A DNA stretch of 63,771 nt, taken from positions 1 through 63,771 of the forward strand of contig JBNGDF010000004.1 of assembly GCA_049975265.1 (NCBI GenBank). The letters run 5' to 3'. Below, piece after piece: positions 1 through 63,771 of the stretch. The notes under the pieces were generated by a model. The model did no database searches, was not told the DNA's origin, and saw only the letters and a list, made by a program, of their open reading frames with translations. Position 1 is the stretch's first letter, and every line of letters begins with the position of its first letter. The stretch is from Fidelibacterota bacterium (GTDB taxonomy: Bacteria; Fidelibacterota; UBA2242). Made by a program: the position numbers and the translations under genes.

Positions 1-191
1 AGGAGATCAAACAGCAGGGTAAATGAAATTGCCTGGTGGACAGGATAACAGGATAACCAGGATTGGAATTTGTTTTTCATTTTTGTCTTGTATCTTTGCG
101 GTACCCTTTTTTTGCGGATATTCTTTGCATAATTGCGGATTCTTTTGTTATTTATTTATCATGTTGTGATTAGATTTAACGGGGAAATAGA

Positions 192-1295
192 ATGAGAAGC
201 ACCCTGATTCCTTTTTTATGCTTGACCCTGGTCGCCTGTAGCGGGCGCAAAGAACTGGTGGAGCAGGAAACTGACAGAACGTCGGCACGTTCCTCCGGAT
301 CGTCGGTGGGTACCCTGAAAACCCCGGTCACGTTTTTACCATCTTACCGGGATGCGGGCGGTCCTCATCTGAAACTCGACTCACTGAACCGCATTATTCC
401 GTTAGATGATGATCTTATCGAGACAATTTCTAACTACCATTCAAAACAACAGCCGTGGGAGGTGGATTCCACCGGTCATGGAATGAGGGTACGGTACTAC
501 GCACCCGGACTTGTCCCGGATGAACTTTTAAAAGAGGAATTACATCCGGAAAAAGCCCGGGAGCAGGCGCATTACAAGGCGGTTTTTGATGTTCACAACC
601 GGCTGGTTTCGCTGGAATATGTCGGCGATCAGGCGCTGGCGACACCACCGGTGGATAATCTGAAAGCCCTTTATGCCAGTTATTGGAATATTGTCACGAA
701 TCAGCGGATCAATTATGTTGATGAAAATGGAAATCGCCCGCCGCCACGGATAAAATTTTATACCGATGGGGCGAAATATGTGCACCGGATTGAGTATATA
801 AACCGGAACAGAGATCTGGTGGCGACGGGTAGCTATTTATACGGTGTTAAGCATCTGATACTGGAACAGCGGATTATCTTTCCGCAAGGTGGATACCTCA
901 CAGACCTGCATCCCGATCTGTTTTACAGGCAATTTGACCGGGTAGAGCCGGACTGGGTGGTGAAATGTCTCTATGGTGGCAGAAACGAATTAACTGAACT
1001 GATTATTATGCGGGACGACGGGATGATTTTTTATCGCTACTCTTTCGAACAGTTGATTTTTCACGGTCAGCGGATCGTTGAGGTGCGGGTTTATAATGCC
1101 GAAAAGGAACAGGTTGGTCGTTATGAGCTCTATTTTGATCTCGACGGCGGACTGGTTAAAAAATTGTATATTTCCCCCGAGCGTCAAATCAGTGGATACA
1201 AAACCTATACCCTGGACAGAGAAAATATGCGAATTGCCATCAGCAGCTATGATGTTGCCGGCGATCTCCTCAGCAGGATCTACAGGGAGTTGTGA
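192..1295 (+). CDS. Putative lipoprotein of unknown function with YD/MORN-like beta repeats
   Basis: 367 aa ORF. N-terminal lipobox LTLVAC. GGGG RBS upstream. Recurring Y/F-D-x-x-G/N-x-L units (VFDVHNRLV, YFDLDGGLV, SYDVAGDLL). Confidence 0.7.
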   Translation: MRSTLIPFLCLTLVACSGRKELVEQETDRTSARSSGSSVGTLKTPVTFLPSYRDAGGPHLKLDSLNRIIPLDDDLIETISNYHSKQQPWEVDSTGHGMRVRYYAPGLVPDELLKEELHPEKAREQAHYKAVFDVHNRLVSLEYVGDQALATPPVDNLKALYASYWNIVTNQRINYVDENGNRPPPRIKFYTDGAKYVHRIEYINRNRDLVATGSYLYGVKHLILEQRIIFPQGGYLTDLHPDLFYRQFDRVEPDWVVKCLYGGRNELTELIIMRDDGMIFYRYSFEQLIFHGQRIVEVRVYNAEKEQVGRYELYFDLDGGLVKKLYISPERQISGYKTYTLDRENMRIAISSYDVAGDLLSRIYREL

Positions 1296-3457
1296 GTAAA
1301 AAAGAGATCATCTTTCGAGTCGTCATTGTAGTCTTGGGAATTGCCCTTATCCGCTGCGCTCAGGAGAAGGACGATCGCATCGCCCCGGAGGTGAACGTAA
1401 CGGCTCCCGAGAACAATGCCGTTGTCAGCGGTTTATATGCCGTTAGGTGTACGGCAATTGATAATGAAAGCGTTGTGGGTGTTAAAATCATCATCGACGG
1501 TAACATGACGGACGGAGAGGCGGAATCGACGAATAGTTATCGCTATCGCTGGAACACCACCAATCAGGAAGATCTGAGCCGGCATGTGATTTCGGCGCAA
1601 GCCTACGATGCATCGGATAACATCGGCTTATCGGATTCAGTGGTCTGTTACGTGGATAATCGTGGGGTGGCACCGCTGCCTGTCACCCTTGCCGAGCCGC
1701 AGAATATCGGCAAACATTCGGTTACTCTCAGCTGGACGGCGAGTATTGATAAGGATTTTCTGGAGTACCGGGTTTTCCGGAACAGCACCAATGTTTGGGA
1801 TGGGGCGGAGATTCTACTGACGTCTCTCAGGAATCCCTGGCAGACGGTGTACGTGGATAACGGCATGAATGCCGATTCCAGTTGGGTAACGCCTTGGGGA
1901 TTGGAGGAGAACCGCTATTATTACTATCGGATAGAGGTGCGGGACACCGTCGGACTTAGCAGTAACAGCAATATTGTCACGGCATTGACCAAATTGCCGG
2001 AAGCACCGGTATTGAAAGAGACCTATGAGGCGTCCAAGCTGTCGGCGACGATTTCCTGGTACAAATCCAGTGAGGATGTCCGCTATTACCGTATTCACCG
2101 TGCCCGTGTTCCGACGGTCGGCGCCAGTCTGGCAGATTCGATTGCGGTGCGGGCGGCAACCCAGAGCAGTTATGTGGACACGGGATTAACGGCTATGACG
2201 GTGTACTACTATCGTGTTTTTGTTGTCGATGAAGCGGGTTATTCTTCCGGCAGCAATGTCCTGCAGGTCAGCACCAAAGGAATTGGTACGGTAAATCTCT
2301 ATACGCCGGTTGGGAAGGATGTACAGAAGCACTCAATCCGGCTGAAATGGTCGTGCAGCCGGGAAGAGGACGAATGCGTCTATCACTTATATCGGGGAGA
2401 TGGTCCGGGTGTGACCGATTCCGATTGCTGTGTGGCATCGCTTTACCAGAGAGGCGATACGCTGTTCAATGATCAGAGATTAGAGGAAGGGCATCTTTAT
2501 TACTATACTGTCTATCTCGAGGATAGCCGGGGCAACCGCTCCAGGAGCAATGAAATCGGTGTCCGGACGCTGATTCTGCAACCGATAGAGCTGTCGGCTG
2601 CTTCCGTTGAAAAATACCGGATAGAGTTGCGGTGGGAACAGTATCCGGATAGTGATTTCGCCGGATATTATTTGTACCGGTCAACGGATGCCGGATTTGA
2701 TACCAGCAGTGCCGAGTTAAAGCGGTACTTTCGTGATGCGACTGTTACGAAGTTCAGCGATGAAGGGTTGAATCTTGAGACAGACTACTACTATCGCTTC
2801 TTTATTGTAGACAGCTACGGTTCAGACGCCGGTTCGGAGCTGGCAGTCCAGACCAAGGGTATCGAGCGGGTGGAGATCAAGGAAATCGTCCCCGTGAACG
2901 ATAGCTATTTTCGGGTCATCTATACGATGAATCGGGCGGATGAAGATTTTCAGTATTATGCAATTTATCGAAGTGAAAACAGCAATGTCAGTTCCACGGA
3001 TCTGCGGGTGGGCACCGTTCATGCCAGGGCTGATACAATTTTCGATGATGCGGTTCCGGCAACCCAAAATGCGGAGTATTTTTACCGGGTGTATGTCGTG
3101 GATGGGCACAATAATATCTCTACCGGCAGTAATGTTGTGGGGGACACGCTGAACTCGCCACCGGTGCCGGTGGAACTGAGTTTTGCCGGTTCGACGACCA
3201 GCTCCATCCAGTTGCGCTGGACGCTGGATCAAAATGATGATTTTTCGGTCTACGAGCTATACCGCAGCACGAAAAGTGAATTTACCAGAAGATCCCGGGA
3301 AGCCCGGAAAGTTGCGACGATTTCCAACAAAAATACGACCACTTATACAGAGAGCAATCTGCCCAGCGGGGTGTTTTATTATTATTGTATTTATGTGACA
3401 GATATTGGCGGAGAATCGTCGGCGAGCAACATTGTCAGTGCTTATACGGTACCATAA
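1292..3457 (+). CDS. Putative lipoprotein with an N-terminal bacterial Ig-like domain and about 6 fibronectin type III repeats
   Basis: GTG start overlaps the upstream stop. Hydrophobic leader ends ALIRC. Big-type domain (PEVNVTAP...YRWNTT...ISAQAYD). Six Fn3-like units with W...Y.(L/I/V)YR...YYY pattern. Confidence 0.8.
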   Translation: MSKKEIIFRVVIVVLGIALIRCAQEKDDRIAPEVNVTAPENNAVVSGLYAVRCTAIDNESVVGVKIIIDGNMTDGEAESTNSYRYRWNTTNQEDLSRHVISAQAYDASDNIGLSDSVVCYVDNRGVAPLPVTLAEPQNIGKHSVTLSWTASIDKDFLEYRVFRNSTNVWDGAEILLTSLRNPWQTVYVDNGMNADSSWVTPWGLEENRYYYYRIEVRDTVGLSSNSNIVTALTKLPEAPVLKETYEASKLSATISWYKSSEDVRYYRIHRARVPTVGASLADSIAVRAATQSSYVDTGLTAMTVYYYRVFVVDEAGYSSGSNVLQVSTKGIGTVNLYTPVGKDVQKHSIRLKWSCSREEDECVYHLYRGDGPGVTDSDCCVASLYQRGDTLFNDQRLEEGHLYYYTVYLEDSRGNRSRSNEIGVRTLILQPIELSAASVEKYRIELRWEQYPDSDFAGYYLYRSTDAGFDTSSAELKRYFRDATVTKFSDEGLNLETDYYYRFFIVDSYGSDAGSELAVQTKGIERVEIKEIVPVNDSYFRVIYTMNRADEDFQYYAIYRSENSNVSSTDLRVGTVHARADTIFDDAVPATQNAEYFYRVYVVDGHNNISTGSNVVGDTLNSPPVPVELSFAGSTTSSIQLRWTLDQNDDFSVYELYRSTKSEFTRRSREARKVATISNKNTTTYTESNLPSGVFYYYCIYVTDIGGESSASNIVSAYTVP

Positions 3458-3458
3458 G

Positions 3459-4244
3459 ATGCTGCTTAAGCGCCGGTTCAGTGTTCTGTTGTTAATGTCG
3501 GGACTGCTTTGCGGAATTGTATACTGTAGCCGGGAAACTACTGATCCGTCGGTTACAGCGATGGGCTTTACCGGTAAGCAATATCTGGAGATAGAAAATT
3601 CCGCTTCGTTAAAATCTGCATTTGCCGGGGATTTTACCATTGAGATGTGGGTTAGTGGAGACGATAGTCGCGCCGAGGTTGCGCGGACACTGATAATGGT
3701 TGGTAATAATGACGGCGGGAATGAAATTGCCATTTACCAGGGACCGGAGGATTCCAGCATGGTGGTGGTGTTTATTGATGAGCGGCCTTTCGGTCAGTTT
3801 TATGTGACCGGGCTGGACTGGAGCGCCGGTGAGAAGCACTATCTGTGTCTGTCGCGGGCGGCGAATTTTTTCTCGTTTTATGTCGACGGACGGCGTCTCC
3901 GATCAATAGCGCTGGATGATATTGACCTGGATATCGGCACGAGCAACCTGTTAATTGGCGGCGACTATGACGGGTTCAACAGCAACTCGGGGAATTACTG
4001 GATGGGGACGATTGATGAAGTGCGGTTATGGTCGAAGGCGATTCACTCGGAGGAGGTGAGTTTCCATCATCGCAATCCCGACAAACTGACAGAGCATTAT
4101 AGCGCTGACGGATTAACGCCATTAAAGGGTTTTTGGCGGTTTAATCGGGAGTACAGCGGCTATGTGCCCGATGAGAGCGGCAACGGCAATCACGCCGTTA
4201 TCCGGGGGGACAGCCAATCGCTCTACTGGGTGACCGCTCCTTAA
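3459..4244 (+). CDS. LamG/concanavalin-A-like jelly-roll domain protein, putative lipoprotein
   Basis: ATG at 3459 immediately follows the upstream stop. Leader ends IVYC. LamG_3 hallmarks FTIEMWV, FYVDG, GTIDEVRLWS and GFWRFN...DESGNGNHA. Confidence 0.8.
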   Translation: MLLKRRFSVLLLMSGLLCGIVYCSRETTDPSVTAMGFTGKQYLEIENSASLKSAFAGDFTIEMWVSGDDSRAEVARTLIMVGNNDGGNEIAIYQGPEDSSMVVVFIDERPFGQFYVTGLDWSAGEKHYLCLSRAANFFSFYVDGRRLRSIALDDIDLDIGTSNLLIGGDYDGFNSNSGNYWMGTIDEVRLWSKAIHSEEVSFHHRNPDKLTEHYSADGLTPLKGFWRFNREYSGYVPDESGNGNHAVIRGDSQSLYWVTAP

Positions 4245-4350
4245 CCGGTATTTTGCATGGTTTTTGTGATATAGCGCAACAATTTTAAGACAGATTGATG
4301 GTATATTAGTACCGGATTGTAAGAATTGACACACAAACCCCACTACCCTC

Positions 4351-5253
4351 TCAGTCCGGTGTACTCACACCGGACTTTTCGTTACCGATGTGGCGGATGT
4401 AGTCGGGTCCGGTTTCGCAGCAACCGCCGACGATTTGAACCCCTTTATCGAACCAGAAATTTGCGATGCCGGCAAAGCGTTGCGGGGTAAAATCCGGATC
4501 GGTTTGCCAGCCCTGCCGGGGATCGTAATAGCCGGCATTGGGATAAACCATTAGTGGTAGTTGAATTGATGCAATATAATTCTGTAGAAAACCGGTAATG
4601 ATACTGTGATGGCAGCAGTTGATTGACAGGATCTGCACCCCAATGTCCGTCATGCGGCTCAGGGCGCTGCTGATTTGTTCGCCATTGAAAAGATGATTCT
4701 TATCGCGCAGGATGAAGCTGACGGCGACCGGCAGTCCGGTATTTAGTGCTGCACGGGCGGCAGCTTCCGCTTCGGTGATGCTGTTCATGGTTTCGATCAG
4801 GATAAAGTCGATATCGGTTTCCGCCAGCCAACGGGCTTTTTCCCGGTGTTCGGCGAATGCGATATCGTAAGGCGGCGCCAGGTCCGGGCGATAGCAATCC
4901 TCCAGCGGCGACATGGATCCCGCCAGCCAGACCTTTTTACCGGAAGGAGCACGATCGATGGCGCTGCGTGCCAGTGCCACAGCCTGCAAAGTCGCCTGTC
5001 GGGCATCCTCAGCTGTCAATCCCGCTTTTTGAAAAGTCCGGGTGTCTATCCGGAAAGTGTTGGTGGTGATGATATCGGCACCTGCTTTGATGTAGTCGGT
5101 GTGAATTTCGCAGATGGTCTGTGGGTGGGTTTGAATGGCGGCGGCAGACCAGAGCGGAAGTTTTGTATTGACACCGCGATGGACCAATTCGGTGCCCATG
5201 GGACCGTCCAGGATGAGTTTGTTGTTGCTTATGATGCATTCGGAAAAATTCAT
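4351..5253 (-). CDS. Homocysteine S-methyltransferase family protein
   Basis: LDGPMGTEL, AGADIITTNTF, ETM, INCC, YPNAG and GGCCET zinc-binding motifs. Confidence 0.9.
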   Translation of the reverse strand: MNFSECIISNNKLILDGPMGTELVHRGVNTKLPLWSAAAIQTHPQTICEIHTDYIKAGADIITTNTFRIDTRTFQKAGLTAEDARQATLQAVALARSAIDRAPSGKKVWLAGSMSPLEDCYRPDLAPPYDIAFAEHREKARWLAETDIDFILIETMNSITEAEAAARAALNTGLPVAVSFILRDKNHLFNGEQISSALSRMTDIGVQILSINCCHHSIITGFLQNYIASIQLPLMVYPNAGYYDPRQGWQTDPDFTPQRFAGIANFWFDKGVQIVGGCCETGPDYIRHIGNEKSGVSTPD

Positions 5254-5283
5254 ACCGGATGAAAATTTATGGTCGGTACAGAA

Positions 5284-6312
5284 TCATCGACCGAACTCTT
5301 TTGCCGCTGCCAGCATGGTTAAATAATTCTCGAATTTGACATATTCCGGGATACTGTTTCCAGAGCCGACACAATAGCCGCCGTTGTAGGCGGCTTCTTC
5401 GATGTTTTTCCGTACCTGTTTGCGCACTTCATCGGGAGCTCCTCTCGATAAGAGGTCTACGTCCACATGTCCGATCAGGCAAAGGCGGTCGCCGTAACGC
5501 TGCTTGACCTCCGCCAGCGCCATCGCCTGCGGCTCGATGGGATGCAGAGCATCCACACCGGAATCGATAATATCCTCCATGACTTCATATACTTTTCCGT
5601 CGGTATGATAGATTAGCGGTTTATCAGAGGCTCTGGCAAGGTCGCCGATCTTTTTCAACCAGGGAAAAAAATACCGGCGCAGTACTGCCGGTGACAGCAT
5701 CAATCCGGAAATATAAGCGATATCGTCGCTGTACCAGAGTACATCCACCGCGTCACACTGGGCGAAATACTCAAACATGCTGAGCACCAGATTGCCGATG
5801 GTGTCAAAAAGCGCTTCAACCAGTTCGGGATTATCATACAGAGCAAAGGAAAACTCTTCGAAGCCCATCAGCTCCCAGACCATGGTGAAGATGTCCCCGT
5901 ACTGACCGATGACGCCCATGCCGTCCGGCAGGTATTGCGTCACCGCTTCAAATTTTGAGTAATCGAAGTCCTCTTTTTTAGGAAAACGGTATTTCTCAAA
6001 GTCTTCAAAGGAACGAATCAGCCCTTTGCCTTCGGTAGCCCAATTTCGCGAGACCGAACCGTCATCATTGAGAGTGATATTTTCGTGGTCCTGCAAGAAT
6101 AATTTGTCGGGATTAAAGTCGGCGGTGGGTTGGAGCTTGATATAATCATAACCGGCGGCATGCCAGAAGTCCACGTCGTCTTTGAGGGTTAGAATCGGTC
6201 GATCCAGGAAACGTTCCTTGATGAGGGGATGAACCCCCAGTTCGGCAACCGGCACGTAGCGGGCTTTTTGACGTTTTAATGTTTGCTTGAACTGTTCGAT
6301 GTCCGGATTCAT
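5284..6312 (-). CDS. Uroporphyrinogen decarboxylase (UroD/MtaA-CmuA) superfamily protein
   Basis: LMGFEEF...YDNPELV, SDDIAY..GLMLSP, YHTDG, GVDALHPIEP, GGY.VGSGNSIP. ATG 6312 has a GAGAG RBS; the alternative start is GTG 6324. Confidence 0.85.
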   Translation of the reverse strand: MNPDIEQFKQTLKRQKARYVPVAELGVHPLIKERFLDRPILTLKDDVDFWHAAGYDYIKLQPTADFNPDKLFLQDHENITLNDDGSVSRNWATEGKGLIRSFEDFEKYRFPKKEDFDYSKFEAVTQYLPDGMGVIGQYGDIFTMVWELMGFEEFSFALYDNPELVEALFDTIGNLVLSMFEYFAQCDAVDVLWYSDDIAYISGLMLSPAVLRRYFFPWLKKIGDLARASDKPLIYHTDGKVYEVMEDIIDSGVDALHPIEPQAMALAEVKQRYGDRLCLIGHVDVDLLSRGAPDEVRKQVRKNIEEAAYNGGYCVGSGNSIPEYVKFENYLTMLAAAKEFGR

Positions 6313-6423
6313 AATAACTCTCACTAATTTAATAAATTCTGCTTTGAATGAATGGGAATTTACCGGTTTTTCGGCGGTTCGGCACTATTATTTTACATTT
6401 TTCAATTGTAACTTTGGCGTGAA

Positions 6424-7023
6424 ATGATAGGTAATGGAACCGATTATACAGAGCGAAAGAAGAGTAAAGCGGTGTTTCTGGATCGGGATGGAACGCTCAA
6501 TACTGACAGTGCCGAATATATCAAATCCCGGAATGAATTTCGCCTGTTTGATTTCACCGGAGAGGCTTTGGCGATCCTGACCCGGCTCGGATATAAAAAT
6601 ATCGTGATCACCAATCAGTCGGCGGTGGGGCGGAAAATGCTGACCGTTGAGGATCTCGATGCGATTCATGCGAAATTGAGACAGGAGCTGCAAAAAGCCG
6701 GTGCGGTTCTGGATGATATTTATTACTGTCCGCATTTGCCGGAGGATGAATGCGATTGCCGGAAACCGAAAACCGCCAATCTGGTTCAGGCGATTGCCGA
6801 GCACGATGTCGAGATCGCCGAATCTTTTTTTATCGGAGATTCATATAAAGATATCCAGACGGGAGCGGCAGCAGGTTTGCGAACAATTTTGGTGCAAACG
6901 GGTCTGAAACCATTATCACCGGAGCAGATCGCGGCATGGTGCCCGCAGCCGGATTTTGTGGCGGATGATCTTTTGGCGGCAGCCCGCTTAATCGAAGACC
7001 TGGAAAGGGATCGGAACGTATGA
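6424..7023 (+). CDS. gmhB: D-glycero-D-manno-heptose 1,7-bisphosphate phosphatase (HAD-IIIA)
   Basis: FLDRDGTLN, ITNQS, YYCPH...CDCRKPK and FIGDS..DI motifs. Confidence 0.9.
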   Translation: MIGNGTDYTERKKSKAVFLDRDGTLNTDSAEYIKSRNEFRLFDFTGEALAILTRLGYKNIVITNQSAVGRKMLTVEDLDAIHAKLRQELQKAGAVLDDIYYCPHLPEDECDCRKPKTANLVQAIAEHDVEIAESFFIGDSYKDIQTGAAAGLRTILVQTGLKPLSPEQIAAWCPQPDFVADDLLAAARLIEDLERDRNV

Positions 7024-8015
7024 AAATCGTGGTGCTGATGGGTGGCACGTCCTCAGAACGGGAAGTATCGCTCTCCAGCGGTCGAAACGTTGCGGCGGCG
7101 TTGGATCGGAGTGGACATGAGGTCATCCTTCTTGACACGGTCTTTCCGATGGAGCAGCGGCAAAAATCTTTGCCGGTCACCGAAAAGGAGATGAAGGACG
7201 GTGACCGAAACCTGGTGTATCTGCTGACGGACCCGCAGATTCAGGCGGTCGATTTCATCTTTAGTGCGCTGCATGGCGGCAGCGGCGAAAACGGTGTTGT
7301 TCAGGGACTTTTGCAGACGTTGGGATTCCGGTTTAACGGTTCCAGTGCCGAAGGCTGTGCCATTGCCATGGATAAAGTCATTACGAAAATGATTTTTGAG
7401 AAGAATGGTATTCCTACACCGAAATGGATGTACTTTGAGCGTAAAAACGGTTTGGATTATCCCGCAATTGAGACAGCTATCAAGCAGAATTTCAGCTTTC
7501 CGCTGGTGATTAAACCCGGTCATGAGGGTTCCACAGTCGGTTTGACCATTGTGGAGAAAAGAGAACAGATTCAGCCGGCGGTTGATGAAGCCTTGAAGTA
7601 TAACTCGGTTTTTCTGGTGGAAGAATATATTGCCGGTCGGGAATTGACGGTGGCGATTCTTGGCGAGCGAGCATTGCCGATCGTGGAAATTCGTCCCCGG
7701 CACGGCATTTATGATTATGAATGTAAATACATCAGCGGCATGAGCGAATATCAGGTTCCGGCGGAGCTGGATGCCCGGCTTGCGGCGGAAATCCAGGAGC
7801 AATCCGTCAGGGCGTTTCATCTGTTACGCTGCGGCGGGTACGGGCGGATGGATCTGCGTCTGAGCAGTGATCAGCAGCCCTTTTTTCTGGAGATGAATAC
7901 CTTACCGGGAATGACGGCGACCAGCCTGGTTCCCAAAGCCGCCAAAGCGGTGGGTTTGAGTTTTGAAGAACTGTTGGAGGAAATTATTCGACTGGGATTG
8001 AGAGACCATGAGTAG
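7020..8015 (+). CDS. ddl: D-alanine--D-alanine ligase
   Basis: GGTSSEREVSLSSG, LHGGSGENG, MDK, GSTVG, YDYECKY omega loop, EMNTLPGMT. Confidence 0.95.
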   Translation: MKIVVLMGGTSSEREVSLSSGRNVAAALDRSGHEVILLDTVFPMEQRQKSLPVTEKEMKDGDRNLVYLLTDPQIQAVDFIFSALHGGSGENGVVQGLLQTLGFRFNGSSAEGCAIAMDKVITKMIFEKNGIPTPKWMYFERKNGLDYPAIETAIKQNFSFPLVIKPGHEGSTVGLTIVEKREQIQPAVDEALKYNSVFLVEEYIAGRELTVAILGERALPIVEIRPRHGIYDYECKYISGMSEYQVPAELDARLAAEIQEQSVRAFHLLRCGGYGRMDLRLSSDQQPFFLEMNTLPGMTATSLVPKAAKAVGLSFEELLEEIIRLGLRDHE

Positions 8016-8592
8016 TGCGAGCGATGCCAACATAGTCTCGACATTGGACTACAGCGTACCCTGCTGGTTCGCAGTGTATACGAAAGCACGTCATGAAAAA
8101 AAGGTCAAGGCGCTCCTGGATGAGAAGCAGATTGAAAACTATCTGCCCCTGATCAAGGAGTATCATCGCTGGACGGATCGGAAACAGCGGGTGGAGGTGC
8201 CGCTAATCCGCAGTTATATTTTTGTTCGGATTGCGGCAAAAAACGCCGTGTATGTGCTCGAAGTGCCCGGAGCGGTCCGGTTTGTCAAATTTCAAAATGA
8301 GGTTGCGCCGATTCCCGATTTTCAGATTGAGGCGCTTAAGAGGGTGATCGAGAGCGGTGTTGATTTCCGGGCCCGGAAATATTTGAAAACCGGTCAGATG
8401 GTCGAAGTTGAAGATGGACCACTGAAGGGGATCATCGGAAAGATTCAGCGTATCGAGAATGAGAGCCGGTTTGTGATCACGCTGGACGCCCCCCAGGCAG
8501 CCTACGAGGTGCAGGTTGATCCGAAGTATCTCAAGCCGTATGATAAAAAGGACAGCCGTATCGTTAGAGTTTCTTTACCTTTGGGAATGTAG
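8008..8592 (+). CDS. UpxY-family NusG paralog (transcription antiterminator)
   Basis: NGN domain WFAVYTKARHEKKV...RWTDRKQRVEVPLIRSYIFV and KOW motif GQMVEVEDGPLKGIIG. Confidence 0.88.
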   Translation: MSSASDANIVSTLDYSVPCWFAVYTKARHEKKVKALLDEKQIENYLPLIKEYHRWTDRKQRVEVPLIRSYIFVRIAAKNAVYVLEVPGAVRFVKFQNEVAPIPDFQIEALKRVIESGVDFRARKYLKTGQMVEVEDGPLKGIIGKIQRIENESRFVITLDAPQAAYEVQVDPKYLKPYDKKDSRIVRVSLPLGM

Positions 8593-8595
8593 CAT

Positions 8596-9999
8596 ATGGA
8601 AACCTGTTTTTATAATACCATGACACGGAAAAAAGAGGTATTCAGACCGATTGTTTCCGGAGTAGTGCGGATGTACACCTGCGGACCGACAGTATACAAT
8701 TACGCTCACATCGGAAATTTTAGGGCTTACATTTTTGAAGACCTGCTGCGACGCTACCTCAAATTCAAGGGCTACGATGTCATTCAGGTGATGAACATTA
8801 CCGATGTGGACGATAAGATCATCCGGGACGCCAACCGGAGTGGCAAGTCGATCCGGGAGTTCACTCGACCGTATCAGGAGGCGTTTTTTGAGGATTTGGA
8901 TACGTTGGGGATCGAACGGGCGGAGCATTATCCCGCCGCCACCGAACATATCGAAGAGATGGTGGCTCTGATCCAGGCGATTCTGGAGCGTGGGTATGCT
9001 TACCGGACCGAAGATGGTTCGATCTATTTCCGTGTATCCGCTTTTCCCGGTTACGGCAGGCTGGCGCATCTAAATGTCGACGAGATGCAACGGGGCGAGC
9101 GGGTTCAGAACGATGAGTACGAAAAGGAAGAAATCCGGGATTTTGCTTTGTGGAAGGGCTGGAAAGAGGAGGATGGTCCCGTTTACTGGGAGACCGAGAT
9201 CGGCAAGGGGCGTCCGGGTTGGCATATTGAATGTTCCGCCATGAGTATGAAATACCTGGGGACGCATTTCGATATTCATACCGGCGGGGTGGACAACATT
9301 TTCCCCCACCACGAGAATGAAATTGCCCAAAGCGAAGCAGCCACCGGCGAACGGTTCGTCAATTACTGGCTGCACTGCGCGCATCTGATGGTTGAGGGTG
9401 ATAAAATGAGCAAATCGGCGGGTAATTTTTACCGGCTGCGGGAGCTGCTGGACAGAGGGATCGATGCCAAAGCGATTCGCTATGTGTTGCTGAGCACCCA
9501 TTACCGGCAAAAACTGAATTTTACTTTTGATAAAGTCGCTGCTGCTGCGAAAAATATCACCCGGTTGCGGGATTTCCGGAAATCTCTGGATCAGTCATAC
9601 CCGCATGGGCTCGTCCAGGTTGATCGGATCGTCAGCAAGTACCGGAGTGATTTTGAAGCGGCGCTGGATGATGATCTGAACATTTCCGGGGCACTGGGTG
9701 CCGTCTTTTCGCTGGTTCATGAGATTAATAATTATCGAAGCAGTACACCCCTGTTTGATGCGGACCGCGACGCCATCGTGAATTTTTTAAAATGGGTAGA
9801 TTCGATTTTAAATATATTGGAAGAGTCGGAAGATCGGCTGAGTCCCGCCGAGCGTGAATTGATCGATGCCCGTGCCCGTGCCAGAAAAGAGCGCAATTGG
9901 GCAGAGGCTGACCGGATTCGGGACCTGCTTTTGGAGAAAGGGATTATTCTGGAAGATACACCCCAGGGAACCCACTGGAAGCGGAAAATTCAAACGTGA
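8596..9999 (+). CDS. cysS: Cysteine--tRNA ligase
   Basis: CGPTVY, HIGN, GRPGWHIECSAM, FPHHENE, KMSKS. Confidence 0.97.
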   Translation: METCFYNTMTRKKEVFRPIVSGVVRMYTCGPTVYNYAHIGNFRAYIFEDLLRRYLKFKGYDVIQVMNITDVDDKIIRDANRSGKSIREFTRPYQEAFFEDLDTLGIERAEHYPAATEHIEEMVALIQAILERGYAYRTEDGSIYFRVSAFPGYGRLAHLNVDEMQRGERVQNDEYEKEEIRDFALWKGWKEEDGPVYWETEIGKGRPGWHIECSAMSMKYLGTHFDIHTGGVDNIFPHHENEIAQSEAATGERFVNYWLHCAHLMVEGDKMSKSAGNFYRLRELLDRGIDAKAIRYVLLSTHYRQKLNFTFDKVAAAAKNITRLRDFRKSLDQSYPHGLVQVDRIVSKYRSDFEAALDDDLNISGALGAVFSLVHEINNYRSSTPLFDADRDAIVNFLKWVDSILNILEESEDRLSPAERELIDARARARKERNWAEADRIRDLLLEKGIILEDTPQGTHWKRKIQT

Positions 10000-10005
10000 T
10001 GGTTA

Positions 10006-10992
10006 TTATAGATCGTAAGCGGCAAATATTTCGGCGGGTGTCACCGTAGCCGTACCGACTTTACCCACCACCACACCGGAAGCCAGGTTGGCGGCTTTGG
10101 CGGCGGTGAACCAGTCGTTAGAGATGATTAATCCGGCAAGAAAGGTGGCGATGAATGTATCACCGGCACCGCTGACATCAAATACTTCGCGGGCTTTGGT
10201 GGGAATCAGCATGCTCTTTTGGGCATTATCCAGTACGAATACACCCTGTTCACCCAGGGTAATGACCAGACCGTCGAGATCAATATCGGCAACCAGGTTT
10301 TTGGCATAATGCTCGATTTCTTCGTCAGTCAAATCGGGATGACGGATGGCGTTGGCGAATTCTTTGCGGTTCGGTTTCAGAGCGGTGGCGCCGCGATATT
10401 TTGAAAAATCGTTGCTTTTCGGGTCTACAATCAGGGGTTTCTTCTGAAAGTACCGGATAAGATCGGCTGTAAATGAGAGGGTCAGCAATCCTTTGTTGTA
10501 GTCGGAGACGATTATGCCATCATAGCGATCTGAGTTATGAGAAATCCGTCGAAAAAGAGTGCCGGTTTCATCAGCGGACATGGGCTCACAGTTTTCTTCG
10601 TCGATGCGCAGGAGCTGCTGATGCTGGGCGATGATTCTGGATTTGACCGTGGTATTCCTTTGGGAGCTGGTCTCCAACAGCGGATTGATGGCTGCTTTTT
10701 GGCATAATTCAACAATCGTCGTTTCGAATCCGTCTTCGCCACAGATCCCGGCGAGTGTCACTCTGGTACCCAGGCTCGCCAGATTGGCAGCGACATTGCC
10801 GGCACCGCCCAGACGATAGTCCTTTTTTATAATTTGAATGACCGGCACCGGGGCTTCCGGTGAGATGCGATTCACGGAACCCCAGATATAGTTGTCGATG
10901 ATGAGGTCGCCAACGACAAGAATATGCAGGGATGACAGTTGCATAAACAGTGATCGCAGGTCTTCTTTTGAGATATCGGAGTAGGGTGACAT
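10006..10992 (-). CDS. rfaE1: D-glycero-beta-D-manno-heptose-7-phosphate kinase (stand-alone HldE/RfaE domain I)
   Basis: RISPEAPVPV, GGAGNVA, SDYNKG, VDPK, DVSGAGDT. Alternative start is TTG 11004. Confidence 0.92.
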   Translation of the reverse strand: MSPYSDISKEDLRSLFMQLSSLHILVVGDLIIDNYIWGSVNRISPEAPVPVIQIIKKDYRLGGAGNVAANLASLGTRVTLAGICGEDGFETTIVELCQKAAINPLLETSSQRNTTVKSRIIAQHQQLLRIDEENCEPMSADETGTLFRRISHNSDRYDGIIVSDYNKGLLTLSFTADLIRYFQKKPLIVDPKSNDFSKYRGATALKPNRKEFANAIRHPDLTDEEIEHYAKNLVADIDLDGLVITLGEQGVFVLDNAQKSMLIPTKAREVFDVSGAGDTFIATFLAGLIISNDWFTAAKAANLASGVVVGKVGTATVTPAEIFAAYDL

Positions 10993-11000
10993 GGCTGTTC

Positions 11001-11957
11001 TCAATTGATTTTGTAATAATCTTTATACCAGTCTATGAATCGTTTGATGCCTGTGGCGATATCGGTGGAGGGCTGGAAGCCGAGAATGCTGCGGGCATGT
11101 TCGATATCGGCAAAGGTTTCGGGGACGTCGCCGGGCTGCAGCGGCATATAGTTGATATTTGCCTTCTTCCCGAGATTGTTTTCAATAAGCCGAATGAAAT
11201 CCATCAGGTTTTCGCTGCGATGGTTGCCGAGATTGAAAATTTCATAATCTGAGGGTGTGTCAAGGGCAGCGATAATACCGTTGACAATATCATCAATGTA
11301 TGTAAAATCCCGGCGCATATTGCCGTTATTGTAAACGTCAATCGCCTGACCGGCGAGGATTTTCTGAGTAAAAAGAAACAGCGCCATGTCAGGTCGTCCA
11401 TAGGGACCATAGACGGTAAAGAAGCGCAATCCCGTCGTTGGCAGATGGTACAGGTGGGAATAGGTATGAGCGATCAGTTCATTGGCTTTTTTGGTTGCCG
11501 CATACAGGGAGATGGGGTGGTCCACATTATCGCTGACCGAAAAGGGCAGTTTCCGATTGTTGCCGTAGACACTGGAGCTGGAGGCGTAGACGAAATTGCG
11601 GACCTGAAAACGTTTTGCCAGCTCGATGATATTCAGAAAGCCTTCAAGATTGGATTTCTGATAGGCAAAGGGATTGGTCAGCGAGTAGCGCACCCCGGCT
11701 TGAGCCGCCAGATGACAGACCTTGTCAACCGGATGGTTTTTGAACACCTTTTCCAGAGCACTGAAGTTGCAGAGATCATCACGATAAAAGACAAAGTTGT
11801 CAAATTTTTCCAGCAGTTTCAGACGGGCTTCTTTTAAAGAGGGATCGTAATAATCGTTGACACTGTCATATCCTATGATCGTGAATCCATGGCTGAGCAG
11901 TTTGCGGGAGAGATGGAACCCTATAAATCCTGCTGCACCACTGACCAATATTGACAT
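11001..11957 (-). CDS. NAD-dependent epimerase, UDP-glucuronate 4-epimerase-like
   Basis: GAAGFIG, HLAAQAGVRYS, YAATK, LRFFTVYGPYGRPDMA, QPGDV. Confidence 0.92.
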   Translation of the reverse strand: MSILVSGAAGFIGFHLSRKLLSHGFTIIGYDSVNDYYDPSLKEARLKLLEKFDNFVFYRDDLCNFSALEKVFKNHPVDKVCHLAAQAGVRYSLTNPFAYQKSNLEGFLNIIELAKRFQVRNFVYASSSSVYGNNRKLPFSVSDNVDHPISLYAATKKANELIAHTYSHLYHLPTTGLRFFTVYGPYGRPDMALFLFTQKILAGQAIDVYNNGNMRRDFTYIDDIVNGIIAALDTPSDYEIFNLGNHRSENLMDFIRLIENNLGKKANINYMPLQPGDVPETFADIEHARSILGFQPSTDIATGIKRFIDWYKDYYKIN

Positions 11958-12159
11958 AATAAATCCCGATAAAATTGAAACTCGTGCTAAACTTATGCAA
12001 TTCCGCTGGGAAATAAAAAGCTGTTTTCACTTTAAATTTTTTATTGAATTCTAAAAAAAATGTATTAACTTTCGAGGCTTTTTCAATTTTCGAGTTCACC
12101 GCGGATATTTGGATGGTAGTGGGAGTCTGAGACAGAAATGTTATTCCCGGACAATTGAT

Positions 12160-12232
12160 GCCACCATAGCTCAGCTGGTAGAGCGGCTGATTTGTAATCA
12201 GCGGGTCGCGGGTTCGATCCCTGCTGGTGGCT
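12160..12232 (+). tRNA. tRNA-Thr(TGT)
   Basis: Acceptor stem GCCACCA/TGGTGGC. Anticodon arm GCTGA-TTTGTAA-TCAGC. GGTTCGATCC T-arm. CCA not encoded. Confidence 0.96.
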
Positions 12233-12388
12233 CAACGAATTGAAGGCGGTTTTTGAAATGGAGATTTGACGATTACCAATGCCCCGGGGAAAAGGGTTTA
12301 TTTTGGGAGAGAGTATCTGCTTTCGCTAGGTCAAATGGGATTTTTCCTTTTTCTGTACAATATTAATAAATCTACATAAAAATATGAC

Positions 12389-12472
12389 GGGTCGGTGGCC
12401 GAGTGGTTAATGGCAGCAGACTGTAAATCTGCCGGCGCAATGCCTACGGTGGTTCGAATCCATCCCGGCCCA
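12389..12472 (+). tRNA. tRNA-Tyr(GTA)
   Basis: Acceptor GGGTCGG/CCGGCCC. Anticodon arm GCAGA-CTGTAAA-TCTGC. Long variable arm. GGTTCGAATCC. Confidence 0.96.
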
Positions 12473-12481
12473 CATCTGCTT

Positions 12482-12552
12482 GCGGGTGTAGCTTAGTGGT
12501 AAAGCTCCGGCCTTCCAAGCCGGTGACGAGGGTTCGATCCCCTTCACCCGCT
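12482..12552 (+). tRNA. tRNA-Gly(TCC)
   Basis: Acceptor GCGGGTG/CACCCGC. Anticodon arm CCGGC-CTTCCAA-GCCGG. GGTTCGATCC. Confidence 0.96.
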
Positions 12553-12653
12553 CACGTCTGGCACCGGTTGGTAACAGTCCATTCTGCCGGAAAACAGAGC
12601 ATCCCAAGTTCGGTAAAGTTCCCCGGTCAGATATGGGAGAATTTTTGAAAGAC

Positions 12654-12726
<73 letters not shown>

Positions 12727-12789
12727 CATAACCGGTAATCGTTGAATCATTGACATATTTAAATGGAATAAAAACTAAAGGAGAGGCCA

Positions 12790-13980
12790 ATGTCAAAGGA
12801 ACAATTTAAGCGTACGAAGCCCCATGTGAATGTTGGTACGATTGGACATGTGGATCATGGGAAGACGACATTAACTGCGGCGATGACACTGATATTGAAT
12901 GCACAGGGATTGGCGCAGGCGCGGACATTTGACAGTATTGACAATGCTCCGGAGGAGCGTGAGCGAGGGATCACGATCAACACGGCGCATGTGGAATATG
13001 AATCGAAGAAGCGACATTATGCGCATGTGGACTGTCCGGGTCATGCGGATTACATCAAGAACATGATCACGGGTGCGGCACAGATGGATGGAGCGATATT
13101 GGTGGTGAGTGCATTTGACGGACCGATGCCGCAGACGCGGGAGCATGTATTATTGGCTCGTCAGGTGAACGTACCGTCGATAGTTGTTTTTTTGAACAAG
13201 ACTGATATGGTAGATGATCCGGAGTTATTGGAGTTGGTAGAGATGGAGTTGCGGGATTTGCTGAGCAGTTACAACTATCCTGGTGATGAGATTCCGATCA
13301 TCAAGGGCAGTGCTCTGGAGGCGTTGAATCACCCGGATGATCCGGAGAAGACGAAATGTATCAGTGAATTGATTGATGCGATTGATGATTATATCCCGAC
13401 GCCGGAGCGTGATATTGACAAGCCGTTTTTAATGCCGATAGAGGATGTCTTTTCGATCACGGGTCGGGGGACGGTTGGAACGGGTCGGATAGAGCGCGGC
13501 GTGATCAAGGTTGGCGAAGAGGTAGAGTTGATAGGAATGGGTGGTCACAAGAAGACGGTGGTGACCGGAGTAGAGATGTTTCGGAAGATACTGGATCGCG
13601 GTGAAGCGGGAGACAATGCGGGTCTGCTGTTGCGAGGTATTGACAAGGAATGGCTGCAGCGCGGGATGGTCGCGGCGAAGCCGGGCAGCATCACTCCGCA
13701 TACGAAGTTCAAGGGTGAAGTATACGTATTGAAGAAGGAAGAGGGTGGACGACACACGCCGTTTTTCAAGGGTTATCGTCCGCAGTTTTACTTTCGGACG
13801 ACGGACGTGACGGGTGTTGTGGAATTGCCGGAAGGCGTCGATATGGTGATGCCGGGAGACAAGGTCACGTTAACGGTGGAGTTGATCACGCCGATAGCGA
13901 TGGAGAAGGAGTTGCGTTTTGCGATTCGTGAAGGTGGTCGTACGGTCGGTGCCGGCGTCGTAACGGAAATCTTGGAGTAA
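12790..13980 (+). CDS. tuf: Elongation factor Tu (copy 1)
   Basis: [23 protein letters not shown] motifs; 396 aa. Confidence 0.99.
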
Positions 13981-13990
13981 GGAATAGCCC

Positions 13991-14140
13991 ATGCGAGACA
14001 TTATCATTCTGGAATGTACGGAATGCAAGCGTCGGAATTATACGATGGATAAGAATAAGAAACTCCATCCGGCGCGCGTTGAGTACAAGAAATACTGTCG
14101 CTGGTGTAAGAAACACACGATACACAAGGAAACCCGATAA
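13991..14140 (+). CDS. rpmG: 50S ribosomal protein L33 (zinc-binding type)
   Basis: Translated by hand: [49 protein letters not shown], 49 aa, below the ORF-track cutoff. Confidence 0.96.
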
Positions 14141-14150
14141 ATGCAATCAC

Positions 14151-14223
14151 AGGTGAGTAGCTCAATTGGTAGAGCACTGGTCTCCAAAACCAGGGGTTGC
14201 GGGTTCAATTCCTGCCTCACCTG
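14151..14223 (+). tRNA. tRNA-Trp(CCA)
   Basis: Acceptor AGGTGAG/CTCACCT. Anticodon arm CTGGT-CTCCAAA-ACCAG. Conserved position before secE. Confidence 0.96.
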
Positions 14224-14279
14224 CAAAGACTTTCGGCGCAAACAGACATTGGGAGCCAATCAAAACAGGGGAAGTGGAC

Positions 14280-14462
14280 ATGTTTAAAAAGATCGGAGAT
14301 TTTTTTAATGGTGTGGTTTTTGAAATGAAGAAGGTCTCATGGCCCTCCTGGCCGGAGTTGAAGGGCTCCACCATTGTCGTATTGGTTTTGTCCCTGATCC
14401 TGTCTTTGTTTTTATTTGTTATTGACGTGGTTTTAACAAAACTCATAAACGTAATACTATAA
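14280..14462 (+). CDS. secE: Preprotein translocase subunit SecE
   Basis: EMKKVSWPS motif followed by one TM helix. True start is ATG 14280; the ORF-track start lies inside tRNA-Trp. Confidence 0.95.
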   Translation: MFKKIGDFFNGVVFEMKKVSWPSWPELKGSTIVVLVLSLILSLFLFVIDVVLTKLINVIL

Positions 14463-14470
14463 GAGTATTC

Positions 14471-14998
14471 ATGAACTGGTATGTATTAAAGTGCTACTCG
14501 GGTAAAGAGAAAAAGGTACGGGAAGCGATTCTTCTGGAAGCGGAGCGCGCCGGGATGAAAGACACGATTCCCGAGGTTCTGGTGCCGTCGGAAAATATTA
14601 TGGAGATGCGCGAAGGGAAAAAACGGGTTCGCAACAAGGTATTTTTCCCAGGGTATGTTCTGGTGAAAATGGAGGTCACCAAAGAATCTCAGTTTTTGGT
14701 GGAAAATATTCCCGGCGTAATGTCATTTGTGGGTGCCAAAGGAAATCCACTGCCACTCAAACCCGAAGAGATCAAGCGGGTCATGGGCGAGGTTGAAAAG
14801 AAAGACGGTCGCGAGGTTATGGCCACCCCTTTTAAAATGGGAGACCCGGTCAAGGTAGTCGATGGACCGTTTATCGATTTTCGCGGAGTGGTGCAGGAAG
14901 TCAACGAAGATAAACAGAAATTAAAAGTAATGGTAAGCATTTTTGGACGTCCGACACCGGTAGAATTAGATTTCTTGCAGGTAGAATCAGAGAAGTAG
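14471..14998 (+). CDS. nusG: Transcription termination/antitermination factor NusG
   Basis: [26 protein letters not shown]. Confidence 0.98.
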
Positions 14999-15006
14999 GA
15001 GAAAAA

Positions 15007-15432
15007 ATGGCAAAGAAGGTTGTTGGTATAATCAAACTGCAAATTGAGGCTGGAAAAGCCAATCCATCTCCGCCCGTAGGTCCGGCTCTGGGTCAGCACA
15101 GTGTCAATATTGTGGAATTTTGTAAAGCGTTTAACGCCCGAACCCAGGATAAAATGGGATTAATTATTCCGGTCGTAATCACCGTATACGCCGATCGTTC
15201 CTTTTCGTTTATTACCAAGACGCCGCCGGCGGCAGTGTTGATTAAAAAAGCGGCAAAATTACCAAAGGGTTCCGGCGAACCAAACAAGAGTAAAGTCGGT
15301 TCTATTACCCTGAATCAGGTCCGCGAAATTGCCGAATTGAAAATGCCCGATTTGAATGCACATACGGTTGAAAGTGCGATGGAGATGATAAAAGGAACTG
15401 CCCGGAGTATGGGTATATTGATCAAAGAATAG
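15007..15432 (+). CDS. rplK: 50S ribosomal protein L11
   Basis: [22 protein letters not shown]. Confidence 0.98.
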
Positions 15433-15445
15433 AGGATTCAGATCT

Positions 15446-16135
15446 ATGAAAGTCTCGAAAAGAGTAACCAATAACAATAAACAGGTTGACCGAAACAGAG
15501 ATTATACACTGGGAGAAGCCATTGAGCTGTTAAAGTCTCTCGAGGGGACAAAATTTGACGAGACCTTCGAGGCACATGTAAACCTGGGCGTCGATCCACG
15601 ACATGCCGACCAAAATATTCGCGGCACGGTATCCTATCCCCATGGAACCGGTCGCCAGGTTCGTGTACTTGTATTGACCAAGTCCAAGGCTGATGAAGCC
15701 AAAGAAGCCGGTGCCGATTACGTCGGGCTGGAGGAATATGTGGAAAAAATTGAGAAGGGTTGGGCAGATGTGGATGTCATCATCGCCACCCCTGATGTGA
15801 TGGGGCAGGTTGGAAAACTGGGTCGCATTCTGGGACCAAAGGGCTTGATGCCCAATCCGAAATCCGGCACGGTTACCATGGACGTAGGCGCCGCGGTTAA
15901 AGAGATTAAAGCCGGACGGATTGAAATCCGGGTGGATAAGAACGGTATTATTCATACCCCGGTGGGAAAAAAATCTTTTCCCAAGGAGAATTTAGTGGAC
16001 AATGTAAAAACATTGATCGCTACCCTGATGCGGATGCGCCCGGCAGCCACCAAGGGCGTCTATTTGAAAAAGTTGACCCTGACTACGACAATGGGACCGG
16101 GCGTTCGTGTTGATAAATCGACGATAACGCAATAG
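15446..16135 (+). CDS. rplA: 50S ribosomal protein L1
   Basis: [31 protein letters not shown]. Confidence 0.98.
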
Positions 16136-16155
16136 AAACGGGTTGAGGAGATCGC

Positions 16156-16674
16156 ATGCCGAACAAGAAAAATCTGAAAATTGTCGAAGAGGTTACCGAC
16201 AAATTTGCCAATGCCAAGAGTATCTTTTTCACGAATTACAAAGGATTGAATGTCGAGCAGATGAACACTCTCCGGGGTGAATTGCACTCTGCCAATATTG
16301 ATTATAAGGTCGCGAAAAAGACGCTTTCCCGCATTGCCGCAAAAAATGCCGGATTTGAGTCCATTGACCAGTTGATTGACGGGCAGATGGGTATCGCCTT
16401 CGGGTATGATGATCCGGTTTCGCCCGGGAAAATTATTGCTGAGTTCATTAAGAAGAATAAACTTGAAAATCTGAATATCACCGGCTGTATCTTTGAAAAA
16501 GAGATATACACTGCCGATAAAATCGACGCTATCATCAATTTGCCGACGCGGGCGGATCTGCTGGCGATGCTGCTGGGCACTCTGTCGGCGCCGATGAGCC
16601 AACTGGTGGGAACACTGCGCGGTTCGATGAGTCATCTGGTGGGCGTTTTGAGGTCGTTGAGAGACAAGAAATAA
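16156..16674 (+). CDS. rplJ: 50S ribosomal protein L10
   Basis: YKGLNVEQM..LR, LPTRADLLAMLLG; gene order. Confidence 0.96.
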   Translation: MPNKKNLKIVEEVTDKFANAKSIFFTNYKGLNVEQMNTLRGELHSANIDYKVAKKTLSRIAAKNAGFESIDQLIDGQMGIAFGYDDPVSPGKIIAEFIKKNKLENLNITGCIFEKEIYTADKIDAIINLPTRADLLAMLLGTLSAPMSQLVGTLRGSMSHLVGVLRSLRDKK

Positions 16675-16709
16675 GAAAATAGTTTGCAGTAAAAGGAGGA
16701 AACGTAGAC

Positions 16710-17090
16710 ATGGCAGACATAACAAGAGCAGATGTTCTTGCATACCTGGAAAAAGCCACGATGCTGGAGATTTCTGAACTGATCAAAGAGATCGAAGAGA
16801 AGTTTGATGTAAAAGCCGCTGCACCGGTTGCAGTCGCTGCCGCTGCTCCTGCCGCTGAAGCAGCGGAAGAAGAAGAAAAGACCGAATTTGATGTCATTCT
16901 GAAAGAGGTGGGAGCGCAGAAAATCAACGTCATCAAAGTCGTCAGAGCCGCCACCAGTCTGGGTTTGAAAGAGGCCAAAGACCTCGTTGACGGTGCACCG
17001 AATCCGGTTAAAGAAGGCATCTCGAAAGAGGAAGCGGAAGAATTAAAGAAACAGTTAGAAGAAGCCGGCGCCACCGTCGAGGTTAAATAG
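16710..17090 (+). CDS. rplL: 50S ribosomal protein L7/L12
   Basis: Ala-rich hinge, [20 protein letters not shown]. Confidence 0.98.
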
Positions 17091-17144
17091 TTTGCTGGGT
17101 TCTTTTCGTTGTCTGAATGAGGAAGCCTCAGCCAACTAAAATAC

Positions 17145-17173
17145 ATATCCCCATCTTTGTGTGGGGATATTTA
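17145..17173 (+). terminator. Hairpin (weak terminator or attenuator) between rplL and rpoB
   Basis: ATATCCCCA-N8-TGGGGATAT 9-bp stem followed by only a short T run. Confidence 0.5.
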
Positions 17174-17195
17174 AACCTGAAAAGGAGGGATACTC

Positions 17196-20100
17196 TTGAG
17201 TAACACTCCAGTGAAAACCACTCAACGAATAACCTTTTCAAAAATAGCTTCGGTCCAGGATATGCCAAATCTTTTGGCAATCCAGTTGGATTCCTTTGAG
17301 GAATTTTTGCAGAAAGATGTAGCCCCGGAACAGCGTGAGAACAAAGGGCTCGAATCGGCTTTCCGTAATATCTTTCCGGTAGAGGATTCCCACGGGAATT
17401 ACATCCTCGAGTACAAGTACTATACCATCGGTGAACCCCGTTATTCTATCAAGGAGTGCCTGGAACGGGGGGTCAGCTATACCGTGCCGCTCAAGGTGCG
17501 CCTCGTGCTGCACATCAGCGAAGAGGGCGGCGAAAAAGGGGATTATTCTGCCGGTATCGAGCAGGATATCTTTTTCGGGAATGTTCCCTACATGACCAAT
17601 AAGGGTACCTTTATTATTAACGGAGCTGAACGGGTTATCGTCAGTCAGCTGCAACGCTCACCCGGTGTCTTTTTCGACGAGGGGGAACACACCAACGGTA
17701 TGAAAATCTATACCGCCCGGGTCATTCCCTTCAGGGGCTCGTGGGTCGATTTCGTGATTGATACGCGCGATGTTCTTAATGCCATTATTGACCGACGGCG
17801 AAAATTTCCGGCGACGATATTACTCCGAGCGTTTGGATTCCCAAATAACGAAGATATCCTGAGATTGTTTGAGGTCGGTGAACGGTTCAATATCAAGGCG
17901 AATCCCAGAGAAGCGCTGGGAAAGGTATTGGCAGAGAGCATCGTCGATCCGGAAACCGGTGAAGTATTACTCGAGATTAAAGATATCCAGGAAATTGACA
18001 AGGATATCCTGAAACTCTGTAAAGACCATAATATTGACTCGCTGCTGGTTTTCACCACACCAGATGACATCATCAAATCAATTTTTATCAATACATTCCG
18101 GAAAGACACCCAGACTTATGATGAGGAATCAGCCCTGCTGTTTTTGTATCGCAGTCTGCGAACCGGTGAGCCGCCAAATATTGAAACAGCGAAAAAATTT
18201 GTCGAGCGACTCTTTTTCAGTCCGAAAAAATATGATCTCGGACAGGTCGGACGGTACCGCATCAATAAGAAATTCAATCTGAAAGTGCCGCTTGAGAACA
18301 CGGTTCTGACCCGGGATGACATTATTGAGATCATGAAGCACATCATTGAGATGCGAATCGGCAATCTCGGACCTGACGATATCGATCATCTGGGAAACCG
18401 GAGAGTGCGCACAACGGGTGAGCAGCTGACCAACCAGTTCAATTTAGCCTTTACTAGGATGGCCCGAACGATCAAGGAGCGGATGAATTTGCGGGAATCC
18501 GAGAACCTGACGCCGCAAGACCTGATTAACTCGCGGATTGTGACCTCGGTTGTCAATTCGTTTTTCGGTACCAGCCAGCTGTCGCAGTTCATGGATCAGA
18601 CCAATCCGCTGGCGGAGGTTACTCACAAACGGCGGGTTTCAGCCCTGGGTCCCGGTGGATTAACCCGTGAACGAGCCGGTTTTGAGGTGCGTGACGTCCA
18701 CTATACACATTACGGGCGGTTATGTCCGATTGAAACCCCCGAAGGTCCCAATATCGGACTCATTTCTTCGTTGTCCACCTATGCCTTTGTCAACCATTTG
18801 GGATTCATCGAAACGCCCTATCGAATTGTCGAAAAAAAGGGTGATGAGATGGTCGTCACCTCCAAGGTCGACTATCTTTCCGCTGATGACGAAGACCGGG
18901 CATTAATTGCCCAAGCCAATGCGCCGCTGGACGATAATAATCGCTTCGAACGTACCCGTGTGCGGGCAAGAATTCGGGGTGAATTTCCCATGGTGGAGCC
19001 TTCCGAGCTCAAGTACATGGATGTATCACCCAATCAGATCGTGTCGGTATCCGCCGCCTTGATTCCCTTTTTGGAGCATGACGATGCGAACCGGGCGCTG
19101 ATGGGCTCCAATATGCAGCGTCAGTCGGTGCCGTTGTTGAAACCGGAACGACCCATCGTTGGGACCGGCTTGGAAAATGTGGTTGCCAGGGATTCCCGAA
19201 CCACGATTGTATCACCAATTGACGGTATCGTAGAAGAGGTTTGTGCGGATTATGTGATAATTGCTTCGGAGAAACAGGAAGAATTGGTGCTGGATGAAAG
19301 CATCAACAGGATCAAAATCGAGTTTGCAAAGTTCCAGCGGACCAATCAGGATACCTCAATAAATCAGATACCGTTGGTTCGTAAGGGAGATAGGGTGAAA
19401 AAGGGCGATCTGGTCGCCGATGGTTGCGCCTCGGATCAGGGCGAACTGGCATTGGGACGCAATGTCCTGGTGGCATTCATGCCCTGGCGGGGGTACAACT
19501 TTGAGGATGCGATTGTACTTAGCGACCGCCTGGTGCGTGACGATGTCTTTACATCGGTTCATATCAAGGAGTTTGAGCTGGAGGTGCGGGATACCAAGCG
19601 CGGTAATGAGGAGTTGACGCGTGAGATTCCGAATGTCAGCGAAGATGCCACGAAAGACCTGAATGCCAACGGTATCATTCGGATCGGCGCGGAAGTGGAA
19701 CCCAATGATATTCTGATTGGAAAAGTAACCCCCAAAGGTGAAACCGATCCCACACCGGAAGAGAAGCTCCTGAGAGCGATATTCGGTGAAAAAGCCAGCG
19801 ATGTCAAAGACGCATCCAAGCGGGCCGACTCCGGCATAAAAGGTGTCGCTGTGGATACCAAGTTGTTTCAGCGCAAAGGCAAAACCAGCCGAACTGAGGA
19901 AAAACGACGTATTGAGGAAGAGACCAATCGCTGTATCCAGAAACATCAGCAGTTGCGCGAACGCCGCAACGCACTCCTGATGAAGCTTCTCAGCGGTCAT
20001 ACCGCCAATTCCATTAAGGATATTCTCGGAACGACCACCGTTGTTCGAGCCGGTACAAAATTTTCCGCAAAACTCTTTGAGACACTTGACTTCGACAATC

Positions 20101-20978
20101 TCAGTGTTGAAGAAGACTGGGTAAAAGATGAGAAAATCAACCGGAAAATTCGTCAGATATACAAGGATTATTCCAACCTTTCGCAGCAGATTGACGAGGA
20201 GTTGGAACGCGAAAGCTATAAGATCAAAGTCGGTGATGATCTTCAACCCGGTGTGTTACAGCTTGCGAAAGTATATGTTGCCAATAAGCGCAAAGTTCAG
20301 GTTGGTGACAAGATGGCCGGACGGCATGGAAACAAGGGGGTTGTCTCCATTATTGTGCCCCAGGAGGATATGCCTTTTCTTGAAGACGGCACACCGGTTG
20401 ACATTGTCCTGAATCCGCTGGGGGTGCCGTCCCGTATGAATCTCGGTCAGCTGTATGAAACCATGTTGGGCTGGGCTGGTAAGAGACTCGGTTGTTATTA
20501 TGAAACTCCGGTATTTAACGGCGCCGCCCATGAAGAGGTAGTTGCTGAAATGCACAAAGCCGGTTTGCCGGAGACGGGGAAAACCACACTTTATGACGGT
20601 ATGACCGGTGAACCTTTTGACGATCCGGTAACGGTTGGGTATATCTACATGATGAAGCTGTCCCACCTGGTGGAAGATAAAATGCACGCCCGCTCTACAG
20701 GACCTTACTCGCTGGTTACTCAGCAGCCGCTTGGTGGAAAGGCTCAGTTTGGCGGTCAGCGTTTTGGCGAGATGGAGGTCTGGGCGCTGGAAGCGTACGG
20801 AGCAGCCTATACATTGCAGGAGATTCTGACCATCAAGTCCGATGATGTCGAAGGGCGCTCAAAAGTATACAACGCCATAGTCAAAGGTGAAAACTTCTCT
20901 GAATTTGGCGTACCCGAATCGTTCAACGTGCTGCTGAAAGAGCTGCAAGGTCTTTGTATTGAAATGGACATAAATTAG
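17196..20978 (+). CDS. rpoB: RNA polymerase beta subunit
   Basis: TTG start after AGGAGG. SQLSQFMDQTNPL, GDKMAGRHGNKG, GGQRFGEME. Confidence 0.99.
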   Translation: MSNTPVKTTQRITFSKIASVQDMPNLLAIQLDSFEEFLQKDVAPEQRENKGLESAFRNIFPVEDSHGNYILEYKYYTIGEPRYSIKECLERGVSYTVPLKVRLVLHISEEGGEKGDYSAGIEQDIFFGNVPYMTNKGTFIINGAERVIVSQLQRSPGVFFDEGEHTNGMKIYTARVIPFRGSWVDFVIDTRDVLNAIIDRRRKFPATILLRAFGFPNNEDILRLFEVGERFNIKANPREALGKVLAESIVDPETGEVLLEIKDIQEIDKDILKLCKDHNIDSLLVFTTPDDIIKSIFINTFRKDTQTYDEESALLFLYRSLRTGEPPNIETAKKFVERLFFSPKKYDLGQVGRYRINKKFNLKVPLENTVLTRDDIIEIMKHIIEMRIGNLGPDDIDHLGNRRVRTTGEQLTNQFNLAFTRMARTIKERMNLRESENLTPQDLINSRIVTSVVNSFFGTSQLSQFMDQTNPLAEVTHKRRVSALGPGGLTRERAGFEVRDVHYTHYGRLCPIETPEGPNIGLISSLSTYAFVNHLGFIETPYRIVEKKGDEMVVTSKVDYLSADDEDRALIAQANAPLDDNNRFERTRVRARIRGEFPMVEPSELKYMDVSPNQIVSVSAALIPFLEHDDANRALMGSNMQRQSVPLLKPERPIVGTGLENVVARDSRTTIVSPIDGIVEEVCADYVIIASEKQEELVLDESINRIKIEFAKFQRTNQDTSINQIPLVRKGDRVKKGDLVADGCASDQGELALGRNVLVAFMPWRGYNFEDAIVLSDRLVRDDVFTSVHIKEFELEVRDTKRGNEELTREIPNVSEDATKDLNANGIIRIGAEVEPNDILIGKVTPKGETDPTPEEKLLRAIFGEKASDVKDASKRADSGIKGVAVDTKLFQRKGKTSRTEEKRRIEEETNRCIQKHQQLRERRNALLMKLLSGHTANSIKDILGTTTVVRAGTKFSAKLFETLDFDNLSVEEDWVKDEKINRKIRQIYKDYSNLSQQIDEELERESYKIKVGDDLQPGVLQLAKVYVANKRKVQVGDKMAGRHGNKGVVSIIVPQEDMPFLEDGTPVDIVLNPLGVPSRMNLGQLYETMLGWAGKRLGCYYETPVFNGAAHEEVVAEMHKAGLPETGKTTLYDGMTGEPFDDPVTVGYIYMMKLSHLVEDKMHARSTGPYSLVTQQPLGGKAQFGGQRFGEMEVWALEAYGAAYTLQEILTIKSDDVEGRSKVYNAIVKGENFSEFGVPESFNVLLKELQGLCIEMDIN

Positions 20979-21010
20979 CCCCAAACGGGACTGGAGGTAC
21001 AGATCAACCA

Positions 21011-24000
21011 ATGAGTTTTACAAAACCCTTTAGCCAAAGCCAAGAGTTTGAGAGTATTACCATTCATCTCTCTTCTCCGGAAGCGATTTTAACCCGGTCT
21101 CACGGTGAAGTATTAAAACCGGAGACCATTAACTATCGCTCTTACAAACCGGAGAAAGACGGACTGTTTTGTGAAAAAATATTCGGTCCTGTCAAAGATT
21201 GGGAATGCCATTGCGGTAAATACAAACGAATTCGGTACAAAGGGATTATCTGCGATCGCTGTGGTGTGGAGGTTGCCCGCAAGAAGGTTCGCCGGGAACG
21301 GATGGGGCATATTACCTTAGCCGTACCGGTGGTTCATATCTGGTTTCTGCGATCGATTCCCAGCAAATTATACTACCTGTTGGATATCCGGACGAAGAAT
21401 CTCGAAGAGATCGTCTATTATGAAAAATATGTCGTGCTGAATCAGGGTGAGTCCGATCTGCCGTACAAATCGGTCATCAGCGAGGAAGAGTATTTCGAAA
21501 ACATGCAGAAATATGGTCCAAAAACCGAGCTCTTTGATGAAGAAGAGGCTCAGAATTACTTTATTGCCAAAACCGGCGGTGAAGCGATTCGGGAATTGCT
21601 CCAGAAGGTCGATGTCGAAGTACTGGTCAAAGATTTGAAAAAAGAGCTGAAAACCAAAAAATCGGCTTCCCAAAAAACGGAAATTTTAAAGCGCTTAAAG
21701 GTTGTTAAGGCGTTTCTTCCCAGCGAAGGCAAGCCGATCAATAAACCGGAATGGATGGTGGTGACCGTGCTGCCGGTGATTCCGCCGGACCTGCGCCCGC
21801 TGGTACCGCTGGAAGGCGGTCGCTTTGCAGCGAGTGACCTGAACGATCTGTATCGGCGGGTGATTATTCGTAATAATCGTCTCAAGCAGCTGATTGAAAT
21901 CAAGGCGCCCGATGTCATTTTGCGGAACGAGAAACGGATGCTTCAGGAAGCCGTAGACTCCCTGTTTGACAACAGTCGTCGCCGGACAGAGGTACGTAGC
22001 GGAACACGGCGACCGCTGAAAAGCCTCAGCGATATGCTGAAAGGTAAAGAGGGGCGTTTCCGCCAGAATTTACTGGGCAAACGGGTCGATTACAGCGGTC
22101 GATCGGTTATTGTGGTCGGACCTGCATTGGAATTGAACCAGTGTGGACTGCCGAAGGAGATGGCAATTGAACTGTTCAAGCCGCACATCATCCATCAGCT
22201 GATTCGCCAGCGCCTGTCAAAAACGCCAAAATCCGCCAAAACCATGGTAGAGCGTAAAGACCCGGAAGTCTATAAAGTGTTGGAATATGTGGTCAAGGAC
22301 CACCCTGTTCTGCTGAATCGGGCACCGACCCTTCACCGGCTCGGGATTCAGGCATTTCAACCGGTTTTAATCAACGGCAAGGCGATTCAAATTCATCCGC
22401 TGGTCTGTGCTGCTTTCAATGCAGACTTTGACGGTGACCAGATGGCGGTTCATGTCCCGCTCTCCTTTGAAGCCCAGATGGAATGTCGGGTCATGGCACT
22501 CTCCAGTCACAACATTCTGCATCCGGCTCACGGGCATCCGATTGCGATTCCATCCCAGGATATGGTTCTGGGAGTCTATTATATTACCCGTCAAAGAGAT
22601 GGTGCCCGGGGCGAAGGTGCGATTTTTTCCTCAATTCAGGAAGCCATCATGGCATATGAGAACAATTGGGTCGATCTGCATGCCAAGGTCAAAGTGATGG
22701 TCAATGGGAAACTGATCGATACCACGCCGGGACGGGCTCTTTTCAACAGTATCCTGCCCGCGGGAACCGGTTATATTAATGAATTAATCAGTAAAAAGGC
22801 TATCGAGCGAATCGTCGGTATGTCGTTTCAGGAATCCGGTAATTATGAAGCGGTTAAATTTCTGGACCGTCTGAAAAATCTGGGATTTCAATATGCGACC
22901 CAGTCAGGCGTCTCCATCTCCGTTTCTGATGTACTGATTCCGCCGGAAAAGGATACCATTTTGCAGGAATCCTTTGCCCGGGTTGAAGATATTCAGAAAA
23001 AATTTAAAAAGGGTATTCTGACGGAAGGTGAGCGCTACAACAAGGTCATTGATAACTGGACACATACTACCAATAAGCTGTCTGAAGTCATGATTGAACA
23101 CATGGCGACAGACCGTCAGGGATTTAATCCGGTCTACATGATGGCTGATTCCGGTGCCCGGGGCAGTAGCGAGCAGATCAAACAGCTGGCTGGAATGCGT
23201 GGTTTGATGGCAAAACCCCAAAAATCCATGACCGGACAGGTGGGCGAGATTATTGAAACCCCGATTACCTCCAACTTTAAGGAAGGTTTGACCGTGTTGG
23301 AATACTTTATTTCAACTCACGGCGCCCGGAAAGGATTGGCGGATACAGCCCTGAAGACTGCCGATGCCGGTTATCTGACCCGGCGGCTCGTTGATGTTGC
23401 CCAGGATGTGGTGATTACCGAAGAGGATTGTGGAACCATTAACGGCATTGAAATCACCGCCCTGAAAAAAGAAGAAAACATTATCGAAAATCTGGCGGAT
23501 CGTATTGTCGGTCGGGTGGCTCAGGAGGATATTTTCAATCCTGATGATGAAAACGATATTATCGTCGAAGCCGGGCAGGAGATTACCGAAAAGAAGGCAT
23601 TGTATATCCAGAGTCTCGGCATCGAAAAAGTACGGATTCGCTCGGTTCTAACCTGTGAATCGCATCGCGGGGTTTGTAGTAAGTGCTACGGGCGGAATCT
23701 GGCAACCGGTAAACTGGTAAACATCGGAGAAGCCGTGGGAATTATGGCGGCTCAGTCTATCGGAGAACCGGGAACGCAGCTGACGCTGCGAACCTTTCAC
23801 TTTGGCGGGACGGCTGCCCGAATTGTGGAAGAATCAGAAACGGTAGCCAAAAGCAAGGGGCGTGTAATGTTTTCAGACAATTACCGCTTTCTCGACTATG
23901 CCAAGGATAATTATCATGTCGTTTTATCCCGGAACAGCATGCTCAGTTTGGTGGATGATAACAACCGCATCACGTCGACGTACAATATTCCCTATGGTGC

Positions 24001-25285
24001 ACATATGCTGGTCAAAGAGGGTGATAAGGTCACGATTGGGCAGACCCTGTTCCGCTGGGATATTTATATGGACCAGATTCTGGCGATGCATGCCGGTAAA
24101 GTCCGCTATGTCGATTTGATTGAGGATGTCAGCTATAGTATTGAAGCCGATGAGTCGGGTCATAAATCACTGACCGTGATCGAAGCAAAAGACCGGAACA
24201 TCCAGCCCCGCATTGATATTGTTGCTAATGAAGATGGTAATGAGGTTGTGCATTCCGGATTTGTTTTACCGGTGCGCGCGATGTTGGTTGTTAAACCGGG
24301 TGATGATGTGGTAGCCGGTGATGTTTTGGCGAAGATTCCCAAAGAGATGGGCAAAACCAGCGATATTACCGGCGGTTTACCCCGGGTGGCGGAGCTGTTT
24401 GAAGCCCGCAAACCGAGTGATCCGGCGGTGATAACAGAGATTGACGGGAAAGTCAGTTTCGGCAAGACTGAAAAAGGCATCCGGGAGATCATTGTGACCA
24501 GCCCGAACGGTATGCAGAAAAAGTACAAGATGCCCTATGGACGCTACGTGCTGGTAAATCAGGGTGATGAGGTCAAAGCAGGTGATCGCCTCTGTGAAGG
24601 TCCGGTGGCGCCTCAGGATATTCTGGCTGTTCAGGATCCGCGCAAGGTCCAGGAATATCTGGTCAATGAAATTCAAGAGGTCTACCGCCTGCAGGGAGTC
24701 CGCATCAATGACAAGCACATCGAAGTAATTGTACGTCAGATGATGCAGAAAATACGGATTGAGGACCCCGGCGATACGGAGCTGCTCGAAAAGGACCGGG
24801 TCAACCGGCATGAGTTGATAGAGGAAAACGAGCGGATCAAGAATTATGTCGTGATCACCAATGTCGGCGATTCCGATTGGGACATCGATGAGGTGGTTTC
24901 CAAAAAAGAGTTTGCCAAATTCAACCGTCTGCTCAAAGAAGAGGGGCGCAATCCGGCAAAGGCGCGTCCTGCGAGACCGGCTCAGTTCACAGAGATGCTG
25001 TTGGGTATTACCAGAGCCTCGCTGAATACCGAATCTTTCCTGTCTGCCGCTTCCTTTCAGGAGACCACCCGCGTGTTGACCGATGCGGCGGTTGCCGGCA
25101 AAGTGGATTATCTGCGCGGATTGAAGGAGAATATCCTGATGGGACACCTGATACCGGCTGGTACGGGACTTCGCAAGTACCGGGACATCATCGTTCTTGA
25201 ACCGGAAGAGGAGCTGCAGGAGTGGGACGCGATCCGGGAACGGGAGCGTTCGCAGGAGGATGAGCTTGCGGCATTGCAAAAATGA
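21011..25285 (+). CDS. rpoC: RNA polymerase beta' subunit
   Basis: N-terminal Zn finger, NADFDGDQM catalytic motif, SAASFQET. Confidence 0.99.
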
Positions 25286-25314
25286 AATTCAGGATCGATG
25301 CACGATAAAATGTA

Positions 25315-25343
25315 TTGCTTAAAAAAATAAGAAATTGTATTTT
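25315..25343 (+). promoter_or_regulatory. Possible internal sigma70 promoter for the str cluster
   Basis: TTGCTT-17 bp-TATTTT in the AT-rich rpoC-rpsL gap. Confidence 0.4.
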
Positions 25344-25368
25344 TACAGGCTTTTATAATGGAGAAAAT

Positions 25369-25740
25369 ATGCCAACAATCAACCAGTTAGTCCGAAAGGG
25401 CAGGAAGACTGTCAGTAAGAAAGAGAAAGCACCCGCTTTGCGCGGCTGCCCCCAGAAAAGAGGGGTCTGTACCCGTGTGTACACCACCACACCCAAGAAG
25501 CCGAATTCGGCGCTGCGCAAGGTCGCCCGTGTCCGTCTGGTCAATGGTAAAGAGGTCAACGCCTACATACCGGGTGAGGGACACAATCTTCAGGAACACT
25601 CACTGGTGTTGGTAGAAGGTGGCAGGGTCAAGGATTTGCCCGGAGTTCGTTATCACATCATTCGGGGGACCCTGGACACCAGCGGAGTCACCGACAGAAA
25701 AAACAGTCGCTCCAGATATGGTACAAAACGACCGTCATAG
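25369..25740 (+). CDS. rpsL: 30S ribosomal protein S12
   Basis: [34 protein letters not shown] 25369 follows GGAG. Confidence 0.99.
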
Positions 25741-25755
25741 CAGGGAGTCATCGGA

Positions 25756-26223
25756 ATGTCACGCAGAAAAAAAATAGTTGCCCGCGAAATAATGCCCGAT
25801 CCCAGATACGGTGATACCGAGGCAGCCAGATTTATCAGTTATGTCTTACGGGAAGGAAAACGATCGGTTGCGGAGCAGATCTTTTACGATGCCATGGAGA
25901 TTATCCAGGCGAAACGGAAAGCCAAGGGATTGGAAGTATTCCGGAAAGCCATGCACAATGTTGCTCCGATTATGGAAGTCAAATCGAGAAGAATTGGTGG
26001 TGCTACTTATCAGGTGCCGATCGAAGTGAAGCCTAAGCGGAAATTTGCCCTGGCGTCACGCTGGATTATAAATTTTGCCAAATCTCGGCCGGGAAAATCC
26101 ATGGCGGAGAAGCTGGCGGCGGAACTGATGGCGGCTGCCGACGGTGAAGGTGCCGCGATTAAAAAACGCGATGATACCCACCGCATGGCAGAAGCCAATA
26201 AAGCCTTTGCCCATTTCAGATAA
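25756..26223 (+). CDS. rpsG: 30S ribosomal protein S7
   Basis: [26 protein letters not shown]. Confidence 0.98.
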
Positions 26224-26234
26224 GAAAGGAATTC

Positions 26235-28334
26235 GTGGCGAAAGAATCACTCCATAAGGTTCGTAATATTGGTATCATGGCACACATCGATGCCGGTAAG
26301 ACCACTACGACCGAACGGATTCTTTTTTACACCGGACGACTCCATAAGATGGGTGAGGTCCATGAGGGTTCTGCAACCATGGACTGGATGGAGCAGGAGA
26401 AGGAGCGCGGAATTACGATTACTTCGGCAGCAACCACCTGCTACTGGGCGCAGCATCGGATCAATATTATTGATACTCCCGGGCATGTCGACTTTACGGC
26501 GGAGGTAGAGCGTTCGTTGCGTGTTCTGGACGGGGCGATTGCCATTTTTTGCGGTGTCGGCGGTGTCGAACCGCAGAGTGAAACGGTTTGGCGTCAAGCC
26601 GATAAGTATCACATTCCCCGCATCGCTTTTGTGAATAAAATGGATCGAGCCGGTGCGGATTTTTTTAATGTGCTCCAAATGATGCGCAAGCGCCTGAAAA
26701 CCAATCCTGTTGCCCTCTGTATGCCCATCGGTTCCGGGGAAATGTTTACAGGCATTATTGATTTAATCCAGTTTAAAAGTATCATTTATGACAACAGTGC
26801 GCTGGGTGCTAAATACTATCTCGGTGACGTTCCTGACGATCTCAAAGAATTGGCTCGGGAATACCGGGAAAAACTTCTGGAGGAAGCCGCCAATTATGAT
26901 GATACCCTATGTGCCAAATATTTAAATGGTGACGTCATTGTTCCCGAAGAAATTCTAAACGCTCTGCGCACCGGTACGTTGGAGAATAAAATTGTACCGG
27001 TCCTGTGCGGATCCGCTTTTAAAAATAAGGGAGTTCAACCGCTTCTGGATGCGGTGGTGCATTTCCTGCCCTCGCCCTTTGATACTCCTCCTGTTCATGG
27101 CATCAATCTGAAAGGAACACCGGTGGAGCGAAAAGCCGATCCGGATGGAGCCACGGCGGCATTGATTTTTAAAATTATGACCGATATCCATATGGGGCGC
27201 CTGAGTTTTGTCAGGGTATATTCCGGCTCTATCAGAAAAGGCGCAATGGTTTATAATTCCACCGTGGATAAGAAGGAGCGGGTGCACCGAATCCTTCTCA
27301 TGCACGCCAATAAGCGCGAAGACCGGGATGAATTAGCCTGCGGAGAGATTGGCGCGCTGGTGGGTTTAAAATATAGTTTTACGGGACATACCCTCTGCGA
27401 TTCCAAAAATCCTATTATTCTGGAATCTATGGAATTCCCTGAATCGGTTATTTCCATTACCATTGAACCCAAAAGCAAAGCCGATTCGGATAATCTGAAA
27501 AACGCCCTTGAAAAATTATCCTACGAGGATCCAACCTTTCGTATCAGTGAAGATGAGGAGACGGGTCAGATCATTATTTCAGGGATGGGCGAGTTGCATC
27601 TGGAAATTTTGTGCGATCGCCTGCTCAGAGAATACAAAATTCAGGCGCATATCGGCAAACCGCAGGTCTCCTATCGTGAATCGATAGAGGTCGATGCTGA
27701 AGGTAAAGCCGTATTTCATCGTCAAACCGGTAGTAAAACCCAGTTTGCAGCGGTTAAACTGCGGGTCAGTCACGACGACACCGCTGAGCATGGGATTATC
27801 ATAAAGAATGAGATTCCGGTCACATCGGTACCGCGGGAATTTTTTCCGGCGGTTGAGCGCGGTATCCAGAACAGTGCCAAAAGCGGCATTGTAGCCGGCT
27901 ATGCCCTGCACAAGGTCCGCGTTACGCTGGTTGATGGAGAATACCGGGAGAATGAGAGTACAGAGCTGGCGTATGAAGTTGCAGCGGCGCAGGCATTGCA
28001 CGATGCCTTATTGAAAGGTCGACCGGCAATTTTGGAACCGATTATGGCGCTGGAGGTATCGGTGCCCGATGCCTATCTCGGTGATGTGATAAATGATTTA
28101 AACTCGCGACGTGCAAACATCGTCAGTATGGATAAACGTGGCGATATTAATATTGTTGATGCCATGATTCCGCTACGAGAATCATTTGGTTATGCAACAG
28201 ATTTACGATCTATTAGTCAGGGCAGAGCAGTTTTTTCCATGCAATTTTCCAGTTATCAAGTCTGTGATAGAAAAGTCCAGCGGGAAATTGTGGAAAAAAC
28301 AAGGGGCTTTATCCCTGAATTTTTACAAAACTAA
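26235..28334 (+). CDS. fusA: Elongation factor G (divergent domain IV)
   Basis: [31 protein letters not shown]. Domain IV loops are non-canonical (see findings). Confidence 0.97.
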
Positions 28335-28345
28335 AGGAGAATCTA

Positions 28346-29536
28346 ATGTCAAAGGAACAATTTAAGCGTACGAAGCCCCATGTGAATGTTGGTACGATTG
28401 GACATGTGGATCATGGGAAGACGACATTAACTGCGGCGATGACACTGATATTGAATGCACAGGGATTGGCGCAGGCGCGGACATTTGACAGTATTGACAA
28501 TGCTCCGGAGGAGCGTGAGCGAGGGATCACGATCAACACGGCGCATGTGGAATATGAATCGAAGAAGCGACATTATGCGCATGTGGACTGTCCGGGTCAT
28601 GCGGATTACATCAAGAACATGATCACGGGTGCGGCACAGATGGATGGAGCGATATTGGTGGTGAGTGCATTTGACGGACCGATGCCGCAGACGCGGGAGC
28701 ATGTATTATTGGCTCGTCAGGTGAACGTACCGTCGATAGTTGTTTTTTTGAACAAGACTGATATGGTAGATGATCCGGAGTTATTGGAGTTGGTAGAGAT
28801 GGAGTTGCGGGATTTGCTGAGCAGTTACAACTATCCTGGTGATGAGATTCCGATCATCAAGGGCAGTGCTCTGGAGGCGTTGAATCACCCGGATGATCCG
28901 GAGAAGACGAAATGTATCAGTGAATTGATTGATGCGATTGATGATTATATCCCGACGCCGGAGCGTGATATTGACAAGCCGTTTTTAATGCCGATAGAGG
29001 ATGTCTTTTCGATCACGGGTCGGGGGACGGTTGGAACGGGTCGGATAGAGCGCGGCGTGATCAAGGTTGGCGAAGAGGTAGAGTTGATAGGAATGGGTGG
29101 TCACAAGAAGACGGTGGTGACCGGAGTAGAGATGTTTCGGAAGATACTGGATCGCGGTGAAGCGGGAGACAATGCGGGTCTGCTGTTGCGAGGTATTGAC
29201 AAGGAATGGCTGCAGCGCGGGATGGTCGCGGCGAAGCCGGGCAGCATCACTCCGCATACGAAGTTCAAGGGTGAAGTATACGTATTGAAGAAGGAAGAGG
29301 GTGGACGACACACGCCGTTTTTCAAGGGTTATCGTCCGCAGTTTTACTTTCGGACGACGGACGTGACGGGTGTTGTGGAATTGCCGGAAGGCGTCGATAT
29401 GGTGATGCCGGGAGACAAGGTCACGTTAACGGTGGAGTTGATCACGCCGATAGCGATGGAGAAGGAGTTGCGTTTTGCGATTCGTGAAGGTGGTCGTACG
29501 GTCGGTGCCGGCGTCGTAACGGAAATCTTGGAGTAA
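28346..29536 (+). CDS. tuf: Elongation factor Tu (copy 2)
   Basis: Protein identical to copy 1. Confidence 0.99.
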
Positions 29537-29546
29537 GGAGTAACCT

Positions 29547-29855
29547 GTGCCTGGACAAAGAATCAGAATCAGTCTCAAAGCCTATGACCACAATCTTCTG
29601 GATAAAAGTACCAAGAAGATTGTTGCCACGGCGAAATCCACCGGTGCGGTTGTTTCCGGTCCTATCCCGCTGCCGACTCAGCGAACGGTATATACGGTGC
29701 TGCGATCACCGCATGTGAATAAAAAGTCGAGGGAGCAGTTTCAGACCAAAATCCATAAGCGACTGGTGGATATTCTGAATTCCACCTCAAAGACGGTCGA
29801 TGCTCTTATGCGCTTGGACCTTCCGGCGGGTGTGGATATCGAGATAAAGGTATAA
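29547..29855 (+). CDS. rpsJ: 30S ribosomal protein S10
   Basis: [20 protein letters not shown]. Confidence 0.98.
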
Positions 29856-29868
29856 CGGAAGAAGACCT

Positions 29869-30495
29869 ATGCAAGGAATTATCGGAAAAAAGATCGGAAT
29901 GAGTCAGGTATTTGAACCGAACGGCGACATGCTGCCGGTAACAGTTATCGAGGCGGGTCCCTGTCAAATCGTACAAGTCAAGACCCCGGAACGGGATGGC
30001 TATTCGGCGATTCAATTGGGTTTTGATAAAAAACCCGAAAAGCGTGTGAATAAACCCCTTCTGGGTCACTTCAAAGCCGCCAACGCAGAACCATATCGCC
30101 TGCTTGCAGAGATAAGAGATTTCGAAAACGAAGATATCAAGACCGGCGATACGATCACCGTGAATATTTTTAAAGTTGGTGAAAAGGTCAAGGTAACCGG
30201 TGTGACCAAAGGCAAGGGCTTTCAGGGAGTTGTCAAACGACACAATTTTCAGGGTGGTCCTAAGACCCATGGACAGAGCGACCGGTATCGTGCACCGGGC
30301 TCCATCGGCGCATCGGCGTATCCTTCCCGTGTCATTAAAGGATTAAAAATGGCGGGTCGAATGGGTGGTAAGAGACAAACTGTACGAGGGCTCTCTGTTG
30401 TCAAAATCGACGCAGAAAACAATCTCCTTTATGTAAAAGGTGCAGTGCCCGGAGCAAGGAACAGTTATGTAACAATTCGGAGGCAGGAACAGTGA
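29869..30495 (+). CDS. rplC: 50S ribosomal protein L3
   Basis: GKKIGMSQVF, KGKGFQG, RAPGSIG. Confidence 0.98.
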   Translation: MQGIIGKKIGMSQVFEPNGDMLPVTVIEAGPCQIVQVKTPERDGYSAIQLGFDKKPEKRVNKPLLGHFKAANAEPYRLLAEIRDFENEDIKTGDTITVNIFKVGEKVKVTGVTKGKGFQGVVKRHNFQGGPKTHGQSDRYRAPGSIGASAYPSRVIKGLKMAGRMGGKRQTVRGLSVVKIDAENNLLYVKGAVPGARNSYVTIRRQEQ

Positions 30496-31130
30496 GTGTA
30501 GAATTACCGGTATATAAAATAGACGGAACAGAATCCGGAGAAAAATTAACGTTACAGAACGCCTCCTTTGAAGTCGAACCTCATGATCATGCCATCTACA
30601 TGGCGGTCAAAACCGAGATGACCAACTCCCGGCAGGGGACTCACTCCACCAAAACCCGCGCCGAAGTTCGGGGGGGTGGACGGAAACCCTGGCGTCAGAA
30701 AGGTCGCGGGGCAGCCCGGGCTGGTTCCAGACGTAGTCCCATCTGGGTTGGAGGTGGTCGCGCCTTCGGTCCGAAACCGAAGTACTATCAGATGAAAATC
30801 AATAAAAAGGTAAAATCCCTTGCCCGTCGCAGTGCTCTTGCCTATAAATATCAACAGGATGCCATTAAGGTGATCACGGATTTTAAACTGCCGGACGCCA
30901 AGGCAAAAACAGTCCGGGCAATGTTGAAAGCCCTCGATCTGGAAAACAAAAAAGTCACTCTGCTGGCGACGGATATCAGCGAAAATTTATACCTGGCTAC
31001 ACGAAATTTTTACAACATCCTGCTCGTCGAAGCGGGACGTGCTTCCACCTACGATATACTGGATTGTGATATTCTTCTCGTTGACAAAGAGGGATTGGAA
31101 ATGCTGAACAATCGGTTAACGGTCAATTAA
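30492..31130 (+). CDS. rplD: 50S ribosomal protein L4
   Basis: [27 protein letters not shown]. Confidence 0.98.
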
Positions 31131-31143
31131 TAGGAAAACAGAC

Positions 31144-31467
31144 ATGTCGATAAAAAGTACCATCATCATCGAACCGATTTTAACGGAAAAGATCAATCTT
31201 CTTCAGGAAAAAGAGCGGAAATACGGGTTCAGGGTTCATCCGAAAGCCAATAAAATCGAGATCAAGCGGGCTGTGGAAGAACGTTTTGGAGTCAAAGTGG
31301 AAAAAGTGGCGACGATGAATGTGACGGGGAAAGCCAAACAGATGACCGTTCGGAGCGGCGGTCGGGTAATTCGCACCAGCGGCAAACGGTCCGACTGGAA
31401 AAAGGCGATTGTGACACTGAAAAAGGGTGAAAAAATAGATTTCTATCAAGGAGAAACCGCGGTTTAG
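31144..31467 (+). CDS. rplW: 50S ribosomal protein L23
   Basis: [28 protein letters not shown]. Confidence 0.97.
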
Positions 31468-31471
31468 TATT

Positions 31472-32299
31472 ATGGGTATTAAGAAAATTAATCCGACAAC
31501 ACCTGGACAGCGTTTTAAATCGGTGGATTCTTTCGAGGATATCACCACCACGACACCGGAAAGAAGCCTATTGGAGCCGATGAAAAAATCCGGAGGTCGG
31601 AACAGCAACGGTCGTATCACCGCCCGGCGTCGGGGCGGCGGTCAAAAACGCGCTTACCGGATTATCGACTTCAGGCGCGACAAACATGACATTGAGGCGG
31701 TTGTCAAAACCATCGAGTATGATCCCAACCGGTCGGCACGGATTGCGTTGCTGAATTATAAAGATGGTGAAAAGCGCTACATCATTGCACCTGACGGAAT
31801 TCAGGTTGGCGATGTTATCGTAGCCGGGCAGGACGCTCCGATCAAACCGGGCAATTCACTGCCGTTAAAAAATATCCCTGCCGGTACGTTTGTTCATAAT
31901 ATTGAGCTGAAACCCAAGAAGGGCGGGCAAATTGCCCGGGGAGCCGGAACGGCGGCTCAGATCATGGCAAAAGAGGGCAGGTATGTTACCCTGAAAATGC
32001 CTTCCGGAGAGATGCGTCTGGTCCTGGGTGAATGCTATGCCACGGTCGGTGAAGTTGGCAATAAGACACATGAGAACATCAGTCTGGGAAAAGCCGGGCG
32101 GAATCGGTGGCTGGGACGGCGCCCCAAAGTGCGCGGTGTCGCCATGAATCCAATCGATCATCCCATGGGCGGCGGCGAAGGCAAAAGCTCCGGTGGTCGC
32201 CATCCTTCGACACCCTGGGGCAAACCGACCAAAGGTTACCGAACCCGCCAGAAGAACAATCCCAGCAATAAATTTATCGTAAAACGACGCAGCAAATAA
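31472..32299 (+). CDS. rplB: 50S ribosomal protein L2
   Basis: [28 protein letters not shown]. Confidence 0.99.
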
Positions 32300-32315
32300 T
32301 CAGGGAGAATATTAG

Positions 32316-32588
32316 ATGACTCGATCGCTGAAAAAGGGACCCTATATCGATGCCAAACTGCTCGGAAGGATTAATGAAATGAACGCCAGCGGCAAAAAGA
32401 AGGTCATTAAAACCTGGGCTCGGCGATCTACGATTTCGCCGGAATTTGTCGGACATACCTTTGCCGTCCACAATGGGAATAAATTTATCCCGGTCTTTGT
32501 TACTGAAAATATGGTTGGTCATAAATTGGGTGAATTTGCGCACACCCGGACTTTTCGGGGACACGCCGGTTCAGATAAAAAAAAGTAA
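32316..32588 (+). CDS. rpsS: 30S ribosomal protein S19
   Basis: [17 protein letters not shown]. Confidence 0.98.
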
Positions 32589-32600
32589 GAAACAGGAATT

Positions 32601-32969
32601 ATGGAAGCGAAAGCAGTCAATAGATATGAAAGACAATCGGCCCGCAAGGTTCGCCTTTTAGCCGATATGGTACGCGGAAAAGATCTTGAGCAAGCACTGA
32701 ATGCCCTGCATTTCAGCAATAAAAAGGCATCCGTTGCGGTGGAAAAAACCATTCGCTCAGCCGTCTCGAACCTGATGAACCAGGAGGGCGGCTCCGGAAT
32801 CGAACCGGAAGACCTGTATGTCAAAACCATCTATGTCGATGAGGCTGGCATTGCCAGACGCTGGCGAGCCGGCGCCATGGGGCGGGCATCCATTATCCGC
32901 AGACGGTCCTGCCATCTGACAGTGGTTGTAGCCGAAAAAGAGAACAAGCACAAACAAAAGCAAAAATAA
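32601..32969 (+). CDS. rplV: 50S ribosomal protein L22
   Basis: SARKVRLLADMVRGK, AMGRA; gene order. Confidence 0.97.
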   Translation: MEAKAVNRYERQSARKVRLLADMVRGKDLEQALNALHFSNKKASVAVEKTIRSAVSNLMNQEGGSGIEPEDLYVKTIYVDEAGIARRWRAGAMGRASIIRRRSCHLTVVVAEKENKHKQKQK

Positions 32970-32980
32970 CTGGAGGCTTC

Positions 32981-33616
32981 TTGGGTCAAAAAACGCATCC
33001 CATTGGATTTCGAATCGGTTTTAATAAGAACTGGAGCAGCAACTGGTTTGACGAACGCAATTATACCAAAAAATTAACCGAGGATCTGAAACTGCGCCGC
33101 TATATTATGAAACGTCTGCCCAACGCCGGCGTAAGCGGAGTGGATATCCATAGGACCTCGAAAAAAATCACTATCACCATCAACACTTCCCGTCCCGGGA
33201 TTGTCATTGGACGAAAAGGCGAAGAGGTAGACCTCCTGCGTCTTGAAATTCAAAAACTAACCAATACCGATGTTCAGGTCAATGTCAATGAGATCAAGCG
33301 TCCGGAGTTGGATGCGACCCTGGTGGGTAACAATATTGCCGCCCAGATTGTCAAAAAAGTCTCCTTCCGACGCGCTATTAAGAAGGCTATTCAAGCTACC
33401 ATGCGGATGGGCGCTGAGGGTATTCGTGTTCAATGCAGCGGACGCCTCGGCGGTGCCGAAATGTCACGCACCGAAACCTATCGCGAAGGTCGGGTCCCGC
33501 TTCATACACTGCGGGCGGATATTGATTTTGCTTCGGTTACAGCCCATACCACTTACGGATGTATCGGCATCAAAGTCTGGATTTGTAACGGTGAATCATA
33601 CAATAAAATGCAATAA
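32981..33616 (+). CDS. rpsC: 30S ribosomal protein S3
   Basis: GQKTHPIGFR, RPGIVIGRKG, GRVPLHTLRADID. Confidence 0.98.
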   Translation: MGQKTHPIGFRIGFNKNWSSNWFDERNYTKKLTEDLKLRRYIMKRLPNAGVSGVDIHRTSKKITITINTSRPGIVIGRKGEEVDLLRLEIQKLTNTDVQVNVNEIKRPELDATLVGNNIAAQIVKKVSFRRAIKKAIQATMRMGAEGIRVQCSGRLGGAEMSRTETYREGRVPLHTLRADIDFASVTAHTTYGCIGIKVWICNGESYNKMQ

Positions 33617-33628
33617 GGGATTATCGCT

Positions 33629-34048
33629 ATGCTGGCACCTCGCAAAGTAAAACATCGTAAACAACAAAAAGGTCGGATGAAGGGCATCGCTACCCGCGGT
33701 AATGAGGTTAGTTTCGGTCACTTCGGTTTGAAAGCACTCGAGCCGGGCTGGATATCCAGCCGGCAAATTGAAGCCGTCAGGGTTGCCATTGCCCGGAAGG
33801 TGCGGAAACATGGAAAGATGTGGATCCGGATATTTCCAGACAAGCCGATTACCAAGAAGCCGGCGGAAACCCGCATGGGCAAAGGTAAAGGTGCACCCGA
33901 GTACTGGGTCGCCGTTGTGAAACCTGGTCGGGTTCTCTTTGAAGTGGAGGTGACCGATTTAGAGCAGGCCAAAGAAGCTTTCTCCACAGCGGCACATAAA
34001 TTACCGATTAAGACCAAAGTCGTAGCAAGACGTGAAGTAGGAGCGTAG
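33629..34048 (+). CDS. rplP: 50S ribosomal protein L16
   Basis: [16 protein letters not shown]. Confidence 0.98.
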
Positions 34049-34049
34049 T

Positions 34050-34268
34050 GTGAAAAAAAGTCAATTAAGAGAAATGTCAGCCACCGAACTCGAAGCTCGT
34101 CTACAGGATGATATTACCGCATTGGAAAACCTGCGGTTTCAGAAAGCGCTGCAGCAGCTGGAAAATCCCATGAAAATCAAACAGGTTCGTCGGGAAATTG
34201 CCCAGATCAAGACGGTCTTATACGAGATGGAACTGGGTATCGAACGACCGGGCAAACAGGCTCAATAA
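34050..34268 (+). CDS. rpmC: 50S ribosomal protein L29
   Basis: [20 protein letters not shown]; gene order. Confidence 0.96.
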
Positions 34269-34285
34269 ATACAGGAACAGGGAAA

Positions 34286-34543
34286 ATGGAATCACGCAAA
34301 CATAGAAAATCTCTGATAGGAAAAGTCGTCAGCAATAAAATGGACAAGACTATTGTGGTGACAATTGACAGGAAATTTAAGCACCCGGTGTATGGGAAAT
34401 TCATCCGCAGAACTTCCAAATTTTATGCCCATGATCCTGATAACCGGTGCCAGATCGGGGATGTTGTCCGCATAGAAGAATCCCGTCCGCTCAGTCGCAA
34501 TAAACGTTGGTGTCTGGTAGAAATATTAGAACATGTTGATTGA
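34286..34543 (+). CDS. rpsQ: 30S ribosomal protein S17
   Basis: [24 protein letters not shown]. Confidence 0.98.
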
Positions 34544-34564
34544 TATTTTAAAGAGGTAATTCCG

Positions 34565-34933
34565 ATGATACAGCAAGAGACAAGAATGAGTGTGGCCGAT
34601 AATACAGGAGCAAAAAAGGTTCTGTGTATCCGGGTATTGGGTGGTTCCGGACGCAAATATGCCTCTATCGGGGATATTGTAATCGTCAGTGTCAAACAGG
34701 CGTCACCGGGTGGAATGGTCAAAAAAGGCGAAAAATCCAAGGCGGTCATTGTCCGCACAAACAAAGAGATTCGCCGCAATGACGGTTCCTATATCCGCTT
34801 TGATGATAATGCCGCCGTCTTGATTGATAACAATCTCGAACCGCGGGGTACCCGTATTTTCGGGCCGGTCGCCAGAGAACTGCGTGAGAAAAACTACATG
34901 AAGATCGTATCCATGGCACCAGAGGTACTGTAA
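34565..34933 (+). CDS. rplN: 50S ribosomal protein L14
   Basis: [20 protein letters not shown]. Confidence 0.98.
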
Positions 34934-34945
34934 AGGAGAATTTGA

Positions 34946-35260
34946 ATGAACCGAATACGGAAAAATGATATGGTCAGAGTAATCTCCGGAAATTATAGAG
35001 GGAAAACCGGACGCGTGTTGAAGATCTACCCGCGAACCGACCGGATTATCGTAGAGGGGGTCAATTTTATCAAACGGCACACCCGCCCCAGCCAGACCAA
35101 TCAGCAGGGCGGAATTGTGGAAAAAGAGGCACCAATCCATGTCTCTAACGTTGTTTTGTTGATTAATAATAAACCGACCAAAGTTGGATACAAAACATTG
35201 AAAGACGGAAAAAAAGTACGTTATTCCAAAGAAACCGGTGAAGTAATCGATGCTAATTAA
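34946..35260 (+). CDS. rplX: 50S ribosomal protein L24
   Basis: KOW motif, [14 protein letters not shown]. Confidence 0.97.
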
Positions 35261-35271
35261 GGGAGTCGTCA

Positions 35272-35868
35272 GTGGCTAAAAAAGCAGAATACAGACCGAG
35301 ACTTTTTGAACAATATGAAACAACCGTTGTACCGGCAATGATTCAAAAGTTTGGGTATAAAAATAAAATGGAAGTTCCCAGACTGCAGAAAATCAGTCTG
35401 AATATTGGCGTCGGGAAAACCAAAGACGATCCGGCGGCATTAAAGCATGCTATGGAAGATTTACGGGTCATCACCGGGCAACAACCTGTGGTGACACATG
35501 CCAAAAAAGCCATATCCAATTTTAAAATCAGGCAGGGTGACCCGGTCGGTTGCCATGTTACATTGCGGCGTTATAAAATGTACGAATTTTTCGATCGGCT
35601 GATCTCCATCGCATTACCCCGGGTAAGGGATTTCTCCGGTATGGCGGATAAGGCATTTGACGGACGCGGAAATTACAACATGGGCATCAAGGAGCAGATC
35701 ATTTTTCCGGAAATTGATTACGATAAAGTGGATAAAATCCGGGGGATGAATATCACCATGACAACCACTGCTAAAACCGATGCCGAGGCACGCGAATTGC
35801 TGACACTGTTCGGTTTTCCGTTTAAGAAGCGACCGGTAAAGGAAGAAAACTCAGGGGAGAAGAACTGA
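35272..35868 (+). CDS. rplE: 50S ribosomal protein L5
   Basis: [29 protein letters not shown]. Confidence 0.98.
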
Positions 35869-35869
35869 T

Positions 35870-36055
35870 ATGGCCAAAAAGTCAATGATCGCAAAAGCGC
35901 AGCGCAAACCCAAATTCTCTACCCGCAAGGTCAACCGCTGTTCGGTCTGTGGTAGACCACGTTCGTACTATCGCAAATTCGGATTGTGTCGTTTGTGTTT
36001 TCGAGAATTAGCGCTCAAGGGCGAAATTCCAGGTATTACTAAAGCCAGCTGGTAA
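35870..36055 (+). CDS. rpsN: 30S ribosomal protein S14, zinc-binding type Z
   Basis: 61 aa with CSVC and CRLC; ends KASW. Confidence 0.97.
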
Positions 36056-36073
36056 AACAGGAGAAAGATTTAT

Positions 36074-36472
36074 ATGCCAGTAACTGATCCAATTTCCGAT
36101 TATCTTACACAAATTCGCAATGCATTAGCCGCCAACCATCGCTGGGTCGATATACCGGCTTCGAATATGAAGAAGCGGATTTCATTGATTTTGAAACATG
36201 AAAAATATATCAAGGATTTTGTCCTGATCAACGACGGCAAACAGGGAGTTGTGCGCATTTATCTGCGGTATGGCAAAGACGGCACCCCCATCATAGAAGG
36301 GCTCCAGCGAGTCAGTCGACCGGGACGGCGGCAATATGTTAAAGCCACCGAAATTCCCCGTGTGCTGGGCGGTCTCGGCATTGCCGTAATGTCGACGCCG
36401 ATCGGTGTGGTTACCGACAAAATTGCCCGGAAATATAACGTTGGCGGTGAAGTACTGTGTCATATTTGGTAA
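36074..36472 (+). CDS. rpsH: 30S ribosomal protein S8
   Basis: DPISDYLTQIRNA, SRPGRR.Y, GGEVLC. Confidence 0.98.
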   Translation: MPVTDPISDYLTQIRNALAANHRWVDIPASNMKKRISLILKHEKYIKDFVLINDGKQGVVRIYLRYGKDGTPIIEGLQRVSRPGRRQYVKATEIPRVLGGLGIAVMSTPIGVVTDKIARKYNVGGEVLCHIW

Positions 36473-36497
36473 TGCGCGTTTAAGCAAGGAGTAAACT

Positions 36498-37040
36498 GTG
36501 TCAAGAATCGGTAAAAAACCCATACCCGTACCAGAAAAAACAGAGGTGACGATCCGCGACAACCGGATTTCAGTCAAGGGACCGAAAGGGGAATTAAGCT
36601 GGGAGTTTTCTCCGGAAATGACCGTTGTCAAAGAGGACAATGCCATTATAGTAACCCGCCCCAGTGACAGTAAAACTCATCGTTCCCTGCATGGGCTGAC
36701 CCGAATGCTGATCGCTAATATGGTGGAAGGTGTGACCACAGGCTTTCAAAAAACCCTGGAAATTGTCGGCGTCGGCTACTCGGCGGAGATGAAGGGCAAA
36801 TCACTGTTGCTGAACGTGGGGCTCTCACATCCGGTGTTGATTACACCCGGCGATGAGATCAATCTGTCGGTGCCCAAAAATCTGACCATTACGGTTAGCG
36901 GTATAAATAAACAGCAGGTGGGACAGATGGCGGCGAAGATCCGTTCGATAGCGCCGCCGGAACCCTACAAAGGCAAGGGTATTCGCTATAAGGATGAATA
37001 TATTCGCCGGAAAGCCGGTAAAAAAGTTGGTGTGAAATAG
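36498..37040 (+). CDS. rplF: 50S ribosomal protein L6
   Basis: SRIGKKPI, VKGPKG, PEPYKGKGIRY. Confidence 0.98.
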   Translation: MSRIGKKPIPVPEKTEVTIRDNRISVKGPKGELSWEFSPEMTVVKEDNAIIVTRPSDSKTHRSLHGLTRMLIANMVEGVTTGFQKTLEIVGVGYSAEMKGKSLLLNVGLSHPVLITPGDEINLSVPKNLTITVSGINKQQVGQMAAKIRSIAPPEPYKGKGIRYKDEYIRRKAGKKVGVK

Positions 37041-37051
37041 AGGATTTCGGA

Positions 37052-37426
37052 ATGAGTGCAAAAGTGAGTGATAGAATACAGTCAAGGTTGCGCCGCAAGG
37101 GGCATATTCGGAAACACGTAAGCGGTACCCCGGAGCGTCCGCGACTGGTCGTCTACCGCAGCCTGAATCATATTTATGCGCAGCTGGTGGATGATTCGAA
37201 CAGCAAAACTCTCATGACGGCTTCGGACTTGTCGGCGGAGGTGAAGTCGCAGATCAAGAAAGATACTACCAAGACTGACAGAGGTGGGCTCGTCGGTGAA
37301 CTGATCGCCCGGAAAGCCCTTGAAAATAAAATTAAACGCGTGGTGTTTGATCGCGGTGGATTCAAGTATCACGGCAGAGTCAAAGCCCTAGCGGAAGCTG
37401 CCCGGAATGCCGGCTTGGAATTCTAA
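37052..37426 (+). CDS. rplR: 50S ribosomal protein L18
   Basis: RPRLVVYRS..HIYAQ, FDRGGFKYHGRV. Confidence 0.98.
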   Translation: MSAKVSDRIQSRLRRKGHIRKHVSGTPERPRLVVYRSLNHIYAQLVDDSNSKTLMTASDLSAEVKSQIKKDTTKTDRGGLVGELIARKALENKIKRVVFDRGGFKYHGRVKALAEAARNAGLEF

Positions 37427-37444
37427 TCTCAAAGGAGTAATAAT

Positions 37445-37951
37445 TTGAAATCAATCGATCCTACTCAGTTGGAATTGCTGGAAGAAAAGGTGATCAAGAT
37501 CAATCGCGTCGCCAAAGTGGTGACCGGCGGTCGGCGCTTTAGCTTTAACGCCATTGTTGCGATTGGTGACGGTAAAGGACACGTGGGCATCGGTCTCGGG
37601 AAAGCGCAGGAGGTGACAATCGCCGTTTCCAAGGGTAAAGAAAACGCCAAGAAGAATATTATCCGGGTTCCGGTCATTAACGGGACGATTCCCCACGCCG
37701 TTCAGGCAAAATATGGTGCCGCGATTGTGATTTTAAAACCCGCCTCACCCGGTACCGGAATCATCGCCGGCGGTCCGATCCGTGCCATTATGGAACAGGT
37801 CGGCGTCCGGGATATTTTATCCAAATCCATCGGCTCGAACAATACTCACAATATTGTTAAAGCAACCATGCGGGCGCTGCAGATGCTCCGTGACCCCTAT
37901 ATGGTTGCTCACAAACGCGGAATGACACTTCAGGAGATATTCGGCTCATGA
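37445..37951 (+). CDS. rpsE: 30S ribosomal protein S5
   Basis: RVAKVVTGGRRFSF, PASPGTGIIAGG. Confidence 0.98.
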   Translation: MKSIDPTQLELLEEKVIKINRVAKVVTGGRRFSFNAIVAIGDGKGHVGIGLGKAQEVTIAVSKGKENAKKNIIRVPVINGTIPHAVQAKYGAAIVILKPASPGTGIIAGGPIRAIMEQVGVRDILSKSIGSNNTHNIVKATMRALQMLRDPYMVAHKRGMTLQEIFGS

Positions 37952-38148
37952 GTAAAAATAAAAACGCCAAGTTGAAGATTACCCAGATAAAAAGTGCTAT
38001 TGATTATCATCGGAAGACGCGCAGAACGCTTGAGGCACTGGGAATCAAGCGTATGCATCACACGGTTGTGCAACCGGACAATCCGGCGATTCGGGGTATG
38101 ATTAAGTCGATCGAACATCTGTTAAACGTTGAAGAAATTAAGGAATAG
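37948..38148 (+). CDS. rpmD: 50S ribosomal protein L30
   Basis: LKITQIKSAI, TLEALG, PAIRGMI. Confidence 0.96.
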   Translation: MSKNKNAKLKITQIKSAIDYHRKTRRTLEALGIKRMHHTVVQPDNPAIRGMIKSIEHLLNVEEIKE

Positions 38149-38150
38149 TC

Positions 38151-38588
38151 ATGAATCTCGGCTCTCTTAGTAAAGCTTTCGGTTCAACAAAGGAACACAA
38201 ACGTCGCGGTAAAGGACAGGCTTCCGGAAACGGTGGTACCGCCGCGCGAGGCCATAAAGGGTATCATTCCCGTTCAGGATCAAAGCGGCGCGCCTGGGTC
38301 GAAGGTGGAACCATGCCAATCTACCGTCGTTTGCCGAAGCGGGGATTTAAGAATATTTTTCGTGAAGAGGTTCAGATTGTCAATCTGAGCACCCTTGCCC
38401 GTCTGCAGGTGAAGGAGGTGAACCTCGATCTGATGCTGGAAAAGGGTATCATTGATACATTGGCAAAACCGGTGAAGGTATTGGGGGTTGGTGTACTGAA
38501 AGAGCCGATCACGGTCACGGCTAATGCTTTCAGTAAAACGGCAATGGAAAAAATCGAAGCTAGCGGTGGAAAGGCTGTAATTCTATGA
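38151..38588 (+). CDS. rplO: 50S ribosomal protein L15
   Basis: RGHKG..SRSG, EGG.MP..RRLPKRGF. Confidence 0.97.
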   Translation: MNLGSLSKAFGSTKEHKRRGKGQASGNGGTAARGHKGYHSRSGSKRRAWVEGGTMPIYRRLPKRGFKNIFREEVQIVNLSTLARLQVKEVNLDLMLEKGIIDTLAKPVKVLGVGVLKEPITVTANAFSKTAMEKIEASGGKAVIL

Positions 38589-39925
38589 GACAACAATTCC
38601 AGAGCGTTTTTCGGATTCCAGAATTGCGGAGAAGAATCCTGTATACCCTCGCCATCCTGGTTGTTGTCAGGGTTGGCGCCCATGTACCGATTCCAGGTAT
38701 CGACGTCGAAGTGCTGGGAGCAGCGATGCGCAATTTTTCGACGACGCTTTTTGGATTGTACGATCTATTCGCGGGCGGGGCTTTCTCAAGGGCAACGCTG
38801 TTTGCACTCGGTATTATGCCCTATATCAGTGCGTCAATTATCATTCAGCTGCTGGGTGCGGTCATTCCCTATTTTCAGAAATTGCAGAAAGAGGGTGAAG
38901 AGGGACGTAAAAAGATTACCCAGATCACCCGTTATGGTACGGTTTTGATTGCCGGGCTCCAGTCTTTCAGTATCGCCCAGCTCCTGATGAGTCCGCAGAT
39001 GTCAGCCCGCATCGGCAACCAGATTCTGCCGGTGGTTCCCAATCCCGGGATCGGATTTACCCTGATGACGATGTTGACGCTTGTAACCGGAACCATCTTA
39101 ATCATGTGGCTCGGTGAAAGGATTACCGAGCGGGGTATCGGCAACGGTATCTCTCTGATTATTATGGTGGGCATTCTGGCGCGTCTGCCCAATGTCATCC
39201 TGAGTGAAATCACCCTGGTTCGGGAAGATGTACGCGGTATTTTTACGGAAGTGATCCTGATTGCCCTGATGTTTGTCATCGTCGGTTTTGTGGTGTTATT
39301 GACTCAAGGACAACGTAAAATTCCGGTGCAATATGCCAAGCGGGTCGTCGGGCGGAAAGTATACGGCGGACAGGCTACGCATATTCCCCTGCGGGTCAAT
39401 ACCGCCGGTGTGATGCCGATCATTTTTGCGCAGGCGATTATGTTTATTCCCAACACGATCGGGACCTTTTTCCCCAACAGCGATTTTATCCAGGGTGCGA
39501 TGCGGTTTTTTTCCTATGAATCCTGGTTTTACTGGCTGGTTTTCGGCGCTCTGATTGTGTTTTTTACCTACTTTTACACTGCGATTGCCTTCAATCCGGT
39601 GGAAGTGGCTGATAACATGAAGAAATACGGCGGTTTTATCCCCGGTATTCGACCCGGGAAGAGGACTTCGGAGTTTATTGACAATATTTTAACCAAAGTG
39701 ACTCTGCCGGGCTCCTTTTTTCTGGCATTCGTCGCGATTTTTCCTTATATATTAATGAAAATAATGGACCTGCCTTATGATGTAGCGTCCTTTTTTGGCG
39801 GCACCAGCCTGTTGATTATTGTTGGTGTTGCGCTTGATACATTGCAGCAGATCGAATCGCATCTGCTGATGAGACATTACGATGGATTTTTGAAAAGCGG
39901 AAAGTTGAAGGGTCGTCGCCGTTAA
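38585..39925 (+). CDS. secY: Preprotein translocase subunit SecY
   Basis: LGIMPYISASII, GIGNGISL, IPGIRPG, GGTSLLI. Confidence 0.99.
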   Translation: MRQQFQSVFRIPELRRRILYTLAILVVVRVGAHVPIPGIDVEVLGAAMRNFSTTLFGLYDLFAGGAFSRATLFALGIMPYISASIIIQLLGAVIPYFQKLQKEGEEGRKKITQITRYGTVLIAGLQSFSIAQLLMSPQMSARIGNQILPVVPNPGIGFTLMTMLTLVTGTILIMWLGERITERGIGNGISLIIMVGILARLPNVILSEITLVREDVRGIFTEVILIALMFVIVGFVVLLTQGQRKIPVQYAKRVVGRKVYGGQATHIPLRVNTAGVMPIIFAQAIMFIPNTIGTFFPNSDFIQGAMRFFSYESWFYWLVFGALIVFFTYFYTAIAFNPVEVADNMKKYGGFIPGIRPGKRTSEFIDNILTKVTLPGSFFLAFVAIFPYILMKIMDLPYDVASFFGGTSLLIIVGVALDTLQQIESHLLMRHYDGFLKSGKLKGRRR

Positions 39926-39935
39926 GCACCGGATA

Positions 39936-40691
39936 ATGATTTATATTCGTTCTCCAAAAGAGGTGGCTAAGATCAGGACGAGCAATCGCATTGTCGCTGA
40001 GACACTGACACTGATTGGAGAAGAAATCCGACCGGGGATCACGACGCAGCAGCTGGATCGCATGGCAGAAGACTATATTCACAGCTGTGATGCCCAGCCG
40101 GCGTTTAAAGGTTACAACGGATTTCCCGCCACCATCTGCACCAGTATTGATGAAGAGGTTGTTCATGGAATCCCGGGAGAGCGGGAATTGCGTGAAGGTG
40201 AGATTATCGGCATCGATGTGGGTGTTTTAAAGGATGGCTATTATGGTGACGCTGCCTATACCTTTGCAGTGGGAAGGGTTGATGAAACCCGGCAGTCCCT
40301 GATGAATGTCACGGAGGAATCACTCTATATAGGCATTGAGCAGGCGCGCAGTGGGAATCACCTTTCGGATATCGGGCACGCAATTCAGACCTACGTGGAA
40401 TCCCAGGGATTCTCGGTTGTCAGGACACTGGTGGGGCACGGCATCGGGACGCAGCTGCACGAGGCACCGGAAGTGCCCAATTATGGTGATCCGGGCAGAG
40501 GACCCCTGCTGAAAACGGGAATGTGCCTGGCGATTGAGCCCATGGTCAACGCCGGGACCTTTGAAGTGGAGTTGCTGGCAGATGGCTGGACAATGGTGAC
40601 GAAAGACCATAAACCGTCGGCGCATTATGAGCATACCATTGCGATCACCGACAACGATCCGCTGATCTTATCAACCAGAGAAGCAGGGTAA
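39936..40691 (+). CDS. map: Methionine aminopeptidase type I
   Basis: VVHGIP, GHGIG..LHE, AIEPM, SAHYEHT. Confidence 0.97.
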
Positions 40692-40695
40692 TTGT

Positions 40696-40914
40696 ATGGC
40701 AAAGGAAAAATTGATCAAAGTTGATGGAATCATCAAGGAAAATCTACCCAATGCCTCATTTCGGGTTGAGCTGGAGAACGGTCATGAGGTCCTGGCTCAT
40801 GTATCGGGGAAGATGAGAATGCACTTTATCAAGATTTTACCGGGTGATAAGGTGTCACTGGAGCTCTCACCCTACGATTTAACCCGGGGCCGCATCACAT
40901 ATCGTTATAAATAG
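40696..40914 (+). CDS. infA: Translation initiation factor IF-1
   Basis: [25 protein letters not shown]. Confidence 0.98.
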
Positions 40915-40926
40915 AATGGATGAATC

Positions 40927-41040
40927 ATGAAAGTTAGAGCATCAGTAAAGAAAATTTGTGACAAATGCAAAATTATTCGCCGAAAGGGCGTTGTAAGGGT
41001 TATTTGTTCGAATCCAAAGCACAAGCAGCGTCAAGGATAA
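40927..41040 (+). CDS. rpmJ: 50S ribosomal protein L36 (zinc-binding type)
   Basis: Translated by hand: [37 protein letters not shown], 37 aa. Confidence 0.97.
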
Positions 41041-41060
41041 TAGCGAAATAGGAGGAAATT

Positions 41061-41447
41061 TTGGCTCGAATTGCGGGTGTAGATTTACCAAACGATAAAA
41101 AAATCAAGATTTCGTTGACCTATATCTACGGAATAGGTCGCACCATGGCTTTGGATATTTGCAAAAAAGCCAAAGTAGATTCGGAAATCCGAACCAAAGA
41201 CCTGACCGAAGAGCAGGTTCACGAAATCCGGACGATTATTGCCAACGATTACAAGGTCGAGGGAACCCTGCGGACCGAGACCACCATGAATATCAAACGC
41301 CTGATGGATATCGGTTGTTACCGGGGCTTGCGGCATCGCCGCGGTCTGCCGGTCAGGGGACAGCGGACAAAAACCAATGCGCGTACCCGCAAAGGTCCCA
41401 GCCGGACGGTTAGTCGCAAGAAGGCAAAAGTGGGAAAAAAAGGTTAA
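41061..41447 (+). CDS. rpsM: 30S ribosomal protein S13
   Basis: [35 protein letters not shown]. Confidence 0.98.
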
Positions 41448-41464
41448 TATAGGAGGTATTTCAG

Positions 41465-41854
41465 TTGCCACCCAAAAGAACTGTTAAGAAGAAACGCAAA
41501 ATAAAGGTTGATGCCGAAGGTATTGCCACCATTAAAGCGACCTTTAACAACACCATCATATCTCTGACCGATCAATACGGGAACGTTGTTTCCTGGGCGT
41601 CGGCAGGAACGGTTGGTTTTAAGGGCTCCCGGAAAAACACGCCCTATGCCGCTCAGCAGGCGGCGAATAAGGCGGCGAAGGAGGCACTGGACATGGGACT
41701 CAGTCGGGTAGAAGTGCGAGTAAAGGGACCCGGTTCCGGGCGCGAGGCAGCGATCCGGGCACTCAACCTGGCCGGCATGCAGATCAGTGCGATCAAAGAT
41801 GTCACCCCCATTCCCCATAACGGATGCAGACCTCCCAAGCGGAGAAGAGTATAA
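41465..41854 (+). CDS. rpsK: 30S ribosomal protein S11
   Basis: [33 protein letters not shown]. Confidence 0.98.
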
Positions 41855-41874
41855 ATCAGTAGGAGTAGAATTCA

Positions 41875-42504
41875 ATGGCAAGATATACAGGTCCCGTTTG
41901 TAAGTTGTGTCGCCGCGAAGGTGTAAAACTCTACCTCAAAGGCGAACGGTGTAACTCGACGAAGTGTTCTTTTGAAACCAAAAGTTATGCCCCCGGACAA
42001 CACGGACAGACGAGTCGCAGACGTTTATCCAATTACGGTTTGCAATTACGGGAAAAGCAGAAAATCAAGCGAATCTACGGCGTGCTGGAAAAACAGTTCC
42101 GGCGTTACTTCGCTAAAGCCGACAGGGAAAAAGGTGTTACCGGAACCAACCTTATGAAAATGCTGGAGAGCCGTCTGGACAATGTGGTGTACCGGCTCGG
42201 ATTCGCCGCCTCCCGGAATATGGCGCGCCAGCTGGTTCTGCACCGGCATTTTCTGGTCAACGGCAAAATCGTCGATATCCCGTCATATCAATGCCGGGCA
42301 GGCGATACTATTCAGGTCTGTGAGACCAGTAAAAAAATGAGCTATATCCATGAGTCTATGAAACGGATTCGTGGTGATCACGATCTACCCTGGTTGATTC
42401 TGGACAAAGCCAAAATGCAGGGTATCTTTATTCAAGTTCCCGAAAGAGATCAAATGGGCATCGATGTGAATGAACAGTTGGTTGTGGAACTCTATTCTAA
42501 ATAA
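41875..42504 (+). CDS. rpsD: 30S ribosomal protein S4 (zinc-binding type)
   Basis: [16 protein letters not shown]...KC, QLREKQK, LESRLDN. Confidence 0.98.
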
Positions 42505-42518
42505 AAAAAGAGGAAATA

Positions 42519-43499
42519 ATGACCACTCAGGAACAAATTGTAACGAGAGTAACCAAAGAAGTTTTAACCGATACATACGGTCAGTTTATCGTTCAGCCGC
42601 TTGAAAGAGGGTTTGGGACGACACTGGGCAACGCATTGCGGCGCGTTTTGATTACTGCCGTTCCCGGTGCCGCCATCTCAGCGATAAAGATTGACGGTGT
42701 GTTGCACGAATTTGCCACAATTCCCGGTGTCATTGAAGATGTGGCTACCATTATTCTGAATCTAAAACAGGTGCGGTTTAAAATTAATCAGGATGCCAAA
42801 CCGGAGAAAGTCATATTATCTTTTAAAGGTAAAGGAACGTTTACTGCCGGTGCTATCGGTAAGGATACTACCGATTTCGAGATTCTCAATCCCGATCTGC
42901 ATATCTGTGAAATGAACGAGAAGGCAGATTTAACGATAGAACTGAAAATATCAAGGGGTACCGGCTGGGTTCCGGCTGATAAAAACAAAACCGTTGACTA
43001 TCCGATCGGTACCATCTTTATCGATTCAATCTTCTCACCGGTTACGAACGCTACCTATAAAGTGGAAAGCCTGCCCGGTACCGCCCGTGAGACGCTGGAA
43101 AAGCTGACTCTTGATGTGCATACCGACGGCAGCATCAGCCCCGAAAAGGCGGTGGATTTTTCGGCGAAACTGCTCATGGAGTATTTTTCGCTCTTTTCAA
43201 CCGCCGAATCTTCACAGATTGAGATTCCCCGTGAAGCACCCGATGAAGAGGTAATCCGCATTCGCAATCTACTGAAAAAGAGCGTCGATGAGATGGAGTT
43301 ATCAGTCAGATCTTATAACTGCCTGAAAGCCAACAGTATCCGCACCATTGCAGACCTCGTCTCGAAGGAAGAATCCGAGATGCTCAAATTCAAGAACTTT
43401 GGCCGTAAATCCCTGAATGAATTGATGGCGAAACTGAAAGAGATGAACCTGGAATTCGGAATGGATGTCGATCAGTACCTGTCCGAAAAAGACGAATAA
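42519..43499 (+). CDS. rpoA: RNA polymerase alpha subunit
   Basis: PLERGFGTTLGNALRRVL, LSVRSYNCL, NFGRKSL. Confidence 0.98.
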   Translation: MTTQEQIVTRVTKEVLTDTYGQFIVQPLERGFGTTLGNALRRVLITAVPGAAISAIKIDGVLHEFATIPGVIEDVATIILNLKQVRFKINQDAKPEKVILSFKGKGTFTAGAIGKDTTDFEILNPDLHICEMNEKADLTIELKISRGTGWVPADKNKTVDYPIGTIFIDSIFSPVTNATYKVESLPGTARETLEKLTLDVHTDGSISPEKAVDFSAKLLMEYFSLFSTAESSQIEIPREAPDEEVIRIRNLLKKSVDEMELSVRSYNCLKANSIRTIADLVSKEESEMLKFKNFGRKSLNELMAKLKEMNLEFGMDVDQYLSEKDE

Positions 43500-43521
43500 C
43501 TAATTAGAGGAGAATTCAGTC

Positions 43522-44205
43522 ATGCGACATCAGAAACGGGTTGCGAAACTGGGTCGTACAGCAAGTCACCGAAAAGCATTGATGATGAATCTGGCAAAGT
43601 CCCTGATTCAACATGGAAAAATTAAAACCACTGATGCCAAAGCCAAGGAATTGCGACGGATTGTCGAGCGCTTGATCACTTACGGCAAGCGCGGTACCGT
43701 TCATCACAGGCGCTTGGCGTATCGTATTCTTCAGGACCGTGCAATCGTCAAAATTCTGTTTGAACATATTGCACCGCAATATTCCGAGCGTAACGGCGGT
43801 TATACCCGGATTGCCAAACTGGGATTCCGGGATCATGACAACGCCGCAATCTCTCTGATTGAATTTGTGGACTATCGCTTACCGGGCGAAAAGAAAAATC
43901 CGAAGCCGGCGAAAAAGGAAACCACCACCAAAAAGGAAAAAACCAGCGCGGCTAAACCGAAAACCAAAGAGATCAAGAAAAAGGCTGCCAAGAAACCATC
44001 TCCAAAAGAAGTAGCAGAGCCGGAACCTGAAAAAACACCGGAAAACGCAGAAGCCGAAGCGGCGGTGGAAGAGACTACCGGTGAAGATTCTGTCCGGAGC
44101 GATGTGCCTGGCGACGCTGCAGAAACTCAAAAAACCGAAGAACCGGAACCAGAGAAAATACCGGATTCCGAATCACAGGAAGAAAAACAGAAACCGGCTG
44201 AATAG
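43522..44205 (+). CDS. rplQ: 50S ribosomal protein L17 with a long Lys/Glu-rich C-terminal extension
   Basis: KLGRTASHRKAL, IKTTDAKAKE, RNGGYTRI, then about 110 aa of low-complexity tail. Confidence 0.96.
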   Translation: MRHQKRVAKLGRTASHRKALMMNLAKSLIQHGKIKTTDAKAKELRRIVERLITYGKRGTVHHRRLAYRILQDRAIVKILFEHIAPQYSERNGGYTRIAKLGFRDHDNAAISLIEFVDYRLPGEKKNPKPAKKETTTKKEKTSAAKPKTKEIKKKAAKKPSPKEVAEPEPEKTPENAEAEAAVEETTGEDSVRSDVPGDAAETQKTEEPEPEKIPDSESQEEKQKPAE

Positions 44206-44221
44206 CACACCGGAAATCTTG

Positions 44222-45394
44222 TTGAAAACGAATATTTCGAACAGTATAAGGGCAGTAACGGTTGCTGCCCTTTTGTCATTGATTGCCCAGCGGCTTCCCG
44301 CCAAAGAGCCACAGCGGATGGGAATGTGGGTCGTCCGCGATCAGATTCGTACCTCTGAATCTATCGATAAAATTATCGATTTTGCCAAACGTAATCATTT
44401 TACCGATCTGTTTGTTCAGGTTCGCGGGCGTGGCGATGCCCTCTATCGTTCTGCGTTTGTGCCAAAAGCGGAAAATATGAAGTCGGGGAATTTCGATCCG
44501 CTTCAATATTTTTTGGATCATGCTCATCCCCATAGTATAAAAGTGCATGCCTGGCTGAATACCTATCTAATCTGGTCGTCCGATGACAAGCCTCAGGATA
44601 AAAACCATCTGCTCTATAAACATCCGGAATGGGCATCGGTGGATGCCGATGGAATCAGGGATATGGACCGTAAAGCCCGGGATTTCCGGAGAATCAATAC
44701 CGAAGGAATCTACCTCTCACCGCTGGTGCCCGAAGTGAATGCATACCTTGTCCGGGTCATCGGAGAAATCGTCGCAAAGTACAATGTCGATGGCATTCAT
44801 CTCGACTATGTCCGTTATCCTAAAAATTGCTACGATTACAATGAGATCGGGCGGAAACGCTTTAAAGAGATCTATGCCGTGGACCCGATTCTATTGTCCA
44901 TTTCCGACAAATCATTTTTTACGGGGATGGAGCTGAAAACCATTGAGACACTGATGGAAAAGTGGGCTGATTTCCGAAGAGATGCCATCACCGAACTGGT
45001 GGTGGACCTGCAGAGTACAATTGACACGACCCGCAAACCGATTCTACTGAGTGCAGCGGTGAAACCCGATATCTTTGAAGCCCGGAACCATTTTTATCAG
45101 GACTGGGATAAATGGCTCAAGCTGGAGTATCTGGATTTTGCGGTGCCGATGAATTATACCGCCGATGCCGAACAGTTTGAAGAAATTCTTCGCCGTATCG
45201 ATCCGGTGATTCCCAGAGAGAAAATCTGGGTGGGGATCGGCGTTTACAACCAGGGGCGCTATGAAGCCCTGACGAAAATTATGATCAGCTATGCCAACGG
45301 CTACGACCGACTGGTATTTTTCTCCTATAAATCTCTCGCCGGTCAACCCAACTATTTTCCCACTTTACGCAAAGCCTTTTATATCAACCGGTAG
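44222..45394 (+). CDS. Secreted glycoside hydrolase-like family 10 protein (GHL10/DUF187, YddW/DigH-like)
   Basis: GMWVVR, FVQVRGRGDALYRS, FDPL, VHAWLN, DGIHLDYVRYP, QDW..W, PMNY. The start probably lies at TTG 44222 (signal-peptide-like sequence follows); the ORF-track start overlaps rplQ. Confidence 0.85.
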   Translation: MKTNISNSIRAVTVAALLSLIAQRLPAKEPQRMGMWVVRDQIRTSESIDKIIDFAKRNHFTDLFVQVRGRGDALYRSAFVPKAENMKSGNFDPLQYFLDHAHPHSIKVHAWLNTYLIWSSDDKPQDKNHLLYKHPEWASVDADGIRDMDRKARDFRRINTEGIYLSPLVPEVNAYLVRVIGEIVAKYNVDGIHLDYVRYPKNCYDYNEIGRKRFKEIYAVDPILLSISDKSFFTGMELKTIETLMEKWADFRRDAITELVVDLQSTIDTTRKPILLSAAVKPDIFEARNHFYQDWDKWLKLEYLDFAVPMNYTADAEQFEEILRRIDPVIPREKIWVGIGVYNQGRYEALTKIMISYANGYDRLVFFSYKSLAGQPNYFPTLRKAFYINR

Positions 45395-45467
45395 TGACCG
45401 TTTCGGAACATAAACTGTCCGAAAATTCCGGGACTGTTGACACCGCTGTGTAAACGGGCGTGTTGTA

Positions 45468-45495
45468 TTGACTTATCCTTTTTTATTATTAAATT
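45468..45495 (+). promoter_or_regulatory. Possible sigma70 promoter for the CARF gene
   Basis: TTGACT-16 bp-TAAATT in an AT-rich gap about 50 nt before the start codon. Confidence 0.4.
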
Positions 45496-45546
45496 AACTT
45501 AAACATGACATTAATTGTTATTTTTAGATAAACTTGGGGATTGGGT

Positions 45547-46626
45547 ATGGCATTAATGGAAGTCTGTTTCGTGGACAATTCACCACTCGCCGCCTATCTC
45601 GGCGTAATATTGCGAAAACCGGATTCGGTTGTTTGGCTGCGGCGGCATGATCAGAAAAAAATCGTGAGTCAGCTGGAAAACACTCTTGCTGGACAGTTGT
45701 CAGCCAGCTACGAAAGCCGGGAAGTGAAAAACGACCTGGATGAATTTTCCGAGCAGTGCCGGAAAATTATCCGGGATTATCCCGAGCATGAAATCATTTT
45801 TAATGCCAGCGGTGGTGATCGGCTGCGTATGCTGATTGCCGCCGATATTTTCCGCAAAGCCGGGAAAGAGATTTTCTATGTGGATACGGCTCATTCGCGA
45901 CTCATCAATGTCGATTCGGAAGAGAAAAAAACCTTTCAGCTGAGCCTTACGGTCAATGAATATGCTGCTATCCACGGAGTCGAGATCGAATCGGGTGTTC
46001 GCTACGATCCGGATATCGGTAAACGCAGTGGTCTCTCCTATTTTATCGGTAACAACCTCGATGAGGTGATCCCTTTCATAGATTCCATCCGACCAGAGTG
46101 GATCAATATGGGTGAGGAAAAACAGGATATTCAATGGCGGATGAACGGACAATACCACCGCTTTGTGATCAGCTATGAAGCTGCCAGTAAAAAGATGCGT
46201 TTCCGCTTTGGTACCGAGGAAAAACCCAAAACTGTTGAGATAGCCGAAAATTGCGGTGATTTCATCTTTAACGGCGGCTGGCTGCGAGAGCTGGTCTTTT
46301 TAAGGGTTCACCGCAGCCAGTACGACGATGTGCGCATGGATATCCGTTTAAATCGGGAGTCGCTGCCGGATGGTGTGCGGGCGGAATCAATGCTGGATAT
46401 CGCTATGATGAAGGGGTGCCATTTTTATATCTTCCAATGCTTCTCCTATCCCATTACCCGCGAGTCGTTTATTGAACTAAAGGCGGTTCAGCACAGCGTC
46501 CAGCTGCTCAATGCCACCGGTTTTATCTTTCTGGCGCACCGACCACATCGTGGATTTATTGAGCGCGCCAAAGATTACGGTTTAAACATCATTTACGGGC
46601 GCCGAATTCCCAATTTTACCCTTTAG
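45547..46626 (+). CDS. Card1/Can2 (DUF1887)-like CARF domain protein with a degenerate PD-(D/E)xK nuclease domain
   Basis: CARF-like N-terminus with IIFNASGGDR...IFYVDT, linker LTVNEYAAIHG, FNGGWLRELVF, and C-terminal MLDIAMM....YIFQC. ATG 45547 follows GGGGA. Confidence 0.72.
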   Translation: MALMEVCFVDNSPLAAYLGVILRKPDSVVWLRRHDQKKIVSQLENTLAGQLSASYESREVKNDLDEFSEQCRKIIRDYPEHEIIFNASGGDRLRMLIAADIFRKAGKEIFYVDTAHSRLINVDSEEKKTFQLSLTVNEYAAIHGVEIESGVRYDPDIGKRSGLSYFIGNNLDEVIPFIDSIRPEWINMGEEKQDIQWRMNGQYHRFVISYEAASKKMRFRFGTEEKPKTVEIAENCGDFIFNGGWLRELVFLRVHRSQYDDVRMDIRLNRESLPDGVRAESMLDIAMMKGCHFYIFQCFSYPITRESFIELKAVQHSVQLLNATGFIFLAHRPHRGFIERAKDYGLNIIYGRRIPNFTL

Positions 46627-46628
46627 CC

Positions 46629-47492
46629 TTATTTTGCCAGGGCAATGCAGGTGGCACCCACCAGAATGATAATGCCACCCATGAGACGTTCGCGGATATT
46701 GGTCTCTTTGAACAGAACCGCGCCGTAAATTATCGCAAACAGCAAACTCAGACGTTTGATTGATATCATATACGCCACCTGGATCATACCGATTGCGGAA
46801 AAATGAGCGACAGCCATTAGCGCCATCGCCAGCCCTATACCCAGTTTCTGTTTCGGATATTGAAGCAAGGTATGCATATTCCGGCGTTCGGTGAACAGTA
46901 CAATCAGTGAAAATCCGGCTGCCAGCAAGGAAAAATAGACGATGGTCATAAACAGGGGTGAGGATTTGATAATGGCGACTTTCCCATAGGTGGCGGTAAC
47001 TGAATAAAGAAGCGCTACAATTAGCATATAAAGTGAGCCGCGGTTTTTGAAAATTGCCAGCCAGGGTTCAAAAAAACCAAATTTAGCCCGGTCGATCTGG
47101 AGGGTATAGGTTCCAACGGAAACCAGCAGGACACCGATGATACCGAGGAGCGAAAGTTTTTCGCCGAGTACAAGTGCCGGGATAAGCAGTAAAAATATCG
47201 GCGACAGCCCGAGGTAGGGAATCGTCAGCGACAGTGGGGCGATCTGGATGGCGCGCATGTACAGAAACGTGGTGATCAGATCAAGTACCACCAACAGCAT
47301 CATTGCCGACCAGAATCCGGGCTGAATTTCCGGGATATTGATCAAAAAAAGCAATGGCAATAGAAACGGTAGCGCATAAAATTCCCGGACCCAGGCGAGT
47401 ACAATCGCCGGTGTGCGGGTTGCCTCTTTTTTAGATAATGCATCGGCGGTGGCAAAGAAAAAGCCGGATAAGACACTGATAAAATACCACAT
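46629..47492 (-). CDS. EamA/DMT family transporter
   Basis: About 10 hydrophobic segments in a two-repeat arrangement; APLSLTIP, LVLGEKLS, ISIKRLS, LFKE. Confidence 0.88.
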   Translation of the reverse strand: MWYFISVLSGFFFATADALSKKEATRTPAIVLAWVREFYALPFLLPLLFLINIPEIQPGFWSAMMLLVVLDLITTFLYMRAIQIAPLSLTIPYLGLSPIFLLLIPALVLGEKLSLLGIIGVLLVSVGTYTLQIDRAKFGFFEPWLAIFKNRGSLYMLIVALLYSVTATYGKVAIIKSSPLFMTIVYFSLLAAGFSLIVLFTERRNMHTLLQYPKQKLGIGLAMALMAVAHFSAIGMIQVAYMISIKRLSLLFAIIYGAVLFKETNIRERLMGGIIILVGATCIALAK

Positions 47493-47664
47493 AATGAAAT
47501 TTTCCCCTTTGATAAAACCGCCCTGAATTTAGAATTTGAAAGCGTTGGGTACAAGCTGGGATGAACAAAAGCTTTTGCCGCTGCCGAAGCTGCTCTATTC
47601 GTGCCGGTATTTGATCGAGTAAATAAATATTCCGACCTGAAGGACTGCCGGAACAGGGTATTGA

Positions 47665-47880
47665 TTATGACAGGAAGCGAAAAGCGCTTTTTAGAATGTC
47701 TCTTCTGGAGGTGATGTTCACAACTTTACCGTTGTCTACAATCGGAACTCTCCGGAAGTGGTTTTTTGAGATAGCGCCGGCAATCTTTTCGATTGATGGC
47801 CAGGGAGAAAAGTAAACGACGTTTCGGTTCATCACCGTTTCAACGGTGGTGATTTTGACATACCCATCAAATATGAAATT
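47665..47880 (-). pseudogene. Single CBS-domain remnant, probably a truncated CBS-pair gene
   Basis: Hand translation of the minus strand: ...TTVETVMNRNVVYFSPWPSIEKIAGAISKNHFRRVPIVDNGKVVNITSRRDILKSAFRFLS*. The only ATG (47832) lies inside the domain, and there is no N-terminal CBS partner. Confidence 0.65.
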
Positions 47881-47917
47881 GAGAAAGCGTTTTGATATAG
47901 TCCTGACCCTCCCGGTA

Positions 47918-49777
47918 TCATTGGGTGGTGGTTAAATATTTGTGAATCCCGACGGCTGCGATTTTTGCATCGGCAATTGCGGTAACCGCATCCATATTAA
48001 TGTTGACAATATCTCCGCCTGCAAAAACCCTGGGAATGGTGGTCATGCCGTTTTCATCGACTTTTACTTTGCGTCTTTCGGTGAATTCGAGTTTTGCATG
48101 GAGCTCTTCGGGCAAAAATGAAAAATCGGCTCGTTGCCCGATGGCTTCGATAATCATCGTGCCTTCCAGAAATTGTTCCTGATCTTCGTAAAAAGTGGGA
48201 TGGAATCTTCCATGTTCATCAAAGACCGATCTAACCTTTTTGCACAGCAGCCCTTTAATAGTTCCCGCTTCATCCAGGACTACCTCTTTGGGCCCCCAGC
48301 CCGGATTGAATTCAATGCCCTCTTCCTGCGCTTCGCGGATTTCGGTTTCTGTCGCCGGCAGGTCTGCCCAATCCTCCAGGGATACCGTCCGGGTGATCAC
48401 CGTTTGACCGGGATACTGCATGTACTGCAGCCGCAACGCTTCGCGGGCTACATCCATAGCCACGTTTCCGCCGCCGATGACGATTACAGCGGGTGTCACT
48501 TTCCGGGGCTGGCCGATTTTATTGTCCTTCAAAAAATCCAGGGCGGGTTGACACTTTTCGGAATTTTTTACGTTGGTTGAAAAGCTGACCGTGTTTCCTA
48601 CGCCGAGAAAAACAGCGTCCATGGTTTTGATCAGTTCATCAAAATCGATGTCCCTACCTATCCGTGTGTTAAAATGGAAATCTACGCCCAGAGATCTGAT
48701 ATAGTTGACATCTTTATCCACCGCTTCGAGGGGAAGGCGGTAAGCAGGCGGACCGGTGCGGATCGCACCACCACCTCCGGGTAATTCATCATAAACGATA
48801 ACCTCATGTCCTTGCAATCTCAGAAAATAGGCTGACGACAAGCCACTCGGACCGGCACCGATAATCCCCACCTTTTTACCGGTCGGTTTACCGGGCCGGG
48901 CTTCCAGTGCTTCCTGAAAATTTTTAATCTGATCGGCGGCGTATCGTTTCAACCAGCGAATTGCCAGGGATTCTCCCCGGATATGAAGCGAACAGGCTTT
49001 TTCACAATGAGCCATACAGACGCGACCGCAGATAGAGGGAATCGGATTATCCTGAAAAATAATCTCCAGCGACTCTTTGGGGTTGTTGCGGTAAATCGCA
49101 TCGATGTAATCCGATATTTTCAGGTGTGCCGGACAAGCTTCTTCACATAGTTTACACCCCAGACAGCGACCGGCTTCTTTTCTGGCTTGCTCTTCGTCGT
49201 AGCCGATGACCTGTTCAATAAACGAGAGTTTCCGCACCTCAGGTTCAATCTCCGGCATACGTACACTCGTGGGCTCAAACAGAGCATAGCGCATATCCGG
49301 CGAGAATCCCTCATAATTTTCTCTTCGATGGCTCAGACTGGCTTGAAGAATGGAGTAATCAGCAGCGGATTTGTATACATCGGGTTCTGATGTTTCATCC
49401 TTCGGAACGAAAGTAAAGGTTTTCGGATCGAAATGGATGTGGAAAAAGTCCTTCGTCAGAGTTAGCGAACCGGGTGGACAAATGTCAACACACAAACCGC
49501 AGAAACAGCATCTGCCGTAATCAATCTGCGGTCTCTCGTTTTTGATACCTTTAGCGGGGTCTGCTTTGAGTTCAGCAATGGTGATCATTTCAATCGCTTT
49601 ATTGGGACAGATATCGGCACAATTTCCGCAACCGATGCATTTCGTCCAGTCATTTTTGTGAAAACCTCGGTAACGGTCGGCAATTTCTTTTGTTTCAAAG
49701 GGGTATCGGAGAGTCTGTGGCTTTTCGAACAGGTATTTTATGGCTTTGAATGGATTAATATAACTTGTCTTCGGCAT
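47918..49777 (-). CDS. Fusion of a NuoI/MbxN-like 2x[4Fe-4S] domain with a GltD/NfnL-like FAD/NAD(P)H oxidoreductase
   Basis: T.RYPFE...YRGFH, CIGCGNCADICP, CCFCGLCVDICP; then CLGC..CEEACP, CGRVC...CEKAC, GAGPSG, GGGNVAMD, FAGGDI. Start is ATG 49777. Confidence 0.9.
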   Translation of the reverse strand: MPKTSYINPFKAIKYLFEKPQTLRYPFETKEIADRYRGFHKNDWTKCIGCGNCADICPNKAIEMITIAELKADPAKGIKNERPQIDYGRCCFCGLCVDICPPGSLTLTKDFFHIHFDPKTFTFVPKDETSEPDVYKSAADYSILQASLSHRRENYEGFSPDMRYALFEPTSVRMPEIEPEVRKLSFIEQVIGYDEEQARKEAGRCLGCKLCEEACPAHLKISDYIDAIYRNNPKESLEIIFQDNPIPSICGRVCMAHCEKACSLHIRGESLAIRWLKRYAADQIKNFQEALEARPGKPTGKKVGIIGAGPSGLSSAYFLRLQGHEVIVYDELPGGGGAIRTGPPAYRLPLEAVDKDVNYIRSLGVDFHFNTRIGRDIDFDELIKTMDAVFLGVGNTVSFSTNVKNSEKCQPALDFLKDNKIGQPRKVTPAVIVIGGGNVAMDVAREALRLQYMQYPGQTVITRTVSLEDWADLPATETEIREAQEEGIEFNPGWGPKEVVLDEAGTIKGLLCKKVRSVFDEHGRFHPTFYEDQEQFLEGTMIIEAIGQRADFSFLPEELHAKLEFTERRKVKVDENGMTTIPRVFAGGDIVNINMDAVTAIADAKIAAVGIHKYLTTTQ

Positions 49778-49793
49778 GTTGAATCCTCTGTTT

Positions 49794-50894
49794 TTATCGG
49801 TCAATTTCCGGGGCGACAATATAGAGACTGATCATGATATTTCCCACATCGGAAACGCTCTCACCCACAAGTGCTTCTTCCAGCACGGTCAAGCCATGAT
49901 TGTAGGATGGTGTATTAAAATGAGCCCGATAAGGTTTATCACCGCCATCACTGACTATATAGAGTCCCAATTCTCCCCGTGAAGATTCGCACCTGACATA
50001 GGCTTCCCCCGCAGGAATATTCCACTTAAAAGGATTGGGCGTTTTGGTGTATACTTCACCGGTTTGGGGCAATTTATCGATCAGTTTAAAGATCATGTGT
50101 ACACTTTCGATCATATCGTCCCTAATCGTTAAAAGGCGTGAATAGGCATCGCCACCGGTTTGCGTCGGGATATCAAAATCCACCTGATCATAGGCGTCGT
50201 AGGGTTCGATTTTCCGAATGTCGTATTGCATACCGTTGGCTTTCAGGATGTGCCCGACGGCACCCATCCGCATGGCATCTTTCAGGGTGACGGTTCCAAT
50301 ACCTTCAGCGCGTTTTCTGAAAAGGCTGTTTTCAAAAAAGGTATTGTTATAGTCCGGGACCTTAGTGCCGATTTTGTGCAATGTTGCCACCAGCTTGTCG
50401 GTAAAGCCATCGGGGAAATCGCGTCTGACTCCGCCGGGACGCAGGTAAATATGATAGACCCGACCGCCGGTGAGTTCTTCAAACAGGTCCAGCAAGAGGT
50501 CACGGTGATACATTGCCCAGTTTGCGACGGTATCAAATCCCAGCATGTTGGCATAAGCCCAGAGTCCGAATAGATGCGATGAAACCCGCGCCATCTCACA
50601 GTAAATGCTTCGCAGAAACTTGCCCCTTTCCGGCAGCTCGATTCCCGCCAGTTTTTCCACCCCCATGGAGTAGATCAACTCCATATGATCGGGTTCCACG
50701 ACGTTTATCCGGCATACCAGGGGAAAATTTTGCATCCAGGTTCTCTGCTCCATCAGCTTTTCAAAACCACGGTGCAAAAATCCCGGATTGGCATGCGCCT
50801 TAACAATCCTGTCACCTTCCACATTCAGGGTAATACTGAAATTACCCACCATTCCGAGATGTTGGGGTCCGAAATATAACTCAAGTTCTCTCAT
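49794..50894 (-). CDS. nuoD: Complex I family large subunit (NuoD/MbxL-like) without NiFe ligands
   Basis: FGPQH, GFLHRGFEKL, EMARVSSHL, RPGGVRRD, ESSRGE, C-terminal EIDR. Confidence 0.88.
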   Translation of the reverse strand: MRELELYFGPQHLGMVGNFSITLNVEGDRIVKAHANPGFLHRGFEKLMEQRTWMQNFPLVCRINVVEPDHMELIYSMGVEKLAGIELPERGKFLRSIYCEMARVSSHLFGLWAYANMLGFDTVANWAMYHRDLLLDLFEELTGGRVYHIYLRPGGVRRDFPDGFTDKLVATLHKIGTKVPDYNNTFFENSLFRKRAEGIGTVTLKDAMRMGAVGHILKANGMQYDIRKIEPYDAYDQVDFDIPTQTGGDAYSRLLTIRDDMIESVHMIFKLIDKLPQTGEVYTKTPNPFKWNIPAGEAYVRCESSRGELGLYIVSDGGDKPYRAHFNTPSYNHGLTVLEEALVGESVSDVGNIMISLYIVAPEIDR

Positions 50895-51414
50895 TATCGC
50901 CCTTTTTTCTTGCTTCTATCGAGGGAATTTTTCCGAATGTGTTCTGGACATAATTATCAAGATTAAAATCTTTCCTGAAAGGCGGAATTGCATAATCCCG
51001 TTCAAGCATTAATGGCTTCAGGCGCGGGTGCCCTTCAAAGCGAATTCCAAACATTTCATGAATTTCACGTTCATAGGGCTCGGCGCTCTCGAAAAGATCG
51101 ATGATTGTAATAAATTTTGCTGTTTTTCGGGATATTCGGGTTTTGATTAGGATATTGGCTTTTTGGTTTATCTCACTTTCCACAGGGTTGCGGTGTAAAT
51201 AGGGAGAAACGATGTAAATCAGCTCAAACTCATCGGCGTCGATCCAATCATTGCAGGAAATCATGGCTAAGTGATTATAGCCCCTTTTTTTCAGATAACT
51301 TAAGAGGGATAATACACCTTCCTTTTGTATCTCGATCAGCATTCTGTCCTCGCTGGGAATGCAAATGACAATATCGGTGAAAATTGAGGTGAGCTGTTGC
51401 TTCAATTCTTGCAT
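50881..51414 (-). CDS. nuoC: Complex I family 30 kDa subunit (NuoC/MbxK-like)
   Basis: YEREIHEMFGIRFEGHP, PPFRKDF. Confidence 0.9.
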   Translation of the reverse strand: MQELKQQLTSIFTDIVICIPSEDRMLIEIQKEGVLSLLSYLKKRGYNHLAMISCNDWIDADEFELIYIVSPYLHRNPVESEINQKANILIKTRISRKTAKFITIIDLFESAEPYEREIHEMFGIRFEGHPRLKPLMLERDYAIPPFRKDFNLDNYVQNTFGKIPSIEARKKGDNERT

Positions 51415-51445
51415 ACCAAATCCTTATAGTAACAATTCGCAGGGC

Positions 51446-52000
51446 TCACGGTTGATGACATTCAAAAAGAGGCGGCCAGCCGAGGTCGCCGAACAGTTGC
51501 TCCTGATTTGCCCGGTAATGACGATAATCTGCCCGATATCGTTTGTAGCCGTCAGCTTTGTCCAGATCAATCAATTTCCAGAGATGGGTCACACCGATAA
51601 AAACGGCTTCCGGTCGGGGCATGCAACCGGCGATATAACCATCTATGGGGATATATTTGTCCAGCTGTTTAATGGTATTGTAGGAATCGTAATACATACC
51701 GCCGTTGATCGGGCAGGACCCGAACGCCACCGTGTACTTCGGTTCTGGCATCTGCTCGTAGGTCCGGATGATGGCTTTCAGCGTCTTGGTTGAGACATAA
51801 CCGGTGATAAGAAACAGATTTGCCTGGCGCGGCGTTGCCACCGGTATGATGCCGAAACGCTCTGCATCCCAGCGGGTGGTGATGGACGGCGGAATCTCGA
51901 TAATTCCGCAACCGGTACAAAAATAGACCACATGGAAGGAGTACTTGTTCGCCATTTTGCCGGGATTTTTGAGCCATTTACCTAATTGATTTCGATCCAT
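51446..52000 (-). CDS. nuoB: Complex I family Fe-S small subunit (NuoB/MbxJ-like)
   Basis: FCTGCG.IE, DAERFG, TPRQA, YEQMPEPKY, GSCPINGG, GCMPRPE. Confidence 0.92.
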   Translation of the reverse strand: MDRNQLGKWLKNPGKMANKYSFHVVYFCTGCGIIEIPPSITTRWDAERFGIIPVATPRQANLFLITGYVSTKTLKAIIRTYEQMPEPKYTVAFGSCPINGGMYYDSYNTIKQLDKYIPIDGYIAGCMPRPEAVFIGVTHLWKLIDLDKADGYKRYRADYRHYRANQEQLFGDLGWPPLFECHQP

Positions 52001-52019
52001 ATTGGTATTTTCCTTTTTT

Positions 52020-52970
52020 CTATTGAATCAGTACCACTATGAGCAGACCTGTAAAGGCGATCAATGTCGGCCATTTCCATAAATATTGCATTGCCTGCTC
52101 AATCCTGAAGCGGGGGTAGACGGCATTGATGAATAGTCCGACTATCAGGACAATCAGCATTTTTAACAGAAAGATGACAATTCCGGCGACCACCGCCCAT
52201 GGGCTTCCTGCAATGGGATTCAGCCAGCCGAACAGGTGACTTCCGCCCAGAAAAATGTCTACAAAAAGTGCCAGCCCGACAAACATGTGCAGGGCATGCT
52301 GCAATGTATAAAGCGCCAGATGTTTTCCGCCAAACTCGGCAATCGGACCCGAAGAAATTTCCTGTGGAGCGCTGACGATTTCAAAGGGTCTCACTCCCAG
52401 AATCGCCGGCAGAATCAGAAAATAGGCGATACCCGGCAGAATCAGCGCCCATGAGCTGAAAGCCCATCCGGAACTTGCCTGAATTTTGACGATTTCCACG
52501 AATGAGATTGTATTGTAATGAGTCATTACGGCAATCAGGACTAAAAGCAGGGGCACTTCATACGCCAAGGAGAGGAGAAATTTTCGTGATATTCCAATGC
52601 TTGAATTGGGGTTAGCTGACGCTCCGGCACTCAGTGCTATTCCCAGAGGATCCAGCAGCAAAAGATAGATAAAGGCGATCAGTCCTCCTGAGGTGAATAA
52701 ACACAGTTCCCCTATTGGCAGAAACAGGATTAGAACGAAATATCCGCTTAAGGACAAAATTATTCCAAAATCGAATAATGCACCGTGGGTAATGCTCATT
52801 TGACTGAACGAGCGGATGATATCTATAATCGGCTGAGTAATCGGCGGTCCGTAGCGCCAGTGAATTCTGGCGGTAATTTTTCTGGAAATTCCCAGAAAAA
52901 AAAGCCCGGTAATCAGAGATAACAGCGTTAAGATCAAACCGATGAGTAGATTCATTAAAAAATACCCCAT
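52020..52970 (-). CDS. nuoH: Complex I family membrane subunit (NuoH/MbxM-like)
   Basis: RKITARIH.R.GPP..QP..D, YEVP, RPFEI..APQEI..G...EFGG, PRFRIEQ. Confidence 0.9.
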   Translation of the reverse strand: MGYFLMNLLIGLILTLLSLITGLFFLGISRKITARIHWRYGPPITQPIIDIIRSFSQMSITHGALFDFGIILSLSGYFVLILFLPIGELCLFTSGGLIAFIYLLLLDPLGIALSAGASANPNSSIGISRKFLLSLAYEVPLLLVLIAVMTHYNTISFVEIVKIQASSGWAFSSWALILPGIAYFLILPAILGVRPFEIVSAPQEISSGPIAEFGGKHLALYTLQHALHMFVGLALFVDIFLGGSHLFGWLNPIAGSPWAVVAGIVIFLLKMLIVLIVGLFINAVYPRFRIEQAMQYLWKWPTLIAFTGLLIVVLIQ

Positions 52971-54802
52971 TTTAATTGAATTGAGATGAGCAATGCCAAA
53001 AACAGGAGAATGTACATAACATAATTACTGACATTTCCGGTATAAATCCGTCTGACACTCTCACAGGTACTTTGAGTCCATTCCACCAATTTCAGATAAA
53101 AAGCATCCACGAAATCCTTGAGATAGGGACGTATCATGCGGTCCAGAGGGCGATAAAAAGCTACCGTATAATTATATTTTTCCTTCGGTACTGCTAAACC
53201 AGCGGCATAATTATCATATTGGTCAACCCTGGTCGCCTTACGCGCTCCCTTAAAAATCAGCCAGACGACTGCTACGGCGATAAAGATCGCCATAAAAATA
53301 TTGATTGTGTTCAGGGATTCGACTCCTCCCAGGGAAACATTCAGTGATTCAAAGCCTAAATAAACTCCAATGACATTAATCATTTTTAGAGCAATGCCCG
53401 GGAGAATTCCAAATAATAAAACCATCGCTGTCAATACGATTATGGGTAATTGCATTGTCAAGGGCACCTCTTTTACGTTTTTGTGTTCCTCGGGCAATTG
53501 TCCCAGAAATATGTTGTGGATAAATTTGAATCCGTACAGGATTGTTCCCCAGGTACCGAGAAATGCAGCAAAAGCCAGAAACGGGCGTTGATTCAAGATC
53601 AGGGCTTTATATATCAGCCATTTGGAAACGAAACCATTTGTCAGAGGTGCGCCGATCAAGCCCAGTATTCCCACCAGTCCACCGATAAAAGTGACCGGCA
53701 TCTTGTGCATTAATCCACCCAATGAATTGATGTCCCGGATACCGCCGGTACTGTATTCTATCGCACCTGCTACGAAGAAGAGCAGTCCAATGTAAATGCA
53801 GTGATTCAGAATATGGAAAGTTCCGCCCGCCATGCCCAGCGCTGTCGCCGAAGCGACTCCTAAAATCATATAACCACCCTGTCCCACGGTACTCCAGGCA
53901 AGAATCCTTTTCGAATCGTTTTGCAACAGAGCTGTCAACGCCGCGAAGACGATGGTAATCGCGCCAATCCAGCAAAAAATGCTGTTATAACTGATCCATC
54001 CTAACGATAATTTATTTAAGACATTGATTCCCAATATCATGTACATAAATAGATAGAGACCATACATTCCTTTTCGCACCAGGACGGCTGAGAGGATTGA
54101 CGAAAACGGTGAGACGGCTTCGGCATGCGCATCCGGCAACCAGGTGTGGGCGGGCCAGAAAGCATTGATAATTGTAAAGGATATTGAAAACAGAATTAAG
54201 ATAAAAAGCGTGTACTGAACAGAAGCGCCCTGAATCAGCTCTGCCAGAGCGGTAATCTCGACCGTTCCAAAGTGAGTATATAAACTGATAATGCCCACGA
54301 GCATTGCCAGGGATCCGATAATGGACATAATGATATATTTTATTCCGGCAAACAGCGCCTTATTTCCACCTTTATAACTAATTAATAGATATGTACTCCA
54401 GCTCATCATTTCCCAGAAGATGAAAAATGAGATTAGATCACCGCAGAGCACCGTTCCCAGCATGCTGGCGTTGATGAATAGGGTCGTAAAGTAGTAGTAA
54501 TCCAATTTATCTTCGTTTTCAATATATCTTATAGAGTAGATGATCGACAATAAACCGATACCAACAATGGTAATTGCAAAGAACCATGAGACCATATTTA
54601 TTCGGATTACAAATTCCAAACCCAGGAAACCGAAAGGAAGGGATTTTTCAATATCCTGACCATAGAAAAATGAGGTCAATATCACCAGCGCCAGGGCATT
54701 CAGAACGGCAATCCAATTCCTGAGTTTGGATGATATTTTCCCGGCAAAATAGATGAGGAATGCACCGCCGAAAGCCACACTAATCAGTAATTCTAAACTC
54801 AT
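52955..54802 (-). CDS. Antiporter-like proton-translocating subunit (MrpA/D-type, MbxH'-like)
   Basis: FFIFWEMMS, HTWLPDAHAEA.SP.S, KRILAWST, GFVSKW. Confidence 0.88.
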   Translation of the reverse strand: MSLELLISVAFGGAFLIYFAGKISSKLRNWIAVLNALALVILTSFFYGQDIEKSLPFGFLGLEFVIRINMVSWFFAITIVGIGLLSIIYSIRYIENEDKLDYYYFTTLFINASMLGTVLCGDLISFFIFWEMMSWSTYLLISYKGGNKALFAGIKYIIMSIIGSLAMLVGIISLYTHFGTVEITALAELIQGASVQYTLFILILFSISFTIINAFWPAHTWLPDAHAEAVSPFSSILSAVLVRKGMYGLYLFMYMILGINVLNKLSLGWISYNSIFCWIGAITIVFAALTALLQNDSKRILAWSTVGQGGYMILGVASATALGMAGGTFHILNHCIYIGLLFFVAGAIEYSTGGIRDINSLGGLMHKMPVTFIGGLVGILGLIGAPLTNGFVSKWLIYKALILNQRPFLAFAAFLGTWGTILYGFKFIHNIFLGQLPEEHKNVKEVPLTMQLPIIVLTAMVLLFGILPGIALKMINVIGVYLGFESLNVSLGGVESLNTINIFMAIFIAVAVVWLIFKGARKATRVDQYDNYAAGLAVPKEKYNYTVAFYRPLDRMIRPYLKDFVDAFYLKLVEWTQSTCESVRRIYTGNVSNYVMYILLFLALLISIQLKWGIF

Positions 54803-56271
54803 CCCAATACACTCCTTATATATTTTGCCTGATCGAGCAATTCGGAAGCCGCTGGGGTTAGTATTTTCGCAATGAAATTCGGAAACATTCCAATGAATAT
54901 GATCAAGCCTGCAAGAATAACCATTGGAATCAGAGCGGAAATGGGAGATTCACACTTTTCTTCAATTTTCCGAGTTCCTTTAAAATATATGAGCTGGATC
55001 AGTTTGAAGAAGTAGCCTCCTTCGATGACTGTTCCCAATAGTACAATTCCAATCAGTATCAGAAAAAGTAATTCTCCTTTGGCAAGCGAGGCACGGATGA
55101 TCATAAATTTGCTGGCAAAACCGGTAAATGGTGGTAACCCGACAATCGAAAAGGCACCGATTGTAAAAAATAGAGCGGTCAATGGCATTTTTTTGCCAAT
55201 ACCTTCGAATGACGATATTTCCATTGAACCGGTCCGAAAAATCATGTATCCGGCACACAAGAACAGCAGGGCTTTGCTCAGTGTATGACTGATCATCTGG
55301 AAAAGTCCTCCCGCTATTCCGAATTGAGTGGAGATTGAAAAAGCAAAAAGGATCAGACCGATCTGCCCGATACTGGAATAAGCCAGCATGCGTTTGATAT
55401 TATTTTGGGCAAATGCGCTCATTTCCCCAATCAAGATGGTCAGTACTCCCAAAACCATAAAAAACATGAAAAAGTTTGATACAGCAAATATTGTAAACAG
55501 GACACGGATTACCGCGTACAGACCCACTTCGATTGCAATACCAGAGAGAATAGCACTGACGGAGGAAGGGGCTGACGAGTGTGCATCGGGGAGCCAGGCG
55601 TTCAGCGGAAATATCGCCGCTTCGATTCCCAGTCCCGTTATCATTAATGCCATCGGAATGAATAATGATGAATCGGACGCTGAGACAATCTGCCTTGCGA
55701 GGTCTGCCATATTCAATGTTCCGAACTGACCGTAAAGCAGACCGATTCCCACCAGCAGCAGGCTGGATCCAATGGAGCCCTGGATGAGATATTTTACCGC
55801 CGATTCGAGACCAGCGCGATTACCCAGATAGGCAACCAGAGCATAAGAGGAAATACAGAGAATCTCGAAAAAGACGAAAAGATTAAATATGTCGCCTGTC
55901 AGCACAACTCCGGTGGCGCCGGTTAACAGCAGTAAAAACAGGATGTGGTATTTCTGTTGGGCGCCTTCCCGTATATATCTCAGAGCGTAAATGGCAACGA
56001 GCAGTCCGGTAAGGGCGATCAAGGTTGCCATCAGCATTCCCACTGGTCCGGCGACGAGGTTGATTCCAAAAGGCGGCGCGAAACCGGCGGTGATGACCAC
56101 AATCGGTTTTTTCAACGCCTGGGGTAGAATTATCAATGCGATGATGAGGTTGACAAAAAAACCGATGACGGGCAACCATTTGACGATTTTTTTCAAAAAG
56201 AGCCCCACAAGCGGGGTTAAAAATGCCAGCCCCAGAGGAACCGCAAGGAGGAGTACCGGATTAATGGTCAT
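54799..56271 (-). CDS. mnhD: Antiporter-like subunit MrpD/MnhD (MbxH-like)
   Basis: DIFNLFVFFEI, WLPDAHSSAPS, KRMLAYSSIGQIG, GLPPFTGFASK. Confidence 0.88.
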   Translation of the reverse strand: MTINPVLLLAVPLGLAFLTPLVGLFLKKIVKWLPVIGFFVNLIIALIILPQALKKPIVVITAGFAPPFGINLVAGPVGMLMATLIALTGLLVAIYALRYIREGAQQKYHILFLLLLTGATGVVLTGDIFNLFVFFEILCISSYALVAYLGNRAGLESAVKYLIQGSIGSSLLLVGIGLLYGQFGTLNMADLARQIVSASDSSLFIPMALMITGLGIEAAIFPLNAWLPDAHSSAPSSVSAILSGIAIEVGLYAVIRVLFTIFAVSNFFMFFMVLGVLTILIGEMSAFAQNNIKRMLAYSSIGQIGLILFAFSISTQFGIAGGLFQMISHTLSKALLFLCAGYMIFRTGSMEISSFEGIGKKMPLTALFFTIGAFSIVGLPPFTGFASKFMIIRASLAKGELLFLILIGIVLLGTVIEGGYFFKLIQLIYFKGTRKIEEKCESPISALIPMVILAGLIIFIGMFPNFIAKILTPAASELLDQAKYIRSVLG

Positions 56272-56337
56272 GATTTCTCTCGCTTACTATTATCTTGTTG
56301 ACAATAATGATAATTCTTCTTTTCAAAAAAGGAATCG

Positions 56338-56697
56338 CTACCACTTTTGCTCTCTTATATTGCGTAAATTGAGAGTTCCGAAATGATCGTACAGTCGAAT
56401 TGCCAGCGATAGAGCCAGTCCCATTACAGCGAGTCCAATGACGATTGCTGTCAGTACCAAAGCCTGGGGAACCGGATCGACCATTTTTTCGGCAAGTACG
56501 CCCGGCTCTGAAAAAATCGGAGCGGTCCCGTCTTTCAGGTAGCCGATGGAAATAAGGAAAAGATTGACACCCGTTTCAAGAATACTTAGTCCGATAATAA
56601 TCTTGATATAATTCTGCCTGATTGCCATTATGAAAAGACCGATCAGGATCAAACCGAAGGCACCAATATAGTAGATATAATTGTGTAAAAAAGTCAT
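56338..56697 (-). CDS. mnhC: Na+/H+ antiporter subunit C (MbxG-like)
   Basis: DPVPQALVLTAIVIG signature. Confidence 0.9.
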   Translation of the reverse strand: MTFLHNYIYYIGAFGLILIGLFIMAIRQNYIKIIIGLSILETGVNLFLISIGYLKDGTAPIFSEPGVLAEKMVDPVPQALVLTAIVIGLAVMGLALSLAIRLYDHFGTLNLRNIREQKW

Positions 56698-57383
56698 CAG
56701 CTCTCCTCCATCAACAGGTCGATAATTTTGCTTAATTCCGCACCTACCTTGAATCCAATGGCGATATAGATGAGCGGAATGATTCCGGCGCTGATAAGGG
56801 TGTTGAATTCGCCTTTGGGTAAAAAATTATTCAGAAAATGACCGGAGCCGATTACCAGACCCATTAGCCCAGTACAGAGAAATACCAATCCGCTAAGAGA
56901 TTCGGCGAGAACACTGCCGGTTTCCCCGATTCGCTTTTCCTGATGGCATCCGAGATACATCAGAACAAATGCCGAGGCGATTACCGCACCGCCCTGGAAT
57001 CCTCCGCCGGGAGTCAAATGCCCGTGAATAAATATATAGGCACCATACAGCAGAATCAGCGGAAACAGAAATTTGCAGCCAGTGGTGAGAATCATGCTGG
57101 CTTTTTCGAGTTTTCGCGGTGTCCTTCTCTGAATAGTGGCCAGTACAGTGCCCAGACCGATGGTAGCCAGAAACAAAACCGTTACTTCTCCCAGGGTATC
57201 CAGACCGCGGTAACTGACTACCACCGAGGTCACAATATTGGCTGCGCCGGTGTCCTCTCTACCCTTACTGATATATTGATCCGCCAGTTTTGTTTGAGAG
57301 ACACCGAATGGAATATGTTGCAGTGACGAAGAGATACCCCATGCAATGATGATCAATAAGATGGCGATGATTAGTTTTCTCAT
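56697..57383 (-). CDS. mnhB: Na+/H+ antiporter subunit B (MbhE/F-type fusion)
   Basis: NIVTSVVVSYRGLDTLGE and HGHLTPGGGFQGG. True start is ATG 57383 (MRKLIIAILL). Confidence 0.9.
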   Translation of the reverse strand: MRKLIIAILLIIIAWGISSSLQHIPFGVSQTKLADQYISKGREDTGAANIVTSVVVSYRGLDTLGEVTVLFLATIGLGTVLATIQRRTPRKLEKASMILTTGCKFLFPLILLYGAYIFIHGHLTPGGGFQGGAVIASAFVLMYLGCHQEKRIGETGSVLAESLSGLVFLCTGLMGLVIGSGHFLNNFLPKGEFNTLISAGIIPLIYIAIGFKVGAELSKIIDLLMEES

Positions 57384-57619
57384 TCTTCGATCCTCGTTGT
57401 TCGTCGGATTGCTATCACAAACACCGCTGTTACCAGCGCCGCCCCGATAGACGCCTCCGCCATCGCAACGTCCGGCGCATGTAACAGAAAAAAGAGTACC
57501 GCCGCAATGAGGCTGACCATGCAGGCTGCAATTATGGCGCTTAACAGGTCTTTCAAGAAGTAGGCTGTAATTGCTGACGCCAGCATGGCAATTATCAGTA
57601 AAGTTACAAAGATGATCAT
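57380..57619 (-). CDS. MnhB-related small subunit (DUF4040, MbhD/MbxD-like)
   Basis: APDVAMAEA.IGA motif; 3 TM segments. Confidence 0.88.
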   Translation of the reverse strand: MIIFVTLLIIAMLASAITAYFLKDLLSAIIAACMVSLIAAVLFFLLHAPDVAMAEASIGAALVTAVFVIAIRRTTRIEE

Positions 57620-57945
57620 GACTCTTTCCTTTGTTCAAATTCCCCGCTCAAGTCCACCACGCTTTTATCGCATAACGGGACGCCGCTTTTTTTTGAGGCG
57701 CGGGCAATGGCGTGACTTGAAATGGGATTGGTCACCAGCACAAAGACCGCGATCAGCAGGCATTTCCAGAACCATTCCGGCTGCATGATTCCGATTCCGA
57801 TAATGGAAAAAAATGTTCCAAAAGTGGTGCATTTTGTGCCCGCCTGAATCCGATTGTATACATCGGGCAGGCGCAGAATCCCGAAATTACCAAGCAGTAG
57901 AAATAGCACCCCGATGCCCGTCATAATGAGTCCCAATAGTTCCAT
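57616..57945 (-). CDS. mnhG: Na+/H+ antiporter subunit G (MbxC-like)
   Basis: RLPDVYNRIQAGTK..T.G, TNPISSHAIARA. Start is ATG 57945. Confidence 0.9.
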   Translation of the reverse strand: MELLGLIMTGIGVLFLLLGNFGILRLPDVYNRIQAGTKCTTFGTFFSIIGIGIMQPEWFWKCLLIAVFVLVTNPISSHAIARASKKSGVPLCDKSVVDLSGEFEQRKES

Positions 57946-57946
57946 A

Positions 57947-58207
57947 TCAAAATCCCTTTTCCATATAACGTGCAATCGCGCACAAGCCGACAAAGGCAAG
58001 CAGCGAATAGACCAGTGAAACGTCGAGGTAAATATAACGTTTGAATAAATAAGCCAGCAGAACCAGCAACGCCACAGTGGTTGTGGTAATCGTATCCACT
58101 GCCACGGCGCGGTCGGAAGCCGTCGGACCGATAATCATTCGGATCAGACTCAATAAGAGCCCCGCCATGATAATAAATAAAAAGACAACAAAGATCTGTT
58201 CATTCAT
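57947..58207 (-). CDS. mnhF: Na+/H+ antiporter subunit F (MbxB-like)
   Basis: R.IIGPT.SDRAVAVD, YLDVSLVY.LL.FVG...IARY. Confidence 0.9.
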   Translation of the reverse strand: MNEQIFVVFLFIIMAGLLLSLIRMIIGPTASDRAVAVDTITTTTVALLVLLAYLFKRYIYLDVSLVYSLLAFVGLCAIARYMEKGF

Positions 58208-58716
58208 GCGAATACCACCTGTAAATATTTTTCAAATCTCTCCCCGATCGCCCTGGTAGAGTCTGCCTTGCTCTGCGCTTTGACGTTAATCCAGTGAATC
58301 AGCAGCTCATCATCTCTGATATCGAGGGTAAAGGTACCGGGCGTCAAGGTGATGGAATTAGCCAGCAGCATTTTAGCAATATCCTGCTTTAATCCCGTTT
58401 TAATGATGACAATGCCCGGATTAATAGGCATTTTGGGGTGAAGTACCCGGTATGCCACGTCAAAATTGGCTTTGACAATCTCTTTCAGCAAAACCAGAAG
58501 GAACATGACGAAGTATGCAATTCGCTTTATTCCAATGGGAGGCAGCCCCAGTTTTTGATAGTTTTGGTTTAGGACCAGTGCCAGCACGAGACTGATTGCA
58601 ATCCCGGTTATCAACTCTGCGCTTTGCAAAGTATTGGTTAACACCATCCAGATGATGAACAGAAGGAAAAAGAGATAGAGAAAATTTCTCAACTTCGTAA
58701 AGGAATTATCCGCCAT
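58204..58716 (-). CDS. mnhE: Na+/H+ antiporter subunit E (MbxA-like)
   Basis: ANFDVA, LANSITLTPGT, LLIHWI. Confidence 0.92.
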   Translation of the reverse strand: MADNSFTKLRNFLYLFFLLFIIWMVLTNTLQSAELITGIAISLVLALVLNQNYQKLGLPPIGIKRIAYFVMFLLVLLKEIVKANFDVAYRVLHPKMPINPGIVIIKTGLKQDIAKMLLANSITLTPGTFTLDIRDDELLIHWINVKAQSKADSTRAIGERFEKYLQVVFA

Positions 58717-58784
58717 TCCAATTGACTCCCGACCTTAGTTTCAGTAGGATTCATTAGCTTTTAAAAAATCAAGAGATGCTCTAT

Positions 58785-59414
58785 TTAGAGATTGTTATGA
58801 GAATAGTAAATGAGCCTGGTTAATTCAGTACTCAGATCGATGCATTTGACCTCAATATTTTTCGGCATATTTATCAGACAGGGCGAAAAAGACAGAATAG
58901 CATTGATGCCCATTTCGGCGAGGTCTTTGGCTACCTCGCCCGTAACAGAGATCGGGGTTGCCAGAATACAGATTTTGATGTTTTCTTTCTTAATGAACTC
59001 TCCGGCATTGACTATATCCTGAATCGTCACCCCGTTAATTTCCGTACCGATTTTTTCCGGATTGTTATCAAAGGCTGCCACGATCTGAATACCTTCGGAG
59101 GGAAAACTGGAATAGGAGAGCAGTGCTCGGCCGATATTGCCCACACCAACCAGAATGACCTTTTTGATTTTTTGGATTTTTAGAATGTTACGGATTGTCG
59201 CGAGCAGTTCATCCACGTCATAACCGATGCCGCGCTTTCCGAATTCGCCAAAATAAGAGAGGTCTTTGCGGATAATGGAGGGATTGATGTTACACAGTTC
59301 TGCCAGGCGGTTTGAGGAGACGATTTTGGATTTTTTTTCGGCGAGGCAGATCAGCGCCCTGAGATATGGGAAAAGGCGGCTGATTGTTTCGTCGGGTATC
59401 GGTTTGGTTCTCAA
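58785..59414 (-). CDS. rex: Redox-sensing transcriptional repressor Rex
   Basis: IP..TI.RL..Y, IRKDLSYFGEFGKRGIGY, VGVGNIG.AL, AFD..P.KIG. TTG 59414 is the preferred start because GTG 59441 lies inside the operator at the predicted +1. Confidence 0.95.
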   Translation of the reverse strand: MRTKPIPDETISRLFPYLRALICLAEKKSKIVSSNRLAELCNINPSIIRKDLSYFGEFGKRGIGYDVDELLATIRNILKIQKIKKVILVGVGNIGRALLSYSSFPSEGIQIVAAFDNNPEKIGTEINGVTIQDIVNAGEFIKKENIKICILATPISVTGEVAKDLAEMGINAILSFSPCLINMPKNIEVKCIDLSTELTRLIYYSHNNL

Positions 59415-59425
59415 TGTCGTTCTCT

Positions 59426-59443
59426 TTGTGATTGTGTTCACAA
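59426..59443. promoter_or_regulatory. Rex operator
   Basis: TTGTGA-TTGTGT-TCACAA matches the TTGTGA-N6-TCACAA consensus and lies immediately downstream of the predicted rex promoter. Confidence 0.85.
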
Positions 59444-59451
59444 TCCACTAT

Positions 59452-59480
59452 AGCATAATGAAAATTTTTTGGGATTTCAA
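59452..59480 (-). promoter_or_regulatory. Sigma70 promoter of the rex-mbx operon
   Basis: Minus strand reads TTGAAA-17 bp-TATGCT. Confidence 0.6.
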
Positions 59481-59509
59481 GAAATATTTTTCTTGTGACC
59501 AATAAATTG

Positions 59510-59560
59510 TTGCATTTTGAACATATGTGCGTTATATTTGTTATGAACTTATGTTCATTA
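59510..59560 (+). promoter_or_regulatory. Sigma70 promoter of the DUF134 cluster with two related palindromic boxes
   Basis: TTGCAT(59510)-17 bp-TATATT(59533). Boxes TTTTGAACATATGTGCGTTA (59515-59534) and TTATGAACTTATGTTCATTA (59541-59560). Confidence 0.6.
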
Positions 59561-59575
59561 TTAAAGGAAAACTCA

Positions 59576-60055
59576 ATGCCAAGACCACAAAAAGAGAGAA
59601 AAGTACTTGAACCGCCCAAAATCCAGGGACTGAAACCGGTGGGCGTGCCTGCGCGGTTTCTGGAGCGCATCTATCTGACGGTAGTTGAATATGAAGCCAT
59701 TCGTCTGGCGGATTACGATGGACTCGACCATCAGAAAGCGGCGGAGATTATGGGTGTGTCGCGTCCTACTTTTACCCGTCTGATCGAGAAAGCCCGTCGC
59801 AAGGTAGCCGATTCTATTGTCGGTGTTAAGGAGCTGGTTATAGAGGGTGGAACCTATTCCTTTGCCACGCACCTGCAACGCTGTATGGATTGTGGTGAGT
59901 TTGTCCGTTTCCAATCTCCTAAGCAGATGGCGACTGTTTGCAGCGCCTGTGGTTCGTCCAATATTGTCCATTTGAATGAATGGTTCGGCAGGCGCGGTGG
60001 TCCGGGTTTTGGCAGGCGGGGTGGTTTTCGGAGAGGTCATGGCTATCAAAGATAA
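59576..60055 (+). CDS. DUF134 (UPF0251) HTH protein with a C-terminal zinc ribbon and Gly/Arg-rich tail
   Basis: MPRP.K.RKV, EYEAIRLADY.GL....AA..MGVSRPTF.R....AR.KVA, IEGG, CMDC...CSAC. Start is ATG 59576. Confidence 0.9.
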   Translation: MPRPQKERKVLEPPKIQGLKPVGVPARFLERIYLTVVEYEAIRLADYDGLDHQKAAEIMGVSRPTFTRLIEKARRKVADSIVGVKELVIEGGTYSFATHLQRCMDCGEFVRFQSPKQMATVCSACGSSNIVHLNEWFGRRGGPGFGRRGGFRRGHGYQR

Positions 60056-60077
60056 CAATAACCAAAAGGAGGTCAAT

Positions 60078-60305
60078 ATGCCGAGAGGTGATGGAAGCGG
60101 TCCCGCAGGAATGGGACCCGGAAGCGGTTTTGGAAGAGGACCAGGTGGTCAGGGTGGTCGTGGTCGCATGGGTGGTCCGGCGGCTGCGGGACCCAGTGGC
60201 GACTGTGTTTGTCCAAAGTGCGGTTTTCATGCACAACACTTGAGGGGACAGCCGTGCAATCAGCGAGAGTGTCCCAAGTGCGGTACCATAATGACAAGAA
60301 GTTAA
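60078..60305 (+). CDS. Small Gly-rich protein with a Cys-rich zinc/iron-ribbon C-terminus (DUF5320-like N-terminus)
   Basis: AGGAGG RBS. MPRGDGSGP..., GPSGDCVCPKCG...RGQPC....CPKCG..MTR. Confidence 0.85.
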   Translation: MPRGDGSGPAGMGPGSGFGRGPGGQGGRGRMGGPAAAGPSGDCVCPKCGFHAQHLRGQPCNQRECPKCGTIMTRS

Positions 60306-60329
60306 CAAAATACAAAAAAGGAGGTTACT

Positions 60330-60683
60330 ATGCCCAGAGGAGATGGAACAGGTCCTGCCGGAATGGGACCAATGACAGGTCGGGCAGCCGGATACTGTGC
60401 CGGCTATGATCGTCCCGGTTTCGCCAATCCCTATGTTCGTGGTGGTTTTGGCTATGGATTCGGGCGTGGTCTGGGCCGCGGATTCCGCGGCGGCTTCGGT
60501 CGTGGATTTGGCAGAGGCTTTGGTTATTATCCTGTTGCCCCGACCTATTATGGGGCACCGGCTGGCTGGAGCGCTCCGACCAAAGAACAGGAGTTGGATG
60601 TCTTGAAACAGCAAGCTGAAAATTTTGAACAGAATCTGTCCGACATCCGAAAACGAATTGAAGAGCTGGAATCCAATTCCTGA
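60330..60683 (+). CDS. DUF5320 family protein
   Basis: MPRGDGTGP.GMGPMTGRAAGYCAG, GFGRG repeats, C-terminal coiled coil ELDVLKQQAE...IRKRIEELE. Confidence 0.88.
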   Translation: MPRGDGTGPAGMGPMTGRAAGYCAGYDRPGFANPYVRGGFGYGFGRGLGRGFRGGFGRGFGRGFGYYPVAPTYYGAPAGWSAPTKEQELDVLKQQAENFEQNLSDIRKRIEELESNS

Positions 60684-60691
60684 TAGGTGGT

Positions 60692-60721
60692 AAAGCGGAT
60701 AGCGGGTTCGCTATCCGCTTT
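60692..60721 (+). terminator. Strong hairpin after DUF5320 (terminator or mRNA stabiliser)
   Basis: AAAGCGGATAGCG-GGTT-CGCTATCCGCTTT perfect 13-bp stem with a short U tract. Confidence 0.65.
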
Positions 60722-60766
60722 GAACCCGTTTGTGTTGTCAACAAGGTTAAATAAGAGAGAAAATTA

Positions 60767-62011
60767 ATGTACGCATACGGTCCGGTTCCCTCCAGACGAT
60801 TGGGACGACCCATCGGCGTCAGTCCGATTCCGCCCAAGGTCTGCTCCTATTCCTGTGTCTATTGCCAACTGGGACGAACCTCAAAGTTACAGGTGAAGCG
60901 GCAGCGCTTTTTTCCGAAAGAGGAGATCCTGCAGGATATAAGAAGGGTGATGAGTTCGGAAACTGCCGACGTAATCACCTTTGTCGGTGATGGTGAGCCG
61001 ACTCTTTGCAGCGATTTGGGGTGGCTCATACAGAAGGCGAAGCAGGAATTTGGTTTGCCAACGGCTGTTATTACCAACGGATCGCTGCTGTTTCACAGTG
61101 ATATTCAGTCCGAACTGCTGGCGGCGGATATTGTAATTCCCACGCTGGATGCCGGCAATCCGATGGTTTTCAGGGAGATCAACCGTCCCCACCGCGCGGT
61201 GGAATTTTACAAAATGGTGACCGGGCTGGCAGATTTTCGACGACAATATGACGGACAATTCTGGTTGGAAGTGATGCTGGTGAAAAACCTTAATGATTCC
61301 GATGAACAGCTAACAATGATCCAAAATGTCGTGAAGGAGATTCAGCCGGAAAAGGTGTTTGTAATGACACCGATCCGTCCGCCGGCTGAGATCTGGGTCA
61401 AAAGCCCCGATCCGGAACGGGTTCAGGTAGCCCAGCAGATGCTGGTGAATGCTGTAACCGTGGCAAACCCGGAAGACGGCGAGTTCGGAATTACGGAATT
61501 TGCCAATGCCACTGAGGCGATTCTGGAAATCTCGGCCCGGCATCCATTACGAATGGATCAGGCGAAAAAAATTGAACAAAAATTTGCCGAAGACGGAACT
61601 GTCGAGCGACTGCTCCGGGAAAATCAAATTACCCTGAATCGCTACCATCACGTCGATTACATTCGCCTGGTGCGGTTACAGGCCAAATCAGGAAAAAAGG
61701 CAAGACGGTCTGTAGAACTTGCCATTAAGCGGATCAATTGTTGTACCTTTCGGATTACTGTCGATTCAGAGGTGCAGAAGCGGCAATATCGTGTGATTCT
61801 CGGGGATGCGTATTACAACAATCTGGCAAGGGGGAAGATGAGCAAGGAGCATCTGCTGGAGTACTGTTTTCGCTACTTTGCGGATAATCAGTTGCTGGAT
61901 CAACTGGAGCCGAAATTTATACTCAGAAATGTTTGTCGAGAGCATCCCGAATTTGAAAAAGGAATTCATGCGATCATTAACGCCGGGAGGAATACAGACG
62001 ATGCGAATTAA
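60767..62011 (+). CDS. Radical SAM protein (COG0731/TYW1-related) with a C-terminal extra domain
   Basis: YGPVPSRRLG, CSYSCVYC, GDGEPTL, ITNGSL, EVMLV..LND, PIRPPAE. Confidence 0.9.
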   Translation: MYAYGPVPSRRLGRPIGVSPIPPKVCSYSCVYCQLGRTSKLQVKRQRFFPKEEILQDIRRVMSSETADVITFVGDGEPTLCSDLGWLIQKAKQEFGLPTAVITNGSLLFHSDIQSELLAADIVIPTLDAGNPMVFREINRPHRAVEFYKMVTGLADFRRQYDGQFWLEVMLVKNLNDSDEQLTMIQNVVKEIQPEKVFVMTPIRPPAEIWVKSPDPERVQVAQQMLVNAVTVANPEDGEFGITEFANATEAILEISARHPLRMDQAKKIEQKFAEDGTVERLLRENQITLNRYHHVDYIRLVRLQAKSGKKARRSVELAIKRINCCTFRITVDSEVQKRQYRVILGDAYYNNLARGKMSKEHLLEYCFRYFADNQLLDQLEPKFILRNVCREHPEFEKGIHAIINAGRNTDDAN

Positions 62012-62639
62012 GATTGTTTATGATAACACCACGATACGGGAAGATTTACAGAGTGACTGGGGCTTTGCTGCCGTGGTTGAGACCGGAAAAAGGAATATTC
62101 TGTTTGACGCCGGCGCTGATGGTGATATCCTTTTATCGAATATGCAAAAAATGGGGTTGGATCCGGCACAGATTGATACGGTTTTTATTTCCCATCACCA
62201 TTTTGATCATACCGGTGGTTTGGCGGCATTTTTGGCAAAAAACAATCGGGTGGCACTCTGGGTTCCCGAAAGTTTGCGAGGGGTGCGCAATGCGGCATCG
62301 GTGACTCACGTTTCCGAGGCGATTGCCATTGATCATAATATTTTTTCCACTGGTGAGCTGAAGGGAATTGAACAGTCGCTGATCATAAAAACAGATAAAG
62401 GTATGATACTGCTTGTCGGCTGTTCGCATCCCGGGCTGGGTGCCATCATGAAGGCGGCGGAACCTTATGGTGATATCTATGCTGTTGTCGGTGGCTACCA
62501 TGGATTTCGACAATTTGAGCTACTAAAAGATGTTCAAAAAATCTGCCCGACTCACTGCACGCAGGCGATTGATGCATTGCGGAGGCTATATCCGGAAAAG
62601 TATATCGCCGGTGGTGTCGGAACGGTGATTGATTTTTAA
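62001..62639 (+). CDS. MBL-fold metallo-hydrolase (COG1237-type)
   Basis: WGFA, LFDAG, SHHHFDHTGG, EQSL, GCSHPG, GGYH, PTHCT. ATG 62001 follows GGAGG. Confidence 0.9.
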   Translation: MRIKIVYDNTTIREDLQSDWGFAAVVETGKRNILFDAGADGDILLSNMQKMGLDPAQIDTVFISHHHFDHTGGLAAFLAKNNRVALWVPESLRGVRNAASVTHVSEAIAIDHNIFSTGELKGIEQSLIIKTDKGMILLVGCSHPGLGAIMKAAEPYGDIYAVVGGYHGFRQFELLKDVQKICPTHCTQAIDALRRLYPEKYIAGGVGTVIDF

Positions 62640-62650
62640 TCTATTCTATT

Positions 62651-63286
62651 ATGCCGAAAATTAGACCCTTTGAAGAGCATACGACTCAATATGAGAGCTG
62701 GTTTAAGCGTCACGAGCTGACTTACCAATCGGAGCTGGCGGCTGAGCAGGAGATGATTCCCGACTCCGGAAAGGGGATCGAGATTGGCATCGGTAGCGGA
62801 CGTTTTGCGGCGCCTTTTAATATTCGTTACGGAATAGAACCCAGCTACCGGATGATCCGGCTGGCTGCCCGGAGAGGTGTCTGTGTTGCCCGGGGCGTGG
62901 CTGAATATCTTCCAATTCGTGATGGTCAGTTTGATTTTGCACTCATGGTTACGACGATCTGCTTTTTAGATGATGTTGGTCAGGCACTTCGGGAAGCGTA
63001 TCGCATACTTAAACCCGGAGGATCGATTATTATCGGTTTTGTGGACAAAAACAGTCGCTTGGGTAAACTTTATGAAAAAAACAGATTGAATAACGTTTTC
63101 TATCGGGATGCGACGTTTTTTTCAGTTGAAGAGGTCATCGATCACTTGAAGCAGGCTGGTTTCGGGGATTTTGAAATGAAGCAGACGGTTTTTCAGCCTT
63201 TGGATCGGGTGGTTGCTGTCAATCCTGTGGAGCAGGGATATGGCAAAGGGTCGTTTGTCGTGATAAGAGCAATGAGGAGTTTTTAG
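62651..63286 (+). CDS. Class I SAM-dependent methyltransferase
   Basis: EIGIGSGRF, GIEPS, AEYLP, RILKPGG. Confidence 0.9.
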   Translation: MPKIRPFEEHTTQYESWFKRHELTYQSELAAEQEMIPDSGKGIEIGIGSGRFAAPFNIRYGIEPSYRMIRLAARRGVCVARGVAEYLPIRDGQFDFALMVTTICFLDDVGQALREAYRILKPGGSIIIGFVDKNSRLGKLYEKNRLNNVFYRDATFFSVEEVIDHLKQAGFGDFEMKQTVFQPLDRVVAVNPVEQGYGKGSFVVIRAMRSF

Positions 63287-63360
63287 GTGATGGAAAAGGG
63301 ATTATATGGTTCTGACATATTACCAATGTGGCGAATCCGGGAACGGGGCGGGAGGAGTTA

Positions 63361-63615
63361 ATGCCGACGTATGAATATGAGTGTCAATCCTGTGGTTACC
63401 GGTTTGAGCAGTTTCAAAAGATGAGCGATTTGCCCGTTCTGGTCTGTCCGAAATGCGGTGCACCAGTGCGGAAATTGATCAGTGCGGGGACAGGAATAAT
63501 TTTCAAGGGGCAGGGCTTTTATGCGACCGATTATGGCAGACAATCCGGCGGAAGAACCTGTTGTGGAAGAACGACGCGCTGTGCAAAACCGCCCTGTTCG
63601 GGTGATGACGGATGA
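63361..63615 (+). CDS. FmdB-family zinc ribbon protein (CxxC_CxxC_SSSS) with a Cys-rich tail
   Basis: MPTYEYECQSCG..FE, CPKCG, IFKGQGFYATDY, GRTCCG...CAKPPC. GGAGG RBS. Confidence 0.9.
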   Translation: MPTYEYECQSCGYRFEQFQKMSDLPVLVCPKCGAPVRKLISAGTGIIFKGQGFYATDYGRQSGGRTCCGRTTRCAKPPCSGDDG

Positions 63616-63718
63616 GAGAAATTTCCTTACCATTTTTCCGGATCTTTCGCCGTTGCGATGCAGATCGTGAAGAATGCTGCCGAAAAAGTTACCATTATAA
63701 AAAAAGGGAGATTACACG

Positions 63719-63771
63719 ATGCCCTGGATAGATCAGAACTGCTGTACCGGATGCGGAATCTGTGTGGATGA
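63719..63771 (+). CDS. 4Fe-4S ferredoxin-domain protein, N-terminal part (truncated by the window end)
   Basis: GGGAG RBS, then MPWIDQNCCTGCGICVD(E). Confidence 0.75.
   Translation, partial: MPWIDQNCCTGCGICVD

Follow-up and report, generated by a model that had tools for sequence, protein, structure and literature searches.

Which reaction is catalysed by the complex encoded at positions 47918 to 58716 of a 63,771-nucleotide stretch of a Fidelibacterota contig (the whole stretch analysed, hereafter the window), and is the system a new one? The locus is a real operon whose 13 genes all run along the minus strand, beginning with MnhE-F-G, MbhD, MbhE/MnhB and MnhC, followed by two antiporter-like subunits, NuoH-B-C-D-like genes and, last, a NuoI-GltD fusion (Table 1), and the gene number, order and mostly overlapping junctions given in the initial annotation were confirmed. 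Nine of the 12 junctions overlapped when the longest ORFs were called (D/E split applied), and eight if N begins at Met15. The fusion gene encodes 633 aa as the longest ORF, and probably 619 aa starting at Met15, as full-length homologues are mostly 613-635 aa. A single 313-aa ORF covering D and E was rejected as an over-extended call (hydropathy, Pfam, MbsE alignment); its residues 88-312 align to residues 3-231 of MbsE (6u8y_E, 194.6 bits), and all 22 related loci covering that part have an MbsD-like gene between C and E. All Pfam E-values across the operon fell within 1e-8 to 1e-70, and chance matches are therefore of no concern.

Table 1. Coordinates of the operon and flanking features in the window
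Feature	Position	Strand	Evidence
A, MbsA-like (MnhE)	58204..58716	-	PF01899, 1.3e-42
B, MbsB-like (MnhF)	57947..58207	-	PF04066, 3.1e-18
C, MbsC-like (MnhG)	57616..57999	-	PF03334, 2.5e-25
D, MbsD-like (MbhD/DUF4040), 79 aa	57380..57619	-	PF13244, E 4.8e-18
E, MbsE-like (MbhE + MnhB domains), 228 aa	56697..57383	-	PF04039 1.2e-25, PF20501 1.2e-08
G, MbsG-like (MnhC/4L, NuoK-like)	56338..56697	-	PF00420, 6.3e-24
H, MbsH-like antiporter-like subunit, 490 aa	54799..56271	-	PF00361 2e-65; NF006241 465.7 bits
H', MbsH'-like antiporter-like subunit with C-terminal extension, 615 aa	52955..54802	-	6u8y_X match
M, MbsM-like (NuoH-like membrane anchor)	52020..52970	-	6u8y_M match
J, MbsJ-like (NuoB-like, proximal [4Fe-4S])	51446..52000	-	6u8y_J match
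K, MbsK-like (NuoC-like)	50881..51414	-	PF00329, 3.3e-29
L, MbsL-like (NuoD-like), without any NiFe cysteine	49794..50894	-	6u8y_L match
N-GltD fusion: MbsN-like 2x[4Fe-4S] + GltD/NfnB-type module (2x[4Fe-4S], FAD, NAD(P)H)	47918..49819	-	Pfam Fer4, Fer4_20, Pyr_redox_2
CBS-pair gene remnant, C-terminal half only	47671..47931	-	tblastn with L002 CBS protein
rex, redox-sensing repressor	58785..59441	-	Pfam Put_DNA-bind_N 7.2e-15 + CoA_binding 1.1e-16
Candidate Rex operator, TTGTGAnnnnnnTCACAA-type inverted repeat	59426..59443	.	1 mismatch to consensus
sigma-70-like promoter match (TTGAAA-17-TATGCT)	59452..59480	-	consensus match only, 9/12

For all seven subunits compared (L, J, the N-domain, H', M and E, and H via NCBIfam), the nearest solved relative was MBS, the membrane-bound reductase of sulfane sulfur from P. 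furiosus (PDB 6U8Y), by wide margins, in agreement with the MBX/MBS layout proposed initially. L matched 6u8y_L over its full length with 343.6 bits (best complex I 245, MbhL 123) and J matched 6u8y_J with 228.1 bits (best complex I 125, Mbh 112), while the N-domain (residues 17-126), M and E scored 108.7 (Nqo9 56), 241 (MbhM 85, ND1/NdhA 45-58) and 194.6 bits (MbhF 69) against 6u8y_N, 6u8y_M and 6u8y_E, respectively. H' matched 6u8y_X end to end (6-608 vs 8-616) with 234.4 bits (MbhH 185.5). Of the phylogenies called for in the initial annotation (L, J and M), that of L was built; in it the window belongs to a clade of 29 leaves (support 0.93) that lacks the quinone Tyr and stands separate from those of Nuo, Fpo and NiFe. 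J and M were scored against solved chains, with MBS best. J aligned ungapped with 6u8y_J across FCTGCGIIEIPP, and its motif, an MBS-type CxxC without the CC of complex I, is as long as that of MbsJ, nearly the same in sequence and three residues shorter than in the Mbh J subunit of the same genome, this shortening being a feature of the catalytic three-Cys cluster (PMC7684303). All 15 J subunits of the sister clades have Gly in place of the non-ligating first Cys. In L, the four NiFe-Cys columns hold N64, E67, V360 and E363, the C-terminus is EIDR without DPCxxC, and both cysteines retained by MbsL (C85 and C385 equivalents) are absent; in published mutants these two were reportedly dispensable in vitro. 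Val occupies both positions that we take to be those of the quinone-binding Tyr and His (Tyr87/His38 equivalents). L also exceeds the NF004739 NuoD cut-off (405.6 vs 360). Identity as a hydrogenase was rejected because all four NiFe cysteines are missing, and identity as complex I because the CC motif and the quinone Tyr/His are absent. The alignments establish the acceptor-side core (J, L, M, H') and the Mrp-like membrane arm as close homologues of the P. furiosus enzyme.

The last gene is, as first described, a NuoI(MbsN)-GltD/NfnB-type fusion (Pfam, NF010590, 6u8y_N and NfnB-type matches). The protein carries 8+8 Cys and FAD/NAD(P) motifs and matched NF010590 over its full length (14-631 vs 5-608 of the 611-position model) with 683.8 bits, below the cut-off of 946; paralogous clades of the same phylum reached 724-897 bits, and the seeds of the model are thus closer to those clades. 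Over about 410-445 residues, the flavin module (residues about 185-630) matched NfnL, NfnB and StnC-like chains, with 209-241 bits for its best solved relatives (9bov_A, 9n5u_A, 5jca_L, 4ylf_B, 8oh5_C and 5vj7_A), against 152-162 for GltD and 127 for DPD. Judged by these scores, the flavin domain is indeed closer to the NfnB/StnC type than to GltD proper, and the electron-input subunit N, by its motifs, bears a covalently fused FAD/NAD(P)H module and two more [4Fe-4S] sites. The YRR motif, presumably involved in 2'-phosphate binding, is kept in all five best-matching solved homologues and is T-R-T in the window, followed by a 4-residue insertion.

In a survey of 28 distinct operon loci, gene order was conserved wherever a related locus extended far enough to reveal it. 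Three clades of the same phylum carry the fused operon, and more than 120 clusters (68-95% identity) were found across many phyla. The locus had been put forward as an undescribed energy-conserving system; this did not hold, given an architecture already in print, an NCBIfam model (NF010590), the many clusters and the seven subunits with MBS as best solved relative; placement with biochemically characterised MBS was the outcome that the initial annotation had itself named as refuting. Thermotoga and many uncultured bacteria were already known to have this architecture: PMC4758237 describes a gltD-fused mbx-like operon, and together with PMC9431562 it agrees with the earlier statement that GltD-linked versions in Thermotogae are poorly characterised.

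A CBS-pair gene follows the fusion gene in relatives and is intact in L001, L002, L003, L008, L018 and L019. The downstream remnant in the window has 49% identity to the L002 CBS protein over residues 40-128, and no start codon was found for its N-terminal half. Rubrerythrin follows the fusion gene in the paralogous clades and is absent from that place in the window. In L008, a gene of the CoA-disulfide/persulfide-reductase (CoADR) family, the best matches of which include a CoA-persulfide reductase, is inserted between mbxA and mbxB, and the mbx operon is followed immediately downstream by an Mbh cluster; in L009, a partial gene carrying Pyr_redox_dim is found upstream. The genome inventory, also called for initially, gave three RnfD/NqrB-family genes, a MenA-like gene above the cut-off and no MqnA, with a HycI protease in the genome's own group-4 hydrogenase cluster, which is separate (contig C20) and carries RICGIC/DPCYCC. 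The genome's NfnA-like genes lie away from the operon.

The rex gene lies directly upstream of the operon, and its true start is likely the TTG at 59414, by comparison with L002. Relative to what we take to be the Rex consensus, the predicted Rex box was the sole site with at most one mismatch in the 2.86-Mb genome (0.52 expected), and of 300 shuffled versions of the 271-bp upstream stretch, one reached its score. Equivalent boxes occupy the same place in L002, L005, L022 and L025, and the promoter match lies just upstream of the box. The operon is headed by an NADH/NAD+-sensing repressor and its predicted operator; NADH binding makes Rex release DNA (PMC8836258). A co-directional rex directly precedes 12 of the 21 operons with a visible upstream region. 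Within the phylum, Rex heads 12 of 17 operons without YRR and none of four with YRR, an association that is statistically weak because the three clades represent only three evolutionary events. Rex adjacency shows NADH-responsive control and says nothing on the direction of electron flow. New here are the upstream Rex gene, its Rex box and the Rex/YRR pattern across the fused operons of the phylum.

The locus is best explained as encoding a Rex-repressed, 13-subunit MBS/Mbx-type membrane oxidoreductase, in which NADH electrons would reach sulfane sulfur by way of FAD and five [4Fe-4S] clusters, with Na+/H+ export coupled to the transfer, a reading for which we estimate a probability of about 0.5. 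As NADH/NAD+ rises, Rex would leave the operator, and NADH would be oxidised at the FAD of the fused module; it would be preferred over NADPH, since the YRR of solved NfnB-type homologues is lost in the window's clade. Single electrons would cross the pair of clusters in the GltD domain, then the pair in MbsN, and arrive at the proximal three-Cys cluster of J; polysulfide or a different sulfane-sulfur species would have its S-S bond reduced in the hydrophobic J/L/M chamber, and the small free energy would drive Na+ (or H+) export via H, H' and the Mrp module. If true, this would provide a respiratory NADH sink in sulfidic sediment, beside RnfD/NqrB-family complexes, an Mbh-type cluster and hydrogenase homologues. 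Electron transfer from NADH to polysulfide yields only about 50-60 mV under standard conditions, which would make ion pumping marginal. The LTQ/FQG/VET residues of a V-type c subunit, presumed to form a motif, were counted in favour of this reading. So were the sulfur-linked genes of L008 and L009, a 4.36-fold rise of T. maritima mbxA with S0 (PMC9431562) and the S0-induced bacterial MBS of strain 3DAC (PMC10356935); the weak expression of Mesotoga mbx on thiosulfate (10.1101/322537) was counted against it. It also counts against the reading that no sulfur-specific feature was found within the window itself, all sulfur links being drawn from two of the 28 related operons or from other organisms. 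The loss from L of both MbsL-retained cysteines and the nine of 21 operons without Rex were placed on the same side.

The same ion-pumping architecture could instead serve NAD(P)H oxidation with a different acceptor bound in the J/L/M chamber (menaquinone, CoA persulfide or a similar organic persulfide, sulfur derived from thiosulfate, or some other lipophilic compound), which, taken as a whole, appears rather unlikely. The L signature V16/N64/V65/E67/V360/E363, invariant in 13 of 13 type-1 operons and unlike MbsL at both retained cysteines, would fit such an acceptor, as would the RnfD/NqrB-family genes, the CoADR-family neighbour in L008 and the MenA-like gene, which leaves room for a quinone on inventory grounds. 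The pocket subunits are, however, far nearer MBS than any quinone reductase, and a quinone is further opposed by Val at the presumed Tyr and His positions, by CxxC rather than CC in J and by the search of the genome, in which no MqnA was found. More doubtful still is an Rnf-like ferredoxin:NAD(P)+ oxidoreductase, in which ferredoxin would dock on the MbsN domain, the flavoprotein would reduce NAD(P)+ and the membrane arm would pump ions. This hypothesis, an older one for Mbx that has been applied to Mesotoga and in PMC4758237 (also 10.1101/322537), gains from the resemblance of the flavin domain to NfnB/NfnL, which link NADP(H) to ferredoxin, and from the entry of ferredoxin electrons at subunit N in MBS and MBH (PMC7684303). 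Coupling in the MBS family nevertheless involves chemistry at the proximal cluster and a three-loop chamber (PMC7684303), both bypassed by a route from ferredoxin via N to FAD, and, despite the supposed bypass, conservation is highest in J, L and M (80-93% identity across type-1 operons). Three RnfD/NqrB-family genes are already present, and an NADH-producing enzyme would be an odd target for an NADH-released repressor (PMC8836258). The Rnf-like role suggested initially is weakened by this repressor, the co-resident genes and the conserved acceptor pocket, at least as a pure Fd:NAD+ role.

Bifurcation, the other early suggestion, would require the NfnB-type FAD of an ion-coupled bifurcating or confurcating enzyme to divide or join two electron routes, one along the FeS chain to sulfur and the other involving a further partner, be it ferredoxin or some different protein that docks at the flavin. 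The NfnL-type character of the flavin domain stood, its best solved relatives all being Nfn-type subunits or large fused relatives, with GltD and DPD below them; a second electron exit was found at none of the 28 loci, none of which encodes an NfnA-like or other [2Fe-2S]/FAD partner beside the operon, and the genome's NfnA-like genes are located elsewhere. NADH to sulfane sulfur is downhill, bifurcation being unneeded, and GltD-type modules work as plain two-to-one electron converters, so that this mechanism seems improbable. Hardly any weight falls on a membrane-bound group 4 [NiFe] hydrogenase with an Mrp module, already refuted by the residues of L at the NiFe columns and C-terminus; the true group-4 hydrogenase is on contig C20, and in L008 the Mbh cluster stands beside the mbx operon. 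The label itself has a precedent in related Cloacimonadota MAGs, with a 'Group 4g NiFe hydrogenase linked to Mrp' listed for Ca. Celaenobacter (PMC8542988), and L has a weak N-terminal NiFeSe-family match (E about 6e-06).

Among known systems, MBH and the group 4 [NiFe] hydrogenases share the Mrp-linked architecture; the operon in the window differs in having no NiFe ligands, no HycI and a single antiporter-like duplication pattern, MbhL scoring just 123 bits. Complex I (Nuo) and Fpo share NuoH, B, C, D, I, K and L/M/N homologues; unlike them, the window lacks a NuoE/F/G module and Tyr87/His38 equivalents, has CxxC for CC in the B subunit and an Mrp-type distal membrane module (MnhE, F, G, B), and is placed by the L tree in a distinct clade. 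With NfnB/NfnL, the large subunit of NADH-dependent ferredoxin:NADP+ oxidoreductase (4YLF_B, 5JCA_L), and StnC-like fused relatives (8OH5_C, 9BOV_A), it shares the domain order (2x[4Fe-4S] Fer4_20, then FAD and NAD(P) Rossmann folds), whereas its module has neither an NfnA/NfnS partner nor YRR and is fused to a membrane-complex subunit. The Thermotoga-type 'mbx-like' operon has the same combination of Mrp, NuoHBCD-like genes and N-GltD fusion (PMC4758237 and PMC9431562), although, against NF010590/PRK13984, the window's fusion stays below the 946 cut-off. P. furiosus MBS has the same 13 subunit types and gene order, the same shortened CxxC motif in J, an L without NiFe site or quinone Tyr/His, and an H' matching end to end including the C-terminal extension. 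In contrast to MBS, the window's N ends in a fused module of about 450 aa (FAD, NAD(P)H and two additional [4Fe-4S]) that replaces the C-terminal 90 residues of MbsN, and its L has lost both vestigial cysteines; Rex is predicted to exert control in place of the archaeal SurR, the host is a bacterium, probably a mesophile, and the donor is probably NADH where MBS uses ferredoxin.

The operon comprises 13 tightly packed minus-strand genes running from position 58716 to 47918 in the order A-B-C-D-E-G-H-H'-M-J-K-L-N, as assigned with Pfam and NCBIfam profiles (subunits named after P. furiosus MBS). An Mrp module is followed by two antiporter-like subunits and then by NuoH/B/C/D/I-like subunits, which is the MBS/Mbx gene order, and 9 of the 12 junctions overlap in the longest-ORF calls. 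The initial annotation had counted 13 genes and placed DUF4040 (MbhD) before the MnhB-like gene, and both statements were borne out: a 12-gene reading, in which D and E form one ORF of 313 aa, was ruled out, since that ORF opens with 85 residues that are not hydrophobic, its residues 88-312 align to residues 3-231 of MbsE, and a separate 79-aa MbhD gene lies in another frame. The NuoI(MbsN)-GltD fusion probably starts at Met15 of its ORF (619 aa), as full-length homologues are mostly of 613-635 aa.

Features of the operon, its surroundings, related loci (L008, L018, L028, L030) and other contigs of the same genome (C10, C20, C21); C4 is the contig of the window
Feature	Coordinates	Strand	Description and profile match
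A		minus	MnhE; PF01899, 1.3e-42
B		minus	MnhF; 3.1e-18
C		minus	MnhG; 2.5e-25
D	57380-57619	minus	MbhD/DUF4040; 79 aa, 4.8e-18
E	56697-57383	minus	MbhE and MnhB domains
G		minus	MnhC/chain 4L; 6.3e-24
H		minus	Antiporter-like subunit; 490 aa, 2e-65; best NCBIfam model NF006241
H'		minus	Antiporter-like subunit; 615 aa, 3e-57
M		minus	NuoH-like; 4.9e-56
J		minus	NuoB-like; 2.3e-22
K		minus	NuoC-like; 3.3e-29
L		minus	NuoD-like; 5.8e-70
N-GltD fusion		minus	633-aa ORF; two ferredoxin-type 4Fe-4S motifs, Fer4_20 1.5e-26, Pyr_redox_2 (FAD/NAD(P)) 4.2e-24
rex	58785-59441	minus	Put_DNA-bind_N 7.2e-15, CoA_binding 1.1e-16; likely start TTG 59414
Predicted Rex box	59426-59443
CBS-pair remnant	47671-47931	minus	C-terminal half
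Card1-like gene	45541-46626	plus	CARF_Card1 4.3e-07, Card1_endonuc 2.3e-06
DUF134/zinc-ribbon HTH gene	59495-60055	plus
Radical-SAM enzyme	60767-62011	plus
CoADR-family gene	L008:301-1671	plus	456 aa; Pyr_redox_2 1.4e-61, Pyr_redox_dim
CoADR-family homologue	C4:88871-90136		45% identity to the L008 protein
Type-2a palindromes	L018:2957, L028:14115, L030:12879		24 bp
Mbh-type cluster	C20:8198-20437 (L015)		Group-4 [NiFe] hydrogenase
49-kDa-subunit homologue cluster	C10:55062-62756 (L016)
ATP-synthase c subunit	C21:29162-29341		140 aa

When seven subunits were compared with all solved structures, the best match was in every case P. furiosus MBS (6U8Y), by wide margins. L scored 343.6 bits over its full length (next complex I, 245.3; MbhL, 123.3; FHL, 85.8), J 228.1 bits (NDH-K, 124.8; MbhJ, 112.2), the N-terminal 110 residues of the fusion 108.7 bits (Nqo9, 56.3), M 241 bits (MbhM, 85; ND1/NdhA homologues, 45-58) and E 194.6 bits (MbhF, 68.8). 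H' (615 aa, against 618 aa for P. furiosus MbsH') matched end to end in a comparison made on sequence only (234.4 bits, residues 6-608 against 8-616; next MbhH, 185.5), an H' with a lateral helix and with TM15-16 supplying loop 1 being a trait of MBS. J carries a CxxC...C...C pattern and aligns without gaps to 6u8y_J through FCTGCGIIEIPP (window) and FCTGCGGIEMPP, its motif being three residues shorter than that of J in the genome's own Mbh (three gap columns in the alignment). An excerpt of PMC7684303 describes an MBS J motif three residues shorter than in MBH and a catalytic proximal cluster with three Cys ligands, a description with which the shortened motif of the window, taken as sequence, agrees.

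L lacks the four NiFe Cys ligands of group 4 [NiFe] hydrogenases (MBH; RxCGxC ... DPCxxC), with N64 and E67 at the first pair and V360 and E363 at the second, and, as in MBS, it also lacks the catalytic Glu of MbhL. V16 and V65 occupy the complex I quinone His38/Tyr87 columns, the positions of which we assume from familiar motifs. The vestigial Cys C85 and C385 of P. furiosus MbsL are replaced by N64 and V360, in the window as in 13/13 type-1 operons. MbsL mutants at these Cys stay active according to an excerpt of PMC7684303, so the replacement is a descriptive rather than a functional feature. A [NiFe] hydrogenase reading was excluded, because the NiFe Cys columns are non-Cys, while the genome's own Mbh on contig C20 keeps them.

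A tree of 154 L-type sequences (FastTree, LG+gamma; 377 columns; rooted on the NiFe clade) included 138 of the best 150 representatives at 50% identity (12 shorter than 330 aa were left out), four named cluster members, the window L, five type-1 and three type-2 relatives, the Mbh L of the same genome (C20) and of the related locus L008, and the Ehr-like L homologue of contig C10. The clade of the window (support 1.0) was sister to a paralogous clade of the same phylum (0.89), and both were nested in a 29-leaf clade (0.93) lacking the quinone Tyr. Of the phylogenies of L, J and M that the initial annotation had proposed, the one for L thus sets the 29-leaf clade apart from Fpo and from the large clade of Nuo sequences with a His...Asp-Tyr signature; the tree is without named Thermococcales or Thermotoga sequences, and PDB bit scores together with one printed alignment are the basis for placing the window relative to characterised MBS.

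Among solved structures, those nearest to residues ~185 to 630 of the fusion were large subunits of Nfn-type enzymes and fused relatives of these (9bov_A, 240.6 bits; 9n5u_A, 233.2; 5jca_L, 228.5; 4ylf_B, 223.8; 8oh5_C, 213.8; 5vj7_A, 209.6), with lower scores for glutamate synthase small subunits (152-162) and dihydropyrimidine dehydrogenase (127 bits). The Fer4_20 domain has its two Cys quartets and the module its two Rossmann motifs; the electron wire predicted from this would run from FAD through two [4Fe-4S] clusters in the GltD domain and two in the MbsN domain to the proximal cluster in J. The five best solved homologues all have Y-R-R after the second Rossmann strand, and we take its Arg pair to bind the 2'-phosphate of NADPH. 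The window has T-R-T and a four-residue insertion there, and the middle position of the T-R-T segment is R, K, M or N within its clade. The fusion aligned over its full length to NF010590 (PRK13984, 'putative oxidoreductase', equivalog) at 683.8 bits, below the cut-off of 946; type-2 fusions scored 724-897 bits, above the window but likewise below the cut-off. As an NCBIfam model exists for the fusion, and no biochemical characterisation of a fused bacterial complex was found in the papers searched, the window operon is a further case of a known, biochemically untested architecture.

The fused protein is common, with 5732 of 7998 scored candidates matching at E<=1e-20. The best 120 fusion clusters had 68-95% identity at 88-99% query coverage, and matches came from MAGs labelled Bacteroidota, Marinimicrobia, Atribacteria and others. 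A full-length match (E<=1e-100) was present in 29 of 201 sampled genomes of the phylum, that of the window included; in this sample the fusion occurred in 14/141 high-quality genomes and 11/78 genera, with two copies in 7 genomes. Altogether, 28 distinct operon loci were fetched (L021 duplicates L005), and the 13-gene order was kept in every related locus of sufficient length. Three clades were set according to the identity between each fusion and that of the window. Type 1 (69-100%; 13 loci including the window) has no YRR, FCTGCG in J and an invariant VNVEVE in L, signatures that held wherever visible (L in 13/13 loci, J in 12, the motif being cut off in L026). Type 2a (42-45%) has TSLE[ST]E and no YRR, and type 2b (38-41%; 6 loci) has LYRRRE. 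In the two type-2 clades together (L017-L019, L027-L040), 15/15 visible J subunits have Gly in place of the first Cys of the MbsJ CxxC motif, natural variation that supports the published result that the proximal cluster of MBS is not ligated by this Cys. A small CBS-pair gene directly follows the fusion gene in six loci (L001, L002, L003, L008, L018, L019); in the window it is reduced to its C-terminal half, without a start codon for the first half, and is probably a decaying accessory gene. Rubrerythrin is a recurrent neighbour in type 2 (L017-L019). A Card1-like CARF and endonuclease protein adjoins an EamA transporter in the window and has a homologue at the same position in L002.

A rex gene precedes gene A by 68 bases, in the same orientation. 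A predicted Rex box, TTGTGATTGTGTTCACAA, with one mismatch to what we take to be the Rex consensus, is placed just downstream of a promoter-like match, and ~12 bp separate it from the likely start of rex. No other site in the 2.86-Mb genome has <=1 mismatch (0.52 expected by composition), and when the 271-bp upstream stretch was shuffled 300 times, 1 shuffle matched it. The rex gene and the predicted operator in the promoter region mark the operon as a putative member of the Rex regulon. Rex is DNA-bound with NAD+ and leaves DNA on binding NADH, as described in an excerpt of PMC8836258, so that expression of the operon would be expected when NADH accumulates. Among 21 operons with a visible upstream region, 12 had a co-directional rex directly upstream, 48-175 bp before gene A (type 1, 5/8; type 2a, 7/9; type 2b, 0/4). 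All five Rex-headed type-1 operons had a box with <=2 mismatches at <=35 bp from the rex start, which only 0-1 of 300 shuffles matched. No canonical 4-spacer box was found within 2 mismatches in type-2a operons; three of these loci have a 24-bp TTGTGAA-N10-TTCACAA palindrome upstream of rex (TTGTGAAAGTTATAACTTTCACAA; perfect or near-perfect), which consists of Rex half-sites with a spacer of 10 nt instead of 4 nt and may be a variant Rex operator. Rex control thus tends to go with the absence of YRR and is not seen in operons that have it, an association that, with only three clades, is suggestive rather than statistical; it would predict that the clades with Rex are fed by NADH and the clade lacking Rex by NADPH. 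A DUF134/zinc-ribbon HTH gene is divergent from rex in the window and is followed by a radical-SAM enzyme.

The genome (95.3% complete) yielded no canonical Nuo. For the inventory of rnf, quinone biosynthesis and hydrogenase maturases suggested by the initial annotation, it gave three RnfD/NqrB-family genes, a MenA-like gene over the cut-off (MqnA was not found at this completeness) and a HycI protease in the C20 cluster. The latter encodes a true, Mrp-linked group-4 [NiFe] hydrogenase with RICGIC/DPCYCC in its large subunit; it is headed by an AsrA-like Fer4_22 protein and an AsrB/NfnA-like FAD/NAD/[2Fe-2S] protein, a pair by which this Mbh complex may also have a pyridine-nucleotide port. 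An equivalent Mbh cluster lies directly downstream of the mbx operon in L008. Other hydrogenases in the genome were a second NiFe large subunit and one FeFe hydrogenase. In the C10 cluster, a very divergent 49-kDa-subunit homologue (367 aa, 21% identity to L) shows none of the residues that mark NiFe, MBS or Nuo proteins. It is accompanied by one antiporter-like subunit and by four proteins that gave no Pfam hit. Genes for a sigma-54 activator and a large sensor kinase lie upstream of the cluster, which may encode an Ehr-type complex. A single ATP-synthase c subunit was found, a V-type proteolipid of four helices. Its LTQ, FQG and VET residues presumably correspond to the Na+-binding pattern seen in the K ring of Enterococcus hirae and suggest bioenergetics based on Na+.

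A link to sulfur was seen in L008, from a MAG labelled Ca. Celaenobacter antarcticus, where a gene of the CoA-disulfide/persulfide-reductase (CoADR) family is inserted between mbxA and mbxB. Its product has an IPCGIPY active-site stretch and, among solved structures, comes closest to NoxA-3, a CoA-persulfide reductase and P. horikoshii CoADR; against TIGR03385 it scored 250 bits, under the cut-off. A homologue is found ~30 kb from the window operon on the same contig, outside the window, and a fragment of a Pyr_redox_dim-bearing gene lies upstream of the operon in L009. Sulfur is also indicated by published physiology: with S0, mbxA of T. maritima was up 4.36-fold (in an excerpt of PMC9431562), and 10/13 MBS genes of the bacterial isolate 3DAC were induced by S0 (PMC10356935). 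No Psr-type polysulfide reductase (NrfD) was found in the genome (95.3% complete).

The complex is homologous to MBS as a whole, carries a fused NAD(P)H/FAD/FeS module and is preceded by a rex gene with a predicted operator, and we put at about 0.5 the probability that it couples NADH oxidation to sulfane-sulfur reduction and Na+/H+ export under Rex control. High NADH would take Rex off its operator, and the complex would oxidise NADH and pass the electrons through five [4Fe-4S] clusters to an MBS-type chamber, where the S-S bond of sulfane sulfur would be reduced and Na+/H+ exported. The driving force from NADH to polysulfide is small, presumably of the same order as the 12 kJ per 2e- of MBH. 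PMC8165549 gives that amount as conserved by MBH. The same NAD(P)H input could also serve an acceptor other than sulfane sulfur, which we consider unlikely.

More doubtful still is an Rnf-like ferredoxin:NAD(P)+ role, against which speak the chemistry needed at the proximal cluster, the RnfD/NqrB-family genes already in the genome and a repressor released by NADH. The NfnB-type flavin brings in bifurcation or confurcation, for which the chances are slim: no NfnA-like FAD/[2Fe-2S] partner gene was found at the window locus or in related operons, the second partner being encoded at 0 of 28 loci. In bifurcation, FAD would send part of the NAD(P)H electrons down the FeS wire to sulfane sulfur and part to ferredoxin docked at the MbsN/flavin surface; in confurcation, electrons from the sulfur wire and ferredoxin sides would be merged. 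That this is the first membrane-bound, ion-translocating, flavin-based bifurcating/confurcating complex, with the fused NfnB-type flavin as the cause, is a long shot; if true, a single enzyme would connect the Na+ gradient with three pools, those of NAD(P)H, ferredoxin and sulfur, and the clades of NADH type, under Rex control, would serve other pools than those of NADPH type, with YRR.

New here are the division of the operons of one phylum into three clades, the Rex/YRR pattern and the CoADR-family insertion in one operon. Two Cloacimonadota genomics papers are silent on the complex ('mbx' and 'mbs' occur 0 times in PMC8542988, 'mrp' 0 times in PMC12590816), as is, on the Marinimicrobia side, the Fidelibacter description (PMC11652737). 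MBS-type complexes with a built-in pyridine-nucleotide port are common in uncultured anaerobes. If NADH does drive sulfane-sulfur reduction, the complex would be a sulfur-based functional analogue of complex I, with NADH in, sulfane-sulfur species reduced and Na+ out; energy-yield models for fermenters in sulfidic sediments would change, and the reading would bear on how complex I gained its NADH input. Complex I itself has the NuoE/F/G N module, the tandem CC of cluster N2 and the quinone Tyr/His in NuoD, whereas the window operon has none of these, with no NuoE/F/G among its genes, CxxC in J and V16/V65 in L. P. furiosus MBS, to which its subunits are closest, couples ferredoxin-dependent polysulfide reduction to Na+/H+ translocation, whereas the fused flavoprotein of the window suggests another donor.
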